DNA from: an uncultured Clostridiaceae bacterium | Lineage (GTDB): Bacteria; Bacillota; Clostridia; Ch29 | Assembly (NCBI GenBank): GCA_964508195.1 | Contig: CAZDSH010000001.1 | Coordinates: forward strand, 67,263-131,262 | DNA: 64,000 bases | Direction of reading: 5' to 3' | In this document: positions 1-64,000 of the stretch, piece by piece | Numbering within the stretch: position 1 is the first letter of the stretch | How the letters are laid out: each line of letters starts with the position of its first letter | Notes under the pieces: model-generated | What the model was told of the DNA's origin: nothing | The model's input: only the letters and a program-made list of their open reading frames with translations | The model's database searches: none | Made by a program: the position numbers and the translations under genes

Positions 1-655
1 TTAGGACCCTTGTAATTTCTATGGCCTTTTCCCTTCTCCATTTTTCGATATTTTGATGGTTACCGGTAAGCAATACCTCGGGTACTTTCATACCTTGAAA
101 TTCCGCAGGTCGCGTGTACTGGGGGTACTCCAACAGTCCATCGGCAAAGGATTCTTCTTTAAGGGATTCCGGGCTCCCTACTACTCCGGGAAGCAGTCGT
201 GTTACAGCGTCCACTATTGCCATGGCGGGTATTTCGCCGCCGGTGAGAATATAATCACCTATGGATATCTCCTCATGAATCATATTATCGATTATCCTTT
301 GATCAACCCCCTCATAGCGACCACATACAATAATAAGGTGGTTTATTTTGCTTAAGGAAAGGGCCTTATCCTGATCGAAGGGTCTACCCCTCGGACTCGT
401 TAATATTATACGAGGGTCAGTATCCTCTTTCTTTAGCGCATTGATGGCATAATACAACGGTTCCGCCATCATTATCATACCGGCACCACCGCCATAGGGA
501 TAATCGTCCACCCTTTTGTGCCTATCCCGGGAAAAATCCCTTATATTTACCGGATTAATCGCCACTAAACCCCTATCTATAGCCCTACCCAATACGCCGC
601 CCTCAAAAACTTTATTAAACATCTCCGGAAAAAGGGTAAGGATATCAATTTTCAT
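1..655 (-). CDS. trmD: tRNA (guanine37-N1)-methyltransferase TrmD; its C-terminus is cut off by the window start at position 1
   Basis: Hand translation of the minus strand gives MKIDILTLFPEMF...GGGAGMIMM..., the TrmD SPOUT-fold signature. It sits upstream of rimM in the conserved rpsP-rimM-trmD order. Its ATG overlaps the rimM stop (ATGA). Confidence 0.8.
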   Translation of the reverse strand, partial: MKIDILTLFPEMFNKVFEGGVLGRAIDRGLVAINPVNIRDFSRDRHKRVDDYPYGGGAGMIMMAEPLYYAINALKKEDTDPRIILTSPRGRPFDQDKALSLSKINHLIIVCGRYEGVDQRIIDNMIHEEISIGDYILTGGEIPAMAIVDAVTRLLPGVVGSPESLKEESFADGLLEYPQYTRPAEFQGMKVPEVLLTGNHQNIEKWRREKAIEITRVL

Positions 656-1161
656 TCTATCAGCCCCTCGGGCAACTGTATATCTATAACTTTGGATGCT
701 ATATCTATACGCTTTACTATTGATTTAATCGCCGGTATAAGTATTTCCCCTTTTTCTCCCTCGACCACGTATACATCATTAGCACCGGTAGGCAGTACAT
801 CCTTTACGTTGCCTAATAATTCATTGCGCTCTGTATAAACTTTGCAACCTATTACGTCGAACACATAAAAATGCCCCTCCTGTAATGGTGCGAGATTAGC
901 CCTGTCTACCTCTAAATATTTGGCCTTAAACCCTATTACCGAATCTATTTCGTCGTAATGTCTAAACTTTAGCGCGATGTACCTGCCTCCCTTATAGGCC
1001 CGTCTTTTTTCTACATCCATGGCTAACCTATGGCCGTCGATATCTATATAACACCTTTCGAGGCTATTAAATCGGTTTGGTATATTGCTCAGAGGGAGGA
1101 CCTTAAGTTCACCTTTTATACCTAGGGTGTTTACAATATATCCAATTTTATAATAATCCAT
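652..1161 (-). CDS. rimM: 16S rRNA processing protein RimM
   Basis: RimM-like N-terminus MDYYKIGYIVNTLGIKGELKV and a PRC-barrel C-terminus. The ATG at 1161 has a GGGGTGG ribosome-binding site; the ORF-track start at 1209 is GTG and the alternative at 1206 is ATG. Position between KH/rpsP and trmD fits. Confidence 0.8.
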   Translation of the reverse strand: MDYYKIGYIVNTLGIKGELKVLPLSNIPNRFNSLERCYIDIDGHRLAMDVEKRRAYKGGRYIALKFRHYDEIDSVIGFKAKYLEVDRANLAPLQEGHFYVFDVIGCKVYTERNELLGNVKDVLPTGANDVYVVEGEKGEILIPAIKSIVKRIDIASKVIDIQLPEGLIE

Positions 1162-1215
1162 CGGTAAACCACCCCATCGGTTTGGTAAGAAATTATGACC
1201 CTTCATCACGATCTG

Positions 1216-1446
1216 TTATTCTACTATATCCACTGTTACCCTTTCGTTTAATTTCGTCGCTGAGGCCTTTACTATAGTCCTTATGGCCTTTGCAATTCTC
1301 CCTTTCTTGCCTATGACCCTGCCCATATCCTCTGGACATACCTTCAGCTCTACAATTATCGATCGTCCCTTATTCGCCTGTTTTACTTCAACCATCTCAG
1401 GATGATCCACGAGGGATCGGGCAATGAATTCGACTAATTCTACCAT
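1216..1446 (-). CDS. KH-domain RNA-binding protein (YlqC/UPF0109 family)
   Basis: 76-aa protein with GKKGRIAKAIR, a KH-type GxxG motif. Conserved position between rpsP and rimM. Confidence 0.75.
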   Translation of the reverse strand: MVELVEFIARSLVDHPEMVEVKQANKGRSIIVELKVCPEDMGRVIGKKGRIAKAIRTIVKASATKLNERVTVDIVE

Positions 1447-1461
1447 AGCCTACACCTCCGG

Positions 1462-1734
1462 TTATTCCTCGTTACCAGTTTCATCAGGTTTATCGTACAT
1501 CCCTTCGGATTTGAACAATGCCCTTACGGTATTCGAGGGTTTAGCACCTTTTTTGAGCCATTCCATAGCCTTCTCCTGATTTATTTTAACCTCTTTTGGC
1601 TGGGATATAGGATCATAATACCCTAATTCCTCTATGAACCTCCCATCCCTGGGGGACCTAATATCGGTTACCACTATTCTATAAAAGGGCCTTTTTTTTG
1701 CCCCCATCCTCCTTAGACGTATCTTTACCGCCAT
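1462..1734 (-). CDS. rpsP: 30S ribosomal protein S16
   Basis: [22 protein letters not shown] is the canonical S16 N-terminus. The ATG at 1734 follows a GGGAGGTGA ribosome-binding site; the ORF-track start at 1752 is GTG. Confidence 0.9.
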
Positions 1735-1772
1735 TATTTCACCTCCCTGCACAAATTAGTATTTATCTATGA

Positions 1773-3113
1773 TTACATAAAGGGGAACCCCGGTCTTCCT
1801 TGTTTTAGACCCCTTTCCATGCCGGCAAACTGTTTCATCAGTTTTTTCGTCTGTTCAAATTGCTTTAGGAGTCTGTTCACCCTTTGAACTTTAGTGCCGC
1901 TGCCCATAGCGATCCTCCTACGCCTGCTGGCGTTTATTATGGATGGATTTCTCTTTTCCGCCGGGGTCATGGACTTTATTATAGCCTCTATTTGGAGTAA
2001 TTCCCTTTCGTCTACTTTCATAGGCCCCATCTGCCTGGATTTCATGCCGGGTATCATACCCATTATCTGTTCGAGGGGGCCCATTTTCTTTAGCTGGTTT
2101 AGCTGTTCGAGGAAATCCTCTAATGTAAACTGTTGTCTCCTTAGCTTTTTGGTAAGTTCTATCGCCTTTTTCTGATCAAAGCTCTCTTCCGCCCTCTCTA
2201 TAAGGGTAAGCACATCACCCATTCCTAATATTCGGGATGCCATACGATCGGGGTAAAACAGCTCTATGTCCTCAGGTTTTTCGCCGGTACCGGCAAATAT
2301 AATCGGTTTACCGGTAACGGCCTTTACCGATAATGCCGCGCCTCCCCGGGCGTCCCCATCGAGCTTTGTTAGGAATACGCCGTCTATACCTAGGCTATCG
2401 TTAAATCCTTTAGCCACGTTAACCGCATCCTGTCCCGTCATAGCGTCTACGACGAGGAGTGTTTCGTCAGGTTTTATCGCATCCCTCATGGTTTTTAACT
2501 CTGTCATGAGGGTATCGTCTATGTGCAAACGGCCGGCGGTATCAATGATGACTACATCGTTGCCCTTTCTTTTGGCCTCGGCCAGGCCAGCCCTGGCAAT
2601 ATCCGCGGGCATCCCTTTGTCACCCATAGAAAATACTGGAATATCAGCACTATCACCGACGATATGAAGTTGCTTTATCGCCGCGGGCCTGTACGTATCG
2701 CAGGCCACTAAAATAGGGTTTTTGTTGTTATGTTTTTTGAAATATTTTGCTATCTTCGCTGCGGCGGTAGTCTTACCCGCCCCCTGTAGACCTACGAGCA
2801 TCACTTTTGTAATGCCTGTTGAGGAAAAGACCGGTTTACTCGGGGTACCCCCCATGAGCTCCGTAAGCTGTTCTTTTACTATTTTTATCACCTGCTGCCC
2901 CGGGGTTAGGCTCTCCATTACTGTGCTGTCCATTGCACCTTCGGATACTTTTTTTATAAAGTCTTTGACTACCAAAAAATTCACATCCGCCTCTAACAGC
3001 GCAAGTCTTATTTCCCTCATACCCTCCTTAATATCCTTCTCCGATAGCTTGCCCTTGCTCCTAAAACGTTTAAAAGCGAATTGTAGCTTTTCCGTTAACC
3101 CTTCGAAGGCCAT
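1773..3113 (-). CDS. ffh: Signal recognition particle protein Ffh
   Basis: SRP54 N and G domains (GLQGAGKTT, DTAGR) and a Met-rich M domain (MGPMKQIMGMIPGM). Confidence 0.95.
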   Translation of the reverse strand: MAFEGLTEKLQFAFKRFRSKGKLSEKDIKEGMREIRLALLEADVNFLVVKDFIKKVSEGAMDSTVMESLTPGQQVIKIVKEQLTELMGGTPSKPVFSSTGITKVMLVGLQGAGKTTAAAKIAKYFKKHNNKNPILVACDTYRPAAIKQLHIVGDSADIPVFSMGDKGMPADIARAGLAEAKRKGNDVVIIDTAGRLHIDDTLMTELKTMRDAIKPDETLLVVDAMTGQDAVNVAKGFNDSLGIDGVFLTKLDGDARGGAALSVKAVTGKPIIFAGTGEKPEDIELFYPDRMASRILGMGDVLTLIERAEESFDQKKAIELTKKLRRQQFTLEDFLEQLNQLKKMGPLEQIMGMIPGMKSRQMGPMKVDERELLQIEAIIKSMTPAEKRNPSIINASRRRRIAMGSGTKVQRVNRLLKQFEQTKKLMKQFAGMERGLKQGRPGFPFM

Positions 3114-3173
3114 CTCTGTTAACCCTCCCCGTCAGCCCACAGCCCCTGGAATGCTATGGGAGTCGTTTTTGTA

Positions 3174-3545
3174 CTATAGATGCATTATATATCGTTGTAT
3201 CAACATCCTTATTTCCCTAAGCTCCTTTGCCAGGCTCACCTCTCCTAGGTCCTCACTGAGGATTTTTATTGTTTTATCAAGCCGGCTTGCAATGTCCGGC
3301 CATTCTTTACGCTCTTTATGAAATCTTTCCACCAAGCCTAGGTTGTCCTCCATCCTAGCGAGCTGCCGTTGTGCCCTTTTTAAATTATCGTAAACTGCCT
3401 GCCGGCTTATATTTAGCAACTCGCCTATCTCCGATAACGAATAATCCTTCATATAATAATATTCGATAACTTCCTGTTGCCTTTGTGTCAATATTTTGCT
3501 GTAAAAATCATAAAGGAGCGTCATCTCAAGGAGCCTTTTATCCAT
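3174..3545 (-). CDS. ylxM: YlxM/UPF0122 putative helix-turn-helix protein of the SRP operon
   Basis: 123-aa protein with a sigma-70 region-4-like HTH (LSEIGELLNISRQAVYDNLKRA). Conserved position upstream of ffh. Confidence 0.8.
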   Translation of the reverse strand: MDKRLLEMTLLYDFYSKILTQRQQEVIEYYYMKDYSLSEIGELLNISRQAVYDNLKRAQRQLARMEDNLGLVERFHKERKEWPDIASRLDKTIKILSEDLGEVSLAKELREIRMLIQRYIMHL

Positions 3546-3632
3546 GGGTTTATCATCCTAATAGGCCTGTAAAGGCAATATACTTTACAGGCCTATTTTA
3601 CAATACTGTTATCCCAATGTCAACTATCAATA

Positions 3633-4571
3633 TTAACCTAAAAGCGCATCGGCGAAAATGTCCCGATCGAAGGGGCACAGATCATCTATACCTTCCCCCA
3701 GGCCTATGTATTCTATGGGAATATCTAATTCGTTTTTTATTGCCAGCACGATACCACCCTTTGCGCTACCGTCTAATTTAGTGAGTATTATACCGGTAAT
3801 ATCCGCAACATTTTTAAACATCTTGGCCTGGGTAAGTGCATTTTGACCCGTTGTCGCATCCAGCACGAGGTAGGTCTTTTTTATACAGTCTGCGGCCTCT
3901 TTATTTATTATCCTTTGTATTTTTTTGAGCTCCTCCATAAGGTTTTTCCGGCTATGGAGCCTACCGGCAGTATCACAGATAACAATCGGTGTGCCCCTGG
4001 CCTTTGCAGCATTTAGCGTATCGAAAACCACCGCGGCGGGGTCTGCACCCTCCCGATGTTTTATGACCTTTGCACCGGACTTTTCGGCCCAGGCCTCCAG
4101 TTGTTCCGTCGCCGCGGCCCTAAAGGTGTCCGCAGCAGCAATGAGTACATCTTTACCCTTTTGCGTATAAAGTGCCGCCAATTTACCTACAGATGTGGTT
4201 TTTCCTACGCCGTTTACACCCACTATCAGCAACACTGTTGGTAAACCCTCATCAGTGCCTGAAACGCAGGTATCATCTTTAAGCATTTCTTTTATTATAT
4301 CCTTTAGTTCTTCCCTAACTTTTTCGCCGGTTATAGTCCTATCCCGGCGCATCCTTTCATCTAGTGTCTCTATTATTTTAAGGCCGGTGCTTACGCCTAC
4401 ATCCGCGGTAATTAGCACCTCCTCCAGTTCTTCTAACATCTCCGCATCCGTTCCTTTACTGAAGGATAGGACTCTATCCATCCTTCTTTTGATACCCTCC
4501 CTGCTTTTTCTAAGGCCCTCCATAAACTTTGGAATGAGCCCCACCCGTTCCTTTGGCATACTTTTGATCAT
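3633..4571 (-). CDS. ftsY: SRP receptor FtsY
   Basis: Short Firmicutes-type FtsY with an NG domain (GVNGVGKTT, DTAGR). Sits between smc and ylxM. Confidence 0.9.
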   Translation of the reverse strand: MIKSMPKERVGLIPKFMEGLRKSREGIKRRMDRVLSFSKGTDAEMLEELEEVLITADVGVSTGLKIIETLDERMRRDRTITGEKVREELKDIIKEMLKDDTCVSGTDEGLPTVLLIVGVNGVGKTTSVGKLAALYTQKGKDVLIAAADTFRAAATEQLEAWAEKSGAKVIKHREGADPAAVVFDTLNAAKARGTPIVICDTAGRLHSRKNLMEELKKIQRIINKEAADCIKKTYLVLDATTGQNALTQAKMFKNVADITGIILTKLDGSAKGGIVLAIKNELDIPIEYIGLGEGIDDLCPFDRDIFADALLG

Positions 4572-4575
4572 CCTC

Positions 4576-7500
4576 CTAGCTCACCATATCCTCAAGCTTT
4601 ATTGAAACCAACTTTGAAACGCCCTTTTCTTCCATAGTAACGCCGTACAAATTATTCGCAATCTCTATAGTACCCTTTCTATGGGTTATAACGACAAATT
4701 GTATATCCGAAGACAGTTTTTTTAAAAACGCACTAAATCTTTGGACATTGGTATCGTCAAGGGCGGATTCTATTTCGTCTAGAATACAAAAAGGTGACGG
4801 TTTTACCGATAGTATTGCAAAGAGCAGGGCTATGGCAGTGAGGGCTTTTTCACCCCCGGATAGGAGCGAAAGGTGTTGAAGTTTTTTACCCGGCGGTTGG
4901 GCTATTATATTGATCCCCGCTTCCAACATGTTATCATCGTCAGCAAGGTTCACCTGCGCCTTACCGCCGCCGAACAGCTCTCGGAATATTCTGCCGAAGC
5001 TGTCGTTTATGATAGAAAATTGTTTTGAAAATTGTTCTTCCATGGCACTCTGCATCTCGTTAATTATTTGGTTAAGGGCGCCTTTAGCATCCTCTAAATC
5101 CTTCCGTTGTGATGTGAGAAAGTCAAACCTGTCCTTTACCTTTTTGTACTCCTCAATGGCATTTAAATTTATATTACCAAAGCTCCTTAGCTTAGATTTA
5201 AGCCTTTTTATTCTGTTACGGGCAGCTTTTTCGTCCTCTATTTCATGTTGGTAGTCAAGGGCCTGTATACGGGTAACTTCGTAATCGTTCCACATCCTAT
5301 CATGGAAACTGTTAAGCTCCATATCCAATTTTGCCAATTGCATCTCATCCCCGTGCAACAACCTTTCTAATTCCGTTATTTTTTTATCCGTTTCTTTGCT
5401 CTCCTGTTCCCTTTCCTTTAATTGTTGTATATAGTTCGTTTTTAGTTGTCCCAACCTCGCTATTTCGACGTTATTGTTATCGGTTTTTATGATAAGGGTT
5501 TTGATATTTTGATCGATAGAATTTGCCTCATTTTCTATTCGTTTTATATTGGCCCTGTTTTCCCTTATCCTTTCCTGCTTGTTCAACAAAGAAGATTGTA
5601 GCCGTCCTAGGGACAAAAGCGTCCTTTGGAAACTTTCTTCCATATTTTCTAACCTTTGTTCCATCTTTGCCACTTCAACACGGCGGAGGGTTATCTGTTG
5701 TTTAATATTTTCACGATTTCGCTTCATCTCAGAATTTTCTTTCTGTAGCGTCTGTACTATTTCCTGTTCTTTTTTTACTTCTATTTCCTTACTTTTTATA
5801 ATCCTATCAATGCTATCCATCTCTTTTTGCATCCCGTAGTACTCTGCTTCTAGCTCCATCTTTTCCGTTTCCAAACGGGATTTAACGGCACCTTTCTCTA
5901 GGAGCTCTTTGTTGTTCGATTCTAACATTTCCTCCAGTTTAATACACTGCAGCTCCAGCTCATGATACCTTTGTGTCGTTTTAACTAGACTATGATTAAC
6001 CGCCCTTTCCGTAGCACAGAGGCTATGTAGCGATGTTTCTAGTTTGTTTACCGTATCCCCATTATATTTAACGGCTTCCTTTAGGGATTTTATTTCCCTT
6101 TTCCGTTGCAAAAGACCGGTCTCCTTACGGAAGTTACTTCCTCCCGTTATAGAACCCCCGGCATTTATCACATCCCCATCCATCGTCACAATTTTAAAGG
6201 CATAACCATAAACCCTTGCTATATTTATACCGTTATCCAAGGAATCCACAACTATTACCCTACCGAGTAGATTAGCTATAATATTTCGTATTTTTTTAGA
6301 ACAGCCCACAAGATCAGGGGCGGAGCCTATACTTCCTTTCATATCCAACGCTTTCTTTTCTTTTTCGGAAAGGTATCTAGGTTGTATAGAGTTTACGGGC
6401 AAAAAAGTTGCCCGCCCCAACTTGTTCGATTTTAAGTGCTCAATCGCTCTTTTGGCATCCCCTTCGGTATCAGTAATTATACTTTGTAGACTATACCCCA
6501 GAGCAATTTCTATAGCCCTTTCCAGGCCGTCCTTTACTTCTATAAGCCCGCCTACGGGACCTATTATGCCCCTTGAAAAATTATTATCTTTGTCGCAGGC
6601 TGTCATTAACGCTTTAACGCTCCTTGAATAGCCCTCGTGCTCGTCCTCCATCTGCATAAGAAGTTTTAACTTCGATCTATCAGAGTTTAAGATTGAACTA
6701 ACCTTTTTTAGTTTTCGTTCTAGATTGGCTCGTTCTGTGGCATGGGCACGCATTTTCCTTTGGAGCTCCTTTTTAATGTCCGTCTGTTCCCCTAATTCTG
6801 CTGTGATAGCATCGTATTCATTCCTATAGTTTGTATCTTTATCCCTTAGCCCTTCTATTTGTGTGGCTATATTATCTATCTCCCCCAGCAGTTTAACCTT
6901 ACGCCTATATGCAGCTTCCCTAAGGGCCCTTAGATTATTCTTTTCGTTATTCTTATCGGAGATAAAGTTAAGGCCTTCCCTTATCCTAGCCTGCATAGCC
7001 TCGGCCCTTTCCTGTTCTTTTCCTACCTGAAACCCTAAATAATCTAAATTAACCTGGAAGGAGTTAATTATCTTATTTTTGTCCTTTAACTGCGCCTCCA
7101 TATCCCTAATGCTCTGTTCCAGGCCTTCCTTTTCCCCCTTAGCTACGGCAATATCCCCTTCTATGCTTTCAAGTTCCCTCGTATGCATATTAATGCTATC
7201 CTCTTCGCTTTGTATCCTTTGTTTTAATACTTTTATTTCACCTTTTTTTATCTCCATCAAGTTAAGATTTTTAAACATATTCTCTTGATTCTCTTTAAGT
7301 TCTTCCTCCGTTTGCATAATTCTATTTTCCAGCATGGCGATATCCGTCTCCAAGCGGGTTTTGGCCTTCGTCCTGTCGGTGATACTGTCTCGAAGGCTCT
7401 CAAGACGTTGTAAAATGTTCTCCTTTTGTCTGTTAAGTTTCTCAATAGCCTTTACGAACATGCTAAGTTCAAGTCCCTTAAGCTCGGCCTTTACCGCTTT

Positions 7501-8145
7501 GTAGGACTTCGCTATTTCACTTTGCCTAGCTAAGGGGTCTATTTGTTTTTGTAATTCCTCTATAATATCCCCTAACCTTAACAAATTTTCCTTCGTCTTT
7601 ATAAGTTTCCTTTCGGCGTCCTCTTTCCTAGTCTTATATTTTACTATCCCCGCCGCCTCTTCAAAAACTCTGCGCCTATCCTCGGCCCTTGAGCTTAATA
7701 TTTCGTCTATTCTACCCTGGCCAATTATCGAATAGCCCTCCTTGCCTATACCCGTATCCATAAACAACTCGTTTATATCCTTTAACCTGCAACCGGTTTT
7801 ATTGAGGTAGTATTCACTTTCACCGGACCGATATACTCTCCTTGTAACCGCTACCTCTGAATACTCTATAGGCAAAAAATTATCGTTGTTGTCAAGGATT
7901 ATGGAGACTTCGGCAAAACCTAGGGCCCTTCTGCCGTCGGTTCCGGAAAATATCACATCCTCCATCCTGTTACCCCTTAGTACTTTGGCGCTTTGTTCCC
8001 CCAGCACCCACCTTACTCCGTCGGCAATATTACTTTTACCGCTACCGTTAGGGCCAACTATTGCGCCGATACCCTGATCGAACTGTAGCTTAATTTTATC
8101 GGCGAAGGATTTAAAACCCTTTATTTCGATACTCTTAAGATACAT
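4576..8145 (-). CDS. smc: Chromosome partition protein SMC
   Basis: N-terminal Walker A (GPNGSGKSN), long coiled coils, a hinge, and a C-terminal LSGGEKALTAIALLFAI signature. The ATG at 8145 has a GGAGGT ribosome-binding site; the ORF-track start at 8199 would overlap the upstream gene. Confidence 0.9.
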   Translation of the reverse strand: MYLKSIEIKGFKSFADKIKLQFDQGIGAIVGPNGSGKSNIADGVRWVLGEQSAKVLRGNRMEDVIFSGTDGRRALGFAEVSIILDNNDNFLPIEYSEVAVTRRVYRSGESEYYLNKTGCRLKDINELFMDTGIGKEGYSIIGQGRIDEILSSRAEDRRRVFEEAAGIVKYKTRKEDAERKLIKTKENLLRLGDIIEELQKQIDPLARQSEIAKSYKAVKAELKGLELSMFVKAIEKLNRQKENILQRLESLRDSITDRTKAKTRLETDIAMLENRIMQTEEELKENQENMFKNLNLMEIKKGEIKVLKQRIQSEEDSINMHTRELESIEGDIAVAKGEKEGLEQSIRDMEAQLKDKNKIINSFQVNLDYLGFQVGKEQERAEAMQARIREGLNFISDKNNEKNNLRALREAAYRRKVKLLGEIDNIATQIEGLRDKDTNYRNEYDAITAELGEQTDIKKELQRKMRAHATERANLERKLKKVSSILNSDRSKLKLLMQMEDEHEGYSRSVKALMTACDKDNNFSRGIIGPVGGLIEVKDGLERAIEIALGYSLQSIITDTEGDAKRAIEHLKSNKLGRATFLPVNSIQPRYLSEKEKKALDMKGSIGSAPDLVGCSKKIRNIIANLLGRVIVVDSLDNGINIARVYGYAFKIVTMDGDVINAGGSITGGSNFRKETGLLQRKREIKSLKEAVKYNGDTVNKLETSLHSLCATERAVNHSLVKTTQRYHELELQCIKLEEMLESNNKELLEKGAVKSRLETEKMELEAEYYGMQKEMDSIDRIIKSKEIEVKKEQEIVQTLQKENSEMKRNRENIKQQITLRRVEVAKMEQRLENMEESFQRTLLSLGRLQSSLLNKQERIRENRANIKRIENEANSIDQNIKTLIIKTDNNNVEIARLGQLKTNYIQQLKEREQESKETDKKITELERLLHGDEMQLAKLDMELNSFHDRMWNDYEVTRIQALDYQHEIEDEKAARNRIKRLKSKLRSFGNINLNAIEEYKKVKDRFDFLTSQRKDLEDAKGALNQIINEMQSAMEEQFSKQFSIINDSFGRIFRELFGGGKAQVNLADDDNMLEAGINIIAQPPGKKLQHLSLLSGGEKALTAIALLFAILSVKPSPFCILDEIESALDDTNVQRFSAFLKKLSSDIQFVVITHRKGTIEIANNLYGVTMEEKGVSKLVSIKLEDMVS

Positions 8146-8173
8146 GGTACATACCTCCGGTCTATGGGCTGCA

Positions 8174-9250
8174 TTAGCGGACACCCTTTTCAATGACACG
8201 TAAATAATCCGTTTCTATTAGGTCCCTGTCACCCCTCAGGCGCAACACGTTCCCCTTAAGGGTTTCATCCGTCATCGTTTTAATGTATAAACCCGGGTAC
8301 ATTTCCCTTAGGGTTTTAATGTTTGCTTTGTTTATCCCCTGTAGCGTGGACAAGCATCGCGGGTTAACCGTAAGGATAAGCCCCCGGGATAGGTCCATTC
8401 CCCTTTGTTCAATTATCTTAACAATAACCTTTAACACGAGCTTCGCGTCCACCAGTTGCCTAAAAGACGGATGAAAAGGCCCTGCTATTACTTCCGCCCC
8501 CTCGCTTATCAAGTCGGTAGGTTGTAGGCCCATCCTTATAATTTTTATTCTTTCCTTAATAAATATTTCCGTAAGCCGGACACAGATATCTATCGCTCCA
8601 TGCAATGGTAATGGGGTATAAGCCCCGCTTTTATAAAGAGTTTCCATCTTCGTACCCCTTATAACTAATGCCGGGTATATTCTAACGAAATCCGGTTCCA
8701 GGGCACAGATTTCTGTAGCGGTATTAAGCTCTGTAATTTCGTAGGAGCCGGGTAATCCTATCATCATCTGCAATCCTAGCTTAAATCCATGATTTTTTAT
8801 CAACTTCGAGGATTTTACTACGTCCGCTGCGACATGTCCCCTTTGGCTTAGAGCGAGTACCTTATTGTCCATGGATTGTACACCAAGCTCTACCGTATCC
8901 ACACCAAAAGCCTTTAGATCATGGAGAATTTTTTTGTTGATATAATCCGGCCGCGTTGAAAGCCTTATACCGTCTATTAGGCCTGCCATCTTTGCGTTAT
9001 ATGCCTCATTTAAAAGTGCCCTTTGCATATCCATTGGAATCCCGGTAAAGCTACCGCCGAAAAAGGCTATTTCGATCCTTCTTGTTTTATCATGAAAAGT
9101 GGAGATGTATTCCTTTACCGTGGGTAAAATTTCTCCGGGGGTAACAGGCTTTTCTTGGCCCGTTATCTTGTTCTGACTACAAAAAACGCATGCATGGGGA
9201 CAACCTATATGGGGTACAAAGAAGGGTATTATATAGCGTTTATCTGTCAT
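8174..9250 (-). CDS. Radical SAM protein (TIGR01212-like family)
   Basis: CPHACVFCSQ is a CxxxCxxC-type cluster near the N-terminus. This family is commonly found between rnc and smc in Clostridia. Confidence 0.7.
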   Translation of the reverse strand: MTDKRYIIPFFVPHIGCPHACVFCSQNKITGQEKPVTPGEILPTVKEYISTFHDKTRRIEIAFFGGSFTGIPMDMQRALLNEAYNAKMAGLIDGIRLSTRPDYINKKILHDLKAFGVDTVELGVQSMDNKVLALSQRGHVAADVVKSSKLIKNHGFKLGLQMMIGLPGSYEITELNTATEICALEPDFVRIYPALVIRGTKMETLYKSGAYTPLPLHGAIDICVRLTEIFIKERIKIIRMGLQPTDLISEGAEVIAGPFHPSFRQLVDAKLVLKVIVKIIEQRGMDLSRGLILTVNPRCLSTLQGINKANIKTLREMYPGLYIKTMTDETLKGNVLRLRGDRDLIETDYLRVIEKGVR

Positions 9251-9252
9251 GT

Positions 9253-9972
9253 TTAATCCCTAAGCCTTTCCAAGGCGATTCCGGCGGCTTTTTGTTCCGC
9301 CTCCTTTTTACTTTTACCCGTACCTTCGCCGTAGAGTTTGTTATTAATATAAACCCCTACATGAAAGGTTTTATCGTGATCTGGCCCGTGCTGTGATATG
9401 ACTTTATATTCAACGATGTTATCCCCGGAGGCCTGAATATCTTCCTGAAGCATAGTTTTACTGTCTACGTTAAAATTATTTTCTATTAATTGGGATAACT
9501 TCCCTTCTATATACCGAATTATGAGGGTCTTAGCCCTGAAATACCCGCCGTCCAAATACACAGCCCCTATTACCGCTTCAAAGGCATCTGCGAGGACAGA
9601 GGGCCTTTCTCCGCCGCCACACATCTCCTCGCCCTTGCCCATCCGCAAAAAATTGCCCAACTTTAAATCGGCCCCATGGGTCCCTAGGGCCTGGCCCATT
9701 ACTAGGGATGCCCGCATCTTGGTCAGTACGCCCTCGGAACACCCCTCGAATTTATTGTACAGGTATTCACTGGCAACCATTTGCAGTACGGCATCCCCTA
9801 AAAATTCAAGCCTCTCATTGTACTCATCCCTCGCCATATTCTTTTCGTTAGCATAAGAACTATGGGTAAGGGCAGCATTTAACAGTTTAATATCCTTAAA
9901 TTTATACCCAAGCCTTTTTTGTAGCGTTTTAAGGCCGCGTAGTCTGGCATCATCCATAACAGAAACCGGCAC
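9253..9972 (-). CDS. rnc: Ribonuclease III
   Basis: RNase III signature ERLEFLGDAVL plus a C-terminal dsRBD. Position between fabF and smc. Confidence 0.9.
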   Translation of the reverse strand: MPVSVMDDARLRGLKTLQKRLGYKFKDIKLLNAALTHSSYANEKNMARDEYNERLEFLGDAVLQMVASEYLYNKFEGCSEGVLTKMRASLVMGQALGTHGADLKLGNFLRMGKGEEMCGGGERPSVLADAFEAVIGAVYLDGGYFRAKTLIIRYIEGKLSQLIENNFNVDSKTMLQEDIQASGDNIVEYKVISQHGPDHDKTFHVGVYINNKLYGEGTGKSKKEAEQKAAGIALERLRD

Positions 9973-10040
9973 CCTTTCTTAGGTTAGATCCTTCGTATGA
10001 GTTTATTATAGCATATTCTTCTACCTAAAGAGAATAGGGT

Positions 10041-11282
10041 CTAATCGCGGAACCTTTTAAAACAGACACTTGCATTATGTCCGCCGAATCCTAAAGAGTT
10101 GGATACGGCGTATTCTATATCACATTTATTAGCCTTGTTAGGCGTATAATTTAAATCGCAATCGGAATCGGGTGTTTCATAATTCATTGTAGGCGGAATA
10201 ACGCCTTCGTTAAGGGCCAACACCGATGCAATAGCCTCTATACCCCCTGCTGCTCCTAACAAGTGTCCTGTAACGGACTTCGTGGAACTTATGGCCAAAT
10301 TATAGGCATGTTTGCCAAACACCTCTTTTATCGCTTCGGTTTCGGACTTATCGTTATACTTCGTAGATGTTCCGTGGGCATTTATATAGCCCACCATCTG
10401 CGGCTGTATTTTAGCATCGGCCAGAACATTTTTCATCGCAGCGGCAGCACCGACTCCACCGGGTACAGGGGCTGTTATATGGTGGGCATCGGCGGTCATA
10501 CCATAGCCTACAATCTCTGCATAAATATTAGCATCCCTTTTAAGGGCATGTTCAAGTTCCTCTAGTATTAGTATCCCCGCACCCTCCCCTATTACAAAGC
10601 CGTCCCGATCCCCATCGAAGGGCCTGCTGGCACTGCCTGGATCATTGTTCCGCGTTGACAGGGCCCGCATCGAACAAAAACCTGCTACGGCTATAGGGGT
10701 TATGGCGGCCTCCGTACCACCGGTAACGATCATATCGGCATCGCCCCGCTGTATTATTTTAAAGGCGTCCCCTATAGCATTAGTACCCGAGGCACAGGCC
10801 GTTACAACGGTTTCGTTAGGCCCCTTCGCCCCGATAGTTATTGCTATCCGCCCCGCGGCCATATTTGAAATCATCATGGGTATAAAGAAGGGACTTATCC
10901 TAGAGGGTCCCCGCTTTAAAAGTACCCCGAATTGTTTCTCTAAAGTCTCAATACCGCCGATACCCGAACCTAGGATCACCCCTAGCCTGCCCTGGTCAAC
11001 GTTATCCGGGTTTATACGACCGTCCTCTATGGCCATCCTCGTCCCGGCGACAGCGTATTGGGTAAACGTATCCATACGCCTCGCTTCTTTTTTATCCATG
11101 AAATCGCTAGGCTCAAACCCTTTGACCTCAGCGGCTATCGTACTGTCGAATCCCTTCGTATCAAATTTTGATATAGTATCTACTCCGGTTATGCCCTTAG
11201 TTATAGCATCCCAAAACGCATGTCTCCCAAGTCCGACGGGAGTTACCGCCCCTAATCCGGTAACCACTACTCGCTTTCCCAA
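10041..11282 (-). CDS. fabF: 3-oxoacyl-ACP synthase II
   Basis: 413-aa ketosynthase with the active-site Cys context (TACASG) and His/His motifs. Directly downstream of acpP. Confidence 0.9.
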
Positions 11283-11384
11283 TCCGGTGACCTCCCATCA
11301 ACCGTATTTTTAATATATGTTAACAGATCAATAAGATCCGCGCTATATCCTAGAAAGTCCCGATTTCAATCGGGACCCTCGGGT

Positions 11385-11612
11385 CTAGCTATTATTCTTT
11401 ATGTATTCTACAGCGTCCCCGATAGTGGTGATCTTCTCCGCATCCTCATCGGGAATCTCCAGATCGAATTCTTCTTCTAATGCCATAATAAGCTCAACAA
11501 GGTCTAAAGAATCCGCCCCTAAATCTTCAATAAACTGGGCATCGTTGACTACTTCTTCCTCGTCTACGCCTAACTGTTCCGATATTATCTCCTTAACCTT
11601 TTCAAGTATCAT
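11385..11612 (-). CDS. acpP: Acyl carrier protein
   Basis: 75-aa protein with the LGADSLD phosphopantetheine-attachment motif. Confidence 0.95.
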
Positions 11613-11660
11613 CTTGTCACCTCCTCCTAAGCCCTCGTTATGAAATATATATTAAATATA

Positions 11661-12407
11661 TTACATAACAATTCCCCCGTCAACGGCAATTATTTCGCCT
11701 GTAATGTATGAAGCGAGATCGCTGCTTAAAAACGCCGCAAGCCAGGCTACGTCCTCGGGCGTACCCGCCCTTTTGAGGGCTATGGCCCTAAGCATATTCT
11801 CCCTTAAATCCCGGGGCAACTTATCGGTCATATCCGTTTGTATAAACCCCGGGGCTATTGCATTAACGGTGACTCCACGGCTACCAAGTTCCTTCGCCGC
11901 TGCCTTCGTAAAGCCTATTATCCCCGCCTTAGAAGCACAATAATTAGTCTGGCCGGCGTTTCCGGATATACCGACTACCGAGGATATGTTCACTATTCTT
12001 CCCCACCTTTGTTTTATCATAACCCTGGCCGCGGCTTTAGTACAATTGAATACTCCCTTAAGGTTCGTACTTATTACACTGTCCCAATCTTCTTCTTTCA
12101 TGCGTATGAGCAGCCCATCCCGGGTTATACCGGCACAGTTTACCAGTATGTCCAATGTGCCGAACCTCTCCACCGCAGCCTTTATAAGACCCTTTGTTTT
12201 GACTGCATCGGCAACATCGGCGGCTATTGATACCGCTATACCACCGCTTTCGTTTATCAGGTTAGCTGTTTCCTCCGCGGCCTTGGCGTTACTTGTATAG
12301 TTAACGACAACCTTCGCTCCAAGCTTTGCTAAGGTTATCGTTATAGCCCGACCGATACCCCTTGAACCACCGGTAACTACAGCGGTTTTCCCCTCTAGCT
12401 TAAACAT
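11661..12407 (-). CDS. fabG: 3-oxoacyl-ACP reductase
   Basis: SDR family: TGGSRGIG Rossmann motif and a YxxxK catalytic motif (YCASK). Confidence 0.9.
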   Translation of the reverse strand: MFKLEGKTAVVTGGSRGIGRAITITLAKLGAKVVVNYTSNAKAAEETANLINESGGIAVSIAADVADAVKTKGLIKAAVERFGTLDILVNCAGITRDGLLIRMKEEDWDSVISTNLKGVFNCTKAAARVMIKQRWGRIVNISSVVGISGNAGQTNYCASKAGIIGFTKAAAKELGSRGVTVNAIAPGFIQTDMTDKLPRDLRENMLRAIALKRAGTPEDVAWLAAFLSSDLASYITGEIIAVDGGIVM

Positions 12408-13345
12408 TTTACCCCCTCCAATACCCCCAGCGCATCCCGAAGGGTTTCTAAATTTTCGATGTTCATAACCTTTGCCCCCCTATGTATCTTTTTAATGAAA
12501 TTCGACAGCGTTTTACCCGGCCCGATTTCCACAAAGGTATCCGCTCCCAAGGCTATCATCCTTTTCACGCTTTCTTCCCATAGTACAGGGTTGCTCACTT
12601 GCTTTATGAGATTATGTTTTATATCATCGCTACAGGTTTCCTCCATGGCGGTTACATTCGCAATTACCGGTATTGAAGCATCTTTAACTATAATCCTTTC
12701 TAATTCTTTTTTAAGCTTGCCCTCAACGGGTTTTAAAAGGCTACAATGGAAAGGTGCGCTAACGGGCAATATTACGGCCCTTCTTGCCCCCATTTCCTTT
12801 GCAATGTCTACGGCCAATGCTACGGCTTTCTTTTCACCGGAGATAGCGACCTGACATGCACAGTTATAATTAGCCGGCTCCACTGTTCCCGCTATTGAAG
12901 CCTTGTAACAGCACTCTTCAACCTTTTCTTTATCAAGGCCTATGATCGCTGCCATTGTACCGGTGTCAAGGGGCACAGCCCTTTGCATATATCTGCCCCT
13001 TTTCTGTACTATTTTAACTGCATCATCAAAATCCATGGAACCTGCGGCGACCAGTGCTGAGTATTCGCCTAGGCTAAGTCCCGCTGCCATATCAGGTTTT
13101 ATTCCGTGTTTCTTAAGCTGCATAAGGATTGCTACGCTCAATGTAAGTATAGCCGGCTGCGTGATCTCCGTTTCCATCAGTTTTTCATCGGGGCCTTCGA
13201 ATATAATCTCTTTAAGACCAAACCCCAGGGCATCATCGGCCCTTTTAAATACCTTTTCCGACAGCGGCAAGTTTTCATACAATTCCTTACCCATACCTAT
13301 ATACTGTGCTCCTTGCCCCGGAAATATAAATGCAACTAGACCCAT
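12395..13345 (-). CDS. fabD: Malonyl-CoA:ACP transacylase
   Basis: GLSLGEYSA active-site GxSxG motif and an FPGQGAQ N-terminus. Confidence 0.9.
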   Translation of the reverse strand: MGLVAFIFPGQGAQYIGMGKELYENLPLSEKVFKRADDALGFGLKEIIFEGPDEKLMETEITQPAILTLSVAILMQLKKHGIKPDMAAGLSLGEYSALVAAGSMDFDDAVKIVQKRGRYMQRAVPLDTGTMAAIIGLDKEKVEECCYKASIAGTVEPANYNCACQVAISGEKKAVALAVDIAKEMGARRAVILPVSAPFHCSLLKPVEGKLKKELERIIVKDASIPVIANVTAMEETCSDDIKHNLIKQVSNPVLWEESVKRMIALGADTFVEIGPGKTLSNFIKKIHRGAKVMNIENLETLRDALGVLEGVKCLS

Positions 13346-14295
13346 AACTTCCTCCCTAAAATATTTCCCGAAATTTTTATAACTTCCTCCGCTTCCCTTA
13401 GGATATCTTCCATTATTTTATTTACAGGCTTTATATCCCCTATAAGCCCGGCAATTTGCCCGCTCATAACGGAACCGTCTTTAATGTTACCTTCCACCAC
13501 CGCTTCCCGTAACTTACCCGCTCCTAATCTTTCTAATTTTTCCGCCGGCGCACCCTGGGCCTCTAATTTTTCGAAGGCCCGGGTCAGCCTATTTCTAAGA
13601 CACCTTACAGGATGGCCCGTACTTTCGCCTGTTATTATTGCATCCCTGTCCCTGGCCTTTAAAAGAGCGTCTTTATAGTTTTGGTGTACAGTACACTCTG
13701 TCGAACATACAAATCGCGTACCCATCTGCACCCCCTCGGCACCTAGGGCTAGAATCGCAACTAACCCCCTGCCATCGGCTACACCGCCAGCACCTATAAC
13801 AGGAATGTCCACCGCATCCACTACCTGGGGCACAAGGCACATAGTGGTCAGTTTGCCTACATGTCCACCGGCTTCGGTGCCCTCGGCTATAAGGGCATCG
13901 GCACCGACTAATTCCATACGCTTTGCAAGGGCTACGCTGGGTACTACGGGAATGACCTTTGCACCCATAGCCTTTAAAGGTCCTATATATTTGCCGGGGT
14001 TCCCGGCACCGGTGGTCACAACCCTGATTTCATGCCTTATTATTACCTCTATGACCTCATCCACGAAGGGGGATAATAACATCACATTAACTCCAAAGGG
14101 CTTATCCGTAAGCTCTTTTGTTTTTAATATTTCATTTTCCACTACATCCCCGGGGGCATTCCCCGTGCCTATGATCCCGAGGCCTCCGGCCTCGGAAACC
14201 GCTGCTACAAGCCCAGCGGTAGCTATCCATGCCATACCCCCCTGAAGGATTGGACGCTCTATGCCCAATATTTCGCATATCCTAGTATGTATCAC
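13336..14295 (-). CDS. fabK: Enoyl-ACP reductase II (FMN-dependent, nitronate monooxygenase family)
   Basis: NPD/2-nitropropane dioxygenase-like TIM barrel (GGMAWIATAGL...GAGG), embedded in the fab operon. Confidence 0.8.
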   Translation of the reverse strand: MIHTRICEILGIERPILQGGMAWIATAGLVAAVSEAGGLGIIGTGNAPGDVVENEILKTKELTDKPFGVNVMLLSPFVDEVIEVIIRHEIRVVTTGAGNPGKYIGPLKAMGAKVIPVVPSVALAKRMELVGADALIAEGTEAGGHVGKLTTMCLVPQVVDAVDIPVIGAGGVADGRGLVAILALGAEGVQMGTRFVCSTECTVHQNYKDALLKARDRDAIITGESTGHPVRCLRNRLTRAFEKLEAQGAPAEKLERLGAGKLREAVVEGNIKDGSVMSGQIAGLIGDIKPVNKIMEDILREAEEVIKISGNILGRKLWV

Positions 14296-14322
14296 TTATA
14301 TCCCTCCCATTCCAAGCCTATA

Positions 14323-15321
14323 TCAGCGGTCCCAATTAATCGCACAGGAGCCCCAAGTAAGCCCTGCCCCGAAACCAACTAGCACTATATTGTCGCCACC
14401 CTTAATAAGCCCCCTCGTTCGTGCCTCATCCAAGGCCACGGGTATAGAGGCCGAGGACATGTTGCCATATTTATCCAAGTTAACGAATATCCTGTCGTTA
14501 TCTATTTTAAGCCTTTTAACGGCGGATTCCACTATTCGCCTATTTGCCTGATGGGGCACAATAAGATCAATATCTTTGAGGGTTAAACCGGCCTTTTTCA
14601 AAACGCCGAGGGTGGCCCTTGGCATAATGTTTACGGCAAATTTATAAACTTCGCCGCCATCCATATGTATGAAATGTTTGCCGGATTTAACGGTATCCAC
14701 GGTGGCGGGCATTCTGGAGCCGCCGGCGGGGAGCGTTAGAACTTCTCCCTTCCAACCCTCTGCACCTAAAAGGGAGGCGAGTATACCCGTACCTTTTTCA
14801 ACTTTACTTAGCACCGCGGCCCCTGCACCATCACCGAACAGGACGCAGGTGTTTCTATCCTCCCAATTGCATATCTTAGTAAGGGTTTCAGCTCCTATTA
14901 CCAGTACAATTTTTGCATCACCGGTGGAAATAAACTTTTCCCCCAGGGAAAGGCCGTATATAAACCCCGTACATGCGGCCTGTACATCAAAGGCGAAGGC
15001 ATTTCTAGCACCAAGGTTAGATTGGACTATACAGGCCGTCGACGGGAAAGCCATGTCCGGTGTTGCTGTAGCTACAATTATCCCATCTATCTCTTTTTCA
15101 GAAACCTCTGCATCGTTCATTGCCTTTAACGCCGCCGCCGTGGCTAAATCCGAAGTAGCAGTATTGGAATCGCTTATCCTTCGTTCTGAAATACCCGTGC
15201 GGCTCTTTATCCATTCATCGCTGGTATCTACCATTTTCTCCAAATCAAAATTTGTTAATATTTTTGTCGGTAAATGCCTACCTGTTCCAATTATGCCAAC
15301 GGATTCTACAGTTCTAATCAT
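14323..15321 (-). CDS. fabH: 3-oxoacyl-ACP synthase III
   Basis: FabH Cys context (AACTGF) and a C-terminal GFGAGLTWG motif. The ATG at 15321 follows a GGAGGA ribosome-binding site; the ORF-track start at 15348 lies inside that site. Confidence 0.9.
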   Translation of the reverse strand: MIRTVESVGIIGTGRHLPTKILTNFDLEKMVDTSDEWIKSRTGISERRISDSNTATSDLATAAALKAMNDAEVSEKEIDGIIVATATPDMAFPSTACIVQSNLGARNAFAFDVQAACTGFIYGLSLGEKFISTGDAKIVLVIGAETLTKICNWEDRNTCVLFGDGAGAAVLSKVEKGTGILASLLGAEGWKGEVLTLPAGGSRMPATVDTVKSGKHFIHMDGGEVYKFAVNIMPRATLGVLKKAGLTLKDIDLIVPHQANRRIVESAVKRLKIDNDRIFVNLDKYGNMSSASIPVALDEARTRGLIKGGDNIVLVGFGAGLTWGSCAINWDR

Positions 15322-16315
15322 CGTTATCCTCCAATTGTATATGGGCACTTATTTTTGATTCTATACCTTCATCTATAAACTTTATTGCTTGCATTATTGC
15401 ATTTTCTATAGCAAGGGCATCGGAACTGCCATGGGCCTTTATACAGCCGCCTTTTATACCGAGGAAGGGTGCACCGCCGTACTGTTTATAATCGAGGGTA
15501 TCTTTAATCCTAGTGAGCCCGGGTTTTAACATAAGGGCCGCCATCTTTGTAAGGGTATTTGCGGTAAACTCCTCTTTAAGCTGTGCAAACAACGACATTG
15601 CCAGACCTTCAGTAAGTTTTAATATAACATTACCGACAAAACCGTCACAAACTAACACGTCGGCTACCCCGCTTAGTGCGTCCCGGGCTTCTATATTGCC
15701 TATAAAATTAAGGGAAGACTTTTTAAGCAGCCTGTAGGCATCCTTTGTAAGAATATTTCCTTTGCTCTTTTCAATACCAATATTTATAAGGGCAACCTTA
15801 GGGGATTCTATATCCATTATGCCCTCCATATAGGCAGAACCCATGAACCCGAACTGTAAAAGATTTATCGGCTTACACTCAGCGTTGGCCCCTGCATCTA
15901 TAAGCATAACGCCACCGCCCTCTGTAGTGGGCAATATCGGGGCTAAGGCCGGGCGGTCTATACCTTTGATCCTACCTACGCGGAGCAAAGCCCCTGCCAG
16001 AAGGGCTCCCGTGTTACCCGCGGAAATAAAAGCATCGGCCTGCCCGTTCCTAACCTTTTGTAGGCCTACTACCATTGAGGAATCTTTTTTCTTTTTAATC
16101 GCCTCAACCGGCGCATCGTCCCCTTGGATTACTTCGTCTGTGTGTTGTATTTCTATTCTTTGGGTTTTATATCCTTTAAGAGCATCCTCAATATCCTCGC
16201 CCTTACCGAGGAGCAAAAGTTTTAGCCTTTCATTCCTATGCAGTGCCCCTACGCATCCTTTAACGATCTCCAAGGGTGCATTATCGCCACCCATAGCATC
16301 GACGGCTATTATCAT
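15314..16315 (-). CDS. plsX: Phosphate acyltransferase PlsX
   Basis: MIIAVDAMGGDNAP is the canonical PlsX N-terminus. Sits between fapR and fabH. Confidence 0.9.
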   Translation of the reverse strand: MIIAVDAMGGDNAPLEIVKGCVGALHRNERLKLLLLGKGEDIEDALKGYKTQRIEIQHTDEVIQGDDAPVEAIKKKKDSSMVVGLQKVRNGQADAFISAGNTGALLAGALLRVGRIKGIDRPALAPILPTTEGGGVMLIDAGANAECKPINLLQFGFMGSAYMEGIMDIESPKVALINIGIEKSKGNILTKDAYRLLKKSSLNFIGNIEARDALSGVADVLVCDGFVGNVILKLTEGLAMSLFAQLKEEFTANTLTKMAALMLKPGLTRIKDTLDYKQYGGAPFLGIKGGCIKAHGSSDALAIENAIMQAIKFIDEGIESKISAHIQLEDNDD

Positions 16316-16333
16316 TATAATATCCCTCCTACC

Positions 16334-16900
16334 CTACGCCTCTAGGGCTACTAGAATAAATTTACCCCGAAACATTTCCTGCATTTTGTGCTTAATTTTT
16401 ACCCATACAAAAAATTTGTTACCCCTTCTTCTTGTAACCTTTGCCTGGGCGATGAGTTTTTGGCCCGAACGTACCGGATGCTTATATTTTATGTTCGCCA
16501 CTCCTATAAGGGCGACATTTGCATCTATTACCGCTATTGCAAGGGATTCCGCTTGGGCATATATGAACTGTCCGCGGACTATATTAGTCTTTTCGAAGGC
16601 CATTGAACTATCGGTCTCCAACATAGATATGCCCCGTTCGCCGAGGTCCACGTCTAATAGCTCACCGACGATTTCTTTGCCGGATATAGTTCTGACCTTT
16701 GCGTATGTACCCTCCGCCACATTTTTTATCCTTTCACGGAGCTCCGGTATTCCAAGCTCCATCCTATCAAGTCTGATGGTATGTATGCTGACCTTAAAAT
16801 ACTCGCTTAACTCTTCGTCGGTTAAAAAGGGATCCTTTTTAATCTCTTCAGACAGGGCCCTTTGCCTTTCCTTTTTATTCTTGCCCCTATACCTTCCCAT
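16334..16900 (-). CDS. fapR: Fatty acid and phospholipid biosynthesis regulator FapR
   Basis: 188-aa protein with an N-terminal HTH and a C-terminal hotdog thioesterase-like fold. First gene of the fapR-plsX-fab operon. Confidence 0.85.
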
Positions 16901-17132
16901 AAAAAACCCCTCCCTCTCCTATACGGTCCAACAGTACATTGATGGCCTTTATCCGGGGCTATCATTATGACTTGGGCATATCACCTGATACTAACATTAA
17001 GTATACATTATGTTTTTTATTAAATCAATGAAAATTTCCATAAAAAATCAAGGGACCCGCCATAGCCCTTGTTCCATTTGGGCTTAGGCGAACCCCTTTA
17101 TGCAGATAACTTCGTGTACATAACACAGAATC

Positions 17133-19214
17133 TTAACTACATATATATTCCCCGGCATCTATATATCCCCCTAGGAGGTTAAGGTATTCTTCCCCCTCTA
17201 GGGACAATCTGGTGCCCTTAGGTCCCCTGTGGATCACCACTAAACCGTATTGCGCCAATATACCTAACCTGTTTCGTATCATCTGTTCCGTCATCTTTAT
17301 CCGACCTTTACAACGCTGGGCGATACCCTTTCTGCTAAGGTAAACATCCCCCCTATCCTTTGCGTTTTTAAGTACCCCGAGGATCGTAGCCAACTCCTCC
17401 AGGGGCATTTCCCCCTCTATGGCCCTTATCACTTTCTCCCGGCGCATAAACCTATCCTTCGGCGCAAAGGGTAAATCCTTACTCCTTACAGGACCGTCGC
17501 CTACGATATGGTATAGATATTCGATTACGTTTTCCAATTCACGAATATTACCCGGCCAATCGTATTCCATAAATTCTTCCATAGCTTCCTCGCTTATTTC
17601 CATCGCCTCCCCCTTCGGAAACTTTTCGAGCATCTTTTCTATAAGTAGTGGTATATCTTCTTTATGTTCCCTTAGAGGCGGTATCCGTATAGGCAGCACC
17701 TTTAACCTATAGAACAGATCCTCCCTGAACTCTCCGGCACTGACAAGTTCTTCGAGGTTTTTGTTTGTAGCCGCGATGATCCTTACGTCGATGGGAATAA
17801 TTTTAGTGCCGCCGATGCGCAATACCTCTTTTTCCTGTAAGACCCTTAATAACCTTGCCTGTATTTTTAGGGAAGCATCCCCTATTTCATCGAGGAAAAT
17901 GGTTCCCTTATGGGCCTGCTCGAATAACCCCGCGTGTCCGCCCTTCCTCGCCCCGGTAAAGGCGCCTTCCTCGTAGCCAAAGAGTTCGCTTTCTAGAAGG
18001 TTTTCCGGGAGCGCTGCAAAACTCACCGCTACGAAGGGCCCGTATTGCTTGCCCGAGGCCTTGTGTATAGCATGGGCGAAAAGTTCCTTACCGATGCCGC
18101 TTTCGCCGAGTAAGAGCAAAGTGGAATTGCTCCTTGCCAATTTTCGCGCGATCTCCTTCGTTTCGACTATTTGTTTACTCTTGCCCACTATATTTGAAAA
18201 CCCATATTTAGAGGTATGGCCCCTTTTCATCAGATTCGCCCTTACTATATTCTCCATTTCAATTATTTCTGATAAGTCCTTAAATGTTATAATAACCCCG
18301 TTATTGACATCGTTTTTTATAATAGGCATCATCGTAAGGAGTATTTTTTTGCCCATTATTTCGTGTACTTTTCTATAAAGGCCGAAATTTTTACCCAAAA
18401 GGGCCTTCGCTTCAAAGTCCAATATATCGTCTAAATTTATTTCACCGACGTTTTTTTCGCCCTTTTCCGAAAACAACTTATTTGCATTCTCATTGCTAAA
18501 CATAACATTGCCGTCGCTGTCTATACCCACTATTCCGTCGTTTATGACGTTGAGTATTGTATGTAATTGTTTCATTATATTATCATTCGTTTCAAGGGCC
18601 TTTACCACTTTTTTGCCGGAATAAACGAAATCCTGTAAAAACCTGGCGGACAATAGGTTTGTCCTTTCATCGAGTATATCGAGCTTTATCATTATTTCGG
18701 TAATAGTAGTAAGATCTATTTTGCTAAAGCTTAAATCTATTATATTTTCCACATATTCGGGGACCATGTGGATCTCCCCCGTAGTTATTGCGTAATCCGC
18801 ATGTTGGGTAAACCTCTGCCCCGGGTAATAGGGATACATCCTTATATGGTTTATACCCAGCTCCTCAAGGAGGGATATGGAGTTTTCCGCAAGGTATTTA
18901 TTCACATCGACAAATAGCACGTCCTCCCCCTGGGGTATGCGGAGCACGTCTTCGAGTTTTGAATGGTTCAAAGATCTCCGGGCTACGAGTATTTCCGCCC
19001 GGGGGTCTATATATTTTAACGCTGTCTCTTTGAGGTATTCATGACATATAAGTACGAGGGTGTCGTAGATCTTTTCCTCGATACCCTCTAGGATAGAGTA
19101 TCCCTTTATCGCAACCTCGGGTCCTAAAAGATTAGTCAACTGGTTGATCACATTTTCTTTATGCTTTTCAGAACGGGTTATTATGGATAATCCAAATCGT
19201 GTAACATCTTGCAT
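17133..19214 (-). CDS. Sigma-54-dependent transcriptional activator (enhancer-binding protein): unknown N-terminal domain, PAS, AAA+, and an atypical C-terminal domain
   Basis: Central AAA+ sigma-54 interaction domain with Walker A (GESGIGKE), the GAFTGA motif (EGAFTGA) and a Walker B/arginine-finger region. PAS-like segment around residues 210-320 of the protein. The first roughly 200 residues are an unrecognised domain. The C-terminal roughly 110 residues lack the Fis-type HTH. Confidence 0.85.
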
Positions 19215-19471
19215 TTACTGTTTCACCTCCTTCCTTCTATATTATACCAGAGAGTTAACCGGTTTTAAAGGGTTTTAAAAAAATAACCTTTAAGACCCAA
19301 TAAAGCGTTCAGCCCCGTGGAAATTAACTCCATGAACCTTTGGTTTATTATACCCTATTTTACTTATACGACCTATTCTACGTATCCCTGTATGCCTAGG
19401 CCGTGTTTCCATAATGAATGTTTATAATCCATCCCCTTGAATGTTTCTCAAAAGTATCCCTATACATTAAT

Positions 19472-19487
19472 TGGCACGAGTATTGCA
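19472..19487 (+). promoter_or_regulatory. Sigma-54 (-24/-12) promoter TGGCACG-N4-TTGCA upstream of kamA
   Basis: TTGGCACGAGTATTGCA matches the RpoN consensus TGGCACG-N4-TTGCW exactly. It is divergent from, and adjacent to, the enhancer-binding protein gene. Confidence 0.75.
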
Positions 19488-19735
19488 CATTTACTAAGTT
19501 GCTGATCAGCAAACCTAAATAAGGTAAGGGATTCGTTAACGAAGGTTTAACGTTTTTATCGCTTTTTAAAAAAACTTTCCGTATTCTTAGGTCGCGGTAT
19601 AGCTTTGTTTAACCGATGCCCGGGGAGCCCGTTATTTCGGACTTTAACCTTTAATAATACGGAAATGAGCATAACATTGTAAATGCGTTATATATATAAA
19701 TAGTAGAATTTTTATCTAGATTAGGAGGTTAAAAG

Positions 19736-20998
19736 ATGGAAAATTCAAAATTAAGCTCAAGGGAAATATCCCTTCAAAGGGCGGATGTTTTAAAGAGTCG
19801 TATAGATCCTTATCTTGAAGCAAAGTTAGACATTCACTCCGGCTTGGATCAAAAAGATGAAATAAGGGCAAGGCAGGCTAGGATTAAAGAGATTATGGGC
19901 GCTAGCGAAGATCAGTGGAACGACTGGAATTGGCAAATAGATAACCGGGTAACGGATTCCGATACCCTTGCCAAATTTCTTGAACTAACTACTAAACAAA
20001 AGAAGGATATTGATGCTGTAGCAGCGAAGTTTAGATGGGCTATTTCCCCATACTTTCTATCTTTGATAGAACCTAGCGGGAATCATTATGAGCATCCTAT
20101 ATACTTGCAGTCCGTTCCCACGGGTCTGGAGCTCGTAGAAGGTATCGGTAGCGCAGATCCCATGGCTGAAGAGTTTACGAACCCTGCACCCTGCATTACC
20201 CGCCGGTATCCCGACAGATTGATTATAAACGTTACGAACCAGTGCGGAATGTACTGTCGCCACTGTCAAAGGAGAAGGAATATCGGAGAAGTGGATGCAC
20301 CACAACCTAAGGAGAAGCTGCAGGCGGCCGTAGATTATATTAGAAACACGCCGGAGATCAGGGACGTACTTATAACCGGCGGCGATCCTTTCACCTTCTC
20401 CGACGAGATGCTAGATTGGCTCCTTGGCGAACTTGATAGTATTCCCCACCTTGATTTTAAAAGAATTGGCACAAGGATGCCCGTTACATTACCCCAAAGG
20501 GTAACGCCAGAACTTTGTGATATGCTCAAAACACATCATCCTTTATTCATAAACTTACAATTTAACAGTCCTATGGAAGTATCCGAGGATTCCTTAAAGG
20601 CCTGCGAAATGTTAGCCGATGCAGGGATACCCTTAGGGAACCAGGCAGTGCTTCTAAGGGGCGTAAACGATCATCCCTTTGTGATGAAAAAGCTATGCCA
20701 AGAGCTGTTAAAGGCACGGGTAAGGCCGTACTATATATTCCACGCCAAGGGTGTAGTGGGGACTCTACACTTTAGGACTAGCGTAGATATAGGCATAGAA
20801 ATTATGGAACATCTAAGGGGTTATACCTCGGGGCTTGCTATTCCGACGTTCATCGTAAATGCCCCAGAGGGTAAGGGCAAAACGCCTATGCTACCCGAAT
20901 ACGTTATCTCCCATGGCAGGGATACCATCACTATAAGGACCTGGGAAGGCGAAATAATAGAGTATCCAAACAAAGATGCCGATGTAGAGTACGAATAA
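19736..20998 (+). CDS. kamA: L-lysine 2,3-aminomutase (radical SAM, PLP-dependent)
   Basis: 420-aa protein with the KamA-type CxxxCxxC motif (NQCGMYCRHCQRRR) and a full-length C-terminal domain. EpmB-type enzymes are shorter. Ribosome-binding site AGGAGGT. Confidence 0.85.
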   Translation: MENSKLSSREISLQRADVLKSRIDPYLEAKLDIHSGLDQKDEIRARQARIKEIMGASEDQWNDWNWQIDNRVTDSDTLAKFLELTTKQKKDIDAVAAKFRWAISPYFLSLIEPSGNHYEHPIYLQSVPTGLELVEGIGSADPMAEEFTNPAPCITRRYPDRLIINVTNQCGMYCRHCQRRRNIGEVDAPQPKEKLQAAVDYIRNTPEIRDVLITGGDPFTFSDEMLDWLLGELDSIPHLDFKRIGTRMPVTLPQRVTPELCDMLKTHHPLFINLQFNSPMEVSEDSLKACEMLADAGIPLGNQAVLLRGVNDHPFVMKKLCQELLKARVRPYYIFHAKGVVGTLHFRTSVDIGIEIMEHLRGYTSGLAIPTFIVNAPEGKGKTPMLPEYVISHGRDTITIRTWEGEIIEYPNKDADVEYE

Positions 20999-21102
20999 AA
21001 TTATCAGGATAAACATACATCAATATGCTCCAGGTACAGTCTAAATAAAAACTATTTTTGGTAATATATATATACCAAAAAATAAATTAAGGGGGTATAT
21101 TC

Positions 21103-22140
21103 ATGAGAAAAAGACTAGCATTGTTGTTAGTGCTCCTATTTGCGTTTTCTACTATACTGGTAGGATGCACTACACCAGCAGACACCAATGGGGAAGATGA
21201 TGCACCGGCGCCGGTCCAAAAGCAACAGATCTCCATATTAACCGGTTCTACCGGCGGTACGTACTTCGCTTTAGGCGGGGCCATGGCCAATACTTGGAAT
21301 GAATACCTAGATAATGTACAGGTGACGGGCCAACCCAGCGGCGCATCCGTGGAGAACATTAACCGTCTCCATGCCGGCGAGGTAGAGCTTGGTATGTCTA
21401 TGAACAACATTGCCGACGATGCCTGGAACGGGGTAGGCGCCTTCCCGGGGGAACAACGGGGTTTTAGGACTATAGGCGTTATTTATCCCGAGGTTTATCA
21501 GGGCGTAGCTATTAAAGGGTCTGGCATTAAAACCCTCGAGGATGTAAAGGGTAAAAGAGTAGCCGTAGGCCCTGTTGGGAGCGGTACAGTAGTGATGACC
21601 GAGACTGTGTTCAATGAAGCGGGCATGTCCTTTGATGATGTAAAAGCAAACTATGACGGCTTTGGCGATGCTGCCAGCAAGATGAAGGATGGACACTTAG
21701 ATGCGGCCTTCAACGTATTAGCAGTTCCCGCCGCAGCGATACTGGATATACAATCGGATCGTGAAATAGAAATAATCGAAATAGGCGATGATCTATACGA
21801 AAAAGTTAACGCTAAGTTCCCCTATTTCAGCCAATATGTGATACCCGCTGGAACCTATGGGAATGAAGAGGACAAATTAACGGTAAACTGTGTTGCTGCA
21901 TTGTACGCGTCCCCGGATATGTCCGAGGATTTGGCCTATGACATAACGAAGGTATGGTTTGAGAAAACTGCCCATACCGCGGCAGCCCACGGTGCAGCCC
22001 AGTGGCTTGCAGACGAACTCGCCGCAGGGAATAAGGACGTCATGCTCGATGGCATAACGACGCCGCTACATGTCGGGGCCTATAAGTATTTCAAAGACAT
22101 AGGCGTAGACGTCCCGGATATGATTAAACCTATTGATTAA
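21103..22140 (+). CDS. TAXI-family TRAP transporter solute-binding lipoprotein
   Basis: Lipoprotein signal peptide with lipobox (LVGCTT). ILTGSTGGTYFALGGAMANTWN is the TAXI (TRAP-associated extracytoplasmic immunogenic) signature. Confidence 0.8.
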   Translation: MRKRLALLLVLLFAFSTILVGCTTPADTNGEDDAPAPVQKQQISILTGSTGGTYFALGGAMANTWNEYLDNVQVTGQPSGASVENINRLHAGEVELGMSMNNIADDAWNGVGAFPGEQRGFRTIGVIYPEVYQGVAIKGSGIKTLEDVKGKRVAVGPVGSGTVVMTETVFNEAGMSFDDVKANYDGFGDAASKMKDGHLDAAFNVLAVPAAAILDIQSDREIEIIEIGDDLYEKVNAKFPYFSQYVIPAGTYGNEEDKLTVNCVAALYASPDMSEDLAYDITKVWFEKTAHTAAAHGAAQWLADELAAGNKDVMLDGITTPLHVGAYKYFKDIGVDVPDMIKPID

Positions 22141-22293
22141 TCAATAAGGGATGAAGGCCGGGAACCGTACAGTCCCCGGCCTTCATAATTAATATAATAT
22201 TACATAGCCTTAAATGTAAAAGTAACGCCTAATTTATTTTTTTGGTTTTCATAGGAGATTCCTCTAGGTAATTTTAACATAGGAGGTAGGAAT

Positions 22294-24291
22294 ATGGCGG
22301 AAAGGCAGAAAGATGACAGCATTATATTAGACGAAATTAAACTGGATGAAGAAAAATCCGAAGAGATTTTAGCTAAATACGATCGGGAATTCGATTTCAG
22401 AAGGCTTAGCGGGCCCTTAGAGAAATTCGTTTTTTTATGTGCGGTTGCTTGGTCCTTGGCCCAACTTTACACTGCGGCCTTCGGCGTTTTCCCTTCAACA
22501 TTACAAAGGGCACCCCACGTAGGTATCGCCCTTGTACTTATTTATATATTGTACCCGGCTAAAAGGGGCAGCAAAAACAATAAAGTACCGTGGTACGATT
22601 TTGTATTTGCCTTCCTAGGTGTTGTAGTCTCTTCGTACCATGTGATTTATTATAAAGAGCTAGTTTGGCGTGCAGGGGTTTACACTACAACGGATATGGT
22701 AATAAGCGTTATTGCCGTCTTATTGATAATAGAAGCAACTAGAAGAATGGCTGGACCGGTCATCGTTTCCCTAGCATCCTTTTTCCTGCTCTATGCGTAT
22801 TTCGGCGATTATTTTCCATCCTTTATGGCCCATCACGGCCTAACTTTAAAGAGAATAGTAATATTCCAATGGATAAGCACCGAGGGTATTTTAGGTATAC
22901 CCATTCAAGTATCATCGACCTTTATATTCCTTTTTATGCTTTTTGCGACCTTTTTAAAGAAAAGCGGCATTGGGGATTGGATGACGGAAATAGCCGTAGG
23001 ATTAACGGGCGGCGCTATCGGCGGGCCTGCTAAGGCCGCGGTAATAGCAAGCGCAGCCCAGGGTACGATCTCCGGTAGCTCTGTTGCCAATACTGTAGGT
23101 ACTGGCTCCGTTACGATTCCCCTTATGAAGAGCATCGGCTACCGTAAAGAGTTCGCCGGTGCCGTTGAAGCAGCGGCCTCTACAGGCGGCCAGCTTATGC
23201 CCCCTATAATGGGCGCTGCAGCATTTATTATGGTGGAGTTTCTTAATATCCCCTACAGAACGATCGCTATTTCAGCGGCGATACCCGCAGCCCTTTATTT
23301 TACGGGGATATTTATAACGGTGCATTTAGAGGCAAAAAAGGCAGGCCTTTTAGGTATACCTAAAGAACGACTGCCGGATTGGAAACAGCTCGTTAAGAAA
23401 AAATGGTTCCTTGCCACGCCGATAGCGGGTATTGTCTACCTCTTGGTCAAGGGATACACTCCGATGCTGGCTGCTTTTTATGCCATTATACTGTGTATCG
23501 CTGCGTCAATGATATTGAAAGAAACCCGTATGTCAATAATGGATATTATTTCGGCCCTAGAGGAGGGGGCCAAGTCCGCCCTCCCGGTAGTTGTAGCCTG
23601 TGCCACTGCGGGTATAATAGTAGGCATAGTTACGTTGACGGGCCTAGGCATGAAGATGTCCGGCGGCCTTGTAAGATTAGCCGGAGGCAATGTCTACCTA
23701 ACTATGCTCTTTACGATGATAGGTTCGCTGATACTAGGTATGGGCGTTCCCACTACGGCAAACTATATCATCCAAGCAACGGTTTCGGCGCCGGCGTTAA
23801 TGGTCCTAGGGGTTCCGCCCTTAGCGGCCCATTTGTTTGTGTTCTATTTCGGTATAGTGGCGGATATTACTCCCCCTGTAGCCCTGGCAGCCTTCGCCGG
23901 TTCGGGGATAGCCCAATCGGACCCTTTAAAGACTGGATTCGAGGCCTTTAAACTGGGTTTTGCCGCATATTTAGTGCCCTATATATTTGCCCTATCCCCT
24001 ATCCTTGTATTGATAAGACCGGAAGGGCTTTCAACATGGGGCTTTGCCTTTAGCGTAATCCTCGCAATCGGTACTGCACTTATAGGTATGCTATGTATAG
24101 GCGGTTCGACTACTAATTATTTTGTAACCAATGACAAATGGTATGAACGTGTCCTACTCCTTATTGCAGGGGTTACTTTGATACACCCGAGCTTCCATAC
24201 AGACCTGTTCGGAGCCGTTGTGTTAGCTGGGGTTTGGTTCCTGCAAACAAGCCGGGTAAAAAAAAGGGCGGCAGCGGAAAAAAGCATATAA
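22294..24291 (+). CDS. TAXI-type TRAP transporter fused permease subunit (fused 4TM/12TM DctQM-like)
   Basis: 665-aa polytopic membrane protein of the TRAP fused-permease family, immediately downstream of the TAXI solute-binding gene. Confidence 0.8.
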   Translation: MAERQKDDSIILDEIKLDEEKSEEILAKYDREFDFRRLSGPLEKFVFLCAVAWSLAQLYTAAFGVFPSTLQRAPHVGIALVLIYILYPAKRGSKNNKVPWYDFVFAFLGVVVSSYHVIYYKELVWRAGVYTTTDMVISVIAVLLIIEATRRMAGPVIVSLASFFLLYAYFGDYFPSFMAHHGLTLKRIVIFQWISTEGILGIPIQVSSTFIFLFMLFATFLKKSGIGDWMTEIAVGLTGGAIGGPAKAAVIASAAQGTISGSSVANTVGTGSVTIPLMKSIGYRKEFAGAVEAAASTGGQLMPPIMGAAAFIMVEFLNIPYRTIAISAAIPAALYFTGIFITVHLEAKKAGLLGIPKERLPDWKQLVKKKWFLATPIAGIVYLLVKGYTPMLAAFYAIILCIAASMILKETRMSIMDIISALEEGAKSALPVVVACATAGIIVGIVTLTGLGMKMSGGLVRLAGGNVYLTMLFTMIGSLILGMGVPTTANYIIQATVSAPALMVLGVPPLAAHLFVFYFGIVADITPPVALAAFAGSGIAQSDPLKTGFEAFKLGFAAYLVPYIFALSPILVLIRPEGLSTWGFAFSVILAIGTALIGMLCIGGSTTNYFVTNDKWYERVLLLIAGVTLIHPSFHTDLFGAVVLAGVWFLQTSRVKKRAAAEKSI

Positions 24292-24333
24292 ACGAGTATA
24301 TAGCTTTGGATTAAATACAAAACCATTAGATAT

Positions 24334-24368
24334 AAAAATAGTAACGGTTAAACCGTTACTATTTTTAT
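24334..24368. terminator. Bidirectional rho-independent terminator between the TRAP permease and rpmF
   Basis: Perfect hairpin AGTAACGG-TTAAA-CCGTTACT flanked by AAAAAT on one side and ATTTTTAT on the other. Confidence 0.7.
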
Positions 24369-24370
24369 GT

Positions 24371-24547
24371 TCACTCAGTTTTTAGCACTTCCTTGCCCTT
24401 GTAATAACCGCATGTGCGGCACATCCTATGGGGCATCATAGCTTCATGGCATTGCGGGCATACGATCAACCCGGGCTTTTTTATCTTCCATTGGGCTAAC
24501 CTATGATTTCTCCTCGATTTTGACGTTTTCCTTTTTGGTACCGCCAT
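24371..24547 (-). CDS. rpmF: 50S ribosomal protein L32
   Basis: Hand translation gives MAVPKRKTSKSRRNHRLAQWKIKKPGLIVCPQCHEAMMPHRMCRTCGYYKGKEVLKTE. It is below the 60-aa cutoff of the ORF track. Conserved position downstream of yceD. Confidence 0.85.
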   Translation of the reverse strand: MAVPKRKTSKSRRNHRLAQWKIKKPGLIVCPQCHEAMMPHRMCRTCGYYKGKEVLKTE

Positions 24548-24574
24548 AATAACACCTCCTCGAGCCTACTACTG

Positions 24575-25072
24575 CTACTCCAGCAACTTTTTAAGCTTTT
24601 CCATCCTTGGATCGATCCCCTCATGCCTACAGTCGCATTGCGTCGTGTTCCTATCGCCACCACAAATGGGACAAAGACCTTTACAATCCTCGCTACACAA
24701 TACCTTTATAGGTAGTTCCAATAGAATACTTTCTTTTACCGGTACATTAAGGTCTATTCTGTCACCACGGATGGGCAAAACATCCTCACCTTCCCCGGTT
24801 TCGCTATACATTTGGCTAAAGGCCGTACTAAGGGGATACTTAACAGTACGAAGGCACCTTGAACATTGGAGGATAACCTCTGTTTGCACCTCACCTCGGA
24901 TCAAAAACACATTATCATTTCTTTCGATACTGCCCTTTACATTTATAGGGCTACTAAAACTTATGTTTTCACCGCCGCTGTCAATACATCCGATGTTCTC
25001 CTTAAGTTCAAAGGACACACGACCACTGTCATCACTTTTTAAGTTTTTAATATACATTATCATCGTTAGCAC
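24575..25072 (-). CDS. yceD: YceD/DUF177 family protein (large ribosomal subunit accumulation)
   Basis: C-terminal Cys cluster (CPICGGDRN...CDC) and the conserved yceD-rpmF arrangement. Confidence 0.8.
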   Translation of the reverse strand: MLTMIMYIKNLKSDDSGRVSFELKENIGCIDSGGENISFSSPINVKGSIERNDNVFLIRGEVQTEVILQCSRCLRTVKYPLSTAFSQMYSETGEGEDVLPIRGDRIDLNVPVKESILLELPIKVLCSEDCKGLCPICGGDRNTTQCDCRHEGIDPRMEKLKKLLE

Positions 25073-25132
25073 TCTCCATAGCCAACAGATTTTATTATAT
25101 AAAGTGGCCTTTTATTTGTCAAGATCGCGCCA

Positions 25133-26326
25133 TTACCCTATTTCCCTAATTGTATCCCTGGCTATCATCAGCTCTTCGTTCGTGGGAATAACTATCGCTT
25201 TTACCGCACAGTCATGCTTACTTATGATTGCCTCCTCAGCCCTAACATTGTTGGCCTTTTTATCCAGTTCCAGGCCGAGGTATTCTAGGCCGGTGCACAA
25301 TTTCTCCCTCATCGTAATAGAGTTCTCTCCTAGACCCGCTGTAAACACTATAACGTCTACCCCGTTCATAACCGCTGCATAGGAGCCTATGAACTTTTTA
25401 ACCTTGTATGCAAAGACGTCAATAGCCAAGGCCGCCCTTTTGTTGCCCTTTGCCGCGGCCTCCTCTAGGTCACGGAAATCACTGCTCACGCCAGATATGC
25501 CTAAAACGCCGGAGCTTTTATTTAATATATTATTAACTTCTTCTATTGTCAACTGTTCCTTTTCCATAAGGAATGCGATTATCGCAGGATCAATGCTCCC
25601 ACATCGGGTTCCCATGGCAAGCCCCTCTAAAGGCGTAAATCCCATACTGGTTTCTACGGATTTACCGTTCTTTACCGCCGTTATGCTGGCACCGTTCCCT
25701 AAATGGCATGTTATTATCCTAAGATCCTCCAGGGGTTTACCGAGGATCTCAGCAGCCCTTTCAGCTACGTACTTATGGGAAGTCCCATGGAAACCGTATT
25801 TACGCACACCGTATTTTTTATAGTATTCGTAGGGAATGGGATAAATATATGCATAATCCGGAATAGTATGGTGATAAGCCGTATCAAAGGTACCGGCCAT
25901 CGGTATCCCGGGCATGAGCTGTCGGCAGGCCTCTATGCCCATAATATTAGGCGGGTTATGTAGGGGTGCCAAATCCGCACATTCCCTTAGCGTATCCATA
26001 ACCTCCTGCGTAATCCTAACGGAACCGGAGAATTTTTCCCCGCCATGAACAACTCTATGGCCTACAGCGGATATATCGCTCGTGTCTTTTATTACTCCAT
26101 CTTTTTTGTCCGTTAATACATCGGTTATGACTTTAAGTGCAGCCTTATGATCGGCCATCGCAGTTTCGATTATTATTTCATCTTTATCGGCGGCTTGGTG
26201 CTTTAATCTTGACCCTTCTATGCCGATTCTTTCTGCTAATCCACGGGCCATCACGCTTTCATGTTCCATGTCCAGCAATTGATATTTTACAGAAGAACTG
26301 CCGCAGTTCACTACTAAGACTTTCAT
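25133..26326 (-). CDS. ackA: Acetate kinase
   Basis: [17 protein letters not shown] is the canonical AckA N-terminus; 397 aa. Confidence 0.95.
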
Positions 26327-26514
26327 TTTTTCTCCTCCCTATAAGTTCAATGATTGACTCTATATAGTTTTCTTCACAACTTACAAATATCCTGCAAAAT
26401 ACATTAAAATAATGTGTATAATGAAGTGGGGGATACATTAAATAACAAGACTTACGTTAAAACCTTAGTTTAAGCCATGGTTTACGGCTATTAATAATAT
26501 CCTTAAGGGGAGAT

Positions 26515-27783
26515 GTGAATACTTTGAAAGTGTTAGGCATAATAGCTGAATACAATCCATTCCATAACGGCCATTTATATCATTTAAGAAGATCCATTGA
26601 GATGACCGGCGCAACCCATACCGTAGCCGTCATGAGCGGTAATTTTGTCCAAAGGGGCGAACCGGCGATCATAAACAAGTGGGCCCGGGCGGAGATGGCA
26701 ATAAAATCCGGCGTTGACCTCGTAATAGAGCTGCCCACAGTATACGCCTGCAGGAGCGCCGAGGGCTTTGCATTAGGCGCATTAAGTATACTTAACGGCC
26801 TCGGTACCATAGATACCCTTTGTTTTGGCAGTGAAGCCGGTAACCTTAGGGAGCTTGAATACGTAGCCCATATACTATACGATGAGCCCGGGGATTATAG
26901 GGTGTATTTACGAGATTACCTTTCCCGGGGGTACAGTTATCCTTCGGCTAGGTCCGCAGCCTTGGAAAGATATTTAGACCCCCGGGCTAAAAACCTTATA
27001 GCTTTATTAAATTCGCCGAACAACATATTGGCGATAGAATACCTAAAGGCTATTAAGGCGCTACGTAGCAATGTTTACCCCTATACGATAAAACGATACG
27101 CCGCGGGATACCATTCACGATCCCTTCGTTCAAATATCGCCGGCGCAACAGCAATTCGAAGGGAAATTATAAAAAGAGGCACCATTATAGGAACGATAAA
27201 AAAAACTATGCCCGCTGTTTGCCTAACCGTATTAAACAGAGAATTATCTATGGGGCGGGGCCCTTTATACCACGACCTATTTAGTATGCCATGTATAGCC
27301 CTTATAAGAAGGCTTGGCGCAAAAGCCTTAACACAGTTCCCTGAAGTCGTTGAGGGCCTTGAAAACAGAATATATTCTGCAGCGATGAGGGAGGTAACCC
27401 TTTCCGGTATATTAGATCGGATAAAGACTAAACGGTACACCCATACACGCCTTAGGAGGATTGTAACTTATATACTCCTTGATATAACCGAGGACCTTAT
27501 AAGTTGCCTTAGGGCACATAAAAACCCCGTCTATGCAAGGGTTCTAGCATTAAACGAAAAGGGCGGGGATATTCTAAGCAAGGCCAAAACTACATCGAGA
27601 ATACCTATTATAACTAAGTTCGCTAACCATGGTTTCGCCGAAGATGATCCTTTATTGAAAATATTACAAAAAGAAATTCTGGCAACAGATCTATATGTAC
27701 TAGGCTATGCTAACGACAGATATTCCTCCGCCGGCCAAGATTTTGTAACCAGCCCCCTTTTTTACCCGGGACCAAACCAATAG
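26515..27783 (+). CDS. tmcAL: tRNA(Met) cytidine acetate ligase TmcAL (YlbM/UPF0348 nucleotidyltransferase)
   Basis: N-terminal HxGH-like nucleotidyltransferase motif (AEYNPFHNGHLYHL), about 420 aa, in a ylbM-like neighbourhood. Confidence 0.75.
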   Translation: MNTLKVLGIIAEYNPFHNGHLYHLRRSIEMTGATHTVAVMSGNFVQRGEPAIINKWARAEMAIKSGVDLVIELPTVYACRSAEGFALGALSILNGLGTIDTLCFGSEAGNLRELEYVAHILYDEPGDYRVYLRDYLSRGYSYPSARSAALERYLDPRAKNLIALLNSPNNILAIEYLKAIKALRSNVYPYTIKRYAAGYHSRSLRSNIAGATAIRREIIKRGTIIGTIKKTMPAVCLTVLNRELSMGRGPLYHDLFSMPCIALIRRLGAKALTQFPEVVEGLENRIYSAAMREVTLSGILDRIKTKRYTHTRLRRIVTYILLDITEDLISCLRAHKNPVYARVLALNEKGGDILSKAKTTSRIPIITKFANHGFAEDDPLLKILQKEILATDLYVLGYANDRYSSAGQDFVTSPLFYPGPNQ

Positions 27784-28531
27784 TAAGCCTTTCCATTACC
27801 TCCATAGCCGCTTTTCTACCGGCGTGGATACATTTTTCAACCTGATTAAAGGTTACGGGGTTTATATCCTTAAGATAGGGGTTTATTATGATATCGGCCT
27901 CCATATCCCTTAGCATCATTATTTCATTTTGAAGTATATCTATACTTCGGATTATCACATCATAAATACTTCCCATATCCTTGTTCTCTATCCAGGAGCC
28001 TAGGTTAACGCCTAGGGTATAATCCGCACCCATACCCTTTAAAAGACTAACGGGAACGGGGTCCACAAGGCCGCCATCGGCAAGGATACACCCGTCTAGC
28101 TCAAGGGGCGCTATTATCCCCGGCACGGCGACGCTCGCCCTTACAGCTTTGTAAACATAGCCTTGATCAAATATGACCCTTTCGCCGGTGCAAAGATTAG
28201 TCGCCACTATTTTTAAAGGTTTTTCTAATTCATCAAAGGTTTTGTTGTTCGTGAGTTTCTTAATAAGTTGTTCCAGCTTATGCCCCTGTATAAGGCCTTT
28301 TTTAGGCACGGAAATATCTATCCAGTCCCAGGGTTCTAAGTCCACCGCTAGATCAATGATCTCAACAATTGGAATACCGCTGCAGTATAGCGCCCCTATT
28401 AGCGCACCTATGCTGCAGCCGGCAATAAATCCAACTTCTATTTCTTTTTCTTCAAGGGCTTGTAATACTCCTAAATGGGCAAACCCGCGGGCGGCCCCCG
28501 CGCCTAATGCCAGGCCTAATTTTTTGCGCAT
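27710..28531 (-). CDS. Patatin-like phospholipase (YlbK family)
   Basis: GxSxG lipase motif (GCSIGA) and a glycine-rich oxyanion loop (GLALGAGAARG). The ATG at 28531 follows a GGGAGGGG ribosome-binding site. The 3' end overlaps the tmcAL 3' end. Confidence 0.75.
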   Translation of the reverse strand: MRKKLGLALGAGAARGFAHLGVLQALEEKEIEVGFIAGCSIGALIGALYCSGIPIVEIIDLAVDLEPWDWIDISVPKKGLIQGHKLEQLIKKLTNNKTFDELEKPLKIVATNLCTGERVIFDQGYVYKAVRASVAVPGIIAPLELDGCILADGGLVDPVPVSLLKGMGADYTLGVNLGSWIENKDMGSIYDVIIRSIDILQNEIMMLRDMEADIIINPYLKDINPVTFNQVEKCIHAGRKAAMEVMERLTIGLVPGKKGGWLQNLGRRRNICR

Positions 28532-28758
28532 TATAGGTTCCCCTCCCGAATTATTCATATTAAAGAAAGGCATTAAATATATTATTATAGCGTGCTGATA
28601 AATATTTCCTCCATGCGCCGACTCACTGTTAACACAGGGCCTCCGTTAGAAACAAAGGATGTCGGGTTACAGGGCCCAAGGGGGATAATCCCCGCTTTTA
28701 TATGGTTGCAAATACGTATATATATATCGGCAGCTTGAAATAATAAGGAGTACAGCCT

Positions 28759-30066
28759 ATGTTAAATGTATCCTTGATTTATATTGCCCTAACGCCCCTT
28801 ATTATTGTTATTACATCTAATTATACTAAACTAAACTCCCCGGGGCCAAAAAAAAATAAAATAGATGAACTGTCCATTTTCCTTTTGGCTTCCCTTGTAT
28901 CCCTATTTGTAATAGGTATCATTTGCTATCCAAAGGAGTGTTATCAAGCCGCCGTAGACGGCGTTAATACCTGGATAAACATAGTGCTTCCAGCGTTACT
29001 TCCCTTCTTTGTCGGTGCCGAGCTTTTAATAGGGCTCGGTGTAATCAATTTAATCGGTATAATGTTGGAACCTATAATACGTCCCTTGTTCAAGGCCCCT
29101 GGCTCCGCAGCCTTTGTTTTTGTAATGAGCATGTTTTCCGGGTATCCCGTGGGAGTAAAATTGACCTGTGACCTTCGAAATAATAAAATGTGTACCCGGG
29201 CCGAAGCTCAAAGAATGCTCGCGTTTTGTAGCACCTCGGGCCCGTTATTCATAATGGGTGCAGTCGCCGTAGGGATGTTCGGCAACCCTTCAGCCGGCGT
29301 TATAATCGCCGTATCCCATTACCTGTCCGCCACGGCCCTTGGCATCCTTGTAGGACTTCTCTTCAGTAAGGGACATTACAAAAAACAAATCCCCCTAAAG
29401 GGTACATGTATCCGAAGTGCGATAAAGACGATGCTGGATAAGAGAAAGCTGGACCCTAGACCCTTCGGCGTCCTATGGGGGGATGCGGTAAAGGATAGCG
29501 TAAACGCCCTTCTTATCATAGGCGGCTTTATTATAATATTTTCTGTTATTATCCAGTTGTTTCATACTACGGGAATACTATATTTCCTTTCAATGCCCAT
29601 TGAAAACTTTTTCGGCAAAAGAGCCCTCCCCCGGGGCCTTATACAGCCCGTCCTCAGCGGTTTTTTGGAAATAACCCTGGGAAGCAGGCAAATTTCTGAA
29701 CTGAAAACCCTGCCCTTCGTTTACGCAGTTTGTTCCCTAAGTCTTATAATAGGGTGGAGTGGACTGTCTATCCATGCCCAGGCATTAAGTTTTATAAGTA
29801 AAACTGATCTAAACCCGTTTCTTTATATGCTCTCAAAATTGTTTCACGGCATCCTAGGTTGTTTAATATCCTATGCATTATGCCTAATATTTCTACCGGG
29901 AGGGTACCGAAACGTATTTTTGCCGGTCTACAGCATACCCCGGCCTTACACGTTTTCACAGGGGCTAACCTTTTCAATAGTAGCTTTTTTCGTGGTATCC
30001 CTTTCGACTATGGCCATAGGCATACTCCAGGGGACCCTGGGAAAACTTTTTTTAAGGGAAAAATAA
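28759..30066 (+). CDS. ylbJ: Sporulation integral membrane protein YlbJ
   Basis: 435-aa polytopic membrane protein in the YlbJ position, adjacent to coaD/ylbK, with a nucleoside-recognition-like fold. Confidence 0.65.
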   Translation: MLNVSLIYIALTPLIIVITSNYTKLNSPGPKKNKIDELSIFLLASLVSLFVIGIICYPKECYQAAVDGVNTWINIVLPALLPFFVGAELLIGLGVINLIGIMLEPIIRPLFKAPGSAAFVFVMSMFSGYPVGVKLTCDLRNNKMCTRAEAQRMLAFCSTSGPLFIMGAVAVGMFGNPSAGVIIAVSHYLSATALGILVGLLFSKGHYKKQIPLKGTCIRSAIKTMLDKRKLDPRPFGVLWGDAVKDSVNALLIIGGFIIIFSVIIQLFHTTGILYFLSMPIENFFGKRALPRGLIQPVLSGFLEITLGSRQISELKTLPFVYAVCSLSLIIGWSGLSIHAQALSFISKTDLNPFLYMLSKLFHGILGCLISYALCLIFLPGGYRNVFLPVYSIPRPYTFSQGLTFSIVAFFVVSLSTMAIGILQGTLGKLFLREK

Positions 30067-30071
30067 TGGTA

Positions 30072-30542
30072 TCAACTTCTCAAATTCTTTATCTCTTCCC
30101 TGTTTTCCTTTATCAGTTCGATGTACTCATAAAACTGTCCTTCTAACTGAGCCAACAGGTTGTCCGCGTATTCCTTTGTGCCTACTCTTATTTCCCGGGC
30201 GTTTTTTTTAGCGCTTTCTATTATTTCCTCACCTTGTATATAGGCCCTACGGGTTATCTCGCTCTCCTCCACCATAGTTTTAATATGTACTTCTGTCTCC
30301 TTTAGCATAAGCTCCGCTTCTTTTTGTGCCTCTATTAAAATCCTATTCCTTTCTTCCTTTATCCAATTTGCCTGTTTTATCTCTTCGGGTAAAATATCCC
30401 TTATGGAATCAATTATACCCAGGGCGTTTTCCCTATCCAACATCACCTTATCGGAGAACGGTACACTCACCCCCGCCTGTATAAACTTTTCTAGCTCCCC
30501 TAAAAGCCCATTGATATCCATACTATCTACCCCCTCGGACAT
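30072..30542 (-). CDS. Hypothetical coiled-coil protein (possibly ATP-synthase b/E-like)
   Basis: 156-aa protein with a charged heptad-rich sequence. It is the last gene of the rsmD-coaD operon. No recognisable catalytic motif. Confidence 0.5.
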   Translation of the reverse strand: MSEGVDSMDINGLLGELEKFIQAGVSVPFSDKVMLDRENALGIIDSIRDILPEEIKQANWIKEERNRILIEAQKEAELMLKETEVHIKTMVEESEITRRAYIQGEEIIESAKKNAREIRVGTKEYADNLLAQLEGQFYEYIELIKENREEIKNLRS

Positions 30543-30548
30543 GGAACA

Positions 30549-31025
30549 TTATTGGTTCTTTTCAAGTAATTTATTGACTACATAATCCGGCACCAGCTCA
30601 TTGACACAACCGCCTAACCTAGACACTTCCTTTACTAAGCTGGAGCTTAGAAACGAATATTCGCTACTTGTCATCATAAAAACGGTCTCTACATTCTTAT
30701 TAAGTTTTCTATTCATTAGTGCCATCTGCAACTCATATTCGAAATCCGATACGGCCCGCAATCCCTTCACGACGGCATTGGCGCCCCTTCGATCCACATA
30801 ATGGATTAAAAGACCGGAAAAGCCGTCCACTTCGACATTTTTCATGTTAACGGTGGCCTGCCTTATCATATCTATTCTTTCTTCGGTATTAAACAGAGGT
30901 GTTTTTAACGGATTATTCAGAACGGCTACTATTACATTATCAAAAAGTTTCGAAGCCCTGTCTATAATATCAATGTGCCCGTAGGTAATTGGATCAAAGC
31001 TCCCTGGATATACTGCTGTTTTCAT
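30549..31025 (-). CDS. coaD: Phosphopantetheine adenylyltransferase
   Basis: MKTAVYPGSFDPITYGHIDII is the canonical nucleotidyltransferase HxGH N-terminus. Confidence 0.95.
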   Translation of the reverse strand: MKTAVYPGSFDPITYGHIDIIDRASKLFDNVIVAVLNNPLKTPLFNTEERIDMIRQATVNMKNVEVDGFSGLLIHYVDRRGANAVVKGLRAVSDFEYELQMALMNRKLNKNVETVFMMTSSEYSFLSSSLVKEVSRLGGCVNELVPDYVVNKLLEKNQ

Positions 31026-31581
31026 TTTTATCCCCCTTGGTAAATATGCTAATTGCGGTACCGCCGTACTTTTTATTCTTTACGGGTATGAACCCGTAAC
31101 AAATATTATTTAAATTAATCGAGACAGGGTGTTCTATTATTGAATACCCCCCATCACTAATAATATCATACTTATCGATTAAAAATAGGATCCTATCGTA
31201 CAGATTTTCCCTATGGGGTGGGTCTACGAATATCAAATCAAAGGTCCTTTTAGTCCCCCTGAACCGCCGTAACGCTTCTAGGGCGTCTATGAACAGAACC
31301 TCGCTTTTATCCTTAAAGCCTGTAATGCTAATGTTCCTTTCTAGCACTTTTAAGGCTTTATAATCCTTTTCTACAAAGGTAGCTGATCGCGCGCCTCTAC
31401 TCAAAGCTTCAAGCCCTAGGCTACCCGTCCCTGCAAACAAATCCAATACTATAGAACCTTGTATTACAGGCCCTACTATGCTAAATACCGCTTCCTTAAC
31501 CCTACCGGCCGTTGGTCTTATCGTAGCGGTCTTAGGCGACATTAACCTCATTCCTTTAGCATTTCCCGCTATAATTCTCAA
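30994..31581 (-). CDS. rsmD: 16S rRNA (guanine966-N2)-methyltransferase RsmD
   Basis: SAM methyltransferase motif DLFAGTGSLGLEA and the DPPH motif (VDPPHR). Located upstream of coaD. Confidence 0.85.
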   Translation of the reverse strand: MRIIAGNAKGMRLMSPKTATIRPTAGRVKEAVFSIVGPVIQGSIVLDLFAGTGSLGLEALSRGARSATFVEKDYKALKVLERNISITGFKDKSEVLFIDALEALRRFRGTKRTFDLIFVDPPHRENLYDRILFLIDKYDIISDGGYSIIEHPVSINLNNICYGFIPVKNKKYGGTAISIFTKGDKNENSSISREL

Positions 31582-31671
31582 TCTTATCCCCTCACACTAT
31601 GTTATTTTAGCATAAATATTATATTTAAACAAAATATTTATATATGGTCCTATATTATATTTATATCTTAA

Positions 31672-31705
31672 AAAAGGGAAGAACCCTAAGGTCCTTCCCT
31701 TTTAT
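31672..31705 (-). terminator. Rho-independent terminator downstream of SASP gene 1
   Basis: Hairpin AAGGGAAGGACC...GGTTCTTCCCTT followed by a T-run on the minus strand. Confidence 0.6.
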
Positions 31706-31716
31706 ATTTATAAGAA

Positions 31717-31920
31717 CTACTTGCCAGCCATTTGTCTTTGTGCCTGTTCGATCATCTGTCTTACCATATTTCCTCCGATATGTCCCGCTTCCCTGGAGGT
31801 AAGGTCACCATTGTAGCCTTTTTTCAGGTTAACACCTACTTGATTTGCCACCTCGAATTTCATCTGTTCAAGGGCAGCCCTTGCTTCGGGTATAACATTT
31901 TGTTTACTGCTTCTTGGCAC
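31717..31920 (-). CDS. Alpha/beta-type small acid-soluble spore protein
   Basis: Conserved SASP core EARAALEQMKFEVANQVGVNL...GGNMVRQMIEQ. A GTG start sits 9 nt after AGGAGGTGA; the in-frame ATG at 31953 lacks a ribosome-binding site. Confidence 0.8.
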   Translation of the reverse strand: MPRSSKQNVIPEARAALEQMKFEVANQVGVNLKKGYNGDLTSREAGHIGGNMVRQMIEQAQRQMAGK

Positions 31921-32033
31921 TTGTGTGTCACCTCCTATTAGCCTTTGTGACATTAATTTAACCATTAGAAATTAATTTAAACTAGTAATTATTTCTCCAA
32001 ACCCTTCAAAAATACAAATTAATAATCGAACCT

Positions 32034-32062
32034 AAAAGGAACGGAAAATTCCGTTCCTTTTA
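32034..32062 (-). terminator. Rho-independent terminator downstream of SASP gene 2
   Basis: Hairpin AAAAGGAACGGAA-AATT-CCGTTCCTTTT. Confidence 0.65.
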
Positions 32063-32071
32063 AATGAAATT

Positions 32072-32326
32072 TTATTTACCAATCATTTGTTTTTGTACCT
32101 GTTCTATCATTTGTTTTACCATGAACCCGCCGATGGATCCCGCATCCTTTGCAGTCATATCACCATTATATCCGTCCTTAAGGTTAACCCCTATCTGGGA
32201 AGCCACTTCGAATTTCATCTTATCAAGGGCTTGTCTGGCCTCGGGATAAAGCGTCCTTTTGCTGCTACCGGAGCTACCCCCGGTGCTGCCGCCGCCCCTG
32301 CCTATCCATCCTGTTAAACCATCCAA
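32072..32326 (-). CDS. Alpha/beta-type small acid-soluble spore protein with a Gly/Ser-rich N-terminal extension
   Basis: SASP core EARQALDKMKFEVASQIGVNL...GGFMVKQMIEQ. A TTG start sits 9 nt after AGGAGGTGA. The N-terminal stretch is GRGGGSTGGSSGSS. Confidence 0.8.
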   Translation of the reverse strand: MDGLTGWIGRGGGSTGGSSGSSKRTLYPEARQALDKMKFEVASQIGVNLKDGYNGDMTAKDAGSIGGFMVKQMIEQVQKQMIGK

Positions 32327-32411
32327 AAAGGTTCACCTCCTATTCACCTGTTCTAATTATATTCTGTGCAGGAATATATATTTTAAACTAGTAATTATTG
32401 TTGGGTATATT

Positions 32412-34478
32412 TTATATAACGTCGGTGAGATCGCTAATCCTATTGAAGGTGTCCTTAATATCGCTAATTAACCCTTTCCAACAATGTTTTTTTAGTATTT
32501 CCCCTTTGTCTAGAAGATGAAAGGCAGCAGATTGAACAGCCTTTAACACCTCTATATCCCGGGGCAACCTAGCGATATGAAACTCCGGCAGACCATGTTG
32601 TTTCGTTCCATAGAACTCTCCGGGCCCCCTTAACTGCAAATCCCTTTCGGAGATATAAAATCCGTCCCTAGATCCTTTTAACACTTTCATCCTATCATAG
32701 GCCCTTTTGCCCAGGCCGTTATTTATCAAAATACAATAGGACTGATCCTCGCCCCTTCCCACCCTACCCCGTAGTTGATGCAACTGAGCAAGGCCAAACC
32801 TTTCGGCATTTTCCACTATCAGTATATTTGCATTAGGGACATCCACGCCTACCTCCACAACGGTGGTTGATACCAGTAGATCGATTCTACCGTTACTGAA
32901 ATCCCTCATTATTCTTTCCTTTGTATCCCCATCCATTCGCCCGTGCAATAGCCCTATTTTATATTTGTCGGCATACATAGTTACAAGTTCCCTATAGGTA
33001 CGCATAGCGGATCTTGCATCTATAGAATCAGTATCTTCGATCAAAGAACATATAACGTAGGCCTGAAAACCCTTTGCAAGTTGCTCCCCCACAAACCCGT
33101 AAGCCCTGAGCCTTTCCCTTTCACTTATAACATAGGTCTTCGTCCCTACCCTGCCCGGTGGCATCTCATCTATTATAGATAGATCCATATCGCCATATAG
33201 TATCATAGCCAAAGAACGGGGTATTGGCGTTGCGGTCATCACAAGGACGTCCGGGGTTTTTCCCTTTTTCGCTAGGGTGAACCTTTGTCGGACGCCGAAC
33301 CGATGCTGTTCATCGGTAATAACCAGCCCTAAGTTTTTGAACCCTATGCCCCCTTGTATGAGGGAATGGGTACCTATTATTATATCCGCGGTTCCATTGT
33401 ACACGCTATCATAAACCCTATCCCTATGGGACGCCGTACAACTGCCCGTTAACAGCTCCACCTTTAAACCCATTGGACATAAAAGGTTTTTTAGCGTCTT
33501 AAAATGCTGTTCCGCCAGTATTTCCGTAGGCACCATTAAAGCCCCTTGGAACCCGTTCTGGGCCGCTTTCACCAAGGCCAGGGCCGCAATGACAGTTTTG
33601 CCCGAGGCCACATCACCCTGCAAAAGCCTATTCATCTTTTTACAGCCTTCCATATCGGCCTTAACCTCCGCCCATACCCTTCTTTGTGCTTCCGTAAGGC
33701 TAAAGGGTAGCGCATCTAAAAGCGCCCTCTCTCCGGGTACCGGCGAAAGGGCTATTCCCTCCCCTTGGTGTTCCTGTTCCTTCTTTACGAGCAAAAGCCC
33801 GAACTGTAGCACAAAGAGTTCTTCGAAAACCAGCCGATATCTGGCCTTTTTTAGGCTTTCCATATCATCGGGAAAATGTATATTTTTTATACAAAACCCT
33901 ATATATTCTAAACCGTATTCATCCCTGAAGTCCCCGGGGAATATATCGCGGGGATCTTTTAAAAAAATGGCCAATGCCCTGGAGATCATGCGTTCAAAAT
34001 CGCCGGACCCGAGCTTACCCCTCTTTGAATAGATCGGCGTTATACTGCCCCTGTACCCATCCTCTCCGGCCATGGCCTCGGTAATATGGGGGTTTTGTAT
34101 CTGTAGCGTCCCCCTATGCCTTACTACGCTGCCGAAAAAGTTATATTCTTTGTTAAGCATAAGGGTCCTCGCACTGTAAGGATTATTGAACCATACTGCA
34201 AAACCCCTGGCAGTGTCGTCGGCTATTGGTACCCGTGTCAGCCTAAGGCCGTTTCTAAGCTGTTGTGTCCTGGGTTTGCCGAGCACCTTAGCCCTTATGC
34301 CGATCCTTTGGCCATGGGAAAGGGCGGCCATCCTAAGGCCACGGGTTCTGTCCTCGTAATCCCTCGGGAAATAGTATAACAGATCCCTTATCGTCTCTAT
34401 ACCCGCTGCCTTTAAGTATTGCTGTTTTTTGGGGCCTACACCCTTTAAAACGGAAACCGGCTGTTTAAGCGTATCCAC
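32412..34478 (-). CDS. recG: ATP-dependent DNA helicase RecG
   Basis: 688-aa protein with an N-terminal wedge domain, SF2 helicase motifs (GDVASGKT, DEQHRFG) and a C-terminal domain. Confidence 0.9.
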   Translation of the reverse strand: MDTLKQPVSVLKGVGPKKQQYLKAAGIETIRDLLYYFPRDYEDRTRGLRMAALSHGQRIGIRAKVLGKPRTQQLRNGLRLTRVPIADDTARGFAVWFNNPYSARTLMLNKEYNFFGSVVRHRGTLQIQNPHITEAMAGEDGYRGSITPIYSKRGKLGSGDFERMISRALAIFLKDPRDIFPGDFRDEYGLEYIGFCIKNIHFPDDMESLKKARYRLVFEELFVLQFGLLLVKKEQEHQGEGIALSPVPGERALLDALPFSLTEAQRRVWAEVKADMEGCKKMNRLLQGDVASGKTVIAALALVKAAQNGFQGALMVPTEILAEQHFKTLKNLLCPMGLKVELLTGSCTASHRDRVYDSVYNGTADIIIGTHSLIQGGIGFKNLGLVITDEQHRFGVRQRFTLAKKGKTPDVLVMTATPIPRSLAMILYGDMDLSIIDEMPPGRVGTKTYVISERERLRAYGFVGEQLAKGFQAYVICSLIEDTDSIDARSAMRTYRELVTMYADKYKIGLLHGRMDGDTKERIMRDFSNGRIDLLVSTTVVEVGVDVPNANILIVENAERFGLAQLHQLRGRVGRGEDQSYCILINNGLGKRAYDRMKVLKGSRDGFYISERDLQLRGPGEFYGTKQHGLPEFHIARLPRDIEVLKAVQSAAFHLLDKGEILKKHCWKGLISDIKDTFNRISDLTDVI

Positions 34479-34503
34479 AGTTTCACCTCGTTAGTAAGTG
34501 TTC

Positions 34504-36117
34504 CTATTCTACGGAGATAATATAATAATACACCGGTTGTCCCCCATAATGTATATCTATCTCATAATCCTCCATTTCACGTTGCAACCTGCTAGCGAAG
34601 TCCGTTGCCCGTTCCTTTGTTATTTCCTTACCGTAAAAAATTGTAATAACGTCGCTTTCTACCGTCTTAAGGGATGAAACCAGTTCAAAGGCAACCTGTT
34701 CTATGTCCTTTCCCTTAGCCCGGATCTCATCCTTAACTATACCGATTATGTCGCCCTCCTGCATTACGATACCATTAAACGTCGAATCCCTAACTGCATA
34801 GGTGATATGTCCGGTCTTTACTGTTTCAATGATAGCCTTCATATCATCGAAATTTTCCTCTGCGCTACATGTCGAGTTAAAAGCGATCATAGCCGTTATA
34901 CCCTGGGGCATCGAACGGGAAGGTATTACAAATATATTCTTATCCGATAATTCCTTAGCCTGATTTGCCGATAATATAATGTTACCGTTGTTCGGCAATA
35001 TAAATATATTTTTTGCCCATAGCCCATCGACGGCCTTTAAAATATCATGGGTGCTGGGATTCATAGTTTGCCCGCCCTGGATTATGCTATCGACGCCAAG
35101 GCTTTTAAATATTTCTACAAATCCATCCCCCATTGCAACACTAATAAAGCCGAATTCCTTTTGTTTTATCTCTTTTTCTATAGTCGACCGATGTTGTTCC
35201 TTCATATTTTCTATCTTGATGCGCGATAATTCACCAAGTCTGAGCCCCTCCTCTAACACTTTACCGGGCCGATTTGTATGAATATGCACCTTTATCACAT
35301 TGCTATCTCCCACTACTAATGTACAGTCCCCAAGGGTGCTATATGCTTTTTTTAGCTGCTCCGCATCTCCCTTAGGGTTTTTTATAACGAATTCCGTACA
35401 ATAGGGAAATTCTAAATCCGTATCTTCCGTCATGTCCGCCGTAGTTTCCTCCGTAATGACGGGAACATATCTCCCCTGATCCTTTAGGGTTATCTCTTCC
35501 CCCCTTAGGGCCTCTAAAAAGCCAATAAGTATAAATACGAAGCCTTTACCCCCCGCATCAACCACCCCCGCCTGGGCTAATACATCTAACATTTCAGGCG
35601 TTCTTTCCAAGGTAGACGCGCAACACTTTATTATTTCGTCTAAAAATTCGTCGAAATTTTTAACGCTACCGCTTATTTCTTTGGCCCTATCAGCCCCCTC
35701 CCTGGCCACGGTCAATATCGTGCCCTCCGTAGGCTTCATAACGGCTCTGTAGGCCGTTTCAACGCCCTCGCCGAGGCCTAGAGCGAAGTCCTCTGTATTC
35801 ATTTTTTTATTGCGTTTTAATTTCGATGCAAAACCCCTAAAAAGCTGTGATAATATCACCCCAGAGTTTCCCCTTGCGCCCATGAGCGAACCGTTTGCCA
35901 CCGCTTCCACAACATCACATACTTGTTCCCTTTTTAATATATTTAGTTCCTGGACAGCGGAGAACATAGTAAGAGACATGTTAGTACCGGTATCACCGTC
36001 CGGGACCGGAAAAACATTTAGGGAATCTACCAGTTCTTTATTGTTATCCAGCGTATTTGCAGCGTTTAAAAACATCCTTTTTAACATAGAACCATCAATC
36101 ACTATTTCTTTGCTCAA
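34504..36117 (-). CDS. yloV: DAK2 domain fusion protein YloV
   Basis: N-terminal Dak2 phosphatase-like domain fused to a YloV C-domain. Conserved asp23-yloV-recG order. Confidence 0.8.
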   Translation of the reverse strand: MSKEIVIDGSMLKRMFLNAANTLDNNKELVDSLNVFPVPDGDTGTNMSLTMFSAVQELNILKREQVCDVVEAVANGSLMGARGNSGVILSQLFRGFASKLKRNKKMNTEDFALGLGEGVETAYRAVMKPTEGTILTVAREGADRAKEISGSVKNFDEFLDEIIKCCASTLERTPEMLDVLAQAGVVDAGGKGFVFILIGFLEALRGEEITLKDQGRYVPVITEETTADMTEDTDLEFPYCTEFVIKNPKGDAEQLKKAYSTLGDCTLVVGDSNVIKVHIHTNRPGKVLEEGLRLGELSRIKIENMKEQHRSTIEKEIKQKEFGFISVAMGDGFVEIFKSLGVDSIIQGGQTMNPSTHDILKAVDGLWAKNIFILPNNGNIILSANQAKELSDKNIFVIPSRSMPQGITAMIAFNSTCSAEENFDDMKAIIETVKTGHITYAVRDSTFNGIVMQEGDIIGIVKDEIRAKGKDIEQVAFELVSSLKTVESDVITIFYGKEITKERATDFASRLQREMEDYEIDIHYGGQPVYYYIISVE

Positions 36118-36138
36118 CTTATGTCCCCCCTTATGCTC

Positions 36139-36489
36139 TTATGCCCGGACACCTTTTACATTTACATTGACTCTTTTAACCTCCGTGCCGGTCATCGTCT
36201 CTACGGAATACTTTACTTTGTCTATAATATTCTGAGCGATGGCCGATATTTTTGTACCAAACTTTACAACTATGTACAGGTCAATTATTAAGGCGTCTTC
36301 TTCTATGTGCACTTTAACACCTTTGCTTAGATGTTCTTTTTTTAAAAGTTTTACTATCCCATCGGTACTTCCCCTTGACGCCATTCCTACAAGCCCGTAA
36401 CATTCCATGGTAGCAATCCCGGCAATATTTGCAAGGACATCATCGCCGATAAATATACTACCAAAATTATTATCAATTTTAGCCGTCAC
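36139..36489 (-). CDS. Asp23/Gls24 family alkaline shock protein (YloU)
   Basis: 116-aa Asp23-family protein in the conserved position upstream of yloV. Confidence 0.8.
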   Translation of the reverse strand: MTAKIDNNFGSIFIGDDVLANIAGIATMECYGLVGMASRGSTDGIVKLLKKEHLSKGVKVHIEEDALIIDLYIVVKFGTKISAIAQNIIDKVKYSVETMTGTEVKRVNVNVKGVRA

Positions 36490-36645
36490 AATATAACCTC
36501 CTAATCAATGATAGGATATTTATATTTTATAATATACCGATTTGTTTTACAACAAACCGTCCTTTGATTTTAGTATTATATTATTGCCAATAATTATGTT
36601 GTATGTTAAAATGAATATGTTTTAACAACGCGAGGAGGTGTTCCT

Positions 36646-36837
36646 ATGGCATCTGTATGTTACATTTGTGAGCGAAAACGCCAGGCCGGTAACAAAATAA
36701 GCCATTCAAATAGACATTCAAGGCGGCGTTGGAAGCCTAATATAAAAAGAGTAAAGGCAATAGTAGATGGTAGTCCCAGAAGTATTTATGTTTGCACGAA
36801 ATGCCTTCGGTCAGGTAAAGTTGTACGATCGATATAG
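36646..36837 (+). CDS. rpmB: 50S ribosomal protein L28
   Basis: MASVCYICERKRQAGNKISHSNRHSRRRWKPNIKRV is canonical L28 with a Cys zinc ribbon. Ribosome-binding site GAGGAGGTG. Confidence 0.95.
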   Translation: MASVCYICERKRQAGNKISHSNRHSRRRWKPNIKRVKAIVDGSPRSIYVCTKCLRSGKVVRSI

Positions 36838-36842
36838 TATAC

Positions 36843-36880
36843 AAAAACGTGCGGGGTACGCTCCCCCGACACGTTTTTTA
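36843..36880. terminator. Rho-independent terminator after rpmB, possibly bidirectional and also serving spoVM
   Basis: AAAACGTGCGGGG-TACGCT-CCCCGACACGTTTTTTATTTTTATT: a GC-rich stem followed by a T-run. Confidence 0.65.
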
Positions 36881-36900
36881 TTTTTATTGTTTATATACGA

Positions 36901-36981
36901 TTAATTTTTAGGTTTAATCCGGAATAATTTTCTTAGGAATGTTCTTAAAAATTTAGGCGGTTTCATTACAAATATTCTCAT
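36901..36981 (-). CDS. spoVM: Stage V sporulation protein M (26-aa spore-coat morphogenetic peptide)
   Basis: MRIFVMKPPKFLRTFLRKLFRIKPKN matches B. subtilis SpoVM (MKFYTIKLPKFLGGIVRAMLGSFRKD) in length (26 aa), in the K-L/P-PKFL core and in basic amphipathic character. Location between rpmB and thiN is identical to B. subtilis. Own ribosome-binding site GGGGGTG. Confidence 0.7.
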   Translation of the reverse strand: MRIFVMKPPKFLRTFLRKLFRIKPKN

Positions 36982-37003
36982 ACCTGCACCCCCAATAGAA
37001 TAA

Positions 37004-37132
37004 TTAACTAGCCAAAACTTTGCAGCCCACGAAAATAAGAGCAATACTCGCCCCCAACAACCAACACCATGCAGGTAATATGAGGCTGCATATAACACCG
37101 AGCACAAACGCAAGAACCAGTAAACTTCCCAT
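37004..37132 (-). CDS. Hypothetical hydrophobic micropeptide (42 aa, single predicted TM helix); paralog of the adjacent 44-aa peptide
   Basis: MGSLLVLAFVLGVICSLILPAWCWLLGASIALIFVGCKVLAS. Shares an AGAAAG-N-ATG upstream context and an LP(A/L)W(C/V)W motif with the 37249-37383 peptide. Its stop lies 22 nt upstream of spoVM. Confidence 0.4.
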   Translation of the reverse strand: MGSLLVLAFVLGVICSLILPAWCWLLGASIALIFVGCKVLAS

Positions 37133-37248
37133 ACTTTTCTTTCTAAAACCCGGCACGTCTGTTCACCCCCGCTACCCGCCGGACACCCTAAAGTATGCAG
37201 CCGGAGTCGGCGGCGGCGGAAACCTATCCGACACATACCATCACCGTC

Positions 37249-37383
37249 CTAACATAGGAAAAGACGATATAAGGTATAAATAAGGACACCCATTAATATG
37301 GCAAGGGTTATGTACCACACCCATAAGGGTATAAACACAACTATTGCCAGCACTCCTATCGCAATTGCCATTAACCCTAACAT
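37249..37383 (-). CDS. Hypothetical hydrophobic micropeptide (44 aa, single predicted TM helix)
   Basis: MLGLMAIAIGVLAIVVFIPLWVWYITLAILMGVLIYTLYRLFLC, starting at an internal ATG. The 61-aa ORF-track version starts at TTG with no ribosome-binding site. Confidence 0.4.
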   Translation of the reverse strand: MLGLMAIAIGVLAIVVFIPLWVWYITLAILMGVLIYTLYRLFLC

Positions 37384-37524
37384 CTTTCTTATACGGGTTC
37401 TCCTTCGCAAGCCCTCCTCCCCCTTATAATGCAATATATACGTCTAATTTTTCGCAAAATAAAAGCTCCCCTAATACTATGGTATTCAGGGGGCTCCCCA
37501 ATTGACACTAATATTTGTATATTT

Positions 37525-38151
37525 CTAATCCCTTGGCTTTATTACTATTAACCATCCCTCTTTGAAATCTATGCGGCCCCGTTCTTCGATGAGCACATTG
37601 CTTATACCCCTTGTGCTTTCCATTTTAAGAGTAAAGTCCCTAAGGGGGTATTTAAAACCCTTTAATGTTAGGCCGCGTACGGCCCCGTTATATGGTATAA
37701 GGGAAACAGTCGAGCCCTTCCCTTTTATTGTAGTACCTTCTTTTATTATTGTTATTCTATTATGCTCATTTATTATTTCCCCCGTTGCATTTTTGTCAGC
37801 TATAAACATAAGTAAATTGAGGTTAGCTATAGTATGATCTAACCGTGTACCGATAGCCCCAAGGAGCAGTATATGCCGTGCACCCTCTCTAAGGGCATAT
37901 TCAACGGCCAACTGGGTATCGGTTTTATCCTTTTCCGATGGGTACTCGATTATCTTTATACCCCTTAATGTTTCGTCGTTTTTCCTCTTATAGGAATCAA
38001 AATCCCCTATTATAACCTGGGGCGTTATATCCATTCTCCGTGCATGTAGCATACCACCATCGGCACAAATAACTAAGCTGCAATCCTTTAAAAGATCCCG
38101 ATGGAATTGGGGGTCCTCTAAGCTTCCGTAGGAAATAATCGCTGCCTTCAT
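37525..38151 (-). CDS. thiN: Thiamine diphosphokinase
   Basis: 208-aa TPK family protein with N-terminal catalytic and C-terminal thiamine-binding domains. Position equivalent to yloS, next to rpe. Confidence 0.8.
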   Translation of the reverse strand: MKAAIISYGSLEDPQFHRDLLKDCSLVICADGGMLHARRMDITPQVIIGDFDSYKRKNDETLRGIKIIEYPSEKDKTDTQLAVEYALREGARHILLLGAIGTRLDHTIANLNLLMFIADKNATGEIINEHNRITIIKEGTTIKGKGSTVSLIPYNGAVRGLTLKGFKYPLRDFTLKMESTRGISNVLIEERGRIDFKEGWLIVIKPRD

Positions 38152-38820
38152 TTATTTTTCCCCCTCTGCTTTGAACAGCTCTTTAAATTGTATCACTTTT
38201 TGTTCCACTGACGGCGCGTTATAAATAGAGGATCCAGCTACTAGTACAGTAGCCCCAGCCCTTATCAGGGTCCTTGTATTCCCTAAGTCCACGCCCCCGT
38301 CCACTTCTATTTCAAAGGAATAGCCCCTGTCCCTTTTTAACCCTTCAAGCCAGGCTATTTTATCTAAAGCTGCGGGTATGAACTGCTGGCCGCCAAAACC
38401 CGGGTTAACGGCCATAACTAGTACAAGATCCAACTCCGGTAACATATATTCGAGTACCCCCGGAGGTGTTGCCGGGTTTATGGATATCCCTGCCTTTTTG
38501 CCCAATCCCTTTATGTTGGATACAGTTTTATGTATATGGCTACAGGCTTCCCAGTGCACGGTAATTATATCAGCCCCCGCCATTACAAAATCCTTTATAT
38601 ACCTATCGGCATTTTCAATCATCAAATGTACGTCAAAGGGAATATCGGAAATCCCCCTGAGGCACTTTATAACCCCGGGGCCTATCGTGATGTTGGGTAC
38701 GAAATGGCCATCCATGACGTCTATATGCAACCAATCCGCCCCCGCCCTCTCAACCTTTATTATTTCGTCCCCTAATCGTGCAAAGTCCGCTGAGAGCAGG
38801 GATGGGGCCAGTTTAATCAT
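38152..38820 (-). CDS. rpe: Ribulose-phosphate 3-epimerase
   Basis: [20 protein letters not shown]...[12 protein letters not shown] is canonical Rpe. Confidence 0.95.
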
Positions 38821-39718
38821 ACTTTCTCCTCCTCCCCCGTCGTAATTCTTCTAACAATACTATGTAATTATTATACCGAAAAAGTGCTATCTTCCCTTCT
38901 TGTACCGCATTTTTTATGGCACAACCTGGTTCATTTATATGCGTACACCCGACATATTTACATTCGCCGGCGAGGGTTACAAATTCTTTGTACAGGCTGC
39001 CAAATTCCTTTTCTTCTATATCCCCTAGAGCTTTTTGTGTGCTTAGGTCTAATGAGCTAAAACCCGGAGTATCCACTACCATCCCACCAAAATCCAAATC
39101 CAGCAATTTCGTATGGCGGGTAATATGTCTACCCCTCTTTAGTCTATCGCTTATTTCACCAACCCTTAGATCTAATCCGGGTTGTAATGTATTAATTATA
39201 CTGCTTTTACCCACCCCTGACATGCCGGCGAACACCGAAATCTTTTCCCTGAGGGCCTCCTTTAAATCTTCTATGCCCCGCCCGGTTTTAGTACTAGTGC
39301 AAAGTACTTTGTAACCGGCACGCCGATACGCGTCGGTAATATTTTTAACCCCGCCTTCCTCGCTGAGGTCCATCTTATTTAAACATATAATACCCTTTAT
39401 ATTATTTATATGGGCTAGTATCAACAACCGGTCCGCCAACAACAGATCAGGCTTAGGTTTTTTTACTGCGATGACCACTACACATTGCTGCACATTGGCT
39501 ACACTGGGCCTCAACAACAGGCTGTGCCTTGGCAATATCTCGTAAATAATTCCTTGGGATGTGCTATCGCCTATAAGGGAGACCAGCACTAAGTCCCCCA
39601 CTATGGGGGTTTTTTTATTCTTTCTAAAGAGTCCCCTGGGTTTACATTCGATAAGACCTATGGAGGTATTTACATAGTAGAAGCCCCCTATCCCTTTCAT
39701 GATTCTACCTTCGATCAT
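38813..39718 (-). CDS. rsgA: Ribosome small-subunit-dependent GTPase A
   Basis: N-terminus [16 protein letters not shown] parallels B. subtilis YloQ. Circularly permuted GTPase motifs (GMSGVGKSS) and a C-terminal Cys zinc finger. Confidence 0.9.
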
Positions 39719-39719
39719 C

Positions 39720-41651
39720 CTATTCCTCCCTGCTAAAGTTTACAACCTCATCGCTTTTTATAACATCATCAAATAGAACTACGATCCTTGCCTCGCCCTT
39801 CCCCGTTACGGCTATTTTTAGGGGGCTCTCATCGGCATCGTGCCTCATTTGGTATTCTATTTCCTCCGTATCCCCCTGATACTTTTTGACGGTTACTTTA
39901 ACATTTCTACTATGTTCCGGTAAATTTATTGTTAACATCTTTGTTCCCTCTGTCAACGGCGGCGGGTCCTCTTTTTTACCCGTGCTCACCCATAGACCGA
40001 TAGAAGCCCCCTCCTCGACGACGGTGTTCGGCGGTATACTCTGGCTAATAACGTAACCCTTAGGTATAACATCGCTCTCCTGGGGATACGTATCCGCCAG
40101 CACCATCCCCGCATTCTGTATATCAGTTTTTGCTGTCTGTAGATCTAGGCCCACCACCGGAGGTACGAGGATCTGCTGTATTTTCGGGCCTGAACTTATA
40201 ATCAAATCCACTGGAGTACCCTCGTCAACCATTATCCCCGGTTCAGGATCCTGATCTATTACCACACCTACGGTTATCCTCTCACTGGAACGAGTGTCTA
40301 TATACCCTTCTATAAGCCCTTTTTGCCTTAATTCCGCTAGGGCTTCAGCAGAATCTTTATTGCGCAAATAAGGCACTTTAGTTTTTTCAGGACCGAGGCT
40401 TAATATTACCAATACAGGGTTACTGACCTTGTTTTCTGTACCTTCGCTAGGATATTGCTTTATTACCGTTCCCGCTTCATACTTGGGACTGTGCTGTCTT
40501 TCCCTTATCTCCATTGTAAGGCCTGCATCCTTTAAATCCTTTTCGGCCTCTTCTTGGGTCTTACCGACTATACCCGGTACCTTCACCACGTCTACGGCTA
40601 ATAATCCCTGAATCAGCTTACTACCGCCATATCCTATACCTACTAGAGCTAGCAGTACCACTATCGCTACAATAACGGCCCTTTTTCCCCTACCATTTTT
40701 GCTATCCCTGCCTACCTTTTTACGGTTCCTTCGCTCACTCCTAGCACTTCTATCCCCTAGGGCAGGCATTATTATGGTGGGGCTTGTTTCCTCGTCTACA
40801 TCAGGGCTTTTGAATACTATTCCGTTGTTGTCCATAAAGGCCTCAAGATCGGCTAACATTTCTATAGCGGTTTCATATCGATTTGCCGGTTCTTTTTGCG
40901 TAGCTTTCATTACTATCTGTTCAAGGCCCGGGGGGATACCCTCTATTAGATCCGCCGGCGGAATCACCGTCTCCTGTATATGTTTTAGGGCTATAGATAT
41001 AGGGCTTTCCCCTTCGAAGGGCACCTTGCCCGTTACCATCTCATATAACACTATCCCTAGGGAATACAAATCAGATTTCTCGTCGATGTATCCCCCCCGG
41101 GCCTGTTCCGGAGAAAAATAATGTACTGAACCTATTACGCTCCCGGTATTTGTTACTGTAGAACTCGTAACAGCCCGGGCGATACCAAAGTCCGTAACCT
41201 TAGCGATACCCTCCCTCGTCACGAGTATATTATGGGGTTTTATATCCCTGTGCACTATATGGTTTTCGTGGGCATGCACGAGGGCTTTACATATCTGTTT
41301 AGCTATATCCGTTGCATGGGCGGGGGTCAACCTCCTTTTATTCCTTATAAGTTGTTTAAGGGTTTCGCCCTCTATATACTCCATTACAATATAGTGCGTA
41401 TCTCCGTCAATGCCCACATCATATATATTAACTATATTTTGGTGGGATAGACTAGCCGCTGCCTGGGATTCCTGCCTGAACTTCTTTATAAAGCTCTCAT
41501 CACTTACAAACTCCGGCCTTAGTATCTTTACCGCAACGTATCTATTTAGCAGGCTACACCTCGCCTTATAAACGATAGACATGCCGCCGCTACCCACCTT
41601 CTCCACCAACTCGTATCTATTGCCAAGGATTCGGCCGATCATGAGCTCCAC
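39720..41651 (-). CDS. prkC: Ser/Thr protein kinase PrkC with C-terminal PASTA repeats
   Basis: Hanks kinase motifs (VAVKIL, HRDIKPHN, DFGIA), a TM segment, then repeated PASTA modules. Confidence 0.9.
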   Translation of the reverse strand: MELMIGRILGNRYELVEKVGSGGMSIVYKARCSLLNRYVAVKILRPEFVSDESFIKKFRQESQAAASLSHQNIVNIYDVGIDGDTHYIVMEYIEGETLKQLIRNKRRLTPAHATDIAKQICKALVHAHENHIVHRDIKPHNILVTREGIAKVTDFGIARAVTSSTVTNTGSVIGSVHYFSPEQARGGYIDEKSDLYSLGIVLYEMVTGKVPFEGESPISIALKHIQETVIPPADLIEGIPPGLEQIVMKATQKEPANRYETAIEMLADLEAFMDNNGIVFKSPDVDEETSPTIIMPALGDRSARSERRNRKKVGRDSKNGRGKRAVIVAIVVLLALVGIGYGGSKLIQGLLAVDVVKVPGIVGKTQEEAEKDLKDAGLTMEIRERQHSPKYEAGTVIKQYPSEGTENKVSNPVLVILSLGPEKTKVPYLRNKDSAEALAELRQKGLIEGYIDTRSSERITVGVVIDQDPEPGIMVDEGTPVDLIISSGPKIQQILVPPVVGLDLQTAKTDIQNAGMVLADTYPQESDVIPKGYVISQSIPPNTVVEEGASIGLWVSTGKKEDPPPLTEGTKMLTINLPEHSRNVKVTVKKYQGDTEEIEYQMRHDADESPLKIAVTGKGEARIVVLFDDVIKSDEVVNFSREE

Positions 41652-42382
41652 CTCACCTTCACTACTATTGCCGTTATATTATCCCTTCCGCCCTTCATAT
41701 TTGCCTCGTCTACTAACATCTTTGTTATGATCCGAGGCTCTTCATCTATGCTACAGATCCCTACTATCTCCTTCAGATTAAGCATGTTTGTAAGACCGTC
41801 GGTACAAAGGAGCAACGTATCCCCTTCCCATAGGTTTTCCGTATTAAGCTCCATATCTAATTCCATATCTACACCTAAAGCCTTTGTTATTATATTTTTT
41901 TGCGGATGACAGTTACCTTCTTCAGGGGAAATGCTACCATTTTTTATTAGCTGGGCCACTAAGGAATGGTCTTCTGTAAGTTTACGGCACTTTCCGTTTC
42001 GCATCAGGTACATCCTACTATCACCGATATGGCCTATATACACCTTTTTATCCTCGATCATAGCCATAGTAAGGGTTGTACCCATCCCTCTAAGGCCCAT
42101 GTCCACCATAGCTAGGTTGTATATAACGCTGTTAGCCTCTATTATAGCATCCCTTATCATGACGAGCCTATTATTGATGTATTGCGGATCCTTAAAATTA
42201 TTTTCTATAAAGGATTTAACGGTATCAACAGCGATCCTGCTTGCAACTTCGCCGCCATTGTGCCCGCCCATACCATCGGCTACGATGTATAGATACGGTG
42301 CACCAAAATCCCTTGAACAGTGATAACTGTCTTGATTCATTGCCCTTTGTAAACCTATGTCGGTAGCAGCTCCGGCCTTCAT
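41639..42382 (-). CDS. prpC: PP2C-family Ser/Thr phosphatase PrpC (Stp)
   Basis: PP2C motifs (ADGMGGH, DGLTN). Overlaps the prkC start, which is the classic operon arrangement. Confidence 0.9.
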   Translation of the reverse strand: MKAGAATDIGLQRAMNQDSYHCSRDFGAPYLYIVADGMGGHNGGEVASRIAVDTVKSFIENNFKDPQYINNRLVMIRDAIIEANSVIYNLAMVDMGLRGMGTTLTMAMIEDKKVYIGHIGDSRMYLMRNGKCRKLTEDHSLVAQLIKNGSISPEEGNCHPQKNIITKALGVDMELDMELNTENLWEGDTLLLCTDGLTNMLNLKEIVGICSIDEEPRIITKMLVDEANMKGGRDNITAIVVKVRWSS

Positions 42383-42393
42383 AAGCCTACCCC

Positions 42394-43440
42394 CTACTTT
42401 CGAATATTTTCATCCCCTACGTATCCCGCCCTAAGTTGTCCACAGGCCCCTGATATATCCCTGCCCATACCGCGTCTTACGGTTACCGTGATACCCCTTT
42501 CCCTTAACAGGGTTTCAAAGGTTTTTATCCCGTTTGCACCGGGCTGTTTGTACGGAAAACCCTCCGTCGGGTTTATGGGAATAAGATTAACATTGCATAG
42601 CATTCCCTCTAAAAGGTTCGCAAGCCTTATAGCATCCCCGGGATGGGCATTTAATCCGTCTATGAGGGCATACTCAAAGGTAACCCTTCTGCCAATACGC
42701 TTTATAAAATATTCACAGGCCTGTAATATTTCTTTTATTTTATATTTTTTTGCCACGGGCATCAAGGCAAAACGCGTTGTATCATCCGCTGCGTGTAGTG
42801 AAAGGGAAAGATTTATAGGGAGCCCCAGGTCAGCCAGTTCAATAATTTCCGGTACCAAACCGCAGGTGGATAATGTAATGCGCCTTAGTCCGATGCCTAA
42901 ACCTTCCTCCAAGTTTGCGCTACGGATAAAAGAAATAACGTTTTCGAAATTGTCCAAGGGCTCGCCGCTACCCATTATCACTACATTGGAGATTCTGTCC
43001 CCGGTATCCCGATGTACCGTTAATATTTGGGCGAGTATTTCGCCCCCTGTAAGGTTTCGTATTAAACCGTTTTTTGTCGAAGCGCAGAAGCTACATCCCA
43101 TACGGCAACCTACCTGGCTTGATACACAAACCGTTGTACCGAATTTATAAACGAGGCGTACGGTTTCTATTATACTCCCGTCTTTATATTTTAACAGGTA
43201 CTTTATAGTATCATCGAATTTTGATATGGATTTTTTAATTATCCCGGGCATGCCTGTTAAAAATTCCTTCGATAGTTGTCTTTGTAATCCCTCGGGTAGG
43301 TTTTTCATCTGTTCAAAATCGCTAACACCCTTATAAAGCCAGTCCCAGATCTGTTTACCCCTATATTCGGGATGTCCGAGGCTATGGGCAACCTGTTTAA
43401 GCCCCTTTATATCCAAGTCCAGCAAAATATTTCGTTCCAT
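42394..43440 (-). CDS. rlmN: 23S rRNA (adenine2503-C2)-methyltransferase RlmN
   Basis: Radical SAM CxxxCxxC (CRMGCSFCAS) and the conserved C-terminal Cys (DISGACGQL). Confidence 0.9.
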   Translation of the reverse strand: MERNILLDLDIKGLKQVAHSLGHPEYRGKQIWDWLYKGVSDFEQMKNLPEGLQRQLSKEFLTGMPGIIKKSISKFDDTIKYLLKYKDGSIIETVRLVYKFGTTVCVSSQVGCRMGCSFCASTKNGLIRNLTGGEILAQILTVHRDTGDRISNVVIMGSGEPLDNFENVISFIRSANLEEGLGIGLRRITLSTCGLVPEIIELADLGLPINLSLSLHAADDTTRFALMPVAKKYKIKEILQACEYFIKRIGRRVTFEYALIDGLNAHPGDAIRLANLLEGMLCNVNLIPINPTEGFPYKQPGANGIKTFETLLRERGITVTVRRGMGRDISGACGQLRAGYVGDENIRK

Positions 43441-43585
43441 ATATCCACCTTCCGTTAATTATACAACAAATACTTGTGTTATAATATATCCATATTATAA
43501 CACATATGCAAAGATACTACCCTTCGTCGGAGGGACCACATATTATTAACAAAAAGATTGAGCCCTTTATAGGGTCCTTTAAAAT

Positions 43586-44941
43586 TTAAGTTTTTTGTAC
43601 TCGTTTTAGTTTACATATAAAAAACCCGTCGGTTCCATGTACGTTCGGAAAGAGCTGTAAATACCCCTTTTTCGCATTCCCCTTGGCCAACTTATCAGGC
43701 AATGCCCTAGAAAAATCCCACAATCTGTATCCGGGCTCTCCATGTAAAAAGTCCTCTATGACATCCTGATTCTCCCAAGGCATTATCGTACAAGTACAGT
43801 ACAAAAGGTATCCGCCGGGCTTTACGTAAGTAGCGGCATTTTTTAGTATTCTTTTTTGTATCTTAGCCAATTCCTTATAGTGCGCCCTTTTTTTGTTCCA
43901 TTTTATATCCGGTTTTCTTCTTATTACACCGAGACCTGAACAGGGTGCGTCTACTAACACCTTATCACCTTTGCCCTCGAGGGATGGATCGTGCCTAAGG
44001 GCGTCATGGATTTCTGTTTCTATACATCGGATACCAAGCCTTTTATAGTTATCCCTAACCAGATTCAATTTATTTTTACTTATATCCCTAGCTATAATAT
44101 TACCGGAATCCCCCATAAGCTGTGCCGCGTAAGTTGCCTTACCCCCCGGTGCGCTACAGAGATCTATAATTAGTTCACCGGGTTTAGGATCGAGGGCCTT
44201 TATTGCGAGCATAGAGCTTTCGTCCTGGACGTAAAACAATCCATCCCTATAGGCATCACTTATAAAAAGGCCTAATCCGTTCTTCACAAAAAGCGCATCA
44301 TCGCAATACATACCGTGTTCTGTATGGATATCCCGGCTTGCCAGGTTGTCCATAAGACGCTGCCTATTCGTTTTTAATGTGTTTACCCGTAACGTCATCC
44401 TTGGGATTACATTGTTAGCCTTACAAAGATCCTCGGTAAACCCTCGGCCGAATATCTTTATCCAATCGTCTACCATCCATCTGGCATGGGAATATTTTAT
44501 GCTAATATATGAAGAAGGTTCCTTCTCCTTTGATGGCAGTCTTATCCTTTCCGGGAACCTTACTATACTGCGCAAAATACCGTTAACAAAACCCGAGGCC
44601 CTAGGGCCGGCAATCTCCTTCGTCAGTTCTACCCCCTCGTACACTACGGCAAAATCCGGCACTTTATCTAAAAATAGTAGTTGAAACACCGATAACCGCA
44701 ATATATTGCGAATAGGTTCTGATATGTTATCCCTTTTGATATTTGAAAAGGTTTCTATCACCCAGTCTAAATATAGCTTATTTTCTAAAACACCGTATAC
44801 AATACGCGTAATAAGGGCCCTGTCCTTAGGCGGAAATTCCTTCAAGGAAAAGGCCCTGTCTAATAGGACATTGGGATAAGTACTGTGTCCTATAGTTCTT
44901 TGGATTATATTTAATGCTGTCTTCCTCGGGTTATTTTTCAA
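43586..44941 (-). CDS. rsmB: 16S rRNA (cytosine967-C5)-methyltransferase RsmB (Sun)
   Basis: NusB-like N-domain plus a Fmu/NOL1 methyltransferase core (DLCSAPGGK, PCSGLG). Confidence 0.9.
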   Translation of the reverse strand: MKNNPRKTALNIIQRTIGHSTYPNVLLDRAFSLKEFPPKDRALITRIVYGVLENKLYLDWVIETFSNIKRDNISEPIRNILRLSVFQLLFLDKVPDFAVVYEGVELTKEIAGPRASGFVNGILRSIVRFPERIRLPSKEKEPSSYISIKYSHARWMVDDWIKIFGRGFTEDLCKANNVIPRMTLRVNTLKTNRQRLMDNLASRDIHTEHGMYCDDALFVKNGLGLFISDAYRDGLFYVQDESSMLAIKALDPKPGELIIDLCSAPGGKATYAAQLMGDSGNIIARDISKNKLNLVRDNYKRLGIRCIETEIHDALRHDPSLEGKGDKVLVDAPCSGLGVIRRKPDIKWNKKRAHYKELAKIQKRILKNAATYVKPGGYLLYCTCTIMPWENQDVIEDFLHGEPGYRLWDFSRALPDKLAKGNAKKGYLQLFPNVHGTDGFFICKLKRVQKT

Positions 44942-44960
44942 TTTTACTCCCCCACGGTCC

Positions 44961-45644
44961 CTATTTTCTCCTATTAGCCAACATTATAAACCTAAGGAGC
45001 TGTAGTACCGCAGTTAAGGCCGCTGCTACATAGGTAAGGGCCGCTGCACTTAATACCTTTTTAGCCGGTCCTATCTCTTCTCCGGCTAATATCCCGTTAT
45101 CGGTTAGCATAACTATTGCCCTTTTACTGGCGTTAAGTTCTACCGGCAGGGTAATAATTTGAAACAATACGACAACCGTAAAGAATATTATGCCAATCTG
45201 CATAAGTTCAAACCACCTCATTAAAAGGCCGATCATAATAAAAATCCAGGACATGCTAGAACCAAATCCAGCTATCGGCGCGATGGTATTCCTTATAGAA
45301 AGGGGTATATATCCTACGGAATGTTGTACCGCATGCCCCGCTTCATGGGCCGCTACCCCTAGGGCAGCTATTGAGGTGCTATTATGCACCGAATCCGATA
45401 GCCTAAGCACACGATTTCTCGGGTCGTAATGGTCCGTTAAATTACCCCTTACCCTTTCTATCCTCACGTTACCCAAACCCTTTGAATCCAGTATAATCCT
45501 TGCAACATTGCTGGCGGTATAACCTTTCCTGCCGGCTACCCTCGAATACCTTTGAAATGTACTGCTTATCTTTGTCTGAGCGTACAACGAAAAGAGTATT
45601 GCCGGTATCAATAGTATAAAGGTTGAATCCAGGCTAAATAACAT
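44961..45644 (-). CDS. Membrane zinc metallopeptidase (COG2738/YpfJ-like)
   Basis: HEAGHAVQH is an HExxH zinc-binding motif. Hydrophobic N- and C-terminal segments. Confidence 0.7.
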   Translation of the reverse strand: MLFSLDSTFILLIPAILFSLYAQTKISSTFQRYSRVAGRKGYTASNVARIILDSKGLGNVRIERVRGNLTDHYDPRNRVLRLSDSVHNSTSIAALGVAAHEAGHAVQHSVGYIPLSIRNTIAPIAGFGSSMSWIFIMIGLLMRWFELMQIGIIFFTVVVLFQIITLPVELNASKRAIVMLTDNGILAGEEIGPAKKVLSAAALTYVAAALTAVLQLLRFIMLANRRK

Positions 45645-46432
45645 TAATGTTCCCTCCCTTCGACAAAAAAGTTTATAGCCCTTTCAACTTCGGCTACGTC
45701 TACATCGGTGTTATAACAAGGCCCGTAGGGCCTTTTATTCAATATTCCTATAACCGGTAACCCGTGGGCATCCCGTATACCGCTACTTAGATCGTTTTCG
45801 CAGGCTACCGCCACTACTGCCTTAGGCCTTACATCCCTTATTACTTTCCTTGCTAGGGTGCCTCCGGGCACTATTTTCATATTTACGCCGGTCCTTTTAC
45901 CTAGCCTTACTAGGTCCGCTATTTTACATTTACCGCAACCTACACAATTATTGATATCCCCGGTTATCCGATGTTTACAACTACTGTTTTGTAGACAATG
46001 GGGCAAAAGTAACAATATATCCCCGGGCTTAAAGCGTGTATCCCCAGCATAGACCGTTCTATTGTTTATATGGGCATAGGCCCTTTGGATCTTGACACGG
46101 TCAAAGCCCACAAATCTCCCCAGGGCCATAATGGGTATGAGCACTTTGCTTAGCAACTTCATGGCCATCCTACCGGAAAATACACTGTTCCTTCGTCGAG
46201 AATAAAGCATTATAACCGAAATAAGCGTAACCGTTGTAACGAGTACAGTTAAAACCATTAAAAGGAGTAACGAAATCACAGCTAGTTTTTTAAGTAGCTG
46301 TGATTGCTTTATGAACAAATAGTTCATCGCTATTATCGCAACAAGACTTAAGAGTTGTATGAGAACTAGAGGTTTGATTAATGCACCCCTGTCCTCGATC
46401 ATATCTTTTTCATAATACATATCGCTATTCAC
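45644..46432 (-). CDS. DUF116 family membrane protein
   Basis: N-terminal TM helices plus a Cys-rich C-domain (CLQNSSCKHR...CVGCGKC). Typical position upstream of fmt in Clostridia. Confidence 0.6.
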   Translation of the reverse strand: MNSDMYYEKDMIEDRGALIKPLVLIQLLSLVAIIAMNYLFIKQSQLLKKLAVISLLLLMVLTVLVTTVTLISVIMLYSRRRNSVFSGRMAMKLLSKVLIPIMALGRFVGFDRVKIQRAYAHINNRTVYAGDTRFKPGDILLLLPHCLQNSSCKHRITGDINNCVGCGKCKIADLVRLGKRTGVNMKIVPGGTLARKVIRDVRPKAVVAVACENDLSSGIRDAHGLPVIGILNKRPYGPCYNTDVDVAEVERAINFFVEGREH

Positions 46433-47357
46433 CTAATACGCTGCCTAAGTTTATAGTGTTACCCCTTAGATGTTCTTCCACGGTCATCCTTCGGGCGGAG
46501 GGCATTTGTATCTCCGTGACCAAAAGTTTTCCTCTGCCGGTTTGAATAATGAGACCTTTTTTGGTTATTTCCAATATCTTACCAGGGATGCCTTTACCAT
46601 TATCATCGAGTATCTTTGCAACCCATATTTTCATCCTTTGGCGCCGGTAAAGGGTATAACATCCCGGCCATGGGTTCGTACCCCTTACTAAGTTATAAAT
46701 GTTCCTGGCATCATCATCCCAGCTAACCTTACCCACATCCTTATTGAGGGGCGGTGCGTAGGTCGCTTTGCTATGGTCCTGGGGCCTAGGATTCAAACTA
46801 TTGGTTTTTATACCTTTAAGCGTATCGATCAATAGCTCTGCACCCATTATCGCCAGCCTATCATGGAGCTCTCCTGCAGTTTCGTAGCTATCTATTTTAG
46901 TAGATTTTTGGAGAAGTATATCGCCGGTATCCATGCCCTCATCCATGTGCATAGTCGTAACGCCGCTTTCTTTTTCCCCTGCTATTATGCATCTATTTAT
47001 GGGGGCAGCGCCTCTGTATTTAGGTAATAATGATGCGTGCACATTTATACAGCCTAATCTCGGTAACTCCAATATTTCCTTCGGCAATATCTGTCCATAG
47101 GCGACTACCGCTATTATATCCGGCTTTAAAGCTACCAAAGCTTCAATAGTCTTAAGGGATTTAACCCTTTCCGGTTGCAGTACGTTTATTCCATGTTCTA
47201 ATGCCTTCAGTTTAACGGGTGTCGGCTGTAATCTCTTACCCCGGCCCTTCGGCCGATCCGGTTGGGTTATAGCCGTACTTACGTTATACCCGTTTTTTAT
47301 AAGTTTATCAAGGCTTTCCACAGCAAAGGCCGGCGTCCCCATAAAGACTATGTTCAA
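46425..47357 (-). CDS. fmt: Methionyl-tRNA formyltransferase
   Basis: [13 protein letters not shown] and the [13 protein letters not shown] formyltransferase motif. Confidence 0.95.
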
Positions 47358-47812
47358 AGTTCTCCCTCGCTTTCCGGAATCGATCTATCTATGAATAATA
47401 TCCCATTGAGGTGATCCATCTCATGGCATAATACCCTGGCTAATAGCCCTTCCCCTTCTAGAATTATCTCTTCGCCCTTTTTGTTAAGACCCTTTACCCT
47501 AACCCAACATGGTCTTTCTACCTTCCCGGCCCGGCCTGGTACGCTAAGGCAGCCCTCAACCATTGTTTCTTTGCCCTTTGCCTCTAGGAGCTGTGGGTTA
47601 ATAAGTTCGATAGGCCCCTCACCGATATCCGCTACTATCACTGATCGCAAAACGCCTACCTGCGGTGCCGCAAGACCTATACCCTCGGCGTCTTTCATAG
47701 TTTCTATCATATCATCAAGTAATGTAATTATTCTATCATTTATCTTGCCCACTTTCCTGGTTTTTTTTCTGAGGATTGGGTCCCCTTCCAGTCTTATATT
47801 CCTTATAGCCAT
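47354..47812 (-). CDS. def: Peptide deformylase
   Basis: [16 protein letters not shown] plus [15 protein letters not shown] and HEMDHL motifs. The ATG at 47812 follows an AGGAGG ribosome-binding site. Confidence 0.95.
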
Positions 47813-47877
47813 CCTGTTCCTCCTATTTATTCGAAGGGCCATCGCTGCTAAGGTCTCTATTCGTGGAAACCCGTCCC

Positions 47878-50121
47878 TTAGCTAAGATTAATAGGATCCA
47901 CATCTATAATGACGCTTAACCCTCGCAACGATCCCTTTAATAATTCGAGTTTAGCACGCCGTAACGTCTCTGTTATCCCTTCCAAGATCGGCGCTTTAAT
48001 TATTACTTGCCACCGATAACGGTCCTTTATTTTAGAATGCATAGCTTGGGACGGGCCGAACAATTCGTATTGCAGGCCCTTAATTTTTTTAAACCCTCTG
48101 TTGAGTTTATTATATAAAGTGTTAGCGCCATCGGCAACTTCCTTTTGATTTTTACCGGATATTATTATGTTTATTAGCCTTTCATAGGGGGGATAACCGA
48201 AATTCTTTCTTATTTCCGTTTCCTGTTGGAAAAAATCCCTATAATTTTGTCTTTCCGTCGCAATAATACTGTAATGTCCGGGGTTATAGGTCTGAATGAT
48301 CACCCTGCCGGGTTTGGTACCTCTACCTGCCCTCCCGGACACCTGTGTCAGTAATTGGAATGTCCGTTCCGAGGCCCTAAAATCCGGTAGGTTCAGCGAA
48401 AAGTCCGCTAGTATCACCCCTACTAGGGTAACGCCGGAGAAATCCAACCCCTTAGTAACCATCTGCGTGCCTAACAAGATATCCGCCCCGTGATCTTTAA
48501 ATCTCTTAAGTATATTAAAATGGGCACCCTTTCGCCGTGTAGTATCCATATCCATTCGCAATATTCGGGCACCTTGAAAGCTATCCGTTACAGCTTTTTC
48601 TAGCTTTTCTGTCCCCGCCCCTAGGTGCCTGATCTTATCACTACCGCATACCTCACACCGAGTAGGGGGTTTCCGTTTATAGCCGCAATAATGGCAAATA
48701 AGGGAATTCTCCCTGCGATGATACGTCATGGATATGTCACATTTTTTACACTTTACGACATTGCCGCAGTTCCTACAACTTATTACAACGGAATAGCCCC
48801 TCCGGTTTAAGAACAAAATAGCCTGTTGTCTGTTATCGAGGGCCTTCGTTATCTCTTCAGAAAGTCTTTTACTAAATATAGAACGGTTACCTTCTTTAAG
48901 CTCTTGACGCATATCCACTATTTCTACCGTCGGCAGTTCACCGCCCCCTACCCGTTCCTTCAACTGCACAAAGCCTATATCGCCCGTAACCGCCCTGTGA
49001 TATGTTTCCATAGAGGGCGTAGCGGAACCTAGTACGAGTAGCCCACCATGATCGCGACACCTTTTGGCCGCTACATTATGGGTTACGTACCTAGGTGCAT
49101 TTTCTGACTTATAAGTGTGTTCATGTTCCTCATCAATAATTATAAGCCCAATATTGTCAAAGGGTGCAAATACCGCTGATCTGGCCCCAATAACGATATC
49201 ATAGCGCCCTTTCAAGATGCCCTCCCACTGGTCGTAGCCCTCACCGTCGGATAATCTGCTATGTATAAGGGCCGCTTTACCGCCAAAGCGTTTATGATAC
49301 CATTCCATCATCTGGGGCGTCAGGGAAATCTCCGGCACTAAAACTATAACCTGTTTACCGGCTTCTATCGTTTCGCCGATGAGCCGCAGATATACTTCGG
49401 TTTTGCCGCTGCCGGTAATGCCGTGTAACAATACCTCAGTAATACCCCCCTTGTACATGTCCTTTATAGATTTTAAAACTTCCCTTTGCGAGGCACTTAA
49501 ATGCTCTACCCTGTCCTGGATAATACCCGTTGCAAGCTCCGGGGATCTTATGACCCTTTTATCATATATCTTTAAAAAACCCCTCTTTTCTAGGGAACGC
49601 AGGGATTGTAAGCTGCATCCGGTTTTGTCCATAAGCGTACCACAACATACCTCATCCAGGGCCTCCTGTTCGAAAAAAGATATAACAGCCCTCATCCTGG
49701 CTGCGTGTTTCGGCAATGGTTCCTCAATGTCTCCGTACACCCTGCGGGCCCATAATCGGTATTTACCGGACCTTTTCAGGCTTCTTGCGGTCTTTATCCC
49801 AGGGGGCATAACACACCGTATAGCTTCAAACCAGGTACATAAATATTCATCCCTCATCCATTTTGCAAGTTCGACTATCTCCTCGGGGAGTATAGGCTCT
49901 GCATCTACTCGCCTTAAAATGGGTTTTATATTATTTATATGATCCGGACATCCTTCTGAAAGGGCTACCACAAGACCCTCCACATGATTATTAGCTGGGC
50001 CAAAGGGCACTGTCACCCTTGAGCCCTTAAAAATTTTGTCTACTAATTGATCCGGTATAATATAATGAAAAGGCATATCTATAAGGGGGCTTGGATTGTT
50101 GACTACTACCTGGGCGTACAT
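47878..50121 (-). CDS. priA: Primosomal protein N' (replication restart helicase)
   Basis: 747-aa protein with a 3'-DNA-binding N-domain, helicase motifs ([12 protein letters not shown]) and a Cys-rich zinc-binding insert ([13 protein letters not shown]...CHYCG...CEVCG). Confidence 0.9.
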
Positions 50122-50178
50122 TTCAATGCTTTCCTCCCTTCTATATCAGGGGGATAAGATAGAAGTCATACCGTGCGA

Positions 50179-51381
50179 TTAATCCCCTTTGTTTAGCAAC
50201 AAAACAACTTTATCTAAAATTATATCCGCCATCTTGGACTTGTTCATAGGCTCCAACCTCTCTGCCTCGCCCTCGGCGTTAACTATATACCCCCCGTTTA
50301 AATCGCTACCAAAGCCAATACCTTCTTCGGTAATATCGTTTGCGACAATGAGATCTAAATTTTTATAGTGGAGTTTTTCCCTAGCATGCTCTATAAGATC
50401 AGCACTTTCCGCCGCAAATCCTACGAGTATACGGTTTTTCTTTATGTTACCTAGTTCCAGAAGAATATCGGGATTCCTAACCAATTCTACGGACATCCTA
50501 TCTGCGCTCTTTTTAATCTTCTGTGGCGAAACCTCAGCGGGCCGATAATCCGAAACCGCTGCGGTTTTTATAACGACGTCGCAGGATGAAAACCTTCGCA
50601 AAACTTCATCGTACATATCCATAGCGCTTATAACGGGTACAAACTCCGCCGATGGTGGCGGCAAAATATGCGTAGGCCCGCTTATAAGTATAACCTGGGC
50701 ACCCCTTTTAATCGCTGCATCCGCAATAGAATAGCCCATTTTGCCCGAGGATGCATTCGAAAAAAACCTAACGGGATCAAGGCTTTCCCGGGTAGGCCCT
50801 GCGGTAACCATAACGATCCTATCCTGTAAATCCTTACTCCGCGCTTTAAACCCTTCTAAATATTCTACAATAGCCTGAGGTTCCTCCATTCTACCCGTAC
50901 CCTTATCGCCGCAGGCGAGATTTCCCTCCGCCGGGCCGAAGAATGTGTACCCGTATCGGCCCAAACTTTCTATATTGCGCTGTAGAACCGGGTTGTTATA
51001 CATATTAGTATTCATAGCGGGGACTATTATTACCTTAGCCCTCGTAGCCATAACAGTAGTAGTAAGCAGGTCATCGGCTATACCCGTAGCGGCCTTCCCT
51101 ATAAAATTAGCAGTTGCCGGGGCTATTATCATGTATTCGGCCCATTGTGCAAGAAATATATGGCTTATTCTTTGGTCCATGGTTTCAGCAAACATATCAA
51201 CTATAACATCATCGGCGGATAGGCTACTGAACGTTAAAGGTGCGATAAACTCTGTTGCGTTTTTTGTCATTATCACTTTAACCTGAGCGCCTTTTTTCCT
51301 AAGCCGACTTACAAGGTCCGCGCTTTTATAAGCGGAAATGCCGCCGCATATACCCACTACTACTTTAGTATCCTTAAGCAA
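50179..51381 (-). CDS. coaBC: Bifunctional phosphopantothenoylcysteine decarboxylase / phosphopantothenate-cysteine ligase
   Basis: N-terminal flavoprotein domain and C-terminal DFP/CoaB domain; 400 aa. Confidence 0.9.
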   Translation of the reverse strand: MLKDTKVVVGICGGISAYKSADLVSRLRKKGAQVKVIMTKNATEFIAPLTFSSLSADDVIVDMFAETMDQRISHIFLAQWAEYMIIAPATANFIGKAATGIADDLLTTTVMATRAKVIIVPAMNTNMYNNPVLQRNIESLGRYGYTFFGPAEGNLACGDKGTGRMEEPQAIVEYLEGFKARSKDLQDRIVMVTAGPTRESLDPVRFFSNASSGKMGYSIADAAIKRGAQVILISGPTHILPPPSAEFVPVISAMDMYDEVLRRFSSCDVVIKTAAVSDYRPAEVSPQKIKKSADRMSVELVRNPDILLELGNIKKNRILVGFAAESADLIEHAREKLHYKNLDLIVANDITEEGIGFGSDLNGGYIVNAEGEAERLEPMNKSKMADIILDKVVLLLNKGD

Positions 51382-51396
51382 ATTCTAACCTCCTCG

Positions 51397-51603
51397 TTAT
51401 TTTATGCCATCCTTTGTACGTATGTATCCTATCTTGCCCTCCTCTATTTCCTTTATAGCCATAGTTACACTTTTTATGTCGCCGTTTTCTTCCTTATCCT
51501 GATTCTCCCGGTTAAGCTGCCTTGCCCTTTTAGCTATTAATGCTACTAGAGTGTACCTACTGTCCACCCTTTTTAATAATGAATTCACCGAAGGATATAA
51601 CAA
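51397..51603 (-). CDS. rpoZ: DNA-directed RNA polymerase subunit omega
   Basis: 68-aa protein with the YTLVALIAKRARQL motif, located downstream of gmk. Confidence 0.85.
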   Translation of the reverse strand: MLYPSVNSLLKRVDSRYTLVALIAKRARQLNRENQDKEENGDIKSVTMAIKEIEEGKIGYIRTKDGIK

Positions 51604-51616
51604 TTCTTTTACCTCC

Positions 51617-52222
51617 CTATTTGCCTATATATTTCATTTTAAACCTGTCCACCCTACACTTTTCCGCTGTTATTATTGAACACAATTTGTTTGCAGCAAT
51701 TTTAACATGATCATTTATTATATAATAATTATACCTCGATACGTAGTTGATCTCCTTATAAGCGGCTTCGAACCTCCGCATAATTTCCTTCGCACCCTCG
51801 GTACCTCGCTTCGTTATCCTTGATCTGAGCTCTTCCATCGACGGGGGCAATATAAAAATAAAAACCCCTTCTTTATACTTCTCCTTAACTTGGAGTGCAC
51901 CCTGTATATCTATTTCAAGTAGTACGTCCCTACCTTTTTGTATGTTTTCCTCTACGAAGTCCCTGGGTGTCCCATAATAATTGCCATAAACCTTTGCGTA
52001 TTCTATAAATCCGTTCCTTTTTATTAGATCTAGGAATTCATCCCGGGACACAAAGGAATAATTCTTTCCGTTAACTTCACCTGCCCTAGGTGGTCGCGTC
52101 GTTTTAGATACAGAAACTATTATATCCTTTTGCATCTTTAACAACTCTTTACAGATAGTTCCTTTACCCGCACCGGATGGCCCGGACACGACCACGAGCA
52201 GGCCCTTATCCTTCATGCTCAT
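51617..52222 (-). CDS. gmk: Guanylate kinase
   Basis: [10 protein letters not shown]-loop and Gmk family architecture. Confidence 0.95.
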
Positions 52223-52485
52223 ACATTATCTACCGTGTCATCGGAAGTATCCTTCGAGGTTAACCTATGGGCAACGGTTTCCGGCTGAACCGCTGATAGG
52301 ATTATATGATCGCTGTCCGTGACGATAACAGCCCTAGTCCTCCTACCGTAAGTAGCATCTATTAGCATATTCCGTTCCTTCGCATCCTGGATAATCCTTT
52401 TTATAGGCGCCGATTCCGGACTCACTATTGCAATAAGCCTATTTGCGGAAACAACATTTCCAAAACCTATATTAATGAGTTTCAT
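52219..52485 (-). CDS. remA: DUF370 protein (RemA/YlzA-like extracellular matrix regulator)
   Basis: 88-aa protein with [21 protein letters not shown], the conserved RemA N-terminus. Typical yicC-remA-gmk order. Confidence 0.8.
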
Positions 52486-52501
52486 GGTCCCCTTAGCCTC
52501 C

Positions 52502-53386
52502 CTATTCGATATTTTGTATTTGTTCCCTCACCTGTTCGAGCTGAGATTTTATGCCGATAACAGCCTTAGATATATGCAAGTCATTAGCCTTTGAACCAAT
52601 CGTGTTGACCTCCCTTAACATCTCCTGCGCCAGAAAATCCAATTCCCTACCCATAACACCACCCAGACCGAATATATGACGCATCTGGGAGATATGGCTC
52701 CCTAGCCTGACAATCTCTTCGTCTATATTGCTCCTATCCGCGAAGATCAATACCTCCTGATAAATCCTATCGTCATCGAGGTTAACGCCTCCGGCCAGTT
52801 CTTTCAATCTTTTGTCCAGACGTTCACGGTATTCATCCACTATAAACCCTGCCCTTTTTTCTATTTCTGATACCTCTTTATCTATGATTTCTAGTTTTAA
52901 AAGTATATCCCTTTTAAGGTTTTCGCCCTCTTGACTGCGCATACTGATCAGTAAATCCAAGGCCTGCTCCAATGCATGGGATAATCTCTCCCACAATGCT
53001 TCTTCGTTTACTTTACCCGGGCTTACCGTAATAACCTCTGGAAATGTAGCAATCAATGAAAAGGGTATATCCCCTTCGTAGTTTAGACTCCGACCCAATT
53101 CTTTTAAAGCGCCGTTATAATGTAGGGCTAATTTGTCGTTTAGTTTTATATCCGGTTCCCAAAGTCCCCATACATCGTAGGAGATATAAACGTCTACCCT
53201 GCCCCTGGATACGCGTGTTTTTATATGACGCCTTATTTTATCATCTAAAAAAGAAAGATGCCTTGAGGTCTTTATGTTTATATCGCTGTATCTATGGTTA
53301 ACCGTTCGTATTTCTACTAAAATCGCTGCATCCTCCGCCCTATACTCCCCTCTACCAAAGCCCGTCATACTGCTGACCCCTTGCAT
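52502..53386 (-). CDS. yicC: YicC family protein (YloC-like endoribonuclease)
   Basis: 294-aa protein with YicC N-terminal and DUF1732 C-terminal regions ([18 protein letters not shown]). Confidence 0.85.
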
Positions 53387-53741
53387 ATTTGCTATCCTCT
53401 CCTTCTTTCTATGTCAGACTAAAGCCCCTTAAACAATATAAGTATTATCCCATAGTATATATTCCTTATCCCTTAATCTAACACATTTCTTAAACTTTTC
53501 AAAGCCTAAATTTCGCCGCGATCCTACGTTGTAGTTTTATTTTCCCCGTAGCAAGTGCTATACTAAATATAATGTGTTGATAATAATTCATTGATTCTAG
53601 ACGTCTTATTTTATTAGTGTTTCAAATACGATGGCACATGAACCCCCGGGGATGACACCCCCGCCGATATACAGTTTCAAAATAGTTTCGAATGGGTTGC
53701 AACGGATTGTTCCCTTAACAAAAAATATAGTAGGTGATAAA

Positions 53742-55502
53742 ATGGCTTTCGATGGTTATACTATGAAATGTCTTACGATGGAATTAAAAAATAGCCTTAT
53801 AAACGGACGCATAGAGAGGATATACCAACCGCGTTCGGATATGCTTTTGTTGCACTTACACACGCCAAAGGGCCGTGGGAAATTACTTTTGTCCGCTAAC
53901 CCTTCAAATCCACGGCTGCACCTAACCCTTAAAGGAGTCCATAATAATGAACATCCAGGGCACCCGCCGATGCTATGTATGCTTTTAAGGAAACATTTAA
54001 GCGGGGGAATCATTATATCAATAGAACAATACGGCATGGATCGGGTCCTGGAATTTCGTATATTGGTTGCAGGCCAATTAGGGGAAAGGACCGAAAAACG
54101 TCTTATATGTGAAATAATGGGTAGGCATAGCAACGTTATATTACTGGACCAGGAAGGTGTAGTAATCGATTCGGTAAAAAGGGTAACTGCCCAGATGAGC
54201 TCCTATAGGCATATATTCCCCGGTGTAAAGTATAAGCTCCCGCCGTCACAGTCTAAGCTGAACATATCCACGGCGGATGTATCGGATTTAGAAAAAGCCC
54301 TTATAGCGCACAAGGGCTGTCGAGCCGCCAGGGCCGTGTCTGACGCCTTTGAGGGTATCGGGAAGGTCCTTGCAACGGAATTATGCGCAAGGAGCGATAT
54401 AGATCCTAAGGAGCCCCTAGGGGAGACCTCGGTATCCGACCTCGCTCACGGGGTCCACGAACTGGCAAAAACCCTTAATAGCGGGGACTTTTACCCCGTC
54501 ATATATTATAGGGGTAATGACGTTTTCGATTTTTCCCCCGTGCCCCTTACCCATCTAGGCCTTACCTATGAAGCTAAACCCAGTATAAACGTAATGTTAG
54601 ATGATTTTTTTAACGAAAAAACCGAAGCTGAGACATTTAAGCGTGAACGTGAGCACCTATTGAAAACGGTAGAGGGGCTTAGGGATAAAAATTCTAAAAA
54701 ATTAACCAATAGGCTTCAGGAACTACAGGATGCTACCACGAAGGAAAATTATAGGCTCTATGGTGAGCTCATTATAGCAAACCTGTACCGTTTGGATACG
54801 AAGGTTAGCTCTGTAACCCTCGAGGACTATACACAACCGGATTTACCCCTCGTTAAAATTAAACTGGATCCAAACATTACACCCCTCCAAAACGCTAACC
54901 GGTTTTTTAAAGAATATAACCGCGCGAAAAGGACGGTGCGCAATCTAAAAAAATTAGTTCATCAAACTAAGGGGGAAATAACCTATTTAGAAAGCATAAT
55001 CTACAGCATAGAAAGCTGTACACACCTCGACGAGCTATCGGAGATACGTCTGGAATTAGAAAAGGGTAAATACTTAAAGCATGCGGGATCAACTAAAAAA
55101 CGAAAACCTAAACCCGGGGCAGGTCCCTTTGCCTATCGGTCTAAGGATGGCTTTACCATATACGTAGGACGGAATAATCGTCAAAACGATTATTTGATAC
55201 AAAGGCTCGCCAAAAAGGACGATCTATGGCTGCATACTAAGGACATACCGGGTTCCCACGTATTAATAAAGAGCGAAGGTAAAAAAGTTCCGAAGGATAC
55301 CCTTTATCAGGGGGCGCTTTTAGCGGCATACCACAGTAAGGCACACCAATCGGGTAGCGTCCCCGTAGATTATACACTGGTAAAGCATGTATCCAAACCC
55401 ACCGGCGCAAAACCGGGGTTCGTTGTTTATAAGAATCAAAAAACGTTGTTCGTAACACCGGACCGGGATATAGTAGCTACTATAGAAAAGCTAAAGACAT
55501 AG
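53742..55502 (+). CDS. rqcH: Rqc2 homolog RqcH (NFACT/fibronectin-binding protein A family)
   Basis: NFACT-N, coiled-coil and NFACT-R domains (...GSHVLIKS...). The ATG at 53742 has an AGGTGA ribosome-binding site and gives 586 aa; the ORF-track start at 53631 is likely an over-extension. Confidence 0.85.
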   Translation: MAFDGYTMKCLTMELKNSLINGRIERIYQPRSDMLLLHLHTPKGRGKLLLSANPSNPRLHLTLKGVHNNEHPGHPPMLCMLLRKHLSGGIIISIEQYGMDRVLEFRILVAGQLGERTEKRLICEIMGRHSNVILLDQEGVVIDSVKRVTAQMSSYRHIFPGVKYKLPPSQSKLNISTADVSDLEKALIAHKGCRAARAVSDAFEGIGKVLATELCARSDIDPKEPLGETSVSDLAHGVHELAKTLNSGDFYPVIYYRGNDVFDFSPVPLTHLGLTYEAKPSINVMLDDFFNEKTEAETFKREREHLLKTVEGLRDKNSKKLTNRLQELQDATTKENYRLYGELIIANLYRLDTKVSSVTLEDYTQPDLPLVKIKLDPNITPLQNANRFFKEYNRAKRTVRNLKKLVHQTKGEITYLESIIYSIESCTHLDELSEIRLELEKGKYLKHAGSTKKRKPKPGAGPFAYRSKDGFTIYVGRNNRQNDYLIQRLAKKDDLWLHTKDIPGSHVLIKSEGKKVPKDTLYQGALLAAYHSKAHQSGSVPVDYTLVKHVSKPTGAKPGFVVYKNQKTLFVTPDRDIVATIEKLKT

Positions 55503-55511
55503 AAACTAAGC

Positions 55512-56417
55512 CTATAACTGATCTATAACCCCTTTGAAGTGTTTAGGTACCTTTGAGCGGAATTCCATATATTCGCCCTTTTCCGGATGGACAAATCCTA
55601 GGACTGCGGCATGGAGCATAAGATTTGTTGCGCCTAGGACGCCGGGCCTGCCGTATTTAGTGTCCCCAACTATGGGATGACCTATATACTGCATGTGTAC
55701 CCTAATTTGATGCGTCCTACCCGTTTCCAACTTCACCTCAACGAGGGTATATCCCTGGAAACGTTTTATAACACTAAAATGGGACAGAGCATGCCTAGAA
55801 TTTCTGGCAGTTACGGCCATCTTCTTCCTGTTAACCGGGTGCCGACCTATAGGCGCGTCTATTGTCCCTCGATCTTCACGTAATATTCCCCGAACTAAAG
55901 CTATATATCTTCGGTTTACGCTATGCCTTTTAAATTGCGCTATGAGGGCTTTATAAGCCTTTTCATCCTTTGCCACGACTAGAAGTCCCGTCGTATCCTT
56001 ATCCAATCTATGTACTATACCCGGCCGAATCGTACCATCAACCTGCGGTAAACTATCGTAACGATACAAAAGTGCGTTCACTAACGTGCCGGAACTATTA
56101 CCCGGCGCGGGATGTACAGTCATACCCGCGGGTTTATTTATAACGAGTAGCCAATTGTCCTCGTACACAATATTCAAAGGAATATCAGCAGCCTCTACCT
56201 TGGCATCCTGGGGCTTTGGTATTGTTACCGATACCCTATCACCCGTTTTTACCCTATAGCTATTTTTAGACGGTTTCCCGTTAACCCTTATAAAGGCTTC
56301 CCTTACTAAGCCCTGTATAAAGGAACGGGAATAATCATACATATTTCCTATTAAGAATCTGTCTAATCTAGAATCGTTATCCTTTTCCTGAACAGTTATT
56401 TCGAAGGCATCTATCAT
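55512..56417 (-). CDS. rluD: 23S rRNA pseudouridine synthase (RluA family, RluD-like)
   Basis: S4 domain plus the catalytic motif HRLDKDTTGLLVVAK. Downstream of lspA as in B. subtilis ylyB. Confidence 0.85.
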   Translation of the reverse strand: MIDAFEITVQEKDNDSRLDRFLIGNMYDYSRSFIQGLVREAFIRVNGKPSKNSYRVKTGDRVSVTIPKPQDAKVEAADIPLNIVYEDNWLLVINKPAGMTVHPAPGNSSGTLVNALLYRYDSLPQVDGTIRPGIVHRLDKDTTGLLVVAKDEKAYKALIAQFKRHSVNRRYIALVRGILREDRGTIDAPIGRHPVNRKKMAVTARNSRHALSHFSVIKRFQGYTLVEVKLETGRTHQIRVHMQYIGHPIVGDTKYGRPGVLGATNLMLHAAVLGFVHPEKGEYMEFRSKVPKHFKGVIDQL

Positions 56418-56851
56418 TTTATGCCCTCACCCTTTACTAATACGCGGTATCCTAATAATATTGAACCTATTACTATACAACTATCAGCGATATTAAATAC
56501 CGGCCATACCCTAAAATCCAAAAAATCCACAACGTAGCCCAGCATAACCCTGTCCATGAGATTGCCCAGGGCACCACCTAATATAAGGGCTATGGACAGT
56601 CTCATAAAATCGCCGGCGTATCGCAACGTCCACATTAAATATATAAGAAACGCTGCTGTTAGCACAATAACGGGTATAAATAACCAGTTTGCCCCTTGGA
56701 ACATGCCGAAGGCTGCGCCGGTGTTCTGTACATAGGTTAGATGGAATACACCCTCAATCAACGGCACTGATCCGAGGGGCGCCAGGTACCTTTGGCATAG
56801 GAACTTAGAAAACCTGTCTATAATTATCGCCAATACAACGACCCATGTCAT
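56414..56851 (-). CDS. lspA: Lipoprotein signal peptidase II
   Basis: 145-aa protein with four TM segments and the conserved NTGAAFG and FNIAD motifs. Confidence 0.9.
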   Translation of the reverse strand: MTWVVVLAIIIDRFSKFLCQRYLAPLGSVPLIEGVFHLTYVQNTGAAFGMFQGANWLFIPVIVLTAAFLIYLMWTLRYAGDFMRLSIALILGGALGNLMDRVMLGYVVDFLDFRVWPVFNIADSCIVIGSILLGYRVLVKGEGIK

Positions 56852-56935
56852 AGAATACCCCCCTGAAGATTTACTTAGTAATATTAAGATTCTATCATAA
56901 ATCTCGACGGCTTAAAACATGCTACCCAACCCCTT

Positions 56936-57595
56936 CTAATCATCATAGAGTTTATTTTTGTAGTAACGGTTACTTATTCTATCTATATCCTCTACTAACC
57001 CTGCGGGTATCTCATCCCATACATCCTGATCGTCCCCGGTGCTATTGCTGGGATCGTCCTCCCTGCGGTTATATCTGGCCACCGCCTGCCAGCTATCCTC
57101 TCCGTCGAACATAGTCTGTTTTTCCATGTCCTCTCCCCTAGTGTTGTAGGGATAGCTAAGCACTTCCTCCTCCACGGGTCTTTTTCCCATAATCCTTTCC
57201 CTGGGCGGTTCCGTGCCCTTTGAACATTCCGTACATAATTCGGCCTCGGGTTGCACCTTTAGCCTCTCCTTTGCAATCATTACACCACAATAGGCACAGA
57301 TCCCATACTTTCCTTTTTCTATACGGTCTAGGGCTCTGTCCATTTGTGCGATACTATGCATTTTCTGTTTTTTTAATGCAATATTTTTATCCCTTTCGTA
57401 GGTCTCGCTACCAATATCCGCCGGATGGTTATCATAGATTGATAACTCCTTTGTATACTCCCGTAATGAACCCTCTAATTCGGTATCCCATATTTTATCC
57501 AATGTCTTTATAGCTTCTTCTCTATTCCGTTCTAATTTTTCTTTAAAAAAGTTAAGCGTTTTAGCGTCCATCCATTCATATCCTCCTATTTTCAC
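56936..57595 (-). CDS. DksA/TraR-family C4 zinc-finger protein (YteA-like)
   Basis: CAYCGVMIAKERL...CTEC is a C4 zinc finger of the TraR/DksA type, with an N-terminal coiled coil. Confidence 0.7.
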   Translation of the reverse strand: MKIGGYEWMDAKTLNFFKEKLERNREEAIKTLDKIWDTELEGSLREYTKELSIYDNHPADIGSETYERDKNIALKKQKMHSIAQMDRALDRIEKGKYGICAYCGVMIAKERLKVQPEAELCTECSKGTEPPRERIMGKRPVEEEVLSYPYNTRGEDMEKQTMFDGEDSWQAVARYNRREDDPSNSTGDDQDVWDEIPAGLVEDIDRISNRYYKNKLYDD

Positions 57596-57882
57596 ATGCT
57601 CCGATTTACGAGCTTTATAAGTTCTGCGATAAACCCGCCTATAAATGGCAGGTTAAGCATCACCAGCCTCCTTAAAATTAATATGGCTACGGCCCCCAAT
57701 ACGGAAAACCCTACAGCTAAGCCGAGGCCCCTGGCCAGCCCTGCGACAAAGTTTAAAAATAACATTTTCCTTGGGTTTTCCATCAAATTAACGTATTCCA
57801 TTATCTTAGATTTTTCTAAGCTCCTTGATAGGTTTTGCATCCCTTCCTCTAGCCTTTCCATTGATTTGTTTTCCTTTGTCAT
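57592..57882 (-). CDS. Small membrane protein (DUF5665-like)
   Basis: 96-aa protein with two predicted TM helices. Its start overlaps the yteA-like gene; family name uncertain. Confidence 0.5.
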   Translation of the reverse strand: MTKENKSMERLEEGMQNLSRSLEKSKIMEYVNLMENPRKMLFLNFVAGLARGLGLAVGFSVLGAVAILILRRLVMLNLPFIGGFIAELIKLVNRSM

Positions 57883-57943
57883 AGACCTGCCCCCCTTTAG
57901 ATTAATTTCCCCATAGGTTTAATAACTGATACATAGGCAAAAA

Positions 57944-57976
57944 AGAAAGCACCTAAAAAAGGTGCCCCTTTTTGAT
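57944..57976 (-). terminator. Rho-independent terminator downstream of ileS
   Basis: Hairpin GCACCT-AAAAA-AGGTGC followed on the minus strand by TTTCTTTTTT. Confidence 0.65.
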
Positions 57977-58014
57977 CTTCGGTCATTCCTACATATCATG
58001 CAGGATTTTGTTCG

Positions 58015-60807
58015 TTATTGGATATTCCCGGCACATCTTTCACATATGCTGGGGTGTTCCTTTACGTTTCCTACTGTCGTACTAAAATTCCAGCATCTTT
58101 CGCACTTGTGTCCCTCGGCGTGATTAACCATAAGGCTTAAACTTTCCAACTCCTCGCCCTTGATAGCCCCTTGGCCCGCTTCTTCACCGGGCGGGTTAAC
58201 CTTTACCTGGGAAACTATAAATAAGGAAGGCAGCTCCTTCTCTAAGGGTTTCAAGAATTTGTAAAGCTCATCGTCCGTATAAAGTTCTATTTTAGAATCC
58301 AAAGAATGACCGATTACCTTGTCAGCTCTGGCCTTTTCCAGTGCTCTTCCCACCTCGTACCTGATTTCTAATATTTTTTGATACTTCGTTTCTAATTCCT
58401 TATTCAAAAGTGCCGGTTCAGGCTCCGGGAATTCAACTAGTTGGACGCTGGCCGGTCTAGAGGCTGCATCCCCGGGCATATATCGCCATATTTCTTCTGC
58501 GGTGAAGGACAAAACCGGTGCCACAAGCCGTACAAGTTTTGATAATAACCGATATATCACCGTCTGCGCCGCCCTTCTTTCTAGCGAATCCCCTTTACAG
58601 GTGTACAGCCTATCTTTTATTACGTCGAGATAGAAGTTGCTCATGTCCACTACACAAAAATGATGCATCGCATAAAACAGTATATGAAATTCGTATTCCC
58701 TATAAGCGTCTACTACCTTTTCCAGCAATTTCTCTCCCTTATGAAGGGCCCATTTATCTAAATCGGCTAAATCGTCGTATTCGACCATATCCCTATCGGG
58801 GTCAAAATCGTACAGATTGCCTAACATAAACCGCGCGGTATTCCTTATCTTTCTATAGACCTCAGATAATTGTTTCAATATCCGGGGGGATATACGTATA
58901 TCCGTTTGATAATCCGCTGAGGCAACCCATAATCTTAATATATCTGCGCCGTACTCTTTTATAACATCCATGGGATCTATGCCGTTACCTAGGGATTTGG
59001 ACATTTTTCGTCCTTCGCCGTCTACTACAAATCCATGGGTTAACACTTCACGATAGGGTGCTTTTCCTCTAGTAGCCACTGCGGTTAATAGCGACGATTG
59101 GAACCATCCCCTGTGTTGGTCGCTACCCTCTAGGTACATAGTAGAGGGCCATTCCAAATCCGGCCATGTTTCCAATACTGCGGCATGACTCGAACCTGAA
59201 TCGAACCACACATCCATAGTGTCTGTCTCTTTCCTAAAATTGTTTGCACCACAATGTTCGCATTTGATATCTTCAGGGAGTATATCCTTTGCTTCTTTTT
59301 TAAACCATGCATCGGAACCCTCTGCAGCGAACAAATCCCTTACGGCGTGGATAGTATCGTCATTTATTATATGGTGACCACATTCGTTGCAATAGAATAT
59401 GGGAATAGGCACTCCCCATACCCTTTGCCGTGAGATACACCAATCATCCCTATCCCTTACCATATTGCTTATTCTTTCCTCTCCCCAATGGGGTATCCAT
59501 TTTACATTTCCTATAGCTGCAAGGGCTTCATCCTTAAAGCTCTCCACCGACGCGAACCATTGCTCCGTAGCCCTGAATATAACCGGCCCTTTGCAGCGCC
59601 AACAATGGGGATAAGAGTGCGTCATGCTAGAATGGGCAAACATAGCACCTATCTCCACAAGATCTTCAACTATCACATCGTTAGCCTTTGCATAGTACAT
59701 CCCTTGGTATTTACCCGCCGATTCAGTGAAATACCCTTTATCATCCACTGGATTCAAAGCTGATAGCCCGTACTTCATCCCGATTAAGAAGTCCTCTTCA
59801 CCGTGTCCCGGCGCAGTATGCACGCATCCGGTACCCTGCTCCAACGTAACATGGTCCCCTAATATTACAATTGAGTCCCTTTCTATAAAGGGATGCTTGC
59901 AGATTAACCCTTCAAGCTGCTTTCCGGCAAACTCAGCCAGTACCTTGTAATCATCAAACTTACCTAATTCCTTAATCTCTTCGGCCTTATCCTTAGCCAC
60001 AACATAATAGGCATCCCCCATCTCCATCAAAATATATTGGAAATTTTCATTAAGGGCGATTGCAAGGTTAGCGGGTAGCGTCCAGGGCGTTGTAGTCCAA
60101 ATCATAACATAGGCTCTACTAAGATCGTCTATCAAACCGTTAAACAATCCCTTGTCATCGGATACAGGGAAGTTAACGTATATTGAGTGGGTCCTATGAT
60201 CGCTATATTCTATCTCCGCCTCGGCTAGGGCTGTTTCGCAGCTAGGGCACCAGTACACCGGTCTTAAACCCTTATAGATATAACCCTTTTTAGCCATTTC
60301 GCCGAACACTTCTATCTGTTTTGCCTCAAACTGCGGTTTAAGCGTAAGGTAAGGGTTATCCCAATCGCCTCTGACCCCCAACCGTTTGAACTGACCCCTT
60401 TGTTTATCCATATATTTAAGCGCATAATCCCGACATAGTTGCCTGAACCCTACTACGGTTTTATCGTGTCTGTTTATACCTAAGGATTTTATTACTTGGG
60501 TTTCTATAGGCAGCCCATGGGTATCCCATCCGGGTACATAGGGACAATGATAGCCGTCCATTGATTTGCTTTTTATTATAATATCCTTCAATATTTTGTT
60601 AAGGGTTTGCCCTAGGTGTATATCACCATTAGCATAGGGAGGGCCGTCATGTAATATGAATTTTTTATTACCTTTTTGTTTTTGAAGGTTCTTCTTATAA
60701 ACGTTTTCCTTCTCCCAAAAGTCTATGATTTCCGGTTCCTTTACAGGCAAGTTAGCCCTCATCGGAAACTTTGTTTTTGGTAAATTTAATGTTTTCCCAT
60801 AGTCCAT
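58015..60807 (-). CDS. ileS: Isoleucyl-tRNA synthetase
   Basis: 930-aa protein with HLGQ (the HIGH motif), KMSKS, and C-terminal zinc-binding Cys (CERCWN...CERC). Confidence 0.95.
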   Translation of the reverse strand: MDYGKTLNLPKTKFPMRANLPVKEPEIIDFWEKENVYKKNLQKQKGNKKFILHDGPPYANGDIHLGQTLNKILKDIIIKSKSMDGYHCPYVPGWDTHGLPIETQVIKSLGINRHDKTVVGFRQLCRDYALKYMDKQRGQFKRLGVRGDWDNPYLTLKPQFEAKQIEVFGEMAKKGYIYKGLRPVYWCPSCETALAEAEIEYSDHRTHSIYVNFPVSDDKGLFNGLIDDLSRAYVMIWTTTPWTLPANLAIALNENFQYILMEMGDAYYVVAKDKAEEIKELGKFDDYKVLAEFAGKQLEGLICKHPFIERDSIVILGDHVTLEQGTGCVHTAPGHGEEDFLIGMKYGLSALNPVDDKGYFTESAGKYQGMYYAKANDVIVEDLVEIGAMFAHSSMTHSYPHCWRCKGPVIFRATEQWFASVESFKDEALAAIGNVKWIPHWGEERISNMVRDRDDWCISRQRVWGVPIPIFYCNECGHHIINDDTIHAVRDLFAAEGSDAWFKKEAKDILPEDIKCEHCGANNFRKETDTMDVWFDSGSSHAAVLETWPDLEWPSTMYLEGSDQHRGWFQSSLLTAVATRGKAPYREVLTHGFVVDGEGRKMSKSLGNGIDPMDVIKEYGADILRLWVASADYQTDIRISPRILKQLSEVYRKIRNTARFMLGNLYDFDPDRDMVEYDDLADLDKWALHKGEKLLEKVVDAYREYEFHILFYAMHHFCVVDMSNFYLDVIKDRLYTCKGDSLERRAAQTVIYRLLSKLVRLVAPVLSFTAEEIWRYMPGDAASRPASVQLVEFPEPEPALLNKELETKYQKILEIRYEVGRALEKARADKVIGHSLDSKIELYTDDELYKFLKPLEKELPSLFIVSQVKVNPPGEEAGQGAIKGEELESLSLMVNHAEGHKCERCWNFSTTVGNVKEHPSICERCAGNIQ

Positions 60808-60811
60808 TCGT

Positions 60812-61100
60812 TACCACCTCAATCGTTTTTTTAGAAAATAAAAAAGTCCCTTTATATATAAAGGGACGGGCATCGCCCGCGGTACCACCCTGTTTGGCTG
60901 TAATACCCGCTTTATTTTAGCTATTGTATCGGATAGCACCGGCGGGGCTTACTGTTTATACCTTTCAGCCCGCTGCTCACGAGGGATTTTCACTATTATA
61001 CGTTACCACATCCCACCATACCTGTGGCTCTCTGTCAACGGTTTAATAGATACTCTTCTCGATCATCGCTACTTCTACTGTATATTTGTGTTACGAAGAT
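60812..61100 (-). ncRNA. T-box riboswitch leader of ileS
   Basis: The minus strand contains the T-box antiterminator sequence CAGGGTGGTACCGCGG. It is followed by the terminator GTCCCTTTATATATAAAGGGAC plus TTTTTT. A stem-I AGAGA motif lies upstream, and an AUC (Ile) triplet is present in the specifier region. Confidence 0.75.
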
Positions 61101-61134
61101 TATAATATAAGCTGCGCTATTAGTCAATAAAATA

Positions 61135-61593
61135 TTATTCATCCTCTAGTTGATCACAAAGGGTCACTACCGCCTCAAGCTGAGCCTCTAATAAAGTTTT
61201 AAACCTAGTCCGGAATATGTACATTTGCCTTTTTGTCTCCTGGTACTGCTGTTCTACGTCCATTATTTTCTCGTTAGCCCTCTCGAGGATTTTTTGTGCC
61301 TCCCCCTCCGCTTGCTTAATTATTAATTCACCTTTTTCGTAGGCGTTCTTTGTAGCCTCCTCGGCGGTATTCTGCGCAAGTATAAGGGCGTTCTGGAGGG
61401 ATTCTTCCATATCATTGTAATGTTTAATCTTATCCTCCAGAATCTGTATCCTATCCTTAAGGTTTGCATTTTCCCTATAAAGGGCCTCATAGTCCTCCGT
61501 CAATCTATCTAAAAACTCATCCACTTCGTTTTCGTCGAACCCTCTCATTCTCTTGCTAAATTGTTTGTTCTGTATTTCAAGGGGCGTGATCAT
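61135..61593 (-). CDS. divIVA: Cell-division initiation protein DivIVA
   Basis: MITPLEIQNKQFSKRMRGFDENEVDEFLD is the canonical DivIVA N-terminus, followed by a coiled coil. Directly upstream of ileS as in B. subtilis. Confidence 0.85.
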   Translation of the reverse strand: MITPLEIQNKQFSKRMRGFDENEVDEFLDRLTEDYEALYRENANLKDRIQILEDKIKHYNDMEESLQNALILAQNTAEEATKNAYEKGELIIKQAEGEAQKILERANEKIMDVEQQYQETKRQMYIFRTRFKTLLEAQLEAVVTLCDQLEDE

Positions 61594-61597
61594 GTTT

Positions 61598-61900
61598 TCA
61601 CCTCCAGGTATTTATAAACAGGCCCACTACATAATAGGCTAGGGGCTGCGCTAAAAGCCTTATAAAAAGTAATGCCAATATAGGCGAAAAATCCATCATA
61701 CCGCCTCCGATAGGAGTCCTTTCCATAAGCCTCCTAAAGGGCAATAAAATCGGCTCTGTGATACCGTACACGGCCCTAGTAATAGGGCTCCCGTAACCCG
61801 GCGATATCCATGATAGTATTATCCTTATAAAAATTAATAGCTCAATAAAGCTGAAAAAATACCCAAGGGAAACTCTTAACAACCAACCTAGCTGATCCAT
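61598..61900 (-). CDS. YggT family membrane protein (YlmG)
   Basis: 100-aa protein with two TM helices and the YggT motif. Sits between sepF and divIVA. Confidence 0.8.
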   Translation of the reverse strand: MDQLGWLLRVSLGYFFSFIELLIFIRIILSWISPGYGSPITRAVYGITEPILLPFRRLMERTPIGGGMMDFSPILALLFIRLLAQPLAYYVVGLFINTWR

Positions 61901-61943
61901 TGCTGACCTCCTTTTGTACGACGGGGATAGCCCTTCTCCATGC

Positions 61944-62372
61944 TTATTTTTGCCATTTAAAGGCCATTCTATCCCTGTTAAGCTCGTCCTTTAGATCCTC
62001 GGAAATTTCTACATTGCTGGGGGCCGCAACGAATATACCCCCGGATATTTTGTACAAATCACCGTCCAATCCATACACCGCACCACTTAGAAAATCAAGT
62101 ATCCTGCGCGCTGTTTCCCTTTCAAGTTTTTCTAAATTTATTATAACCGGTTTCCTGTTTTTTAAATTATCGCATATTTCCGTTGTCTGGTCAAAGGTTG
62201 TCGGCTGAAATATCACCATTTTAACCTGGGATGCGGTGCGTATATCCACTATCCTGCCTCTCCTACTCGGCACGGAATATACTTCCTCATCCTCCCCCGG
62301 CCACTGTTCCTCTGTTTCGACATCTGCTAGACCCATAAAACTCATTATCCTATCCCATAGGCCCTTTTCCAT
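61944..62372 (-). CDS. sepF: Cell division protein SepF
   Basis: C-terminal SepF domain (VIFQPTTFDQTTEICDNLKNRKPVIINL). Confidence 0.85.
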   Translation of the reverse strand: MEKGLWDRIMSFMGLADVETEEQWPGEDEEVYSVPSRRGRIVDIRTASQVKMVIFQPTTFDQTTEICDNLKNRKPVIINLEKLERETARRILDFLSGAVYGLDGDLYKISGGIFVAAPSNVEISEDLKDELNRDRMAFKWQK

Positions 62373-62391
62373 TCTGATTCCTCCCCTAAGG

Positions 62392-63081
62392 CTATCCCCT
62401 TAATCCGAATATCCCTGTCCCAACCCTTATAATGTTTGCGCCCTCCTCTATAGCAACTTCAAAATCCCCTGTCATGCCCATTGACAGGTATTCCATTTCT
62501 ACGCCCTCGTATTTTTGGGCCTTTAGATCTTCGAATATTTCCTTTGATTTTGCAAATATCGGCCTAACCCTTTCAGCGTTATCAGTAAAGGGGGCTATTG
62601 TCATAAGACCCCTTATACATACATTGTCCAAAACTCCAATACGTTGTACGAGATCGTGGACCCCTTTAGGCGCTACCCCAAATTTACTCGCTTCGCCGGA
62701 AACATTTATTTGGATTAGAACATCGACACTTTTATTTATCCTTTGGGCCCTTTTGTTTATTTCTTTAGCCAGAGCCATTGTATCTACCGAATGTATTAAA
62801 GAAACCTTGTCTACGATATATTTTACCTTATTCCTTTGCAAATGTCCTATCATGTGCCATTCCTGGACATAATCCTTGAGGACAGTATACTTTTCCATAA
62901 GTTCCTGTACTCTGTTTTCGCCAATAGAAGTTATCCCAATATCTACCGCATCCTTTATATTTGCAACGTTTATCGTCTTTGTAACGGCTACGAGCCTAAT
63001 ATCCCCTTTATCCCTGCCGGATTTCAAAGCCGCCGCCTCTATTCTTTCATTAATTGATTTTAAATTGTCCCTTATACCCAT
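62392..63081 (-). CDS. YggS family PLP-binding (PLP homeostasis) protein
   Basis: 229-aa alanine-racemase-N-like fold with VAVTKT (the PLP-binding Lys) and HxIGxLQxNK. Confidence 0.85.
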   Translation of the reverse strand: MGIRDNLKSINERIEAAALKSGRDKGDIRLVAVTKTINVANIKDAVDIGITSIGENRVQELMEKYTVLKDYVQEWHMIGHLQRNKVKYIVDKVSLIHSVDTMALAKEINKRAQRINKSVDVLIQINVSGEASKFGVAPKGVHDLVQRIGVLDNVCIRGLMTIAPFTDNAERVRPIFAKSKEIFEDLKAQKYEGVEMEYLSMGMTGDFEVAIEEGANIIRVGTGIFGLRG

Positions 63082-63091
63082 AGTTGATCAC

Positions 63092-64000
63092 CTATTCCTT
63101 TCTCAATACAACCTTATCATACATTTTTATACCCGGCGGTGATTCTGATTTTTCTACTACTGCATTAATGTCATCATGACCCTTTATTACTACTCCTTTT
63201 TCAATAGTCTTGTCAGCATCTAGTACCTCCACCATGTACATTCCATCCTTTTTAGTTATTGCTGAAAGGGGCACCACAAGGCCGCTGTATTTGCCTTTGA
63301 CCACCGTAAGGTCTACACTTCGCCCTTCGTACAGAGCCGGGAAGAAGTCCCTCGATTGAAATGTTACAATTGTATCATCTGTACCATCATCCTGTGGGGT
63401 TATATTTTCTACCCTGGCCCTTATATTGCTACTTTCCTCGCCGGCGATATCCAGGGTAACGACGGAACCCTCCTTCAAATCCTTAACGAAATCTATATTT
63501 AAACTGCAAACCAAATACCACAAATGATTATTTACGATCTTCATAACGGGATCCCCAGCCTTTAACCCCTTTGAAAAATTGATGGTTTTCGCTTTCGCCC
63601 CGGCTACCTCCGATGGTACTATTTCGCTAATATTATCGGGGCATAATACCTCTTCATATCCGTCTAAAGAATAAACCGGTACCCCGGCAAAGGGTGCATT
63701 AGCGTATTTAATGCCGCCCTCTATCAGCGCACTTAATTCCTCTTCCTTACGCGTCAGTTGCTGTTTTTCAACTTGTACGGGATCCGAAGCAATATTATAA
63801 TTTATCCGCCTTGACAACCTTTCTTTTTCATAATAGACCATGGTCAGGTTGCCGCTATCTATTAAAAAAGCTATATTAGACAGTACATCATCAATGGTTC
63901 CATCCCTTTCTTCGGACAAAGTATGCTCATCCCCGGGGGTTTGTAATGTCGCTAACCTTTCCTTCGTCCTATTATATTTATCGACGAGGGCCCCGTCGAT
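63092..64000 (-). CDS. Hypothetical protein, 5' end beyond the window (open frame continues past position 64000)
   Basis: The open reading frame continues upstream of the first Met to the window edge. No recognisable motif. Located upstream of yggS. Confidence 0.4.
   Translation of the reverse strand: MDGALVDKYNRTKERLATLQTPGDEHTLSEERDGTIDDVLSNIAFLIDSGNLTMVYYEKERLSRRINYNIASDPVQVEKQQLTRKEEELSALIEGGIKYANAPFAGVPVYSLDGYEEVLCPDNISEIVPSEVAGAKAKTINFSKGLKAGDPVMKIVNNHLWYLVCSLNIDFVKDLKEGSVVTLDIAGEESSNIRARVENITPQDDGTDDTIVTFQSRDFFPALYEGRSVDLTVVKGKYSGLVVPLSAITKKDGMYMVEVLDADKTIEKGVVIKGHDDINAVVEKSESPPGIKMYDKVVLRKE

Follow-up and report, generated by a model that had tools for sequence, protein, structure and literature searches.

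The question raised by this locus is what a 7.4-kb accessory block is doing in a housekeeping region, between fapR and rpmF. In the window (the whole 64-kb stretch of DNA that was analysed), fapR (16334–16900, minus strand; NF003359 FapR 256.8 bits, cutoff 183) forms the left flank and rpmF (24371–24547, minus strand; translation MAVPKRKTSKSRRNHR...) the right flank; yceD and ackA come after rpmF, as found by profile search. A first-pass annotation had described the block as an insertion at this position, consisting of a minus-strand sigma-54 activator, a sigma-54 promoter, three plus-strand genes and a bidirectional terminator. All of these elements were recovered, and the architecture stands; the label given to the enzyme, kamA or lysine 2,3-aminomutase, does not. 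The block is regarded as an insertion because ackA-yceD-rpmF lies right beside fapR in more distant relatives, the metagenome loci L100, L101 and L102, where FapR is 58–67% identical. It is present in every locus that has a FapR at least 82% identical and enough sequence upstream of fapR, a count that leaves out L095, whose sequence stops ~1 kb upstream of the gene. A search for flanking repeats around the block found none, a profile search of the block and neighbouring open reading frames detected no integrase or transposase, and the base composition of the block displays no anomaly.

The first plus-strand gene (19736–20998) encodes a radical SAM/PLP enzyme of 420 amino acids. The protein belongs to the KamA family (TIGR00238 321 bits; LAM_C domain). 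It passes TIGR04368, the glutamate 2,3-aminomutase equivalog, with 654.2 bits against a cutoff of 650, a margin of only 4 bits that is counted against the best reading, and it fails the lysine model AblA (469.2 bits, cutoff 525.4). Alignment to lysine 2,3-aminomutase (LAM, 2A5H) places the radical SAM cysteines, Arg134 and the PLP lysine at conserved positions (C170/C174/C177, R179, K382). Asp293 and Asp330 of LAM, the residues that hold the lysine epsilon-amine, are replaced by K338 and N375; the same Lys/Asn pair is found in 120/120 closest homologues, many of which carry the database name glutamate 2,3-aminomutase. Judged by profile scores and substrate-site residues, the enzyme of the block is a glutamate 2,3-aminomutase (Eam) and not a lysine 2,3-aminomutase, and on the same grounds the kamA label was rejected. 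The known counterpart is Eam of Clostridioides difficile, reportedly characterized by Ruzicka & Frey in 2007. The C. difficile work is cited as reference 18 in PMC7835215. Both proteins are radical SAM/PLP members of the KamA family with Lys and Asn at the LAM Asp293 and Asp330 positions, and the NCBIfam equivalog that the window protein passes, just above its cutoff, is built on the C. difficile enzyme. Unlike the latter, the window eam is the first gene of an operon that also encodes a TAXI-TRAP transporter and is served by its own sigma-54 activator.

It had been proposed earlier that KamA turns imported lysine into beta-lysine for a pathway encoded elsewhere. Membership of the KamA family is in keeping with this, as is the dependence of Bacillus thuringiensis kamA on sigma-54 and KamR; that kam locus, like the window, has a sigma-54 promoter with a dedicated activator (PMC4428206). 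The proposal is nevertheless barely credible and is contradicted by the sequence itself, in the model scores as in the residues. Lysine and beta-lysine are judged not to be substrates because the aspartate pair is Lys338 and Asn375, as in all 120 homologues. Lysine 2,3-aminomutase loci, which take the form of kamA-kamDE-kdd-kce-kal fermentation clusters or ablAB osmolyte operons, have an aminomutase homologous to that of the window, but the latter differs in its substrate-binding residues, lacks partner enzymes and is followed by a transporter where those loci have downstream catabolic or acetylating genes. As first noted, kamDE, kdd, kce, kal and ablB are absent from the open reading frames scanned (~12 kb on each side of the block and a sample farther out), all of which are housekeeping, and from the annotated neighbours of relatives' loci. 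As the enzyme is not of the lysine type, this absence is expected rather than puzzling.

The minus-strand gene at 17133–19214 encodes a sigma-54 enhancer-binding protein of 693 amino acids (Sigma54_activat E 2.7e-66) that displays a bilobed alpha/beta N-terminal domain (1–196), PAS (about 215–330), AAA+ with GAFTGA (342–509) and a winged-helix-like C-terminus. Consensus scans place a terminator-like hairpin with a T-run after the gene (17053–17068, minus strand) and a candidate sigma-70-like promoter, TTTAAA-17-TATAAT with TG, before it (19241–19269, minus strand). The promoter overlaps a candidate upstream activating sequence at 19260–19293, with GGTT half-sites and the inverted repeat AAGGGTT-N10-AACCTTT; in an alignment of 10 loci, no other block upstream of the sigma-54 promoter is conserved. 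The sigma-54 promoter itself, TGGCACGAGTATTGCA (−24/−12; 19472–19487, plus strand), is the single exact TGGCAC-N5-TTGCW match in the window. TGGCAY-N5-TTGCW is found upstream of eam in 16/16 activator-bearing loci, these being the loci where both promoter and activator are readable, and is missing from activator-less loci. An invariant perfect palindrome, GCTGATCAGC, is at 19501–19510, about +3 to +13 of the predicted transcript. It recurs at an identical offset in the same 16 loci (one mismatch, in L010) amid diverging flanks, so activator, promoter and palindrome are found together in all 16. The palindrome is not in activator-less Eam-TAXI loci; it has one copy in the window and 3 other copies in 1.55 Mb of fetched loci. 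The leader of about 240 nt (19488–19735, plus strand) is not conserved in length, the distance from promoter to ATG being 126–305 nt in relatives. That of the window has ~130 extra nt, including an inverted repeat (19576–19589/19652–19665), and the leader matches no Rfam family even at E up to 10. No rpoN is seen in the window, which is counted against the best reading.

Two transporter genes follow on the plus strand. The first (21103–22140) encodes a TAXI-family TRAP solute-binding protein of 345 amino acids (TIGR02122 274.9 bits) with a lipobox-like LVGC, spotted by eye; the second (22294–24291) encodes a fused TRAP permease of 665 amino acids with DctM and DUF3394 (TIGR02123 734.6 bits). 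Between them, at 22151–22186 on the plus strand, is a strong hairpin without a T-run (−24.8 kcal/mol, z −5.4) that might stabilize the transcript or act in attenuation. A hairpin at 24329–24371, common to the operon and the convergent rpmF, folds with −23 kcal/mol on the plus strand and −19.4 on the minus (z −8.4 and −6.5), and 0/200 shuffles fold equally well. As it folds on both strands, with an A-run on one side and a T-run on the other, it can end transcription from either direction.

The solved relatives closest to the TAXI protein are 1US4/1US5, 8U79, 9OZ4 and 8S4J, which include the L-glutamate binders TtGluBP and VcGluP (phmmer E 1e-37 to 3e-31). TtGluBP of Thermus thermophilus and VcGluPQM of Vibrio cholerae are glutamate-specific TAXI-TRAP systems (PMC11574862). 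The window shares with them the TAXI fold and fused permease; a binding-site map shows that equivalents of Tyr45, Ser75, Glu125 and Gly156 are kept, which is counted for a glutamate-family ligand, and position 157 is Thr as in TtGluBP. Counted against it, Met100 stands at the position of VcGluP Gln93 and Asn204 at that of Tyr200; Val44 is replaced by Thr and Gly203 by Ala. A Gln93Ala change in VcGluP lowers affinity 990-fold (PMC11574862). Because of Met100 and Asn204, the site is not canonical for L-glutamate. The identical first-shell signature is common to 120/120 nearest TAXI homologues, some without Eam linkage, and therefore these residues cannot give the ligand. In favour of a glutamate-family ligand, TAXI relatives in L089 and L022 adjoin a histidine kinase and YcbB (GlnL-type) regulator pair. 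The window transporter, unlike VcGluPQM and TtGluBP, is linked to an isomerase.

This linkage bears on whether the transporter has an unrelated ligand and no tie to eam beyond their common promoter. The TAXI subfamily has many members, found in varied contexts, as such fortuitous adjacency would allow. Of 77 species-level Eam loci, however, 14 show the order Eam-TAXI-(DUF1850)-TRAP, to which L082 is added, and the pairing keeps a fixed gene order in two separate Eam clades and at least four chromosomal neighbourhoods, making chance association quite improbable. One clade comprises the window clade and an Eubacteriaceae genome, the other L022 (a Thermoanaerobacteraceae MAG) and L023 (Vulcanibacillus). 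At least 16 loci, window counted, keep the unit together with its dedicated divergent activator. The sense/import/isomerise architecture suggested by the first-pass annotation thus recurs across genomes; the lysine or beta-lysine substrate attached to it fell away. Many names of related MAGs and contigs point to anaerobic digesters.

The block is best read as a self-contained, one-component-regulated, inducible glutamate-family amino acid module that probably couples uptake of such a ligand to alpha/beta-glutamate interconversion, a statement about the module and not about the direction of the Eam step. On sensing its ligand, the activator, bound near 19260–19293, would remodel sigma-54 RNA polymerase at 19472–19487. 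The transcript, encoding Eam, the lipoprotein TAXI protein and the permease, would stop at the bidirectional terminator; the transporter would take the ligand in and Eam would interconvert L-glutamate and beta-glutamate inside the cell. Within this module, the favoured direction, conversion of imported L-glutamate (or glutamine) to metabolically inert beta-glutamate, has a little less than an even chance. For the best reading it counts that c-di-AMP riboswitches precede 10 of 23 stand-alone eam loci scanned (Syntrophomonadaceae, Dehalobacterium), against it that none is found on the 9 TAXI-linked operons scanned. Some eam genes are controlled by the Na+-I riboswitch (PMC9337991). These riboswitch-controlled genes are of the same enzyme family, but they are stand-alone genes linked to osmotic signalling, whereas the window operon is without a riboswitch and has a protein activator and a transporter instead. 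Also counted against the best reading, the operons under characterized Firmicutes sigma-54 activators are catabolic and induced by their substrates (PMC6615313, PMC4428206).

The main rival is the reverse direction, in which beta-glutamate from neighbouring methanogens or syntrophs is sensed, imported and converted by Eam to L-glutamate, which enters central metabolism, so that no further dedicated enzyme is needed. The module is complete without a downstream enzyme in all loci carrying it, and sigma-54 activators with PAS sensors such as KamR, GabR and PrdR serve substrate-induced catabolism (PMC4428206, PMC6615313). The replaced Gln93 holds the alpha-amine in VcGluP. The riboswitch distribution (0/9 against 10/23) fits as well, as do 2-oxoacid:ferredoxin oxidoreductase subunit genes after the permease gene on the same strand in L011, an aminotransferase gene upstream in L009, the digester-type names and the Syntrophomonadaceae among riboswitch-controlled loci. 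Methanogens accumulate beta-glutamate (PMC1224877). The binding-site signature of TAXI proteins without Eam nearby argues against a beta-glutamate-specific site, though, GlnK/GlnL-type sensors are linked to TAXI relatives, and a literature search found no published beta-glutamate uptake or catabolism; scavenging is a tentative, rather unlikely option.

Lysine fermentation starts with an aminomutase. By parallel, imported L-glutamate might be converted to beta-glutamate as the first step of an undescribed fermentation and then be degraded by enzymes encoded elsewhere, along a route such as one through glutaconate or 3-oxoglutarate. Catabolic-type regulation (PMC6615313) is compatible with this, and genes with BcrAD_BadFG/DUF2229/HGD-D domains recur beside eam, as cluster 7 in six loci and downstream of the TRAP permease in L082. 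A candidate downstream enzyme is, however, neither among the window open reading frames scanned nor consistently in the clade, and according to a recent survey no enzyme is on record as deaminating beta-glutamate (bioRxiv 10.1101/2025.11.21.689712); this route is improbable.

The components of the preferred glutamate-family module are known. As far as checked, their combination is not a described operon type, as had been stated: no paper that connects TAXI-TRAP with an aminomutase came up in full-text literature searches, and a sigma-54 regulon reconstruction in Clostridiales holds no such regulon. In E. coli, the osmoprotectant locus betTIBA couples precursor import to conversion, from choline to glycine betaine, and the alpha-to-beta direction would follow a design of this kind, purely by analogy. 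The likeness would lie in the divergent layout, where the regulator forms one unit with the transporter and the converting enzyme(s) and no further pathway is needed; the proteins are unrelated, and a repressor is found there in place of the sigma-54 activator of the window.

The block between fapR (16334-16900, minus strand) and rpmF (24371-24547, minus strand, convergent with the operon and with yceD and ackA beyond it) consists of a minus-strand gene for a 693-amino-acid sigma-54 enhancer-binding protein (17133-19214), a divergent intergenic region of 521 nt and a plus-strand operon of three genes. These are eam, encoding a glutamate 2,3-aminomutase (19736-20998), a TAXI binding protein gene (21103-22140) and a fused TRAP permease gene (22294-24291). 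The unit is closed by a hairpin common to the operon and rpmF (24329-24371), of -23 kcal/mol on the plus strand and -19.4 on the minus strand, with none of 200 shuffles as good. Because it is stable on both strands and is flanked by an A-run and a T-run, it can terminate in both directions. The first-pass annotation had described such a unit inserted at this place, with an activator on the minus strand, a sigma-54 promoter driving the plus-strand genes, a TAXI binding protein with fused permease and a bidirectional terminator, and these features are borne out.

The insertion was checked by a metagenome scan for FapR relatives. In three of the related loci compared with the window (L100, L101 and L102; FapR 58-67% identical), ackA-yceD-rpmF directly adjoins fapR and the block is missing. 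The block is found in every locus that has a FapR at least 82% identical and enough sequence upstream of fapR; L095, which ends ~1 kb upstream of fapR, is uninformative. Mobile-element scars were considered and rejected: repeats of at least 9 nt, direct or inverted, are absent at the two block borders, neither the block nor its immediate neighbours include an integrase or transposase gene, and the base composition shows no anomaly. The insertion thus appears to be old and to have become fixed in the window's clade.

The first operon gene had been labelled lysine 2,3-aminomutase (kamA), with lysine or beta-lysine as substrate. Its product passes the NCBIfam equivalog model TIGR04368 by a small margin (654.2 bits, cutoff 650) but falls below the cutoffs of the lysine model AblA (TIGR03820; 469.2 bits, cutoff 525.4) and of the arginine aminomutase model (347 bits, cutoff 600). 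Alignment to the lysine 2,3-aminomutase (LAM) 2A5H shows that the radical SAM CxxxCxxC cysteines are kept (C170, C174 and C177, equivalent to LAM C125, C129 and C132), as are the PLP lysine (K382, LAM K337) and the carboxylate-binding arginine (R179, LAM Arg134). LAM Asp293 and Asp330, the residues that hold the epsilon-ammonium group of lysine, are replaced by Lys338 and Asn375. Ruzicka and Frey reportedly described this Lys/Asn pair in 2007 as the signature of the C. difficile glutamate 2,3-aminomutase, a characterised enzyme; the TIGR04368 score does not depend on that signature. Among the 120 nearest homologues, many of them named glutamate 2,3-aminomutase by their sources, Lys occupies the Asp293 position in all 120 and Asn the Asp330 position in 119. 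Lysine and beta-lysine were rejected as substrates on the model scores and the changed active-site residues, and the gene is, on sequence grounds, eam and not kamA. Membership of the KamA family does not equal lysine specificity.

The lysine-pathway partners kamDE, kdd, kce, kal and ablB were said to be missing, and none is present among the window ORFs scanned, which are part of the ORF list. They are likewise absent from the recurrent neighbour clusters of 77 Eam loci and from the individual neighbours scanned in six of them. Their absence is expected since the enzyme is Eam.

A TAXI-(DUF1850)-TRAP set lies immediately downstream of eam in 14 of the 77 species-level genomes that have an Eam gene, and a search from the side of the TAXI protein added L082 (Eubacteriaceae) as a fifteenth. 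The activator is confined to the window's clade. In a neighbour-joining Eam tree the linked genes fall into two separate clades, one comprising the window clade and L082 and the other L022 and L023. The chromosomal surroundings of the linked operons differ, with at least four represented: the fapR/rpmF slot, a site beside a tRNA gene (L008 and L009), other slots (L004, L010 and L011) and a site beside a GlnK/GlnL-like two-component system (L022). Two clades and at least four neighbourhoods support functional coupling of eam and TAXI-TRAP, not chance adjacency; set against this coupling, a transporter ligand unrelated to Eam is highly improbable.

The neighbours themselves vary. In the activator-less L008 and L009 the tRNA gene (341-411 and 9646-9716, respectively) is immediately upstream of eam, so the operon is at a different integration site there. 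The L009 operon is also flanked by aminotransferase, Asp/Glu racemase and D-Ala-D-Ala-ligase-like genes and by a second TAXI/DUF1850 pair (7855-9033, 14915-18340). In L011 (13633-16359) the Eam-TAXI-TRAP operon runs on into genes for 2-oxoacid:ferredoxin oxidoreductase subunits. Large BcrAD_BadFG and DUF2229/HGD-D proteins, encoded as a 1429-amino-acid fusion or as three separate genes, adjoin eam in L018, L020, L021, L027, L030 and L035, in four of these upstream, and genes of this type are also found in L082 (11508-14509). Their resemblance is to proteins of the activase/dehydratase or double-cubane-cluster type. Two contigs of the MAG SMAG_U9083 (L003 and L012) both carry eam, 84% and 88% identical to that of the window, and this bin is probably a mixture from two strains or species.

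Downstream pathway genes were considered and rejected. None was found among the window ORFs scanned, and the related loci have only lineage-specific neighbours (2-oxoacid:ferredoxin oxidoreductase, aminotransferase and HGD-D/BcrAD-like genes). An undescribed fermentation that proceeds via beta-glutamate is an unlikely role for the operon.

The transporter is assigned by model scores. The binding protein scores 274.9 bits against TIGR02122 (cutoff 84), the fused Q-M permease 734.6 bits against TIGR02123 (cutoff 321), and a lipobox-like LVGC was read by eye in the binding protein. Among solved structures, its best relatives are two that bind L-glutamate, TtGluBP (1US4) and VcGluP (8S4J). When the published VcGluP contacts are mapped onto the window protein (PMC11574862), Tyr45 is kept as Tyr54, and Ser75, Glu125 and Gly156 as S82, E130 and G161. 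Gln93 is replaced by Met100, Tyr200 by Asn204, Val44 by Thr and Gly203 by Ala. Tyr45 and Gln93 are the two residues whose loss costs VcGluP more than 200-fold in affinity (PMC11574862), so that only the Tyr of this key pair remains. Because the Gln93Ala mutation alone brings a 990-fold loss (PMC11574862), the window site is not a canonical L-glutamate site.

The Met100/Asn204 pattern is shared with the distant Eam-linked TAXI proteins of L022 and L023. The idea that it singles out TAXI proteins linked to Eam, and perhaps specific for beta-glutamate, was rejected: the pattern is present in 120 of the 120 nearest TAXI homologues, and four of five inspected pattern-bearing homologues have no Eam nearby. 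These adjoin an aminotransferase with hom and aspartate-kinase genes (L084), NicX/CN-hydrolase genes (L086), unrelated genes (Natronincola, L088) and a histidine kinase with YcbB, a GlnL-type pair (L089). The pattern, common to all 120 nearest homologues, therefore characterises a large TAXI subfamily in which Met takes the place of Gln93, and it is to this subfamily that the locus points for TRAP biology. Histidine kinase and YcbB response regulator genes adjoin TAXI-DUF1850-TRAP in both L022 (15465-17868) and L089 (4297-6463), with eam present in the former and not in the latter. These neighbours hint at a glutamine/glutamate-type signal for the Met-type subfamily.

Direction can be weighed at this point. 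Import of L-glutamate or L-glutamine followed by conversion to beta-glutamate is slightly favoured, tentatively and at somewhat under an even chance. L-Glu and L-Gln are the only known amino-acid ligands of TAXI proteins, GlnL-type systems are linked to TAXI relatives, the widespread binding-site signature argues for a common ligand, and Eam figures in published work as an enzyme that makes beta-glutamate. The loss of Gln93 speaks for the opposite course, scavenging, in which TAXI-TRAP would import beta-glutamate and Eam would run in reverse to L-glutamate. The oxidoreductase genes after the operon in L011 and a plausible source of beta-glutamate in these communities also favour it, yet scavenging is somewhat less likely than import with conversion.

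In most relatives a small DUF1850 gene, an accessory that is frequent but not defining, separates the binding protein gene from that of the permease; it is absent in the window, L004, L010 and L012. The window gap of 154 nt (22141-22293) has a DUF1850 remnant of 26 residues (E 1.3) that overlaps the permease start, and a strong hairpin without a T-run after the binding protein gene (22151-22186, -24.8 kcal/mol).

Two domains are recognised in the activator, a sigma-54 AAA+ domain (PF00158, E 2.7e-66) with EEGAFTGA in its translation, and a PAS domain. At its C-terminus CggR_N matches only below threshold; HTH_12 winged-helix models are matched by about half of 50 activator family members. No Pfam model matches residues 1-196. 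The same residues match 396 representative proteins at E <1e-10; a word-indexed homologue search with the N-terminus returned five fragments only. The AF2 model of this domain (pLDDT 94) predicts a bilobed alpha/beta fold with weak structural neighbours. Identity with PrdR, the proline reductase activator, was rejected, as NF041552 scores 384 against a cutoff of 795 and covers residues 168-583 only. Firmicutes sigma-54 activators are of catabolic type (PMC6615313, PMC4428206), a point in favour of beta-glutamate scavenging.

The promoter, TGGCAC-N5-TTGCA (19472-19487, plus strand), is the window's only exact match to TGGCAC-N5-TTGCW and lies 248 nt before the ATG. Comparison of the intergenic regions of 16 activator-bearing loci shows three elements that are kept, the promoter, a GGTT...AACC block and a palindrome; the rest has diverged. 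In the window the GGTT...AACC block (19260-19293) precedes the promoter by 180-210 bp, and in relatives with shorter intergenic regions it is closer; it is a candidate UAS for the activator. The perfect palindrome GCTGATCAGC (19501-19510) follows the -12 element at a distance of 14 nt. Its offset is identical in the 16 activator-bearing loci, all of which have it; it is single copy in the window and absent from the activator-less Eam-TAXI loci, and has only three other copies in 1.55 Mb of fetched loci. Lying at about +3 to +13, it would fit the role of an operator more readily than that of an enhancer.

The ~240-nt leader was also considered as a possible riboswitch or attenuator, and this was rejected. 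No Rfam family, the Na+-I aptamer included, matches 19200-19800 at E up to 10, and neither length (126 to 305 nt among loci with an aligned start codon) nor sequence is kept beyond the palindrome. The window leader has ~130 nt extra (within 19514-19690) relative to the short-leader L002, L003, L005 and L013, and this stretch contains an inverted repeat (19576-19589/19652-19665). In L007 and L093 the corresponding position holds a different insertion.

Stand-alone eam genes appear to be regulated in another manner. An Rfam scan found a c-di-AMP (ydaO-type) riboswitch directly upstream of stand-alone eam in 10 of 23 loci, from Syntrophomonadaceae and Dehalobacterium MAGs. The aptamers are at L031 4778-4915, L032 9764-9896, L036 9670-9801, L037 2898-3028, L038 2253-2393, L042 1-57, L046 157-295, L047 7933-8069, L051 1700-1837 and L052 9777-9911. 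None was found in the nine TAXI-linked loci scanned (the window and eight others). Eam has also been listed among genes behind Na+-I riboswitches by the Breaker laboratory (PMC9337991). There thus appears to be a link between stand-alone eam and osmotic signalling, in keeping with a compatible-solute role of beta-glutamate (PMC1224877). Unlike these riboswitch-controlled osmolyte genes, the window operon has no aptamer in its leader, and transporter-linked eam operons run on a different logic; lack of the osmotic riboswitch is a further point for scavenging. There are at least two regulatory kinds of eam, stand-alone under riboswitches and transporter-linked, the latter also sigma-54-controlled in the window's clade, which suggests two physiological uses.

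Alongside the observed gene identities, promoter, insertion and conserved linkage, a mechanism can be proposed in which the activator would sense a small molecule and turn the operon on, the operon would import a glutamate-family ligand, and Eam would interconvert alpha- and beta-glutamate. It is conceivable, if doubtful, that the module is the first dedicated beta-glutamate acquisition system, with the ligand shed by methanogens and syntrophs and the activator as its sensor. It would then provide a route by which members of anaerobic communities cross-feed on a compatible solute, and would add a ligand class to those of the TAXI proteins.

Most of what is documented on beta-glutamate concerns its use as an osmolyte by methanogens, and to our knowledge little is known of the bacterial role of glutamate 2,3-aminomutase. 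No transporter, sensor or catabolic route for beta-glutamate was found described in the literature. Nor did the combination of Eam, TAXI-TRAP and sigma-54 control turn up in the literature that could be searched, in agreement with the earlier view that this is not a described operon type. The parts each come from a known family, and the locus is best filed as a transporter-linked eam operon that is sigma-54-controlled in the window's clade. With the misannotation-style reading corrected, it provides the first candidates for a transporter and a sensor that have to do with beta-glutamate. In all, the locus offers three candidate proteins: the binding protein, the one-component activator and the enzyme, for which the direction of the reaction is important.

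Elsewhere in the window, a T-box leader (127.8 bits; 60859-61075, minus strand) is upstream of a 930-amino-acid ORF (58015-60807, minus strand), presumably an aminoacyl-tRNA synthetase.

Follow-up and report, generated by a model that had tools for sequence, protein, structure and literature searches.

A one-component sigma-54 activator family with an unannotated N-terminal domain and a winged-helix C terminus, and its probable glutamate 2,3-aminomutase target operon

The ORF at 17133-19214 of the window, i.e., the whole 64-kb stretch of DNA analyzed here, encodes a real sigma-54 activator (bacterial enhancer-binding protein, EBP). The protein is a one-component EBP of an uncharacterized family found mainly in Bacillota. 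It runs from a two-lobed N-terminal domain (N-domain, residues 1-180) through a long helix, a probable PAS domain, the AAA+ domain, the lid, and a linker helix to a winged helix at residues 605-688. The activator probably switches on the neighboring glutamate 2,3-aminomutase/transporter operon. The best explanation of the whole, to which we give a probability of roughly 70%, is a one-component EBP that would sense an effector, dock on DNA repeats, and activate the aminomutase operon.

Gene, probable PAS domain, and AAA+ core

The features of the activator gene are as follows.

17133-19214, minus strand: EBP gene, complete, 693 aa plus stop (ORF list and translation)
18675-19214, minus strand: N-domain, residues 1-180, candidate effector sensor (AF2 model; no annotated family)
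18573-18674, minus strand: long connecting helix into the PAS domain, residues 181-214 (AF2 secondary structure)
18240-18572, minus strand: probable PAS domain, approximately residues 215-325 (sub-cutoff Pfam matches; PAS on record in homologues)
17688-18191, minus strand: sigma-54 interaction AAA+ domain, residues 342-509 (Pfam PF00158, Sigma54_activat, E 2.7e-66)
18084-18107, minus strand: Walker A, GESGIGKE, residues 370-377 (motif location)
17949-17966, minus strand: GAFTGA loop (sigma-54 contact), residues 417-422, exact match (motif location)
17880-17900, minus strand: Walker B, IFLDEIG, residues 439-445 (motif location)
17463-17672, minus strand: AAA+ lid domain, residues 515-584 (Pfam AAA_lid_14, E 7.8e-20)
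17415-17462, minus strand: linker helix before the winged helix, residues 585-600
17151-17402, minus strand: winged helix-turn-helix, residues 605-688 (AF2 model, Foldseek, family profile)
17250-17291, minus strand: predicted recognition helix of the winged helix (AF2 model)

The ATG codon lies at 19214 and is preceded by a GGAGGTG Shine–Dalgarno sequence. A plus-strand reading of 17133-19214 was rejected: its translation yields only stops, which places the gene on the minus strand. The strand had been left unstated in the initial annotation. Public data contain one protein 100% identical to the activator and full-length orthologues at 62-93% identity.

The AAA+ core, described in the initial annotation as canonical with GAFTGA, is so: PF00158 matches with high significance, and the Walker A, GAFTGA, and Walker B motifs are all present. 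Sequence matches in the PDB to NifA, NtrC, FleQ, ZraR, and PspF are confined to this core. The search for an RpoN box in the 64-kb window was negative, and the presence of sigma-54 in the genome is therefore assumed.

A probable PAS domain at approximately residues 215-325 had been overlooked. Pfam PAS (PF00989) matches residues 216-263 with an E value of 5.6e-4 (20.3 bits versus a cutoff of 22.6), and PAS_9 matches residues 225-316 at E 0.12, likewise sub-cutoff in the activator. In many homologues, PF00989, PF13426, PF08448, or PF13188 is recorded at the same position. The family also includes variants of ~560-600 aa that lack the PAS segment.

N-terminal domain

The AF2 model of the N-domain (pLDDT 87.4, pTM 0.78) has a beta-alpha-beta order and forms two Rossmann-like alpha/beta lobes. 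Pfam gave no family in residues 1-231 of the activator at E ≤ 10, and in 21 diverse homologues the first 215 residues gave neither a consistent Pfam or NCBIfam match nor a meaningful PDB sequence match. Receiver, GAF, V4R, ACT, and CBS domains have no Pfam match in residues 1-215 of the activator, with only scattered single-member chance matches among the 21 homologues. Foldseek against the PDB returned generic two-lobed alpha/beta folds (TM ≤ 0.36) and no convincing neighbor. The earlier claim that the first ~200 residues match no familiar sensor domain thus held in the Pfam, NCBIfam, PDB, profile, and fold searches.

A known domain below the detection threshold has to be considered here. The N-terminal module might be a strongly diverged PrpR_N, an acyl-CoA/2-methylcitrate-type sensor, which occupies the same EBP N-terminal position with ~180 aa in two alpha/beta lobes and which short stretches of the N-domain resemble by eye in E. 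coli PrpR. PrpR-type activators likewise carry a two-lobed alpha/beta sensor of ~180-200 residues at the EBP N terminus; they differ in that the searches revealed no sequence or profile similarity of the sensors, and in ending in HTH_8. PrpR_N (PF06506) has no match in 21 family members, hhalign of the N-domain against a shallow 15-sequence PrpR_N alignment, drawn from a separate homologue search, gave a probability of 0.3%, and PrpR_N structures are not among the top Foldseek matches of the N-domain. Sequence-level PrpR_N membership was rejected after negative comparisons, one to a lone E. coli sequence and one to the 15-sequence alignment, and we regard the diverged-PrpR_N reading as unlikely.

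The preferred reading is that the N-domain is an effector sensor. Residues R80, G120, and P152 of the N-domain are invariant, and its conserved and subfamily-switch residues lie at the C-terminal ends of strands in both lobes. Rossmann-like folds bind their ligands at the strand C-termini. The N-domain may sense its ligand in an unusual way, as had been proposed. It is quite improbable that the N-domain binds no small molecule at all and instead senses a co-regulated transporter or partner protein, or only controls oligomerization. A TRAP, NhaC-type, Opp, or DcuC gene does adjoin nearly every locus examined, and the N-domain shows no conserved motif for a cofactor or for phosphorylation, as such a role would allow. 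However, the conserved and specificity-switch residues cluster at the usual ligand site, and the adjacent transporters are from unrelated families, which argues against a shared protein–protein interface.

C-terminal winged helix

The C-terminal AF2 model (pLDDT 83.5) has the topology a1-b-a2-a3-b-b plus a C-terminal helix, with elements, in the model's own numbering, at H36-51, a short strand, H59-66, H74-86, E90-92, and E99-101. Its Foldseek neighbors are MepR/MarR, CodY, LmrR, CggR, LexA, and Rrf2 (probability ~1.0, TM 0.45-0.60). CggR_N was matched by 20 of 22 family members (best E 2.1e-9), and CggR_N, HTH_12, or Rrf2 matches were found in most; the activator's own CggR_N (PF21715) score is 16.5 bits (E 0.0067) versus a cutoff of 30. 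The family C-terminal profile matches CggR (7oyk, E 1.8e-6) and SorC (2o0m, E 4e-6), and a profile built on the C-terminal domain alone found two fragments and nothing else. These models and profiles identify the C terminus as a predicted CggR/SorC-like winged helix, and the MarR-type fold neighbors agree with the winged-helix-like module noted in the initial annotation.

The Fis-type HTH_8 is absent, again as first proposed: PF02954 has no match at E ≤ 10 in the C-terminal 139 residues of the activator, and it was found in none of the 120 homologues listed, nor in ten further family members scanned.

Residues R628, R647, and G667 are invariant, with Arg in the predicted recognition helix and Gly in the wing. 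We infer that the winged helix binds DNA. In other AAA+ clades, winged helices that follow the lid can bind proteins or act without sequence specificity, and this precedent, together with the sub-threshold winged-helix Pfam matches of the activator itself, is what speaks for a regulatory or protein-interaction module and activation from solution, as in EBPs devoid of a DNA-binding domain. We consider such a role highly improbable, as the closest profile and structure matches (CggR, SorC, MarR, and CodY) are operator-binding domains, the family shows no variation at the recognition-helix Arg or the wing glycines, and conserved repeat arrays stand at enhancer distance.

Family extent and genomic context

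Clustered at 50% identity, proteins with the N-domain form at least 928 clusters, and the domain is N-terminal in all of them. It is accompanied by the AAA+ and winged-helix partners, without HTH_8, in every member examined, including the variants without PAS. Judged from these sequences, the architecture is a trait of the family and not a peculiarity of the activator gene. The family is widespread but undescribed in Firmicutes, and in a literature search, which was not exhaustive, no described winged-helix-type EBP was found.

Neighboring genes across the family encode M20 peptidase, amidohydrolases, aminotransferases, and glutamate mutase with methylaspartase, and the adjoining transporters are of the NhaC, Opp, DcuC, and TRAP types. 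The theme of the family is the uptake and catabolism of amino acids and peptides.

Probable target operon and sigma-54 promoter

The elements of the divergent operon and its promoter are as follows.

19472-19487, plus strand: sigma-54 promoter TGGCACGAGTATTGCA (-24/-12), TGGCAC-N5-TTGCA, pointing at the aminomutase gene
19736-20998, plus strand: target gene 1, glutamate 2,3-aminomutase (radical SAM, KamA family; TIGR04368; Pfam Radical_SAM, LAM_C)
21103-22140, plus strand: target gene 2, TAXI-family TRAP solute-binding protein (NMT1_3, E 1.4e-78; TIGR02122, 274.9 bits)
22294-24291, plus strand: target gene 3, fused TRAP permease (Pfam DctM, DUF3394; TIGR02123, 734.6 bits)

The sequence TGGCACGAGTATTGCA is the sole zero-mismatch -24/-12 match in the 64-kb window. 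The orthologous loci were taken from a single-protein scan, which gave eight orthologues and one unrelated EBP, and all eight retain TGGCAY-N5-TTGCW at the same place, with synteny. In the flanks covered for the Bacillus sp. RO1 and Alteribacter loci, a pattern search gave no canonical -24/-12 site. The first target gene was assigned by the TIGR04368 equivalog model (654.2 bits versus a cutoff of 650), and the lysine 2,3-aminomutase model gave a sub-cutoff score of 469 bits. A non-exhaustive literature search returned no report of sigma-54 control of glutamate 2,3-aminomutase.

An Rfam search of the long leader gave nothing meaningful, with one chance miRNA match (E 0.2), and RNAalifold on six orthologous leaders gave no conserved RNA structure. 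A riboswitch or known RNA in the leader was rejected on these results.

Candidate enhancer and palindrome

Three further elements lie in the intergenic region.

19261-19297, no strand: candidate enhancer (upstream activator site, UAS) GGTTTTAAAGGGTTTTAAAAAAATAACCTTTAAGACC (conserved block, phased-repeat pattern)
19241-19269, minus strand: sigma-70-like promoter of the activator gene, with -35 TTTAAA, a 17-nt spacer, and TG-extended -10 TATAAT
19501-19510, no strand: perfect, invariant palindrome GCTGATCAGC, shortly after the -12 element, at ~+3 to +13

Comparison of nine orthologous intergenic regions shows a conserved block at 19261-19297, which lies between the promoter and the start of the EBP gene, at a distance of ~175-210 bp upstream from the -24 element. 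The block forms an imperfect inverted repeat: GGTT/AAAGGGTT repeats recur at a 10-bp interval and are accompanied by an inverted copy, AACCTTTAA. The copies in the window are one direct and one or two inverted, with no array. The promoter of the activator gene has 10 of 12 consensus matches plus TG in a consensus scan, its -10 block, ATT(A/G)TA(A/C)CA, is conserved in nine orthologues, and its -35 hexamer overlaps the candidate UAS.

Distant homologues carry AA(A/T)GG(G/T) repeats with a ~10-bp phase, often followed by an inverted copy, 80-230 bp upstream of their sigma-54 promoters. This short, A/T-rich motif, which was defined after viewing the sequences, was observed 39 times versus 8 expected from mononucleotide shuffles, and AAAGGG is the most enriched 6-mer. 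Two loci scored zero in the count, as the repeats there run into the end of the EBP gene. The conserved block is likely the enhancer, and the unusual enhancer recognition put forward in the initial annotation gains indirect support, at the level of sequence, from the phased repeats at the upstream block and beside the distant homologues.

The palindrome GCTGATCAGC might offer a different site for the winged helix. It is unique in the window. It is identical in nine orthologous loci amid an otherwise variable leader, and no other non-promoter element is as strictly conserved in the nine orthologous regions; moreover, a perfect 10-bp dyad is the type preferred by dimeric winged-helix proteins. 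If it were the real site, the upstream A/T-rich block would be the activator promoter only, and the overlap with the sigma-70-like promoter could alone explain the conservation of that block. This is very unlikely. A protein bound at ~+3 to +13 would block transcription, not activate it. No comparable element lies downstream of the sigma-54 promoters in distant members, all of which carry phased AA(A/T)GGG repeats upstream, and the conserved block exceeds the -35/-10 hexamers and reaches up to the AACC inverted arm. We therefore retain the upstream block as the candidate enhancer. The palindrome at the start site is unaccounted for by the activation model proposed below.

Proposed activation mechanism

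Here, we propose a mechanism in which the identity of the effector, the activation, and the autoregulation are inferred, while the folds, the domain content and family distribution, the conservation of the promoter and of the upstream block, and the repeat pattern come from the analyses above. The N-domain, with the PAS domain, would bind a small effector in the cleft between the lobes. The effector would most likely be L-glutamate or a closely related amino acid; this guess is weak because the aminomutase is barely above the glutamate-specific cutoff (654 versus 650). Effector binding may free the AAA+ assembly from inhibition, and the winged helices would dock the oligomer on the phased GGTT/AAAGGG-type repeats at 19261-19297. 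DNA looping would bring the ATPase to the sigma-54 holoenzyme at 19472-19487, and ATP hydrolysis would open the promoter of the glutamate 2,3-aminomutase/TAXI-TRAP operon. Since the enhancer overlaps the -35 element of the activator's own sigma-70-type promoter, its binding probably also autoregulates.

A further-reaching and somewhat doubtful reading is that the family represents a distinct EBP class, which would combine a new two-lobed fold for sensing amino acids or peptides with a repeat array that templates ring assembly. Enhancer recognition would then be unlike that of Fis-type EBPs: several winged helices of one oligomer would sit along the same face of the DNA, on AA(A/T)GG(G/T) repeats with a ~10-bp phase that end in an inverted copy.

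The sole systematic regulon reconstruction for Clostridiales (PMC6615313) covered Fis-type proteins only. The present family comprises at least 928 clusters at 50% identity and differs from Fis-type EBPs in its sensor as well as in its DNA-binding module. The one-component reading gives testable predictions for the target operon, the promoter, the helically phased enhancer motif, and the candidate ligand-contact positions. Should these hold, the unannotated domain could enter databases, the label "PAS, ATPase and Fis domain", a common mis-annotation, could be corrected, and the prediction of regulons could reach amino-acid and peptide catabolism in anaerobic Firmicutes. Biosensor design would gain a new effector-sensing module, and regulation of the glutamate 2,3-aminomutase (beta-glutamate) step, which is poorly understood, would be linked to a dedicated sensor.

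Comparison with known regulators

PrdR of Clostridioides difficile and RocR and AcoR of Bacillus share with the activator the AAA+ domain with GAFTGA, the lid, and, probably, the PAS domain before the ATPase. They are also one-component regulators whose genes lie next to a target of amino-acid catabolism with a -24/-12 promoter, and amino-acid catabolism is a described theme of Firmicute sigma-54 activators (PMC7438776, PMC6615313). PrdR (NCBIfam NF041552 equivalog) is the best NCBIfam match of the activator, covering residues 168-583 with 384.3 bits versus a cutoff of 795. The first ~167 and the last ~110 residues of the activator fall outside this match, and it ends in a winged helix, not in HTH_8.

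The EBP KamR acts at an adjacent -12/-24 promoter to switch on a KamA-family radical-SAM aminomutase gene, and it is described as being of the PAS type without an additional N-domain (PMC4428206). Compared by description only, KamR resembles the activator in its KamA-family target and adjacent -12/-24 promoter, but its target is a lysine enzyme, whereas that of the activator is a glutamate enzyme, and only the activator has the additional N-domain.

The best profile match of the C-terminal domain is the winged helix of the CggR/SorC repressors. CggR binds direct repeats. In these proteins, however, an N-terminal winged helix is joined to a sugar-phosphate-binding domain, and they are sigma-70 repressors, not AAA+ activators. 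The LevR/ManR-type EBPs are Firmicute sigma-54 activators that bind DNA via a winged-helix-type domain, not a Fis-type HTH. In LevR, the DNA-binding domain is N-terminal, unlike that of the activator, and regulation proceeds via PRD and PTS EIIA/EIIB domains; Pfam found no PRD or PTS domain in the activator. LevR-type EBPs are listed in PMC7438776.

In the Clostridiales survey, TGT-N10-12-ACA type sites were given for 15 of 39 Fis-type EBP groups (PMC6615313). By contrast, the candidate sites of the activator are phased AA(A/T)GG(G/T) repeats and not such dyads. GamR of Clostridioides was considered as a described relative and rejected, since its published UAS (ATTGA..TGCAAT type) differs. The peptidase/transporter target of GamR resembles contexts seen in the activator family.

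Domain organization of the activator

The initial annotation placed a sigma-54 activator at 17133–19214. These coordinates proved to be a single open reading frame (ORF), and the strand is the minus strand; read on the plus strand, the same stretch is full of stops. A Shine–Dalgarno sequence (GGAGGTG) lies 5' of the ATG. Because the public data contain an identical protein and full-length relatives of graded similarity, the activator is a real gene. Its main features are as follows.

17133–19214, minus strand: activator ORF, ATG at 19214, 693 codons
Residues 342–509: sigma-54 interaction domain (Pfam, E = 2.7e-66)
Residues 370–377: Walker A, GESGIGKE, intact
Residues 417–422: GAFTGA, intact
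Residues 439–445: Walker B, IFLDEIG, intact
Residues 515–584: AAA+ lid (Pfam)

The Pfam match and the three intact motifs bear out the canonical AAA+ core, including GAFTGA, that had been described. Sequence matches to solved structures (NifA, NtrC, FleQ, ZraR, PspF, and others) are confined to residues ~325–585. By every sequence criterion testable here, the activator belongs to the bacterial enhancer-binding protein (bEBP) superfamily.

The N-terminal and C-terminal calls of the initial annotation both stood, but a PAS domain at residues ~215–325 had been left unmentioned. It is below threshold in the window protein, and PAS-clan matches are recorded there in many homologues.

The N-terminal domain

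The N-terminus had been described as unlike familiar sensor domains, and the searches agree. Residues 1–231 matched zero Pfam families at E ≤ 10. When the N-terminal ~215 residues of 21 homologues (28–40% identical to the window protein) were aligned, no Pfam or NCBIfam family was matched by more than one member, and their profile gave no meaningful match to PDB sequences. PrpR_N was the obvious suspect; comparison by hhalign with Escherichia coli PrpR (K-12 record) and a purpose-built PrpR_N alignment gave a probability of 0.2–0.3%, and by profile comparison this identity is unlikely.

The AlphaFold2 model of the N-domain (residues 1–180), built from a 68-sequence alignment, is confident (pLDDT 87.4, pTM 0.78) and predicts two consecutive beta-alpha-beta lobes followed by a long helix.

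Residues 8–13, 35–40, 53–56, and 74–77: strands of lobe 1 (AlphaFold2)
Residues 98–102, 125–129, 141–144, and 157–160: strands of lobe 2 (AlphaFold2)
Residues 181–214: 34-residue helix after the lobes (AlphaFold2)

A Foldseek search of the PDB returned only generic two-lobed alpha/beta proteins (E ≥ 0.014, TM ≤ 0.36), namely, aspartate transcarbamoylase, type-I periplasmic binding proteins, NMDA-receptor amino-terminal domains, and MTHFD. Arg80, Gly120, and Pro152 are invariant in the family, and Ala78, Gly146, Glu147, Asp167, and Thr170 are nearly so; the aminomutase-linked subfamily is fixed differently at T18H, S58H, N103D, D104V, P145T, and R164S. Most of the conserved and subfamily-switch positions are located in the model at or just past the C-terminal ends of the strands in both lobes. 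Since Rossmann-like two-lobed proteins bind ligands at these ends, the N-domain probably functions as a sensor.

The C-terminal winged helix

No HTH_8 match was found by Pfam in the window protein, as had been claimed. The AlphaFold2 model of residues 570–693 (pLDDT 83.5, pTM 0.73) consists of a linker helix, a winged helix of a1-b-a2-a3-b-b topology, and a terminal helix. This topology supports the winged-helix or MarR-like assignment made earlier, as do the Foldseek neighbors, which are the DNA-binding domains of MepR/MarR, CodY, LmrR, CggR, LexA, and Rrf2. Among the family C-termini, Pfam matches were obtained to CggR_N (20/22, best E = 2e-9), HTH_12 (17/22), and Rrf2 (14/22), and in the PDB the family profile matched 7oyk, the DNA-binding domain of CggR (E = 1.8e-6), and 2o0m, a SorC regulator (E = 4e-6). 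Arg628, Arg647 (in the predicted recognition helix), and Gly667 (in the wing) are invariant. Two subtypes exist: TEQxxRxR with a long a2–a3 loop and PE(S/G)(R/K)VR with a short loop.

Family distribution and annotation

Searched exhaustively with HMMER, the N-domain profile matched 928 clusters (50% identity) at E ≤ 1e-3, of which 762 are at E ≤ 1e-10. Among the 150 matches listed, the domain is always N-terminal and most proteins have 650–715 amino acids; many of the shorter entries look like fragments. Variants of ~560–600 amino acids do not have the PAS segment; of those scanned, most have a winged-helix-type C-terminal match and none has HTH_8. In every member examined, the N-domain is paired with an AAA+ core and HTH_8 is absent. 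The named sources are Bacillota (Thermovenabulum, Natroniella, Acetohalobium, Halobacteroides, Koleobacter, Acididesulfobacillus, Caloramator, Brevibacillus, Alteribacter, and Bacillus). The window is from an uncultured Clostridia lineage, and its orthologues (78–83% identical) are all from metagenome-assembled genomes.

Family members are annotated at source as 'transcriptional regulator with PAS, ATPase and Fis domain'; P0005, P0006, P0017, P0024, and other homologues carry this name or RocR, AtoC, NifA, or AcoR. In none of these proteins can a Fis-type domain be detected, and the names are therefore propagated misannotations: 'Fis' in the family annotation is wrong.

The genes neighboring family members consistently concern amino acids or peptides, which also argues for a sensory N-domain. 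Among their products are M20 peptidase, asparaginase, amidohydrolases, aminotransferases of classes III and IV, glutamate mutase together with methylaspartate ammonia-lyase, and NhaC-type, Opp, DcuC, and TRAP transporters. In Halobacteroides halobius (CP003359; locus L016, 1–3877), the family member comes immediately after mutE glutamate mutase, methylaspartate ammonia-lyase, and an AtuA/DUF4387 pair; it is followed by an NhaC-type transporter with its own −24/−12 site. This locus is a second link of the family to glutamate catabolism.

Probable target operon and its promoter

Three genes diverge from the activator, encoding a radical-SAM aminomutase, a TAXI-family TRAP binding protein, and a fused TRAP permease. 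The aminomutase scores 654.2 bits against the NCBIfam glutamate 2,3-aminomutase equivalog (cutoff 650) and fails the lysine and arginine aminomutase models. L-Glutamate, the substrate of this first enzyme, is the simplest guess for the effector, with a chance of about one in three. The sole perfect −24/−12 match in the 64 kb (TGGCACGAGTATTGCA, 19472–19487) precedes the operon, and TGGCAY-N5-TTGCW is kept in 8/8 orthologous loci at the same place, directed at the aminomutase. In L005, the orthologous locus compared ORF by ORF, gene order is kept on both sides. A functional precedent exists in KamR, an EBP driving the gene of a KamA-family radical-SAM enzyme, the lysine aminomutase, through a neighboring −12/−24 promoter (PMC4428206).

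The candidate enhancer and proposed mechanism

Alignment of the nine orthologous intergenic regions revealed five conserved blocks.

19243–19251 (block a): ATT(A/G)TA(A/C)CA, read on the minus strand as a TG-extended −10
19261–19288 (block b): GGTTTnAAAnGGTTnT...AACC, candidate enhancer
19472–19487 (block c): sigma-54 promoter
19501–19510 (block d): palindrome GCTGATCAGC, invariant
Block e: ribosome-binding site

With TTTAAA at 19264–19269, block a forms a sigma-70-like promoter of the activator gene. Block b reaches 19297 as an imperfect inverted repeat in the window and three orthologues.

The sequence between the activator gene and the neighboring sigma-54 promoter was first compared at loci encoding homologues with an identity of only ~40%, and the same kind of repeat element was found: in Acididesulfobacillus, four copies of AAAGGGATAT at exactly 10-bp spacing with an inverted CCCTTT; in Thermovenabulum, four copies of AAAGGG(A/T) 8–10 bp apart with an inverted copy; and in Acetohalobium, AATGGG/AAATGGGGG with an inverted copy. 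The Acididesulfobacillus acetoxydans array (CDGJ01000036; locus L014, 6750–7000) lies between the family member and a divergent amidohydrolase/aminotransferase/Opp operon, and a second, Fis-type EBP is located tail-to-tail with the family member. The pattern was then set down as a prediction and five further loci were examined. Brevibacillus has AATGGGTTTT, AAATGGTTGTT, and AATGGGTGTT with an inverted CAACCATT; the copies in Koleobacter are AAAGGGGAC, AAAATGGGAAATC, and AAATGGGTTAG. At two loci, Halobacteroides and a Koleobacter-like contig, AATGGGTT/AATAGGTT and TTAGGGGAG/AATAGGGTT overlap the end of the activator gene, with inverted copies at each. Within the flank examined for Alteribacter, no sigma-54 promoter was found.

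In an unbiased 6-mer count, AAAGGG ranked first (13 observed versus 2.5 expected). A[AT][ATG]GG[GT] occurred 39 times versus 8 expected, a figure for a short motif chosen after inspection and for shuffles keeping base composition only; its occurrences lie 80–230 bp upstream of −24, typically in 10-bp phase. The TEQxxRxR subtype tends to pair with GGGT/GGTT-type repeats and the PE(S/G)(R/K)VR subtype with GGGA-type repeats, which over seven loci is only suggestive.

Here, we propose a mechanism for the activator, taking as observed the order of domains, both folds, the conservation of promoter, synteny, and upstream block, and the repeat pattern seen across the family. The winged helices would bind the repeats at 19261–19297, and the activator oligomer would loop the DNA to the sigma-54 holoenzyme ~190 bp downstream and open the promoter. 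Binding would also be expected to autoregulate the activator gene, because the −35 of its own promoter is inside the repeats.

By sequence, the activator is not of the PrdR, PrpR, or LevR type. The sensor domains in a survey of Clostridiales EBPs were PAS, GAF, HPr, PrpR_N, ACT, CBS, Fe-S, V4R, and receiver, and regulons were reconstructed for proteins with a Fis-type HTH only (335/431) (PMC6615313). No description of a C-terminal winged-helix EBP or of this N-domain was found in the literature, of which our coverage is incomplete. The architecture is real, widespread, and undescribed, and the enhancer model is concrete and testable; the regulatory principle is not new. The bolder reading, a new ligand-binding fold combined with phased winged helices that read the enhancer and template ring assembly, is given a probability of roughly 0.3.

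The palindrome and the leader

GCTGATCAGC is a perfect palindrome at ~+3 to +13 from the predicted start, immediately 3' of the sigma-54 promoter. It is unique within the window and identical in 9/9 orthologous loci, in which the surrounding leader varies from 105 to 285 nt. No conserved RNA structure was found at this element, and at the loci examined for distant family members, no similar element lies after the promoters. Most economically, the palindrome may be an operator at which a second regulator forms a roadblock.

The aminomutase leader (19488–19735) is 245 nt in the window, 105–118 nt in six orthologues, and 194–285 nt in two. The extra ~150 nt of the window leader holds copies of upstream-block pieces: TAACCTTTAA at 19645–19654 is identical to 19284–19293, and 19545–19574 is 77% identical to 19254–19283. 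A 14-nt inverted repeat (19576–19589/19652–19665) is also present. A Shine–Dalgarno-like GG(A/G)GGTG 15–30 nt past the palindrome is kept in the eight orthologues and degenerate in the window (19523–19531); neither a start codon nor a leader peptide is convincingly conserved after it in these nine loci.

Neighboring genes

Directly downstream of the activator is a complete fatty-acid synthesis cluster, an arrangement that is syntenic in L005.

11661–16900, minus strand: fapR-plsX-fabH-fabK-fabD-fabG

This cluster appears unrelated to the sigma-54 circuit. A 375-aa ORF antisense to plsX/fapR (15843–16970, plus strand) has no Pfam match and is most likely a spurious shadow ORF. On the other side, a 165-aa ORF (24575–25072, minus strand) has no NCBIfam match, and an ackA-family acetate/propionate kinase gene (25133–26326, minus strand) faces the end of the TRAP operon in convergent orientation.

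Follow-up and report, generated by a model that had tools for sequence, protein, structure and literature searches.

The element TTGGCACGAGTATTGCA (positions 19471 to 19487, plus strand) is very probably a sigma-54-dependent promoter that drives a glutamate 2,3-aminomutase-type gene (eam) together with the genes for a TAXI-family TRAP solute-binding protein and a fused TRAP permease, and that is run by a divergently encoded enhancer-binding protein (EBP). Throughout the text, "the window" denotes the full 64-kb stretch of DNA that was examined. It was the comparative evidence that decided the acceptance of a sigma-54 promoter at this position; to judge from the sequences compared, the promoter is real and evolutionarily conserved, and it represents an ordinary kind of bacterial switch. 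The general understanding of sigma-54 control is left unchanged. Two features are modestly unusual: the EBP belongs to a winged-helix family with an uncharacterized sensor domain, and a conserved operator-like palindrome lies at the start of the sigma-54 promoter's transcript. The features of the region are as follows.

17133 to 19214, minus strand: EBP gene, 693 amino acids (Pfam PF00158 with 222.8 bits against a cut-off of 20.2, plus AAA_lid_14 and PAS)
19241 to 19269, minus strand: putative sigma-70-type promoter of the EBP gene, TTTAAA, 17 nt, TGgTATAAT (extended -10; 10 of 12 consensus positions plus the TG motif)
19261 to 19298, unstranded: candidate upstream enhancer (UAS) module 1, GGTT-N6-GGTT-N10-AACC-N6-ACCC (conserved block in the alignment)
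19335 to 19396, unstranded: tentative, diverged second enhancer-like module, AACC..GGTT..GACCTATTC..CCCTGTATGCC (-137 to -76)
19471 to 19487, plus strand: predicted sigma-54 (-24/-12) promoter (motif, matrix score, and conservation)
19496 to 19499, plus strand: predicted transcription start, about 11 to 13 nt past the C of the -12 GC (sigma-54 promoter geometry)
19498 to 19735, plus strand: long predicted 5' leader of about 238 nt, with an indel-prone middle and a 3' part of about 75 nt that is highly conserved in the nearest relatives
19501 to 19510, unstranded: 10-bp operator-like palindrome GCTGATCAGC, at about +3 to +14 (conservation)
19736 to 20998, plus strand: eam, encoding a glutamate 2,3-aminomutase-type radical SAM/PLP enzyme of 420 amino acids (TIGR04368)
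21103 to 22140, plus strand: TAXI-family TRAP solute-binding protein gene (TIGR02122 with 274.9 bits; PF16868)
22151 to 22186, plus strand: G+C-rich hairpin, stem of 12 bp, not followed by a T tract, directly 3' of the binding-protein gene (sequence inspection)
22294 to 24291, plus strand: fused TRAP permease gene of the DctQM type, with DUF3394 (TIGR02123 with 734.6 bits; PF06808)
24339 to 24367, plus strand: terminator-like hairpin, TAGTAACGG-ttaaa-CCGTTACTA, followed by TTTTT (sequence inspection)

A preliminary description of this DNA had reported an exact-consensus sigma-54 promoter at 19472 to 19487, about 250 nt from the downstream start codon and about 260 nt from the start of the EBP gene. 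Both the motif and the distances held. The sequence TGGCACGAGTATTGCA on the plus strand matches TGGCACG-N4-TTGCW exactly. Within its context, cattaaTTGGCACGAGTATTGCAcattt, TGGCACG occupies positions 19472 to 19478 and TTGCA positions 19483 to 19487, and the GG doublet (19473 to 19474) is separated from the GC doublet (19485 to 19486) by 10 nt. The site is intergenic and oriented toward the downstream operon, with 248 nt to the eam ATG (19736) and 257 nt to the EBP ATG (19214). From the standard geometry of sigma-54 promoters, transcription would start at 19496 to 19499.

The exact pattern occurs a single time on the two strands of the 64-kb window, where 0.01 occurrences were expected, and it was matched in 1 of 100 dinucleotide shuffles. 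When up to two mismatches were allowed, five matches were found in the window compared to 5.2 expected; since this relaxed pattern is no commoner than chance, the exact site alone is exceptional. A weight matrix was built from the 10 Bacillus thuringiensis sigma-54 promoters listed in PMC4428206, which themselves score 19.5 to 26.1 bits. It yielded 20.9 bits for the site, the top value in the window, followed by a match of 15.2 bits, 5.7 bits lower. The maxima of 30 shuffled windows averaged 14.7 bits, with the highest at 22.6 bits. As at least 1 of these 30 windows scored as high as the site, the motif taken alone, without the comparative data, is strong but no proof. The second-best matrix match, TTGGCATAGCTTTTTCA at 20685 to 20701 on the minus strand, lies antisense within the aminomutase gene, has no -12 GC, and is probably due to chance.

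Conservation was evaluated by searching 185,579 species-representative genomes for the aminomutase, which returned 80 loci. An EBP homolog was located upstream and divergent in 9 of them, and all nine carried TGGCAY-N5-TTGCW, with at least 10 of 12 positions matched, upstream of the aminomutase gene. No such site was found in a sensible position at the roughly 65 aminomutase loci without a nearby EBP, and two loci with the same eam-TAXI-DctM operon (L008 and L010) had neither the EBP nor the element. An alignment of the intergenic regions of 10 loci showed that almost all of the sequence has diverged except for three conserved islands. The first comprises the extended -10 promoter of the EBP gene and the GGTT/AACC repeat module; the second is TTGGCAY-N4-ATTGC, in which TTGGCA and TTGC were invariant; and the third is the 10-bp palindrome. 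Beyond the aligned loci, the element was present in L082, L085, L157, L164, L211, and L212. In total, TTGGCAY-N5-TTGCW is kept, amid diverged flanks, in 16 distinct loci where an orthologous EBP accompanies an aminomutase gene, and it persists on metagenome contigs as well. The divergent activator-target arrangement that had been proposed was borne out in the same way, with a genuine EBP to the left of the element and the element retained in each of the orthologous EBP-aminomutase loci that were examined.

The element is also kept where the orientation of the EBP gene has changed. In L082, L085, and L157, where the EBP orthologs are 62 to 64% identical, the gene order is EBP, eam, TAXI, permease, with the EBP gene co-directional, and the spacer between EBP and eam still holds TTGGCAC(G/A)AAATTTGCT or TTGGCATGTTTTTTGCA. 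In the nearest relatives, L211 and L212 (EBP 91 to 93% identical), TAATTGGCATGAGTATTGCA is kept in an intergenic alignment that is 74% identical overall. EBP orthologs of 66 to 69% identity were additionally found without an adjoining aminomutase gene, at 4001 to 6067 of L209 and 4001 to 6022 of L210. These genes adjoin a CoA-disulfide-reductase/rhodanese gene, and neither a -24/-12 site nor the palindrome was found within 4 kb of them. The pairing of EBP, promoter, and eam is therefore common, not universal, which tells against our best explanation. Aminomutase homologs of 59% identity that are followed by TAXI and fused permease genes, with no EBP, were observed at about 6001 to 11360 of L021 and L022, which derive from a Thermoanaerobacteraceae MAG and from Vulcanibacillus. 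The presence of the enzyme-transporter pair without an EBP indicates that this pairing is older than its sigma-54 control.

The EBP is a genuine sigma-54 activator. It is composed of an N-terminal alpha/beta domain (residues 1 to 204), a PAS domain (about 216 to 320), a sigma-54 AAA+ domain (342 to 584), and a C-terminal winged helix (about 600 to 675). The GAFTGA loop is intact at residues 417 to 422, the Walker motifs read GESGIGKE (370 to 377) and DEIGD (442 to 446), and the AAA+ part of the AF2 model resembles FlrC, FleQ, NtrC1, and PspF (TMt of 0.87 to 0.89). A C-terminal Fis-type HTH is common, not obligatory, in NtrC-type activators. In the EBP, the Fis-type HTH (PF02954, HTH_8) gave no match even at an E value of 5. 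Its C terminus, encoded by 17133 to 17430, produced weak matches to the winged helices of CggR_N, HrcA, and Rrf2 and was modeled as three helices plus a beta-wing; by this model, the protein ends in a winged helix and not in a Fis-type HTH. The alpha/beta fold of the N-terminal domain, encoded by 18603 to 19214, was predicted confidently, and the domain matched no Pfam family and, at a significant level, no PDB entry.

Homologs of about 680 amino acids with the same architecture are widespread in Firmicutes, and the putative recognition helix TEQMIRxRL is largely conserved across this large family. Each of three EBP paralogs that share this architecture is followed by a -24/-12 site of its own, which has G-rich repeats upstream of it. 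The protein defines a widespread, uncharacterized Firmicute EBP family in which a new N-terminal domain is joined to PAS, AAA+, and winged-helix domains. Its best-scoring named NCBIfam model was PrdR (NF041552), with 384 bits over residues 168 to 583. PrdR is the sigma-54 activator of the proline reductase genes of Clostridioides difficile; the EBP scores far under the equivalog threshold of 795 and is matched in its PAS and AAA+ parts only, and the two activators have different target operons and flanking DNA motifs. The UAS of the PrdR type is given as TGT-N10-12-ACA in the text of a survey of sigma-54 control in Clostridiales (PMC6615313).

The EBP is presumably cognate to the promoter, and the operon presumably depends on RpoN. 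No RpoN box or sigma-54 domain (rpoN/sigL) was found within the 64-kb window or in the fetched loci, which was counted against this explanation; some Clostridiales are without SigL, according to the text of the survey (PMC6615313).

Upstream of the promoter, the repeats of module 1 start at 19261 (GGTT), 19271 (GGTT), 19285 (AACC), and 19295 (ACCC), about 10 bp apart, and the module spans -211 to -174 counted from the first T of TGGCAC. A clean module of this kind is present in one copy only in the window, another point against our best explanation. A looser form, GG[GT]T, 3 to 8 nt, GG[CGT]T, 6 to 14 nt, A[ACG]CC, was detected in 10 of 12 orthologous regions, with a second copy at -120 to -135 in L001, L002, L004, and L012, and GGKT/AMCC words were enriched 4-fold (94 versus 23 expected). 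The sequence at 19335 to 19396 aligns with the right half of the relatives' module 2 (AACCCATTATCAACCTATATGCC), and the two nearest relatives share its GCCTATTC and its CCCTGT. The assignment of 19241 to 19269 as the putative promoter of the EBP gene is consistent with its TGnTAYAAT block, which is kept in 10 of 10 aligned loci. The repeat module is also found in loci with a co-directional EBP gene; therefore, the EBP gene's own promoter does not explain it. We infer that the GGTT/AACC repeats form an enhancer bound by the EBP. Clostridial UAS sites are mostly located 100 to 250 bp upstream, as stated in the text of the survey (PMC6615313), and the distances of the modules fit this range. Two partial, degenerate copies of the enhancer-like region were noticed within the leader: one at 19545 to 19574, which is 77% identical over 30 nt to 19254 to 19283, and TAACCTTTAA at 19645 to 19654, a repeat of 19284 to 19293. 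They may be the remnant of a local duplication.

In the mechanism that we propose, RNA polymerase carrying sigma-54 would bind the -24/-12 element and form a closed complex that does not open by itself. The divergently encoded EBP would bind the GGTT/AACC repeats about 75 to 210 bp upstream. Upon sensing a small-molecule signal, it would form an ATPase ring, reach the polymerase by DNA looping, and open the promoter. Transcription would then begin at about 19496 to 19499 and traverse the leader (about 238 nt) to enter the operon.

The palindrome GCTGATCAGC is present once in the window, 13 nt past TTGCA. It was invariant, and found once each, in 9 of the 10 aligned loci, with L009 keeping only the 8-bp core CTGATCAG. 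Across loci, it follows TTGCW by 13 to 15 nt, or by 20 nt in two of them, and a more distant clade has the variant AGCTGGCCAGCT, with a symmetric change of the center. It was absent from L007, L008, and L010, all of which are without the EBP, and from the targets of the paralogous EBPs; among the loci compared, it was confined to those with an EBP-eam pair. A metagenome scan for the promoter together with the palindrome returned at least 120 stretches. Among the matches listed, seven had a neighboring EBP or aminomutase homolog and are real instances, whereas none of the other 113 had such a neighbor: 93 fall within long open frames, for the most part on contigs rich in G+C, and seem fortuitous, and the remaining 20 are located outside such frames. 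With only these seven real instances among the matches listed, the promoter-palindrome pair was rejected as the mark of a wider regulon.

To our knowledge, none of the cre, CodY, Rex, LexA, and Fur boxes fits the palindrome. Because its flanks do not covary into a stable RNA stem, it is best interpreted as a DNA operator for a dimeric protein. Most likely, GCTGATCAGC is a protein-binding operator that would add a second layer of control, and it could be bound by a repressor or by the EBP through its own winged helix. A fuller proposal would make the palindrome, as GCTGATCAGC or AGCTGGCCAGCT, a dedicated protein site, either a docking site or brake for the non-Fis winged helix of the EBP or the operator of a repressor, and the operon gated by it perhaps a beta-glutamate uptake-plus-isomerization module; in this complete form, we consider the proposal doubtful. 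Either reading of the palindrome, if true, would constitute an unusual architecture for sigma-54 control. Methanogens living in the same anaerobic-digester habitats have beta-glutamate as an osmolyte.

A different division of roles would leave the promoter real but have the EBP bind the palindrome and not the GGTT/AACC repeats, as a promoter-held activator or a self-brake with no distant enhancer. Palindrome, EBP ortholog, and promoter were found together in 16 of 16 loci, compared to 0 of 3 same-type operons lacking the EBP. The EBP is the sole regulator gene conserved in the cluster, and its winged helix belongs to a type that recognizes dyad sites in dimeric form. Furthermore, a change in the center of the palindrome, AT versus GC, goes along with one at residue 650 (Asn versus Arg/Lys) in the putative recognition helix. 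This covariation, however, is seen in just two clades, which also differ in their upstream repeats. Located at +3 to +14, a site gives no room for looping and lies under the footprint of the open complex, where repressors bind, and TEQMIRxRL is largely kept in paralogs whose targets lack the palindrome but have G-rich upstream repeats. The repeats in front of eam, in turn, are situated at the usual distances of a Clostridial UAS. Taken together, we regard binding of the EBP at the palindrome in place of the repeats as rather unlikely and retain the upstream repeats as its candidate enhancer.

It is distinctly improbable that the palindrome acts as RNA, in the form of a short 5'-terminal hairpin that shields the mRNA from a 5' exonuclease. 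In most loci, the palindrome starts 2 to 5 nt after the predicted transcription start, the copy in the window gives a 5-bp stem capped by a GAUC loop upon folding, and the variant AGCUGGCCAGCU is able to form a stem of 4 to 5 bp. However, only 3 bp are formed in most relatives, where the flanking bases are unpaired, and the core is conserved as sequence, with no reliance on compensatory changes. Shuffled sequence is as structured as the complete leader (z = +0.74 for folding energy). A DNA operator thus remains the preferred reading of GCTGATCAGC.

The distance of 248 nt between promoter and ATG is long compared to known cases and was counted against our best explanation. Validated B. thuringiensis promoters are located 32 to 55 nt from the start codon, with one at 152 nt (PMC4428206). 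In most relatives of the locus studied here, the spacing is 111 to 122 nt and the leader about 100 nt. The extra middle part of the leader is lineage specific and indel prone, and L211 is without about 90 nt of it. The last 75 nt or so, 19660 to 19735, are nearly identical in L211 and L212 despite the intergenic identity of 74%; no promoter, ORF, or known RNA accounts for this conserved stretch. Several candidates for the leader were rejected: a known RNA element (no Rfam family at gathering or relaxed thresholds, and a folding energy that does not surpass that of shuffles), a leader peptide (no credible ORF), and a mobile or repeated insert (no second copy in the window or any locus). A consensus scan likewise returned no plus-strand sigma-70-like site between 19352 and the eam ATG, and two weak plus-strand sites upstream of 19352 were not conserved. 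A sigma-70 promoter for the operon was rejected as well, with none between the -24/-12 site and the ATG.

That the match arose by chance in A+T-rich intergenic sequence, with the operon run by an ordinary sigma-70 promoter, is scarcely credible: the two-mismatch pattern is at chance frequency, at least 1 of the 30 shuffled windows reached a comparable matrix score, and the leader is long enough to hide a promoter and strongly conserved over its 3' 75 nt in close relatives, but the exact match had an expectation of 0.01, 16 distinct loci keep the element although their flanks have diverged, aminomutase loci lacking the EBP lack it too, and no plus-strand sigma-70-like site was found from 19352 to the eam ATG, the two weak ones farther upstream being unconserved.

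The gene at 19736 to 20998 had been called kamA, the name of lysine 2,3-aminomutase genes, in the preliminary description, and this name did not stand: by its sequence, its product is a KamA-family enzyme that belongs with the glutamate 2,3-aminomutases and not with the lysine type. It scored 654.2 bits with the NCBIfam model TIGR04368, only marginally above the cut-off of 650, while AblA (TIGR03820) reached 469.2 bits, under its cut-off of 525.4, and the arginine aminomutase model 347.3 bits, also under its own cut-off. K338 and N375 align with Asp293 and Asp330 of the lysine 2,3-aminomutase 2A5H. Lys and Asn in place of this lysine-binding Asp pair are the glutamate-type diagnostic of the SFLD curators (PMC3965090). 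The PLP lysine is retained, with K382 aligned to K337 of 2A5H, and the CxxxCxxC cluster motif is formed by C170, C174, and C177. A likely misannotation is thereby corrected from lysine to glutamate aminomutase.

Both TRAP genes scored far over the cut-offs of TIGR02122 and TIGR02123, which identifies their products as a TAXI-type TRAP transporter. Neither a plus-strand terminator nor a convincing internal promoter was found between the aminomutase, TAXI, and permease genes, so that the linkage of the transporter to the same promoter is reasonable, as is the view that the three genes form one operon behind the -24/-12 site. The hairpin at 24339 to 24367 is the probable end of this operon; it was missed by the terminator scan because its A+T content is too high for the scan's G+C rule. 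The hairpin at 22151 to 22186 was not called by the terminator scan and may process or stabilize the mRNA such that more binding protein is made relative to permease. The coupling of the aminomutase to a TAXI-TRAP transporter points to scavenging of beta-glutamate or glutamate or to osmolyte synthesis. The role of the operon would be either nutritional, with beta-glutamate or glutamate taken up and isomerized, or osmotic, with beta-glutamate made as an osmolyte. The physiological role of glutamate 2,3-aminomutase in bacteria is poorly understood, and the locus provides a well-supported regulatory assignment for this enzyme. Expression is predicted to be governed by a ligand-sensing sigma-54 activator and to be coupled to the TAXI-TRAP transporter, which turns the nature of the inducer into a testable question.

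The closest precedent, which is experimentally supported, is the kamA/KamR system of B. thuringiensis, in which kamA has a -24/-12 promoter that requires SigL and the adjacent PAS-containing EBP KamR, as related in PMC4428206 (Zhang et al. 2014). In both cases, a KamA-family gene is located behind a -24/-12 promoter (TTGGCATAACTATTGCT in B. thuringiensis) and adjoins its own PAS-AAA+ activator. According to the same account, the B. thuringiensis kam locus encodes a lysine 2,3-aminomutase, has a co-directional activator gene and a second, sigma-K promoter used in sporulation, and places its promoter 38 nt from the start codon. The locus described here differs in the glutamate type of its enzyme, the coupling to a TAXI-TRAP transporter, the divergent activator, the leader of about 240 nt, and the palindrome after the promoter; the likeness noted here is one of architecture. 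Enrichment of COG1509 has been noted among predicted sigma-54 targets in Bacilli.

As described in the text of the Clostridiales survey (PMC6615313), sigma-54 activators of this order fall into 39 EBP groups with the promoter consensus TTGGCATNNNNNTTGCT, which the site described here shares, and they are mostly one-component sensors adjoining a single target operon, as is the case here. Most EBPs treated there carry a Fis-type HTH (335 EBPs), in contrast to the winged helix and the Pfam-unmatched N-terminal domain of the EBP studied here, and the main text of the survey mentions no aminomutase or TRAP target (PMC6615313).

In other Firmicutes, eam/ablA genes are controlled by Na+ (DUF1646) and c-di-AMP riboswitches (PMC9337991). 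Riboswitch control of eam links the enzyme to beta-glutamate as an osmoprotectant. These cases resemble the present one in that the same enzyme family is placed under dedicated control. Their control, however, is RNA based and linked to osmotic stress, whereas an activator-dependent promoter is predicted here and the leader holds no known riboswitch. A c-di-AMP riboswitch (101 bits) was also detected at 5757 to 5891 of L026, directly 5' of a glutamate-aminomutase homolog from a different Clostridia lineage.

Within the window, the EBP-eam island is set in a housekeeping stretch, with ffh, smc, fab genes, plsX, and fapR on one side and ackA, recG, pknB, priA, and ileS on the other. An ordinary T-box leader (127.8 bits) was found at 60859 to 61075 on the minus strand, 5' of the isoleucyl-tRNA synthetase gene (58015 to 60807, minus strand).

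Follow-up and report, generated by a model that had tools for sequence, protein, structure and literature searches.

A glutamate 2,3-aminomutase-type gene and a TAXI-TRAP importer in an operon under sigma-54 control: a possible module for beta-glutamate uptake and conversion

A gene for an enzyme of the lysine 2,3-aminomutase (KamA) family raises the question of which amino acid the enzyme acts upon and of what the cell uses the product for. The gene considered here lies in a stretch of DNA of 64 kb, called the window in the following. A sequence-only reading of the window took it for a genuine lysine 2,3-aminomutase which stands alone, without partner enzymes, and kept a subfamily with another substrate as a fallback. 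The gene and the features around it are:

17133-19214, minus strand: sigma-54 enhancer-binding protein, 693 aa, divergent from eam (Pfam Sigma54_activat, 2.7e-66)
19261-19298: candidate upstream activating (UAS) block with half-sites GGTT (19261-64), GGTT (19271-74), AACC (19285-88) and ACC (19296-98)
19472-19487, plus strand: sigma-54 (-24/-12) promoter, TGGCAC-N5-TTGCA, by match to the consensus
19501-19510, plus strand: perfect palindrome GCTGATCAGC near where transcription starts, invariant in 9/9 orthologous leaders
19512-19735, plus strand: 5' leader, defined by alignment, with the ribosome binding site AGGAGG at 19723-19728
19736-20998, plus strand: eam, radical-SAM/PLP enzyme of the glutamate 2,3-aminomutase type, 420 aa, assigned from HMMs, residues and tree
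21103-22140, plus strand: solute-binding protein of a TAXI-type TRAP system, 345 aa (TIGR02122: 274.9 bits, cutoff 84.35)
22151-22186, plus strand: intercistronic GC-rich hairpin of 12 bp without U-tract (-24.8 kcal/mol, z = -4.8)
22294-24291, plus strand: fused DctQ-DctM TRAP permease, 665 aa (TIGR02123 TRAP_fused: 734.6 bits, cutoff 320.65)
24329-24371: bidirectional terminator, a perfect 20-bp hairpin with A and U runs on its sides (z = -6.2)
24371-24547, minus strand: rpmF

The reading frame from ATG to stop covers exactly 19736-20998 on the plus strand, and the strand opposite to it has many stops throughout; the ATG follows 7 nt downstream of the AGGAGG. The length of 420 aa and the CxxxCxxC motif noted earlier are thus both correct, the motif being C170-x3-C174-x2-C177 (CGMYCRHC). 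The protein matches Radical_SAM and LAM_C in Pfam and scores 321 bits with the KamA-family subfamily model TIGR00238, which has a cutoff of 199. It aligns over residues 55-411 with KamA of C. subterminale (PDB 2A5H; E = 3e-124) at 50% identity. C170/C174/C177, R179 and K382 align with C125/C129/C132, R134 and K337 of KamA, i.e., the cluster cysteines, the alpha-carboxylate Arg and the PLP-binding Lys of the family are all kept. The reaction type is shared with KamA, the enzyme of lysine fermentation, whereas the zinc ligand Cys268 is a His in the window protein, which also has no C-terminal Cys cluster.

The substrate class was addressed with equivalog models, with the distal substrate-binding residues and with a tree; the last two were the checks that the sequence-only reading had recommended, and they proved well chosen, with an unambiguous outcome. 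Only one equivalog model is passed, that for glutamate 2,3-aminomutase (TIGR04368), at 654.2 bits where 650 are required, a small margin of about 4 bits; the match spans protein residues 8-412 and profile positions 2-404 out of 404. The KamA/AblA lysine model (TIGR03820) gives 469.2 bits with a cutoff of 525.4. Arginine 2,3-aminomutase (TIGR04468; 347.3 bits, cutoff 600) was rejected, and so was EpmB (TIGR03821; 200.7 bits, cutoff 369.3), which at about 320-340 aa is also shorter, as had been argued from size. Asp293 and Asp330, which bind the lysine epsilon-ammonium in KamA, correspond in the alignment to Lys338 and Asn375. These two residues (K/N) are found in 78/78 full-length homologues from 80 genome loci in one alignment and in all 26 clade members in a second. 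The K/N clade which includes the window protein is monophyletic with 100/100 bootstrap support and stands apart from the D/D lysine enzymes, in a tree which contained four of the latter and did not contain the characterised Eam proteins from C. difficile and Methanococcus. Identity within the clade is 50-88%; glutamate 2,3-aminomutase is the NCBI name of close homologues, while JGI pipelines label some homologues as lysine 2,3-aminomutase. With an HMM score below the cutoff and K/N at the two diagnostic positions the reading as a lysine 2,3-aminomutase was rejected; the fallback of another substrate subfamily was a good idea.

Glutamate 2,3-aminomutase (Eam) is a radical-SAM, PLP-dependent enzyme which moves the amino group of glutamate from C2 to C3 and back and thus interconverts L-glutamate and beta-glutamate (3-aminoglutarate). 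This is the catalysis predicted for the window protein. In the abstract of the 2007 paper by Ruzicka and Frey, Lys/Asn in place of Asp293/Asp330 of KamA is reportedly given as the defining signature of Eam; a statement of the K/N signature was not found in the accessible literature. The Eam of C. difficile (Ruzicka and Frey, 2007; TIGR04368) resembles the window protein in its KamA-family fold, CxxxCxxC motif, Arg and PLP Lys, in the Lys/Asn signature, in its length of about 420 aa and in the score of the window protein above the equivalog cutoff. The differences are that this score is barely above the cutoff and that the window gene lies in a TAXI-TRAP operon under sigma-54. The enzyme class is already known, and NCBI routinely annotates the gene correctly. 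We are confident that 19736-20998 encodes an enzyme of the glutamate type and that it heads a three-gene operon.

The description of the gene as stand-alone did not hold. The operon consists of eam, the gene for the TAXI binding protein and the gene for the fused TRAP permease, in this order and all on the plus strand, and it extends from the sigma-54 promoter to the terminator at 24329-24371, which also serves the convergent rpmF, with no terminator in between. Together with the divergent activator gene it forms a four-gene module inserted between fapR and rpmF. The claim that there are no partner enzymes is right as far as enzymes are concerned, but the importer and a dedicated regulator are partners that were missed.

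A -24/-12 promoter and an AAA+ activator with GAFTGA are both present, as in sigma-54-dependent operons. The pattern TGGCAY-N5-TTGCW has a single match in the 64 kb, where 0.11 would be expected by chance. An orthologue of the activator lies in the same divergent position in nine loci; the promoter precedes the aminomutase gene in all nine, so that promoter and activator co-occur in 9/9, and it is absent where the activator is absent. The GGTT/AACC block at 19261-19298, some 175-210 nt upstream of the promoter, has invariant columns with diverged flanks in an alignment of the nine orthologous intergenic regions, and it is a candidate for an enhancer-like binding site of the activator. The palindrome GCTGATCAGC occurs once in the window and may be an operator. 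The leader at 19512-19735 is largely a strain-specific insertion which is missing from most relatives; it is neither conserved nor a repeat, and its only further copy, in the remainder of the window and the fetched loci, is on an identical Logan contig. No Rfam family matched at E <= 1 across 15000-27000, leader included, i.e., no riboswitch aptamer was seen in this region. The hairpin at 22151-22186, located after the binding-protein gene, is probably an mRNA stabiliser or a partial attenuator which sets the ratio of binding protein to permease. None of the window ORFs that were examined was recognised as rpoN.

The activator has an alpha/beta N-terminal domain (residues ~8-177), a PAS domain (~216-330), an AAA+ domain (342-509) in whose translation GAFTGA can be read, an AAA lid and a C-terminal DNA-binding region; the Pfam matches are Sigma54_activat, AAA_lid_14 and, weakly, PAS. 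The N-terminal domain gave no match to Pfam even at E <= 5, and a homologue search gave only eight truncated proteins. The AF2 model has a moderate overall pLDDT of 65.6 and reaches about 80 at residues 8-177, and Foldseek with the model gave matches only to the PAS part and to the N-terminal region of TyrR. PAS-sensor sigma-54 activators of Firmicutes such as RocR, AcoR, BkdR and PrdR typically induce catabolic operons in response to the substrate. The arrangement in the window is like that of PrdR, RocR and AcoR, with a PAS and AAA+ activator divergent from a -24/-12 promoter and an amino-acid-related operon. It differs from them in that the N-terminal 215 residues match no family, and although PrdR is the nearest curated family an identity with PrdR is ruled out by a score of 384 bits against a cutoff of 795. 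The published sigma-54 reconstruction for Clostridiales does not contain an eam-TAXI-TRAP regulon (PMC6615313).

Is there an enzyme which consumes the product? Every ORF between 12 and 31 kb of the window and the other ORFs of non-obvious identity were scanned, and all were housekeeping genes or belonged to the transporter/regulator module. The earlier remark that no beta-lysine-consuming enzyme is encoded nearby is confirmed, and it can be extended: no consumer of a beta-amino acid is encoded in the 64 kb window, which contains none of ablB, kamDE, kdd, kce and kal. KamA differs in this respect, as kamD/E, kdd, kce and kal are not found near the window gene. A secondary metabolism of the IdnL4/IdnL3 type, which uses a beta-glutamate decarboxylase and an adenylation enzyme (PMC11284099), was ruled out, there being no such genes in the window. 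Clustering of all ORFs of the 80 homologous loci did not give a conserved consumer of beta-glutamate either; the neighbours were mostly housekeeping genes and only TAXI/TRAP genes recurred across lineages.

The combination of eam with TAXI and permease genes is found in the clade of the window and also in L021, L022, L091/92 and L097/98, where the binding proteins are only 40-62% identical, the chromosomal contexts are different and the enzymes fall on two branches of the tree. Among TAXI-linked eam operons the dedicated sigma-54 activator is a feature of the window clade. At single loci the module is accompanied by other genes, a kor-like 2-oxoacid:ferredoxin oxidoreductase right after it in L010 and an Asp/Glu-type racemase in L008. 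Most of the homologues come from anaerobic digesters and sediments.

TRAP systems are binding-protein-dependent importers. The sequence-only reading guessed well that the adjacent TRAP system is functionally linked to the aminomutase, but the export of beta-lysine which it considered is unlikely because the family imports. A TAXI subunit and a fused DctQM permease are encoded together, which makes this a TAXI-type TRAP system. The binding protein matches NMT1_3 in Pfam, and from the lipobox LVGC which ends the signal peptide in the translation it looks like a lipoprotein; the permease matches DctM and DUF3394. L-glutamate and beta-glutamate are built on the same C5 dicarboxylate skeleton, and all that distinguishes them is the carbon which carries the amino group. 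The pocket residues were mapped onto VcGluP of V. cholerae (8S4J) and TtGluBP of T. thermophilus (1US4). VcGluP-VcGluQM and TtGluBP are like the window system in having a TAXI protein with a fused or large permease, and Y45, S75, E125 and G156 are kept. Compared with VcGluP, however, the pocket carries Q93->M, Y200->N, M201->V, G203->A and V44->T. The binding site of this L-glutamate type consists of Y45, S75, Q93, E125, Y200 and M201/T201; in VcGluP the contacts were probed by mutagenesis, with Q93 as ligand of the alpha-amino group and a 990-fold weaker affinity of the alanine mutant (PMC11574862). With M at 93, N at 200 and V at 201 the protein falls outside the L-glutamate-specific class of VcGluP and TtGluBP.

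This distinct pocket class is common to the 120 closest TAXI homologues, position 93 being M in 118 and V in 2, and M93 with a small residue at position 200 is common to all eam-adjacent binding proteins. M93 is not unique to the eam-linked proteins, as it marks this broad subfamily (M/V in 120/120), and several members are found in contexts without connection to beta-amino acids. The pocket type alone therefore does not specify beta-glutamate. No ligand or solved structure was found for any member of the class. The pocket suggests a ligand different from plain L-glutamate, probably an amino dicarboxylate. Kept carboxylate contacts together with a changed amino contact would fit two isomers that differ in the amino position alone. 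L097/98 and L008 have two TAXI systems in tandem, the eam-linked one and another with the Q93 of the L-glutamate type, and presumably the two are not redundant. A sister binding protein of the M93 type is encoded in L087/88 next to genes for a class-III aminotransferase, for a BKACE like Kce and for a dehydrogenase like Ord, a set of enzymes which degrade non-alpha-amino acids. Beta-ketoglutarate, which arises from beta-glutamate by transamination, is among the substrates of the BKACE family (PMC4922564).

A c-di-AMP riboswitch (RF00379) is found directly upstream in 12/30 stand-alone eam loci, in 0/7 TAXI-linked modules lacking the activator, and not at the window module. These riboswitches point to an osmolyte-type role for the stand-alone members. 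The comparison splits the family into two types of wiring, stand-alone and often riboswitched, which implies osmolyte synthesis, or in an operon with TAXI-TRAP. Methanogens are said, under the names of Tunckanat et al. 2022 and Pfluger et al. 2003, to use glutamate 2,3-aminomutase and AblA/AblB for osmolyte synthesis. The enzyme family and the chemistry are the same in those beta-amino acid systems, and the bacterial stand-alone homologues resemble them in that many appear to be osmoregulated. The window gene differs, having neither a riboswitch nor an acetyltransferase partner, and its importer and substrate-type sigma-54 activator suggest a physiological use unlike osmolyte synthesis in methanogens.

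The model we propose is uptake and conversion of beta-glutamate. The activator would sense a small-molecule signal and turn the operon on. The TAXI-TRAP system would then import beta-glutamate, which methanogens and bacteria with a stand-alone eam make and release as an osmolyte, and Eam would run from beta to alpha to deliver L-glutamate to central metabolism as carbon, nitrogen and energy. Such a module would allow the cell to scavenge a non-canonical isomer of glutamate and would need no further partner enzyme. That the direction is import followed by conversion to L-glutamate has in our judgement slightly less than an even chance. It draws on the enzyme and operon assignments, on the recurrence of the arrangement in different contexts, on the altered pocket, on the catabolic neighbours in L087/88, L010 and L008, the last two being single loci, and on control by a sigma-54 activator in place of a c-di-AMP riboswitch. 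The direction is weakened by the fact that osmolyte synthesis is the better supported role for the eam family, and there are known operons by which one compatible solute is both made and taken up. The equilibrium of the lysine enzyme favours the beta isomer; if this is also the case with glutamate, the beta-to-alpha reaction would need a downstream metabolic pull.

A wider formulation, which we put forward tentatively and with a little less assurance, is that this operon is the first salvage system for beta-glutamate that can be recognised, with import of the M93 type, a catabolic Eam and an activator that senses beta-glutamate. The beta-glutamate would come from osmolyte-producing neighbours, i.e., methanogens, Syntrophomonas and bacteria with riboswitch-controlled eam. 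A literature search on uptake or catabolism of beta-glutamate (3-aminoglutarate) found nothing. The association of eam with TAXI-TRAP under sigma-54 control was not found in the literature, and a search for aminomutase and TAXI gave nothing but false positives.

Several other models have to be weighed against uptake and conversion, and among them osmolyte synthesis is a serious competitor. One postulates synthesis and recapture: Eam makes beta-glutamate and the TAXI-TRAP system takes it up again, so that both serve one compatible-solute pool. TRAP transporters can serve the uptake of compatible solutes, TeaABC, the TRAP transporter for ectoine, being the example to compare with. The model fits both the non-L-glutamate pocket and the osmolyte association of the eam family. 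It is at variance with a control by a sigma-54 activator and not by a c-di-AMP or Na+ riboswitch, with the catabolic context of sister binding proteins, and with the racemase and kor genes which adjoin some modules; we consider it unlikely, yet worth keeping in mind.

In another model the TAXI-TRAP system imports L-glutamate or glutamine, from which Eam makes inert beta-glutamate that accumulates as compatible solute. Beta-glutamate is an established osmolyte (PMC1224877), eam is among the osmoprotectant genes under Na+ riboswitches (PMC9337991) and was reported to be stress-induced in Moorella (PMC7835215); to this can be added the frequency of c-di-AMP riboswitches at the stand-alone homologues, the L-glutamate bound by the closest characterised TAXI binders and the tie between glutamate uptake and osmoadaptation in Vibrio (PMC11574862). 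However, the pocket lacks the Q93 and Y200 of the L-glutamate binders, TAXI systems of the Q93 type occur in tandem with the eam-linked type, and the TAXI-linked modules do not have the osmotic-type riboswitches of the stand-alone genes. Cells also make their own glutamate, and a dedicated importer is not obviously needed. This we find a shade less probable than recapture.

Enzyme and transporter might also share a different substrate, aspartate, 2-aminoadipate, glutamine or a D-isomer. The marginal equivalog score (654 vs 650), the absence of the characterised Eam from the tree and the diverse contexts of the M93 TAXI subfamily leave some room for this, but 50-88% identity across a clade which NCBI names Eam, and the invariance of K/N in 78 homologues and 26 clade members, make it quite improbable. 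Hardly credible is a use of beta-glutamate in an EpmB/EF-P-like modification of a macromolecule, as might be suggested by the translation-related contexts of some eam genes (trmD-[eam]-rplS, hpf-[eam]-secA-prfB, tex/tsaE/tsaB); it was set aside because no EpmA-like ligase or other conserved partner exists in 80 loci, and it should be noted that the contexts vary by lineage, as would be expected of a lone gene which has landed in conserved regions, and that the riboswitch control points to osmoregulation. A genuine lysine enzyme with beta-lysine as end product or precursor would agree with the KamA-family membership, the full length, the 50% identity and the JGI label, but it is extremely improbable in view of the residues, the AblA score and the separate clade, of a Lys at the distal site which would repel the epsilon-ammonium of lysine, and of the ablB that adjoins the ablA genes fetched for comparison and is lacking at the window gene.

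The puzzle of a lysine aminomutase without partners thus goes away, since the class is known and annotated by NCBI. What remains is a modest but real question, the purpose of a bacterial glutamate 2,3-aminomutase; the original characterisation in C. difficile reportedly left the physiological role open. If uptake and conversion of beta-glutamate is true, an osmolyte of archaea and bacteria would have its transporter, a radical-SAM aminomutase would acquire a catabolic function, and a class of ligands could be proposed for the widespread orphan subfamily of TAXI proteins. As corollaries of the wider formulation, the large M93 subfamily would recognise beta-amino (non-alpha-amino) carboxylates, and these would have two exits, the aminomutase route or an aminotransferase or dehydrogenase followed by BKACE cleavage. 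Pairs of eam and transporter may help engineered beta-glutamate pathways (bioRxiv 10.1101/2025.11.21.689712). In anaerobic digesters and sediments the finding would have a bearing on the cross-feeding of compatible solutes.

The open reading frame at 19736-20998 on the plus strand (eam) has 420 codons from ATG to TAA, is preceded by AGGAGG 7 nt 5' of the ATG, and lies opposite a strand full of stop codons. [quoted passage not shown] It is a full-length KamA-family enzyme. The sequence-only reading had the coordinates exactly and the CxxxCxxC cysteines right, and its size argument against EpmB holds: at 420 aa the protein is too long and too dissimilar, with 200.7 bits against an EpmB cutoff of 369.3.

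That reading took the protein for a genuine lysine 2,3-aminomutase without partners, and here it was wrong on the enzyme as well as on the setting, an operon with an importer and a regulator. In the alignment the two KamA ligands of the lysine epsilon-ammonium group, Asp293 and Asp330 (D/D), are replaced by Lys338 (YIFHAKGVVG) and Asn375 (TFIVNAP), the K/N pair; the cluster cysteines, Arg179 (KamA R134, alpha-carboxylate) and Lys382 (KamA K337, PLP) are kept. Lys and Asn at these positions are said to be the signature by which Ruzicka and Frey in 2007 recognised glutamate 2,3-aminomutase (Eam) of C. difficile. The only curated equivalog passed, by a thin margin, is TIGR04368 "glutamate 2,3-aminomutase" (654.2 bits against 650); the protein falls below the cutoffs for AblA (469.2 against 525.4) and arginine 2,3-aminomutase (347.3 against 600).

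A neighbour-joining tree was built with four D/D references (2A5H, Fusobacterium KamA, and AblA of Peptoclostridium and Bacillus velezensis, both with ablB adjoining) and no characterised Eam sequence. In it the K/N proteins form one clade (bootstrap 100/100) apart from the D/D enzymes, with the window protein nested deep inside. All 78 full-length homologues from 80 genome loci carry K/N at 50-88% identity; they come from Clostridia, Halanaerobiales, Syntrophomonadaceae and some Bacilli, and are often named glutamate 2,3-aminomutase by NCBI and lysine 2,3-aminomutase by JGI pipelines. Because of the residues, the family placement with its low AblA score and the breadth of K/N, the lysine assignment is rejected. 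By its sequence the enzyme belongs to a known family, the Eam type, for which the NCBI naming is already correct. The residue and phylogeny checks proposed in the sequence-only reading thus both gave a clear answer, and its fallback ideas, a glutamate-type substrate and a tie to the adjacent TRAP system, appear to have been right. That the K/N pair means glutamate we infer from the reported signature together with the curated HMM.

Residue 313, at the position of the KamA zinc ligand Cys268, is His; most K/N clade members have Asp or Asn here. The clade members inspected also have no C-terminal cysteine cluster of the kind found in Peptoclostridium AblA, so a KamA-type zinc site is probably absent.

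The features around eam are as follows.

Features of the module and its neighbours
16334-16900: fapR, neighbour on one side
17133-19214, divergent from eam: sigma-54 activator, 693 aa, PAS domain, GAFTGA (domain search and translation)
19472-19487, plus: sigma-54 -24/-12 promoter, TGGCACGAGTATTGCA, consensus match
21103-22140, plus: TAXI-family TRAP binding protein, 275 bits with TIGR02122, lipobox LVGC at the end of the signal peptide
22151-22186: 12-bp GC hairpin without U-tract, 3' of the binding-protein gene
22294-24291, plus: fused DctQM permease, TIGR02123 735 bits
24329-24371: perfect 20-bp bidirectional terminator, closing the operon against rpmF
24371-24547, convergent to the operon: rpmF, beyond the terminator
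24575-25072: yceD/DUF177-like, CxxC-rich
25133-26326: ackA

No terminator intervenes between the eam, binding-protein and permease genes, which form one operon. The description of eam as standing alone therefore fails for the operon and its divergent activator; it stands for partner enzymes, in that no beta-glutamate consumer is conserved in the family loci compared. TGGCACGAGTATTGCA is the sole sigma-54 consensus match in the 64 kb (0.11 expected by chance). Activator and promoter co-occur in 9 related loci, and loci without the activator also lack the promoter. The intergenic alignment has a conserved GGTT/GGTT/AACC/ACC block beside the activator gene, probably its enhancer. The palindrome GCTGATCAGC (19501-19510), about 13 nt 3' of the -12 element, occurs once in the window and is invariant in 9 orthologous leaders with diverging flanks; it may be an operator for another regulator. 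The leader (19512-19735; predicted fold -43 kcal/mol) consists for the most part of strain-specific inserted sequence, about 130 nt or more of it without counterpart in most relatives; it matches nothing in Rfam and has no further copy in the window or the loci. Profile search, homologue search and structure-model comparison assigned no family to the activator's sensor domain.

The four-gene unit (activator, eam, TAXI, permease) is wedged between fapR-plsX-fab and rpmF-yceD-ackA, and tRNA genes adjoin activator-less modules in L007, L008, L010, L091 and L097 (L numbers denote homologous loci); both facts hint at a module that is mobile as a whole. Outside it, the window ORFs scanned have housekeeping roles, and the others agree with a conserved core gene order of the usual kind. 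Among those scanned there is no enzyme that consumes a beta-amino acid; the sequence-only reading had likewise reported none for beta-lysine nearby. A second radical-SAM protein (8174-9250, minus strand, 358 aa, Radical_SAM and Radical_SAM_C), between a large smc-sized ORF (4576-8199) and ORF 9253-9972, appears to be a normal conserved housekeeping gene, unrelated to eam.

When all ORFs of the 80 loci were clustered and recurrent neighbours annotated, no conserved beta-glutamate consumer was found among them. Two wiring types of eam stand out, stand-alone (often with a riboswitch) and eam-TAXI-permease. Most lineages have eam as a lone gene inside housekeeping regions: trmD-[eam]-rplS (L013-L016), hpf-[eam]-secA-prfB (L023-L027, L032, L058), [eam]-tex-amidohydrolase-tsaE-tsaB (L017-L020, L034) or comEA-comEB-[eam]...comEC (L022). 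In several lineages it is the only metabolic gene within these highly conserved operons for translation, secretion or competence, and no obvious functional tie to them was found. Next to eam lies a protein of about 1420 aa that combines two BcrAD/BadFG ATPase domains with DUF2229 ("CoA-enzyme activase" type) in at least six loci, 5' in L017, L019, L020 (1389-5675) and L034 and 3' in L026 and L029; it might supply the radical-SAM cluster with electrons at the cost of ATP.

Of the 30 stand-alone loci scanned, 12 have a c-di-AMP riboswitch directly 5' of eam (87-110 bits against a gathering score of 38); riboswitches of this class control osmolyte and potassium homeostasis genes.

RF00379 aptamers 5' of eam, same strand as eam
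L030:4778-4915
L031:9764-9896
L035:9670-9801
L036:2898-3028
L037:2253-2393
L039:9741-9872
L042:9522-9659
L043:9528-9665
L045:157-295
L050:1700-1837
L051:9777-9911
L056:3055-3246

These riboswitches imply that Syntrophomonadaceae, Dehalobacterium and other Bacillota make beta-glutamate under osmotic control. An osmoprotectant role has been proposed for eam genes that Na+ riboswitches control (PMC9337991), Moorella eam has been linked to osmoprotection (PMC7835215), and beta-glutamate is an osmoprotectant in methanogens (PMC1224877; also Tunckanat et al., 2022, through a citing paper). No riboswitch was found at 15000-27000 of the window (Rfam, E <= 1), and the seven TAXI-linked modules that lack the activator have none either. 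Eam-TAXI-permease sets are found again in the window clade, L021 (Thermoanaerobacteraceae), L022 (Vulcanibacillus), and L091/92 and L097/98 (Clostridiaceae BRH_c20a), in differing chromosomal contexts, often near tRNA genes; their enzymes fall on two branches of the tree, and the binding proteins of these four sets of loci are only 40-62% identical.

VcGluP contacts L-glutamate through Y45, S75, Q93, E125, Y200 and M201, as established by structure and mutagenesis; Q93A and Y45A lower its affinity 990-fold and 213-fold, and the TtGluBP site is almost identical (PMC11574862). Mapping on 8S4J and 1US4 shows that the window binding protein keeps Y45, S75, E125 and G156 and has Q93 changed to Met, Y200 to Asn, M201 to Val, G203 to Ala and V44 to Thr. 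Every eam-adjacent binding protein has M93 and a small residue at 200. M93 is not peculiar to eam linkage: the nearest 120 homologues, which reach down to 42% identity and lie in varied contexts, have Met (118) or Val (2). Beta-glutamate has the same C5 dicarboxylate skeleton as L-glutamate, with the amino group at another carbon as the sole difference, and a pocket with the carboxylate contacts and E125 kept and an alpha-amino ligand changed is what would be expected for beta-glutamate.

A second TAXI-DUF1850-permease set with a Q93 pocket of the L-glutamate type follows the eam-linked M93 set in tandem (L097:9881-13059, L098:9881-13059, L008:14915-18340), so the two types are presumably non-redundant. 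In L008 an Asp/Glu-type racemase close in sequence to cysteate racemase CuyB (183 bits, cutoff 190) lies between the sets; the binding-protein gene of this locus is interrupted by 100 Ns, and MAG-derived loci may carry assembly errors. Around the sister M93-type system of L087/88 (3059-5220, 9172-10143) lie genes for an RpiR regulator, thioesterases, a class-III aminotransferase, an Ord-like dehydrogenase (279 bits, cutoff 400) and a Kce-like BKACE (313 bits, cutoff 382). The set resembles an uncharacterised cluster for the degradation of beta- or gamma-amino acids, a toolkit for non-alpha amino acids. Members of the BKACE family are reported to use beta-ketoglutarate, which arises from beta-glutamate by transamination (PMC4922564). 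Other M93-type neighbours are a class-III aminotransferase (L099), a nitrilase-superfamily enzyme with a NicX-like protein (L093) and a GlnL/YcbB-type two-component system (L095); the remaining loci were uninformative.

The module is an Eam-type isomerase in an operon with a TAXI-TRAP importer and a dedicated sigma-54 activator. We tentatively favour a model in which the importer would take up beta-glutamate and Eam would isomerise it to L-glutamate, a salvage of this non-canonical isomer. The binding pocket departs from the L-glutamate type. Sigma-54 activator control in Firmicutes is typical of substrate-induced catabolic operons, and the control found here is of that kind, unlike that of the riboswitch-run osmolyte genes. 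Sister transporters adjoin beta-amino-acid catabolic enzymes, a 2-oxoacid:ferredoxin oxidoreductase and an Asp/Glu-type racemase are added in one locus each, and a transporter with a single isomerase would need a central metabolite as its product to make up a whole pathway. The two main rivals are synthesis plus recapture of beta-glutamate and import of L-glutamate to feed osmolyte synthesis. Both draw support from the osmolyte associations of the family; the first is unlikely, given the mode of control, and the second slightly more so, the pocket not being of the L-glutamate type. Another acidic substrate for enzyme or transporter, suggested by the thin equivalog margin and the tree without a characterised Eam, is less likely still, given the signature residues. 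Substrate, ligand, inducer and direction of flux are read from sequence and context, and several of the supporting contexts are single loci.

The enzyme itself is of an already known kind. Its coupling with a TAXI-TRAP importer of the M93 type and a sigma-54 activator of the PAS kind was not found described in a literature search, which also returned no paper on beta-glutamate transport or catabolism. The coupling is absent from the Clostridiales sigma-54 regulon reconstruction (PMC6615313), and a 2025 survey names only COG1509 "lysine 2,3-aminomutase" as sigma-54-associated, in Bacilli (PMC12316311). The niche question of what bacterial Eam is for can now be framed as binding, induction and tracer experiments.
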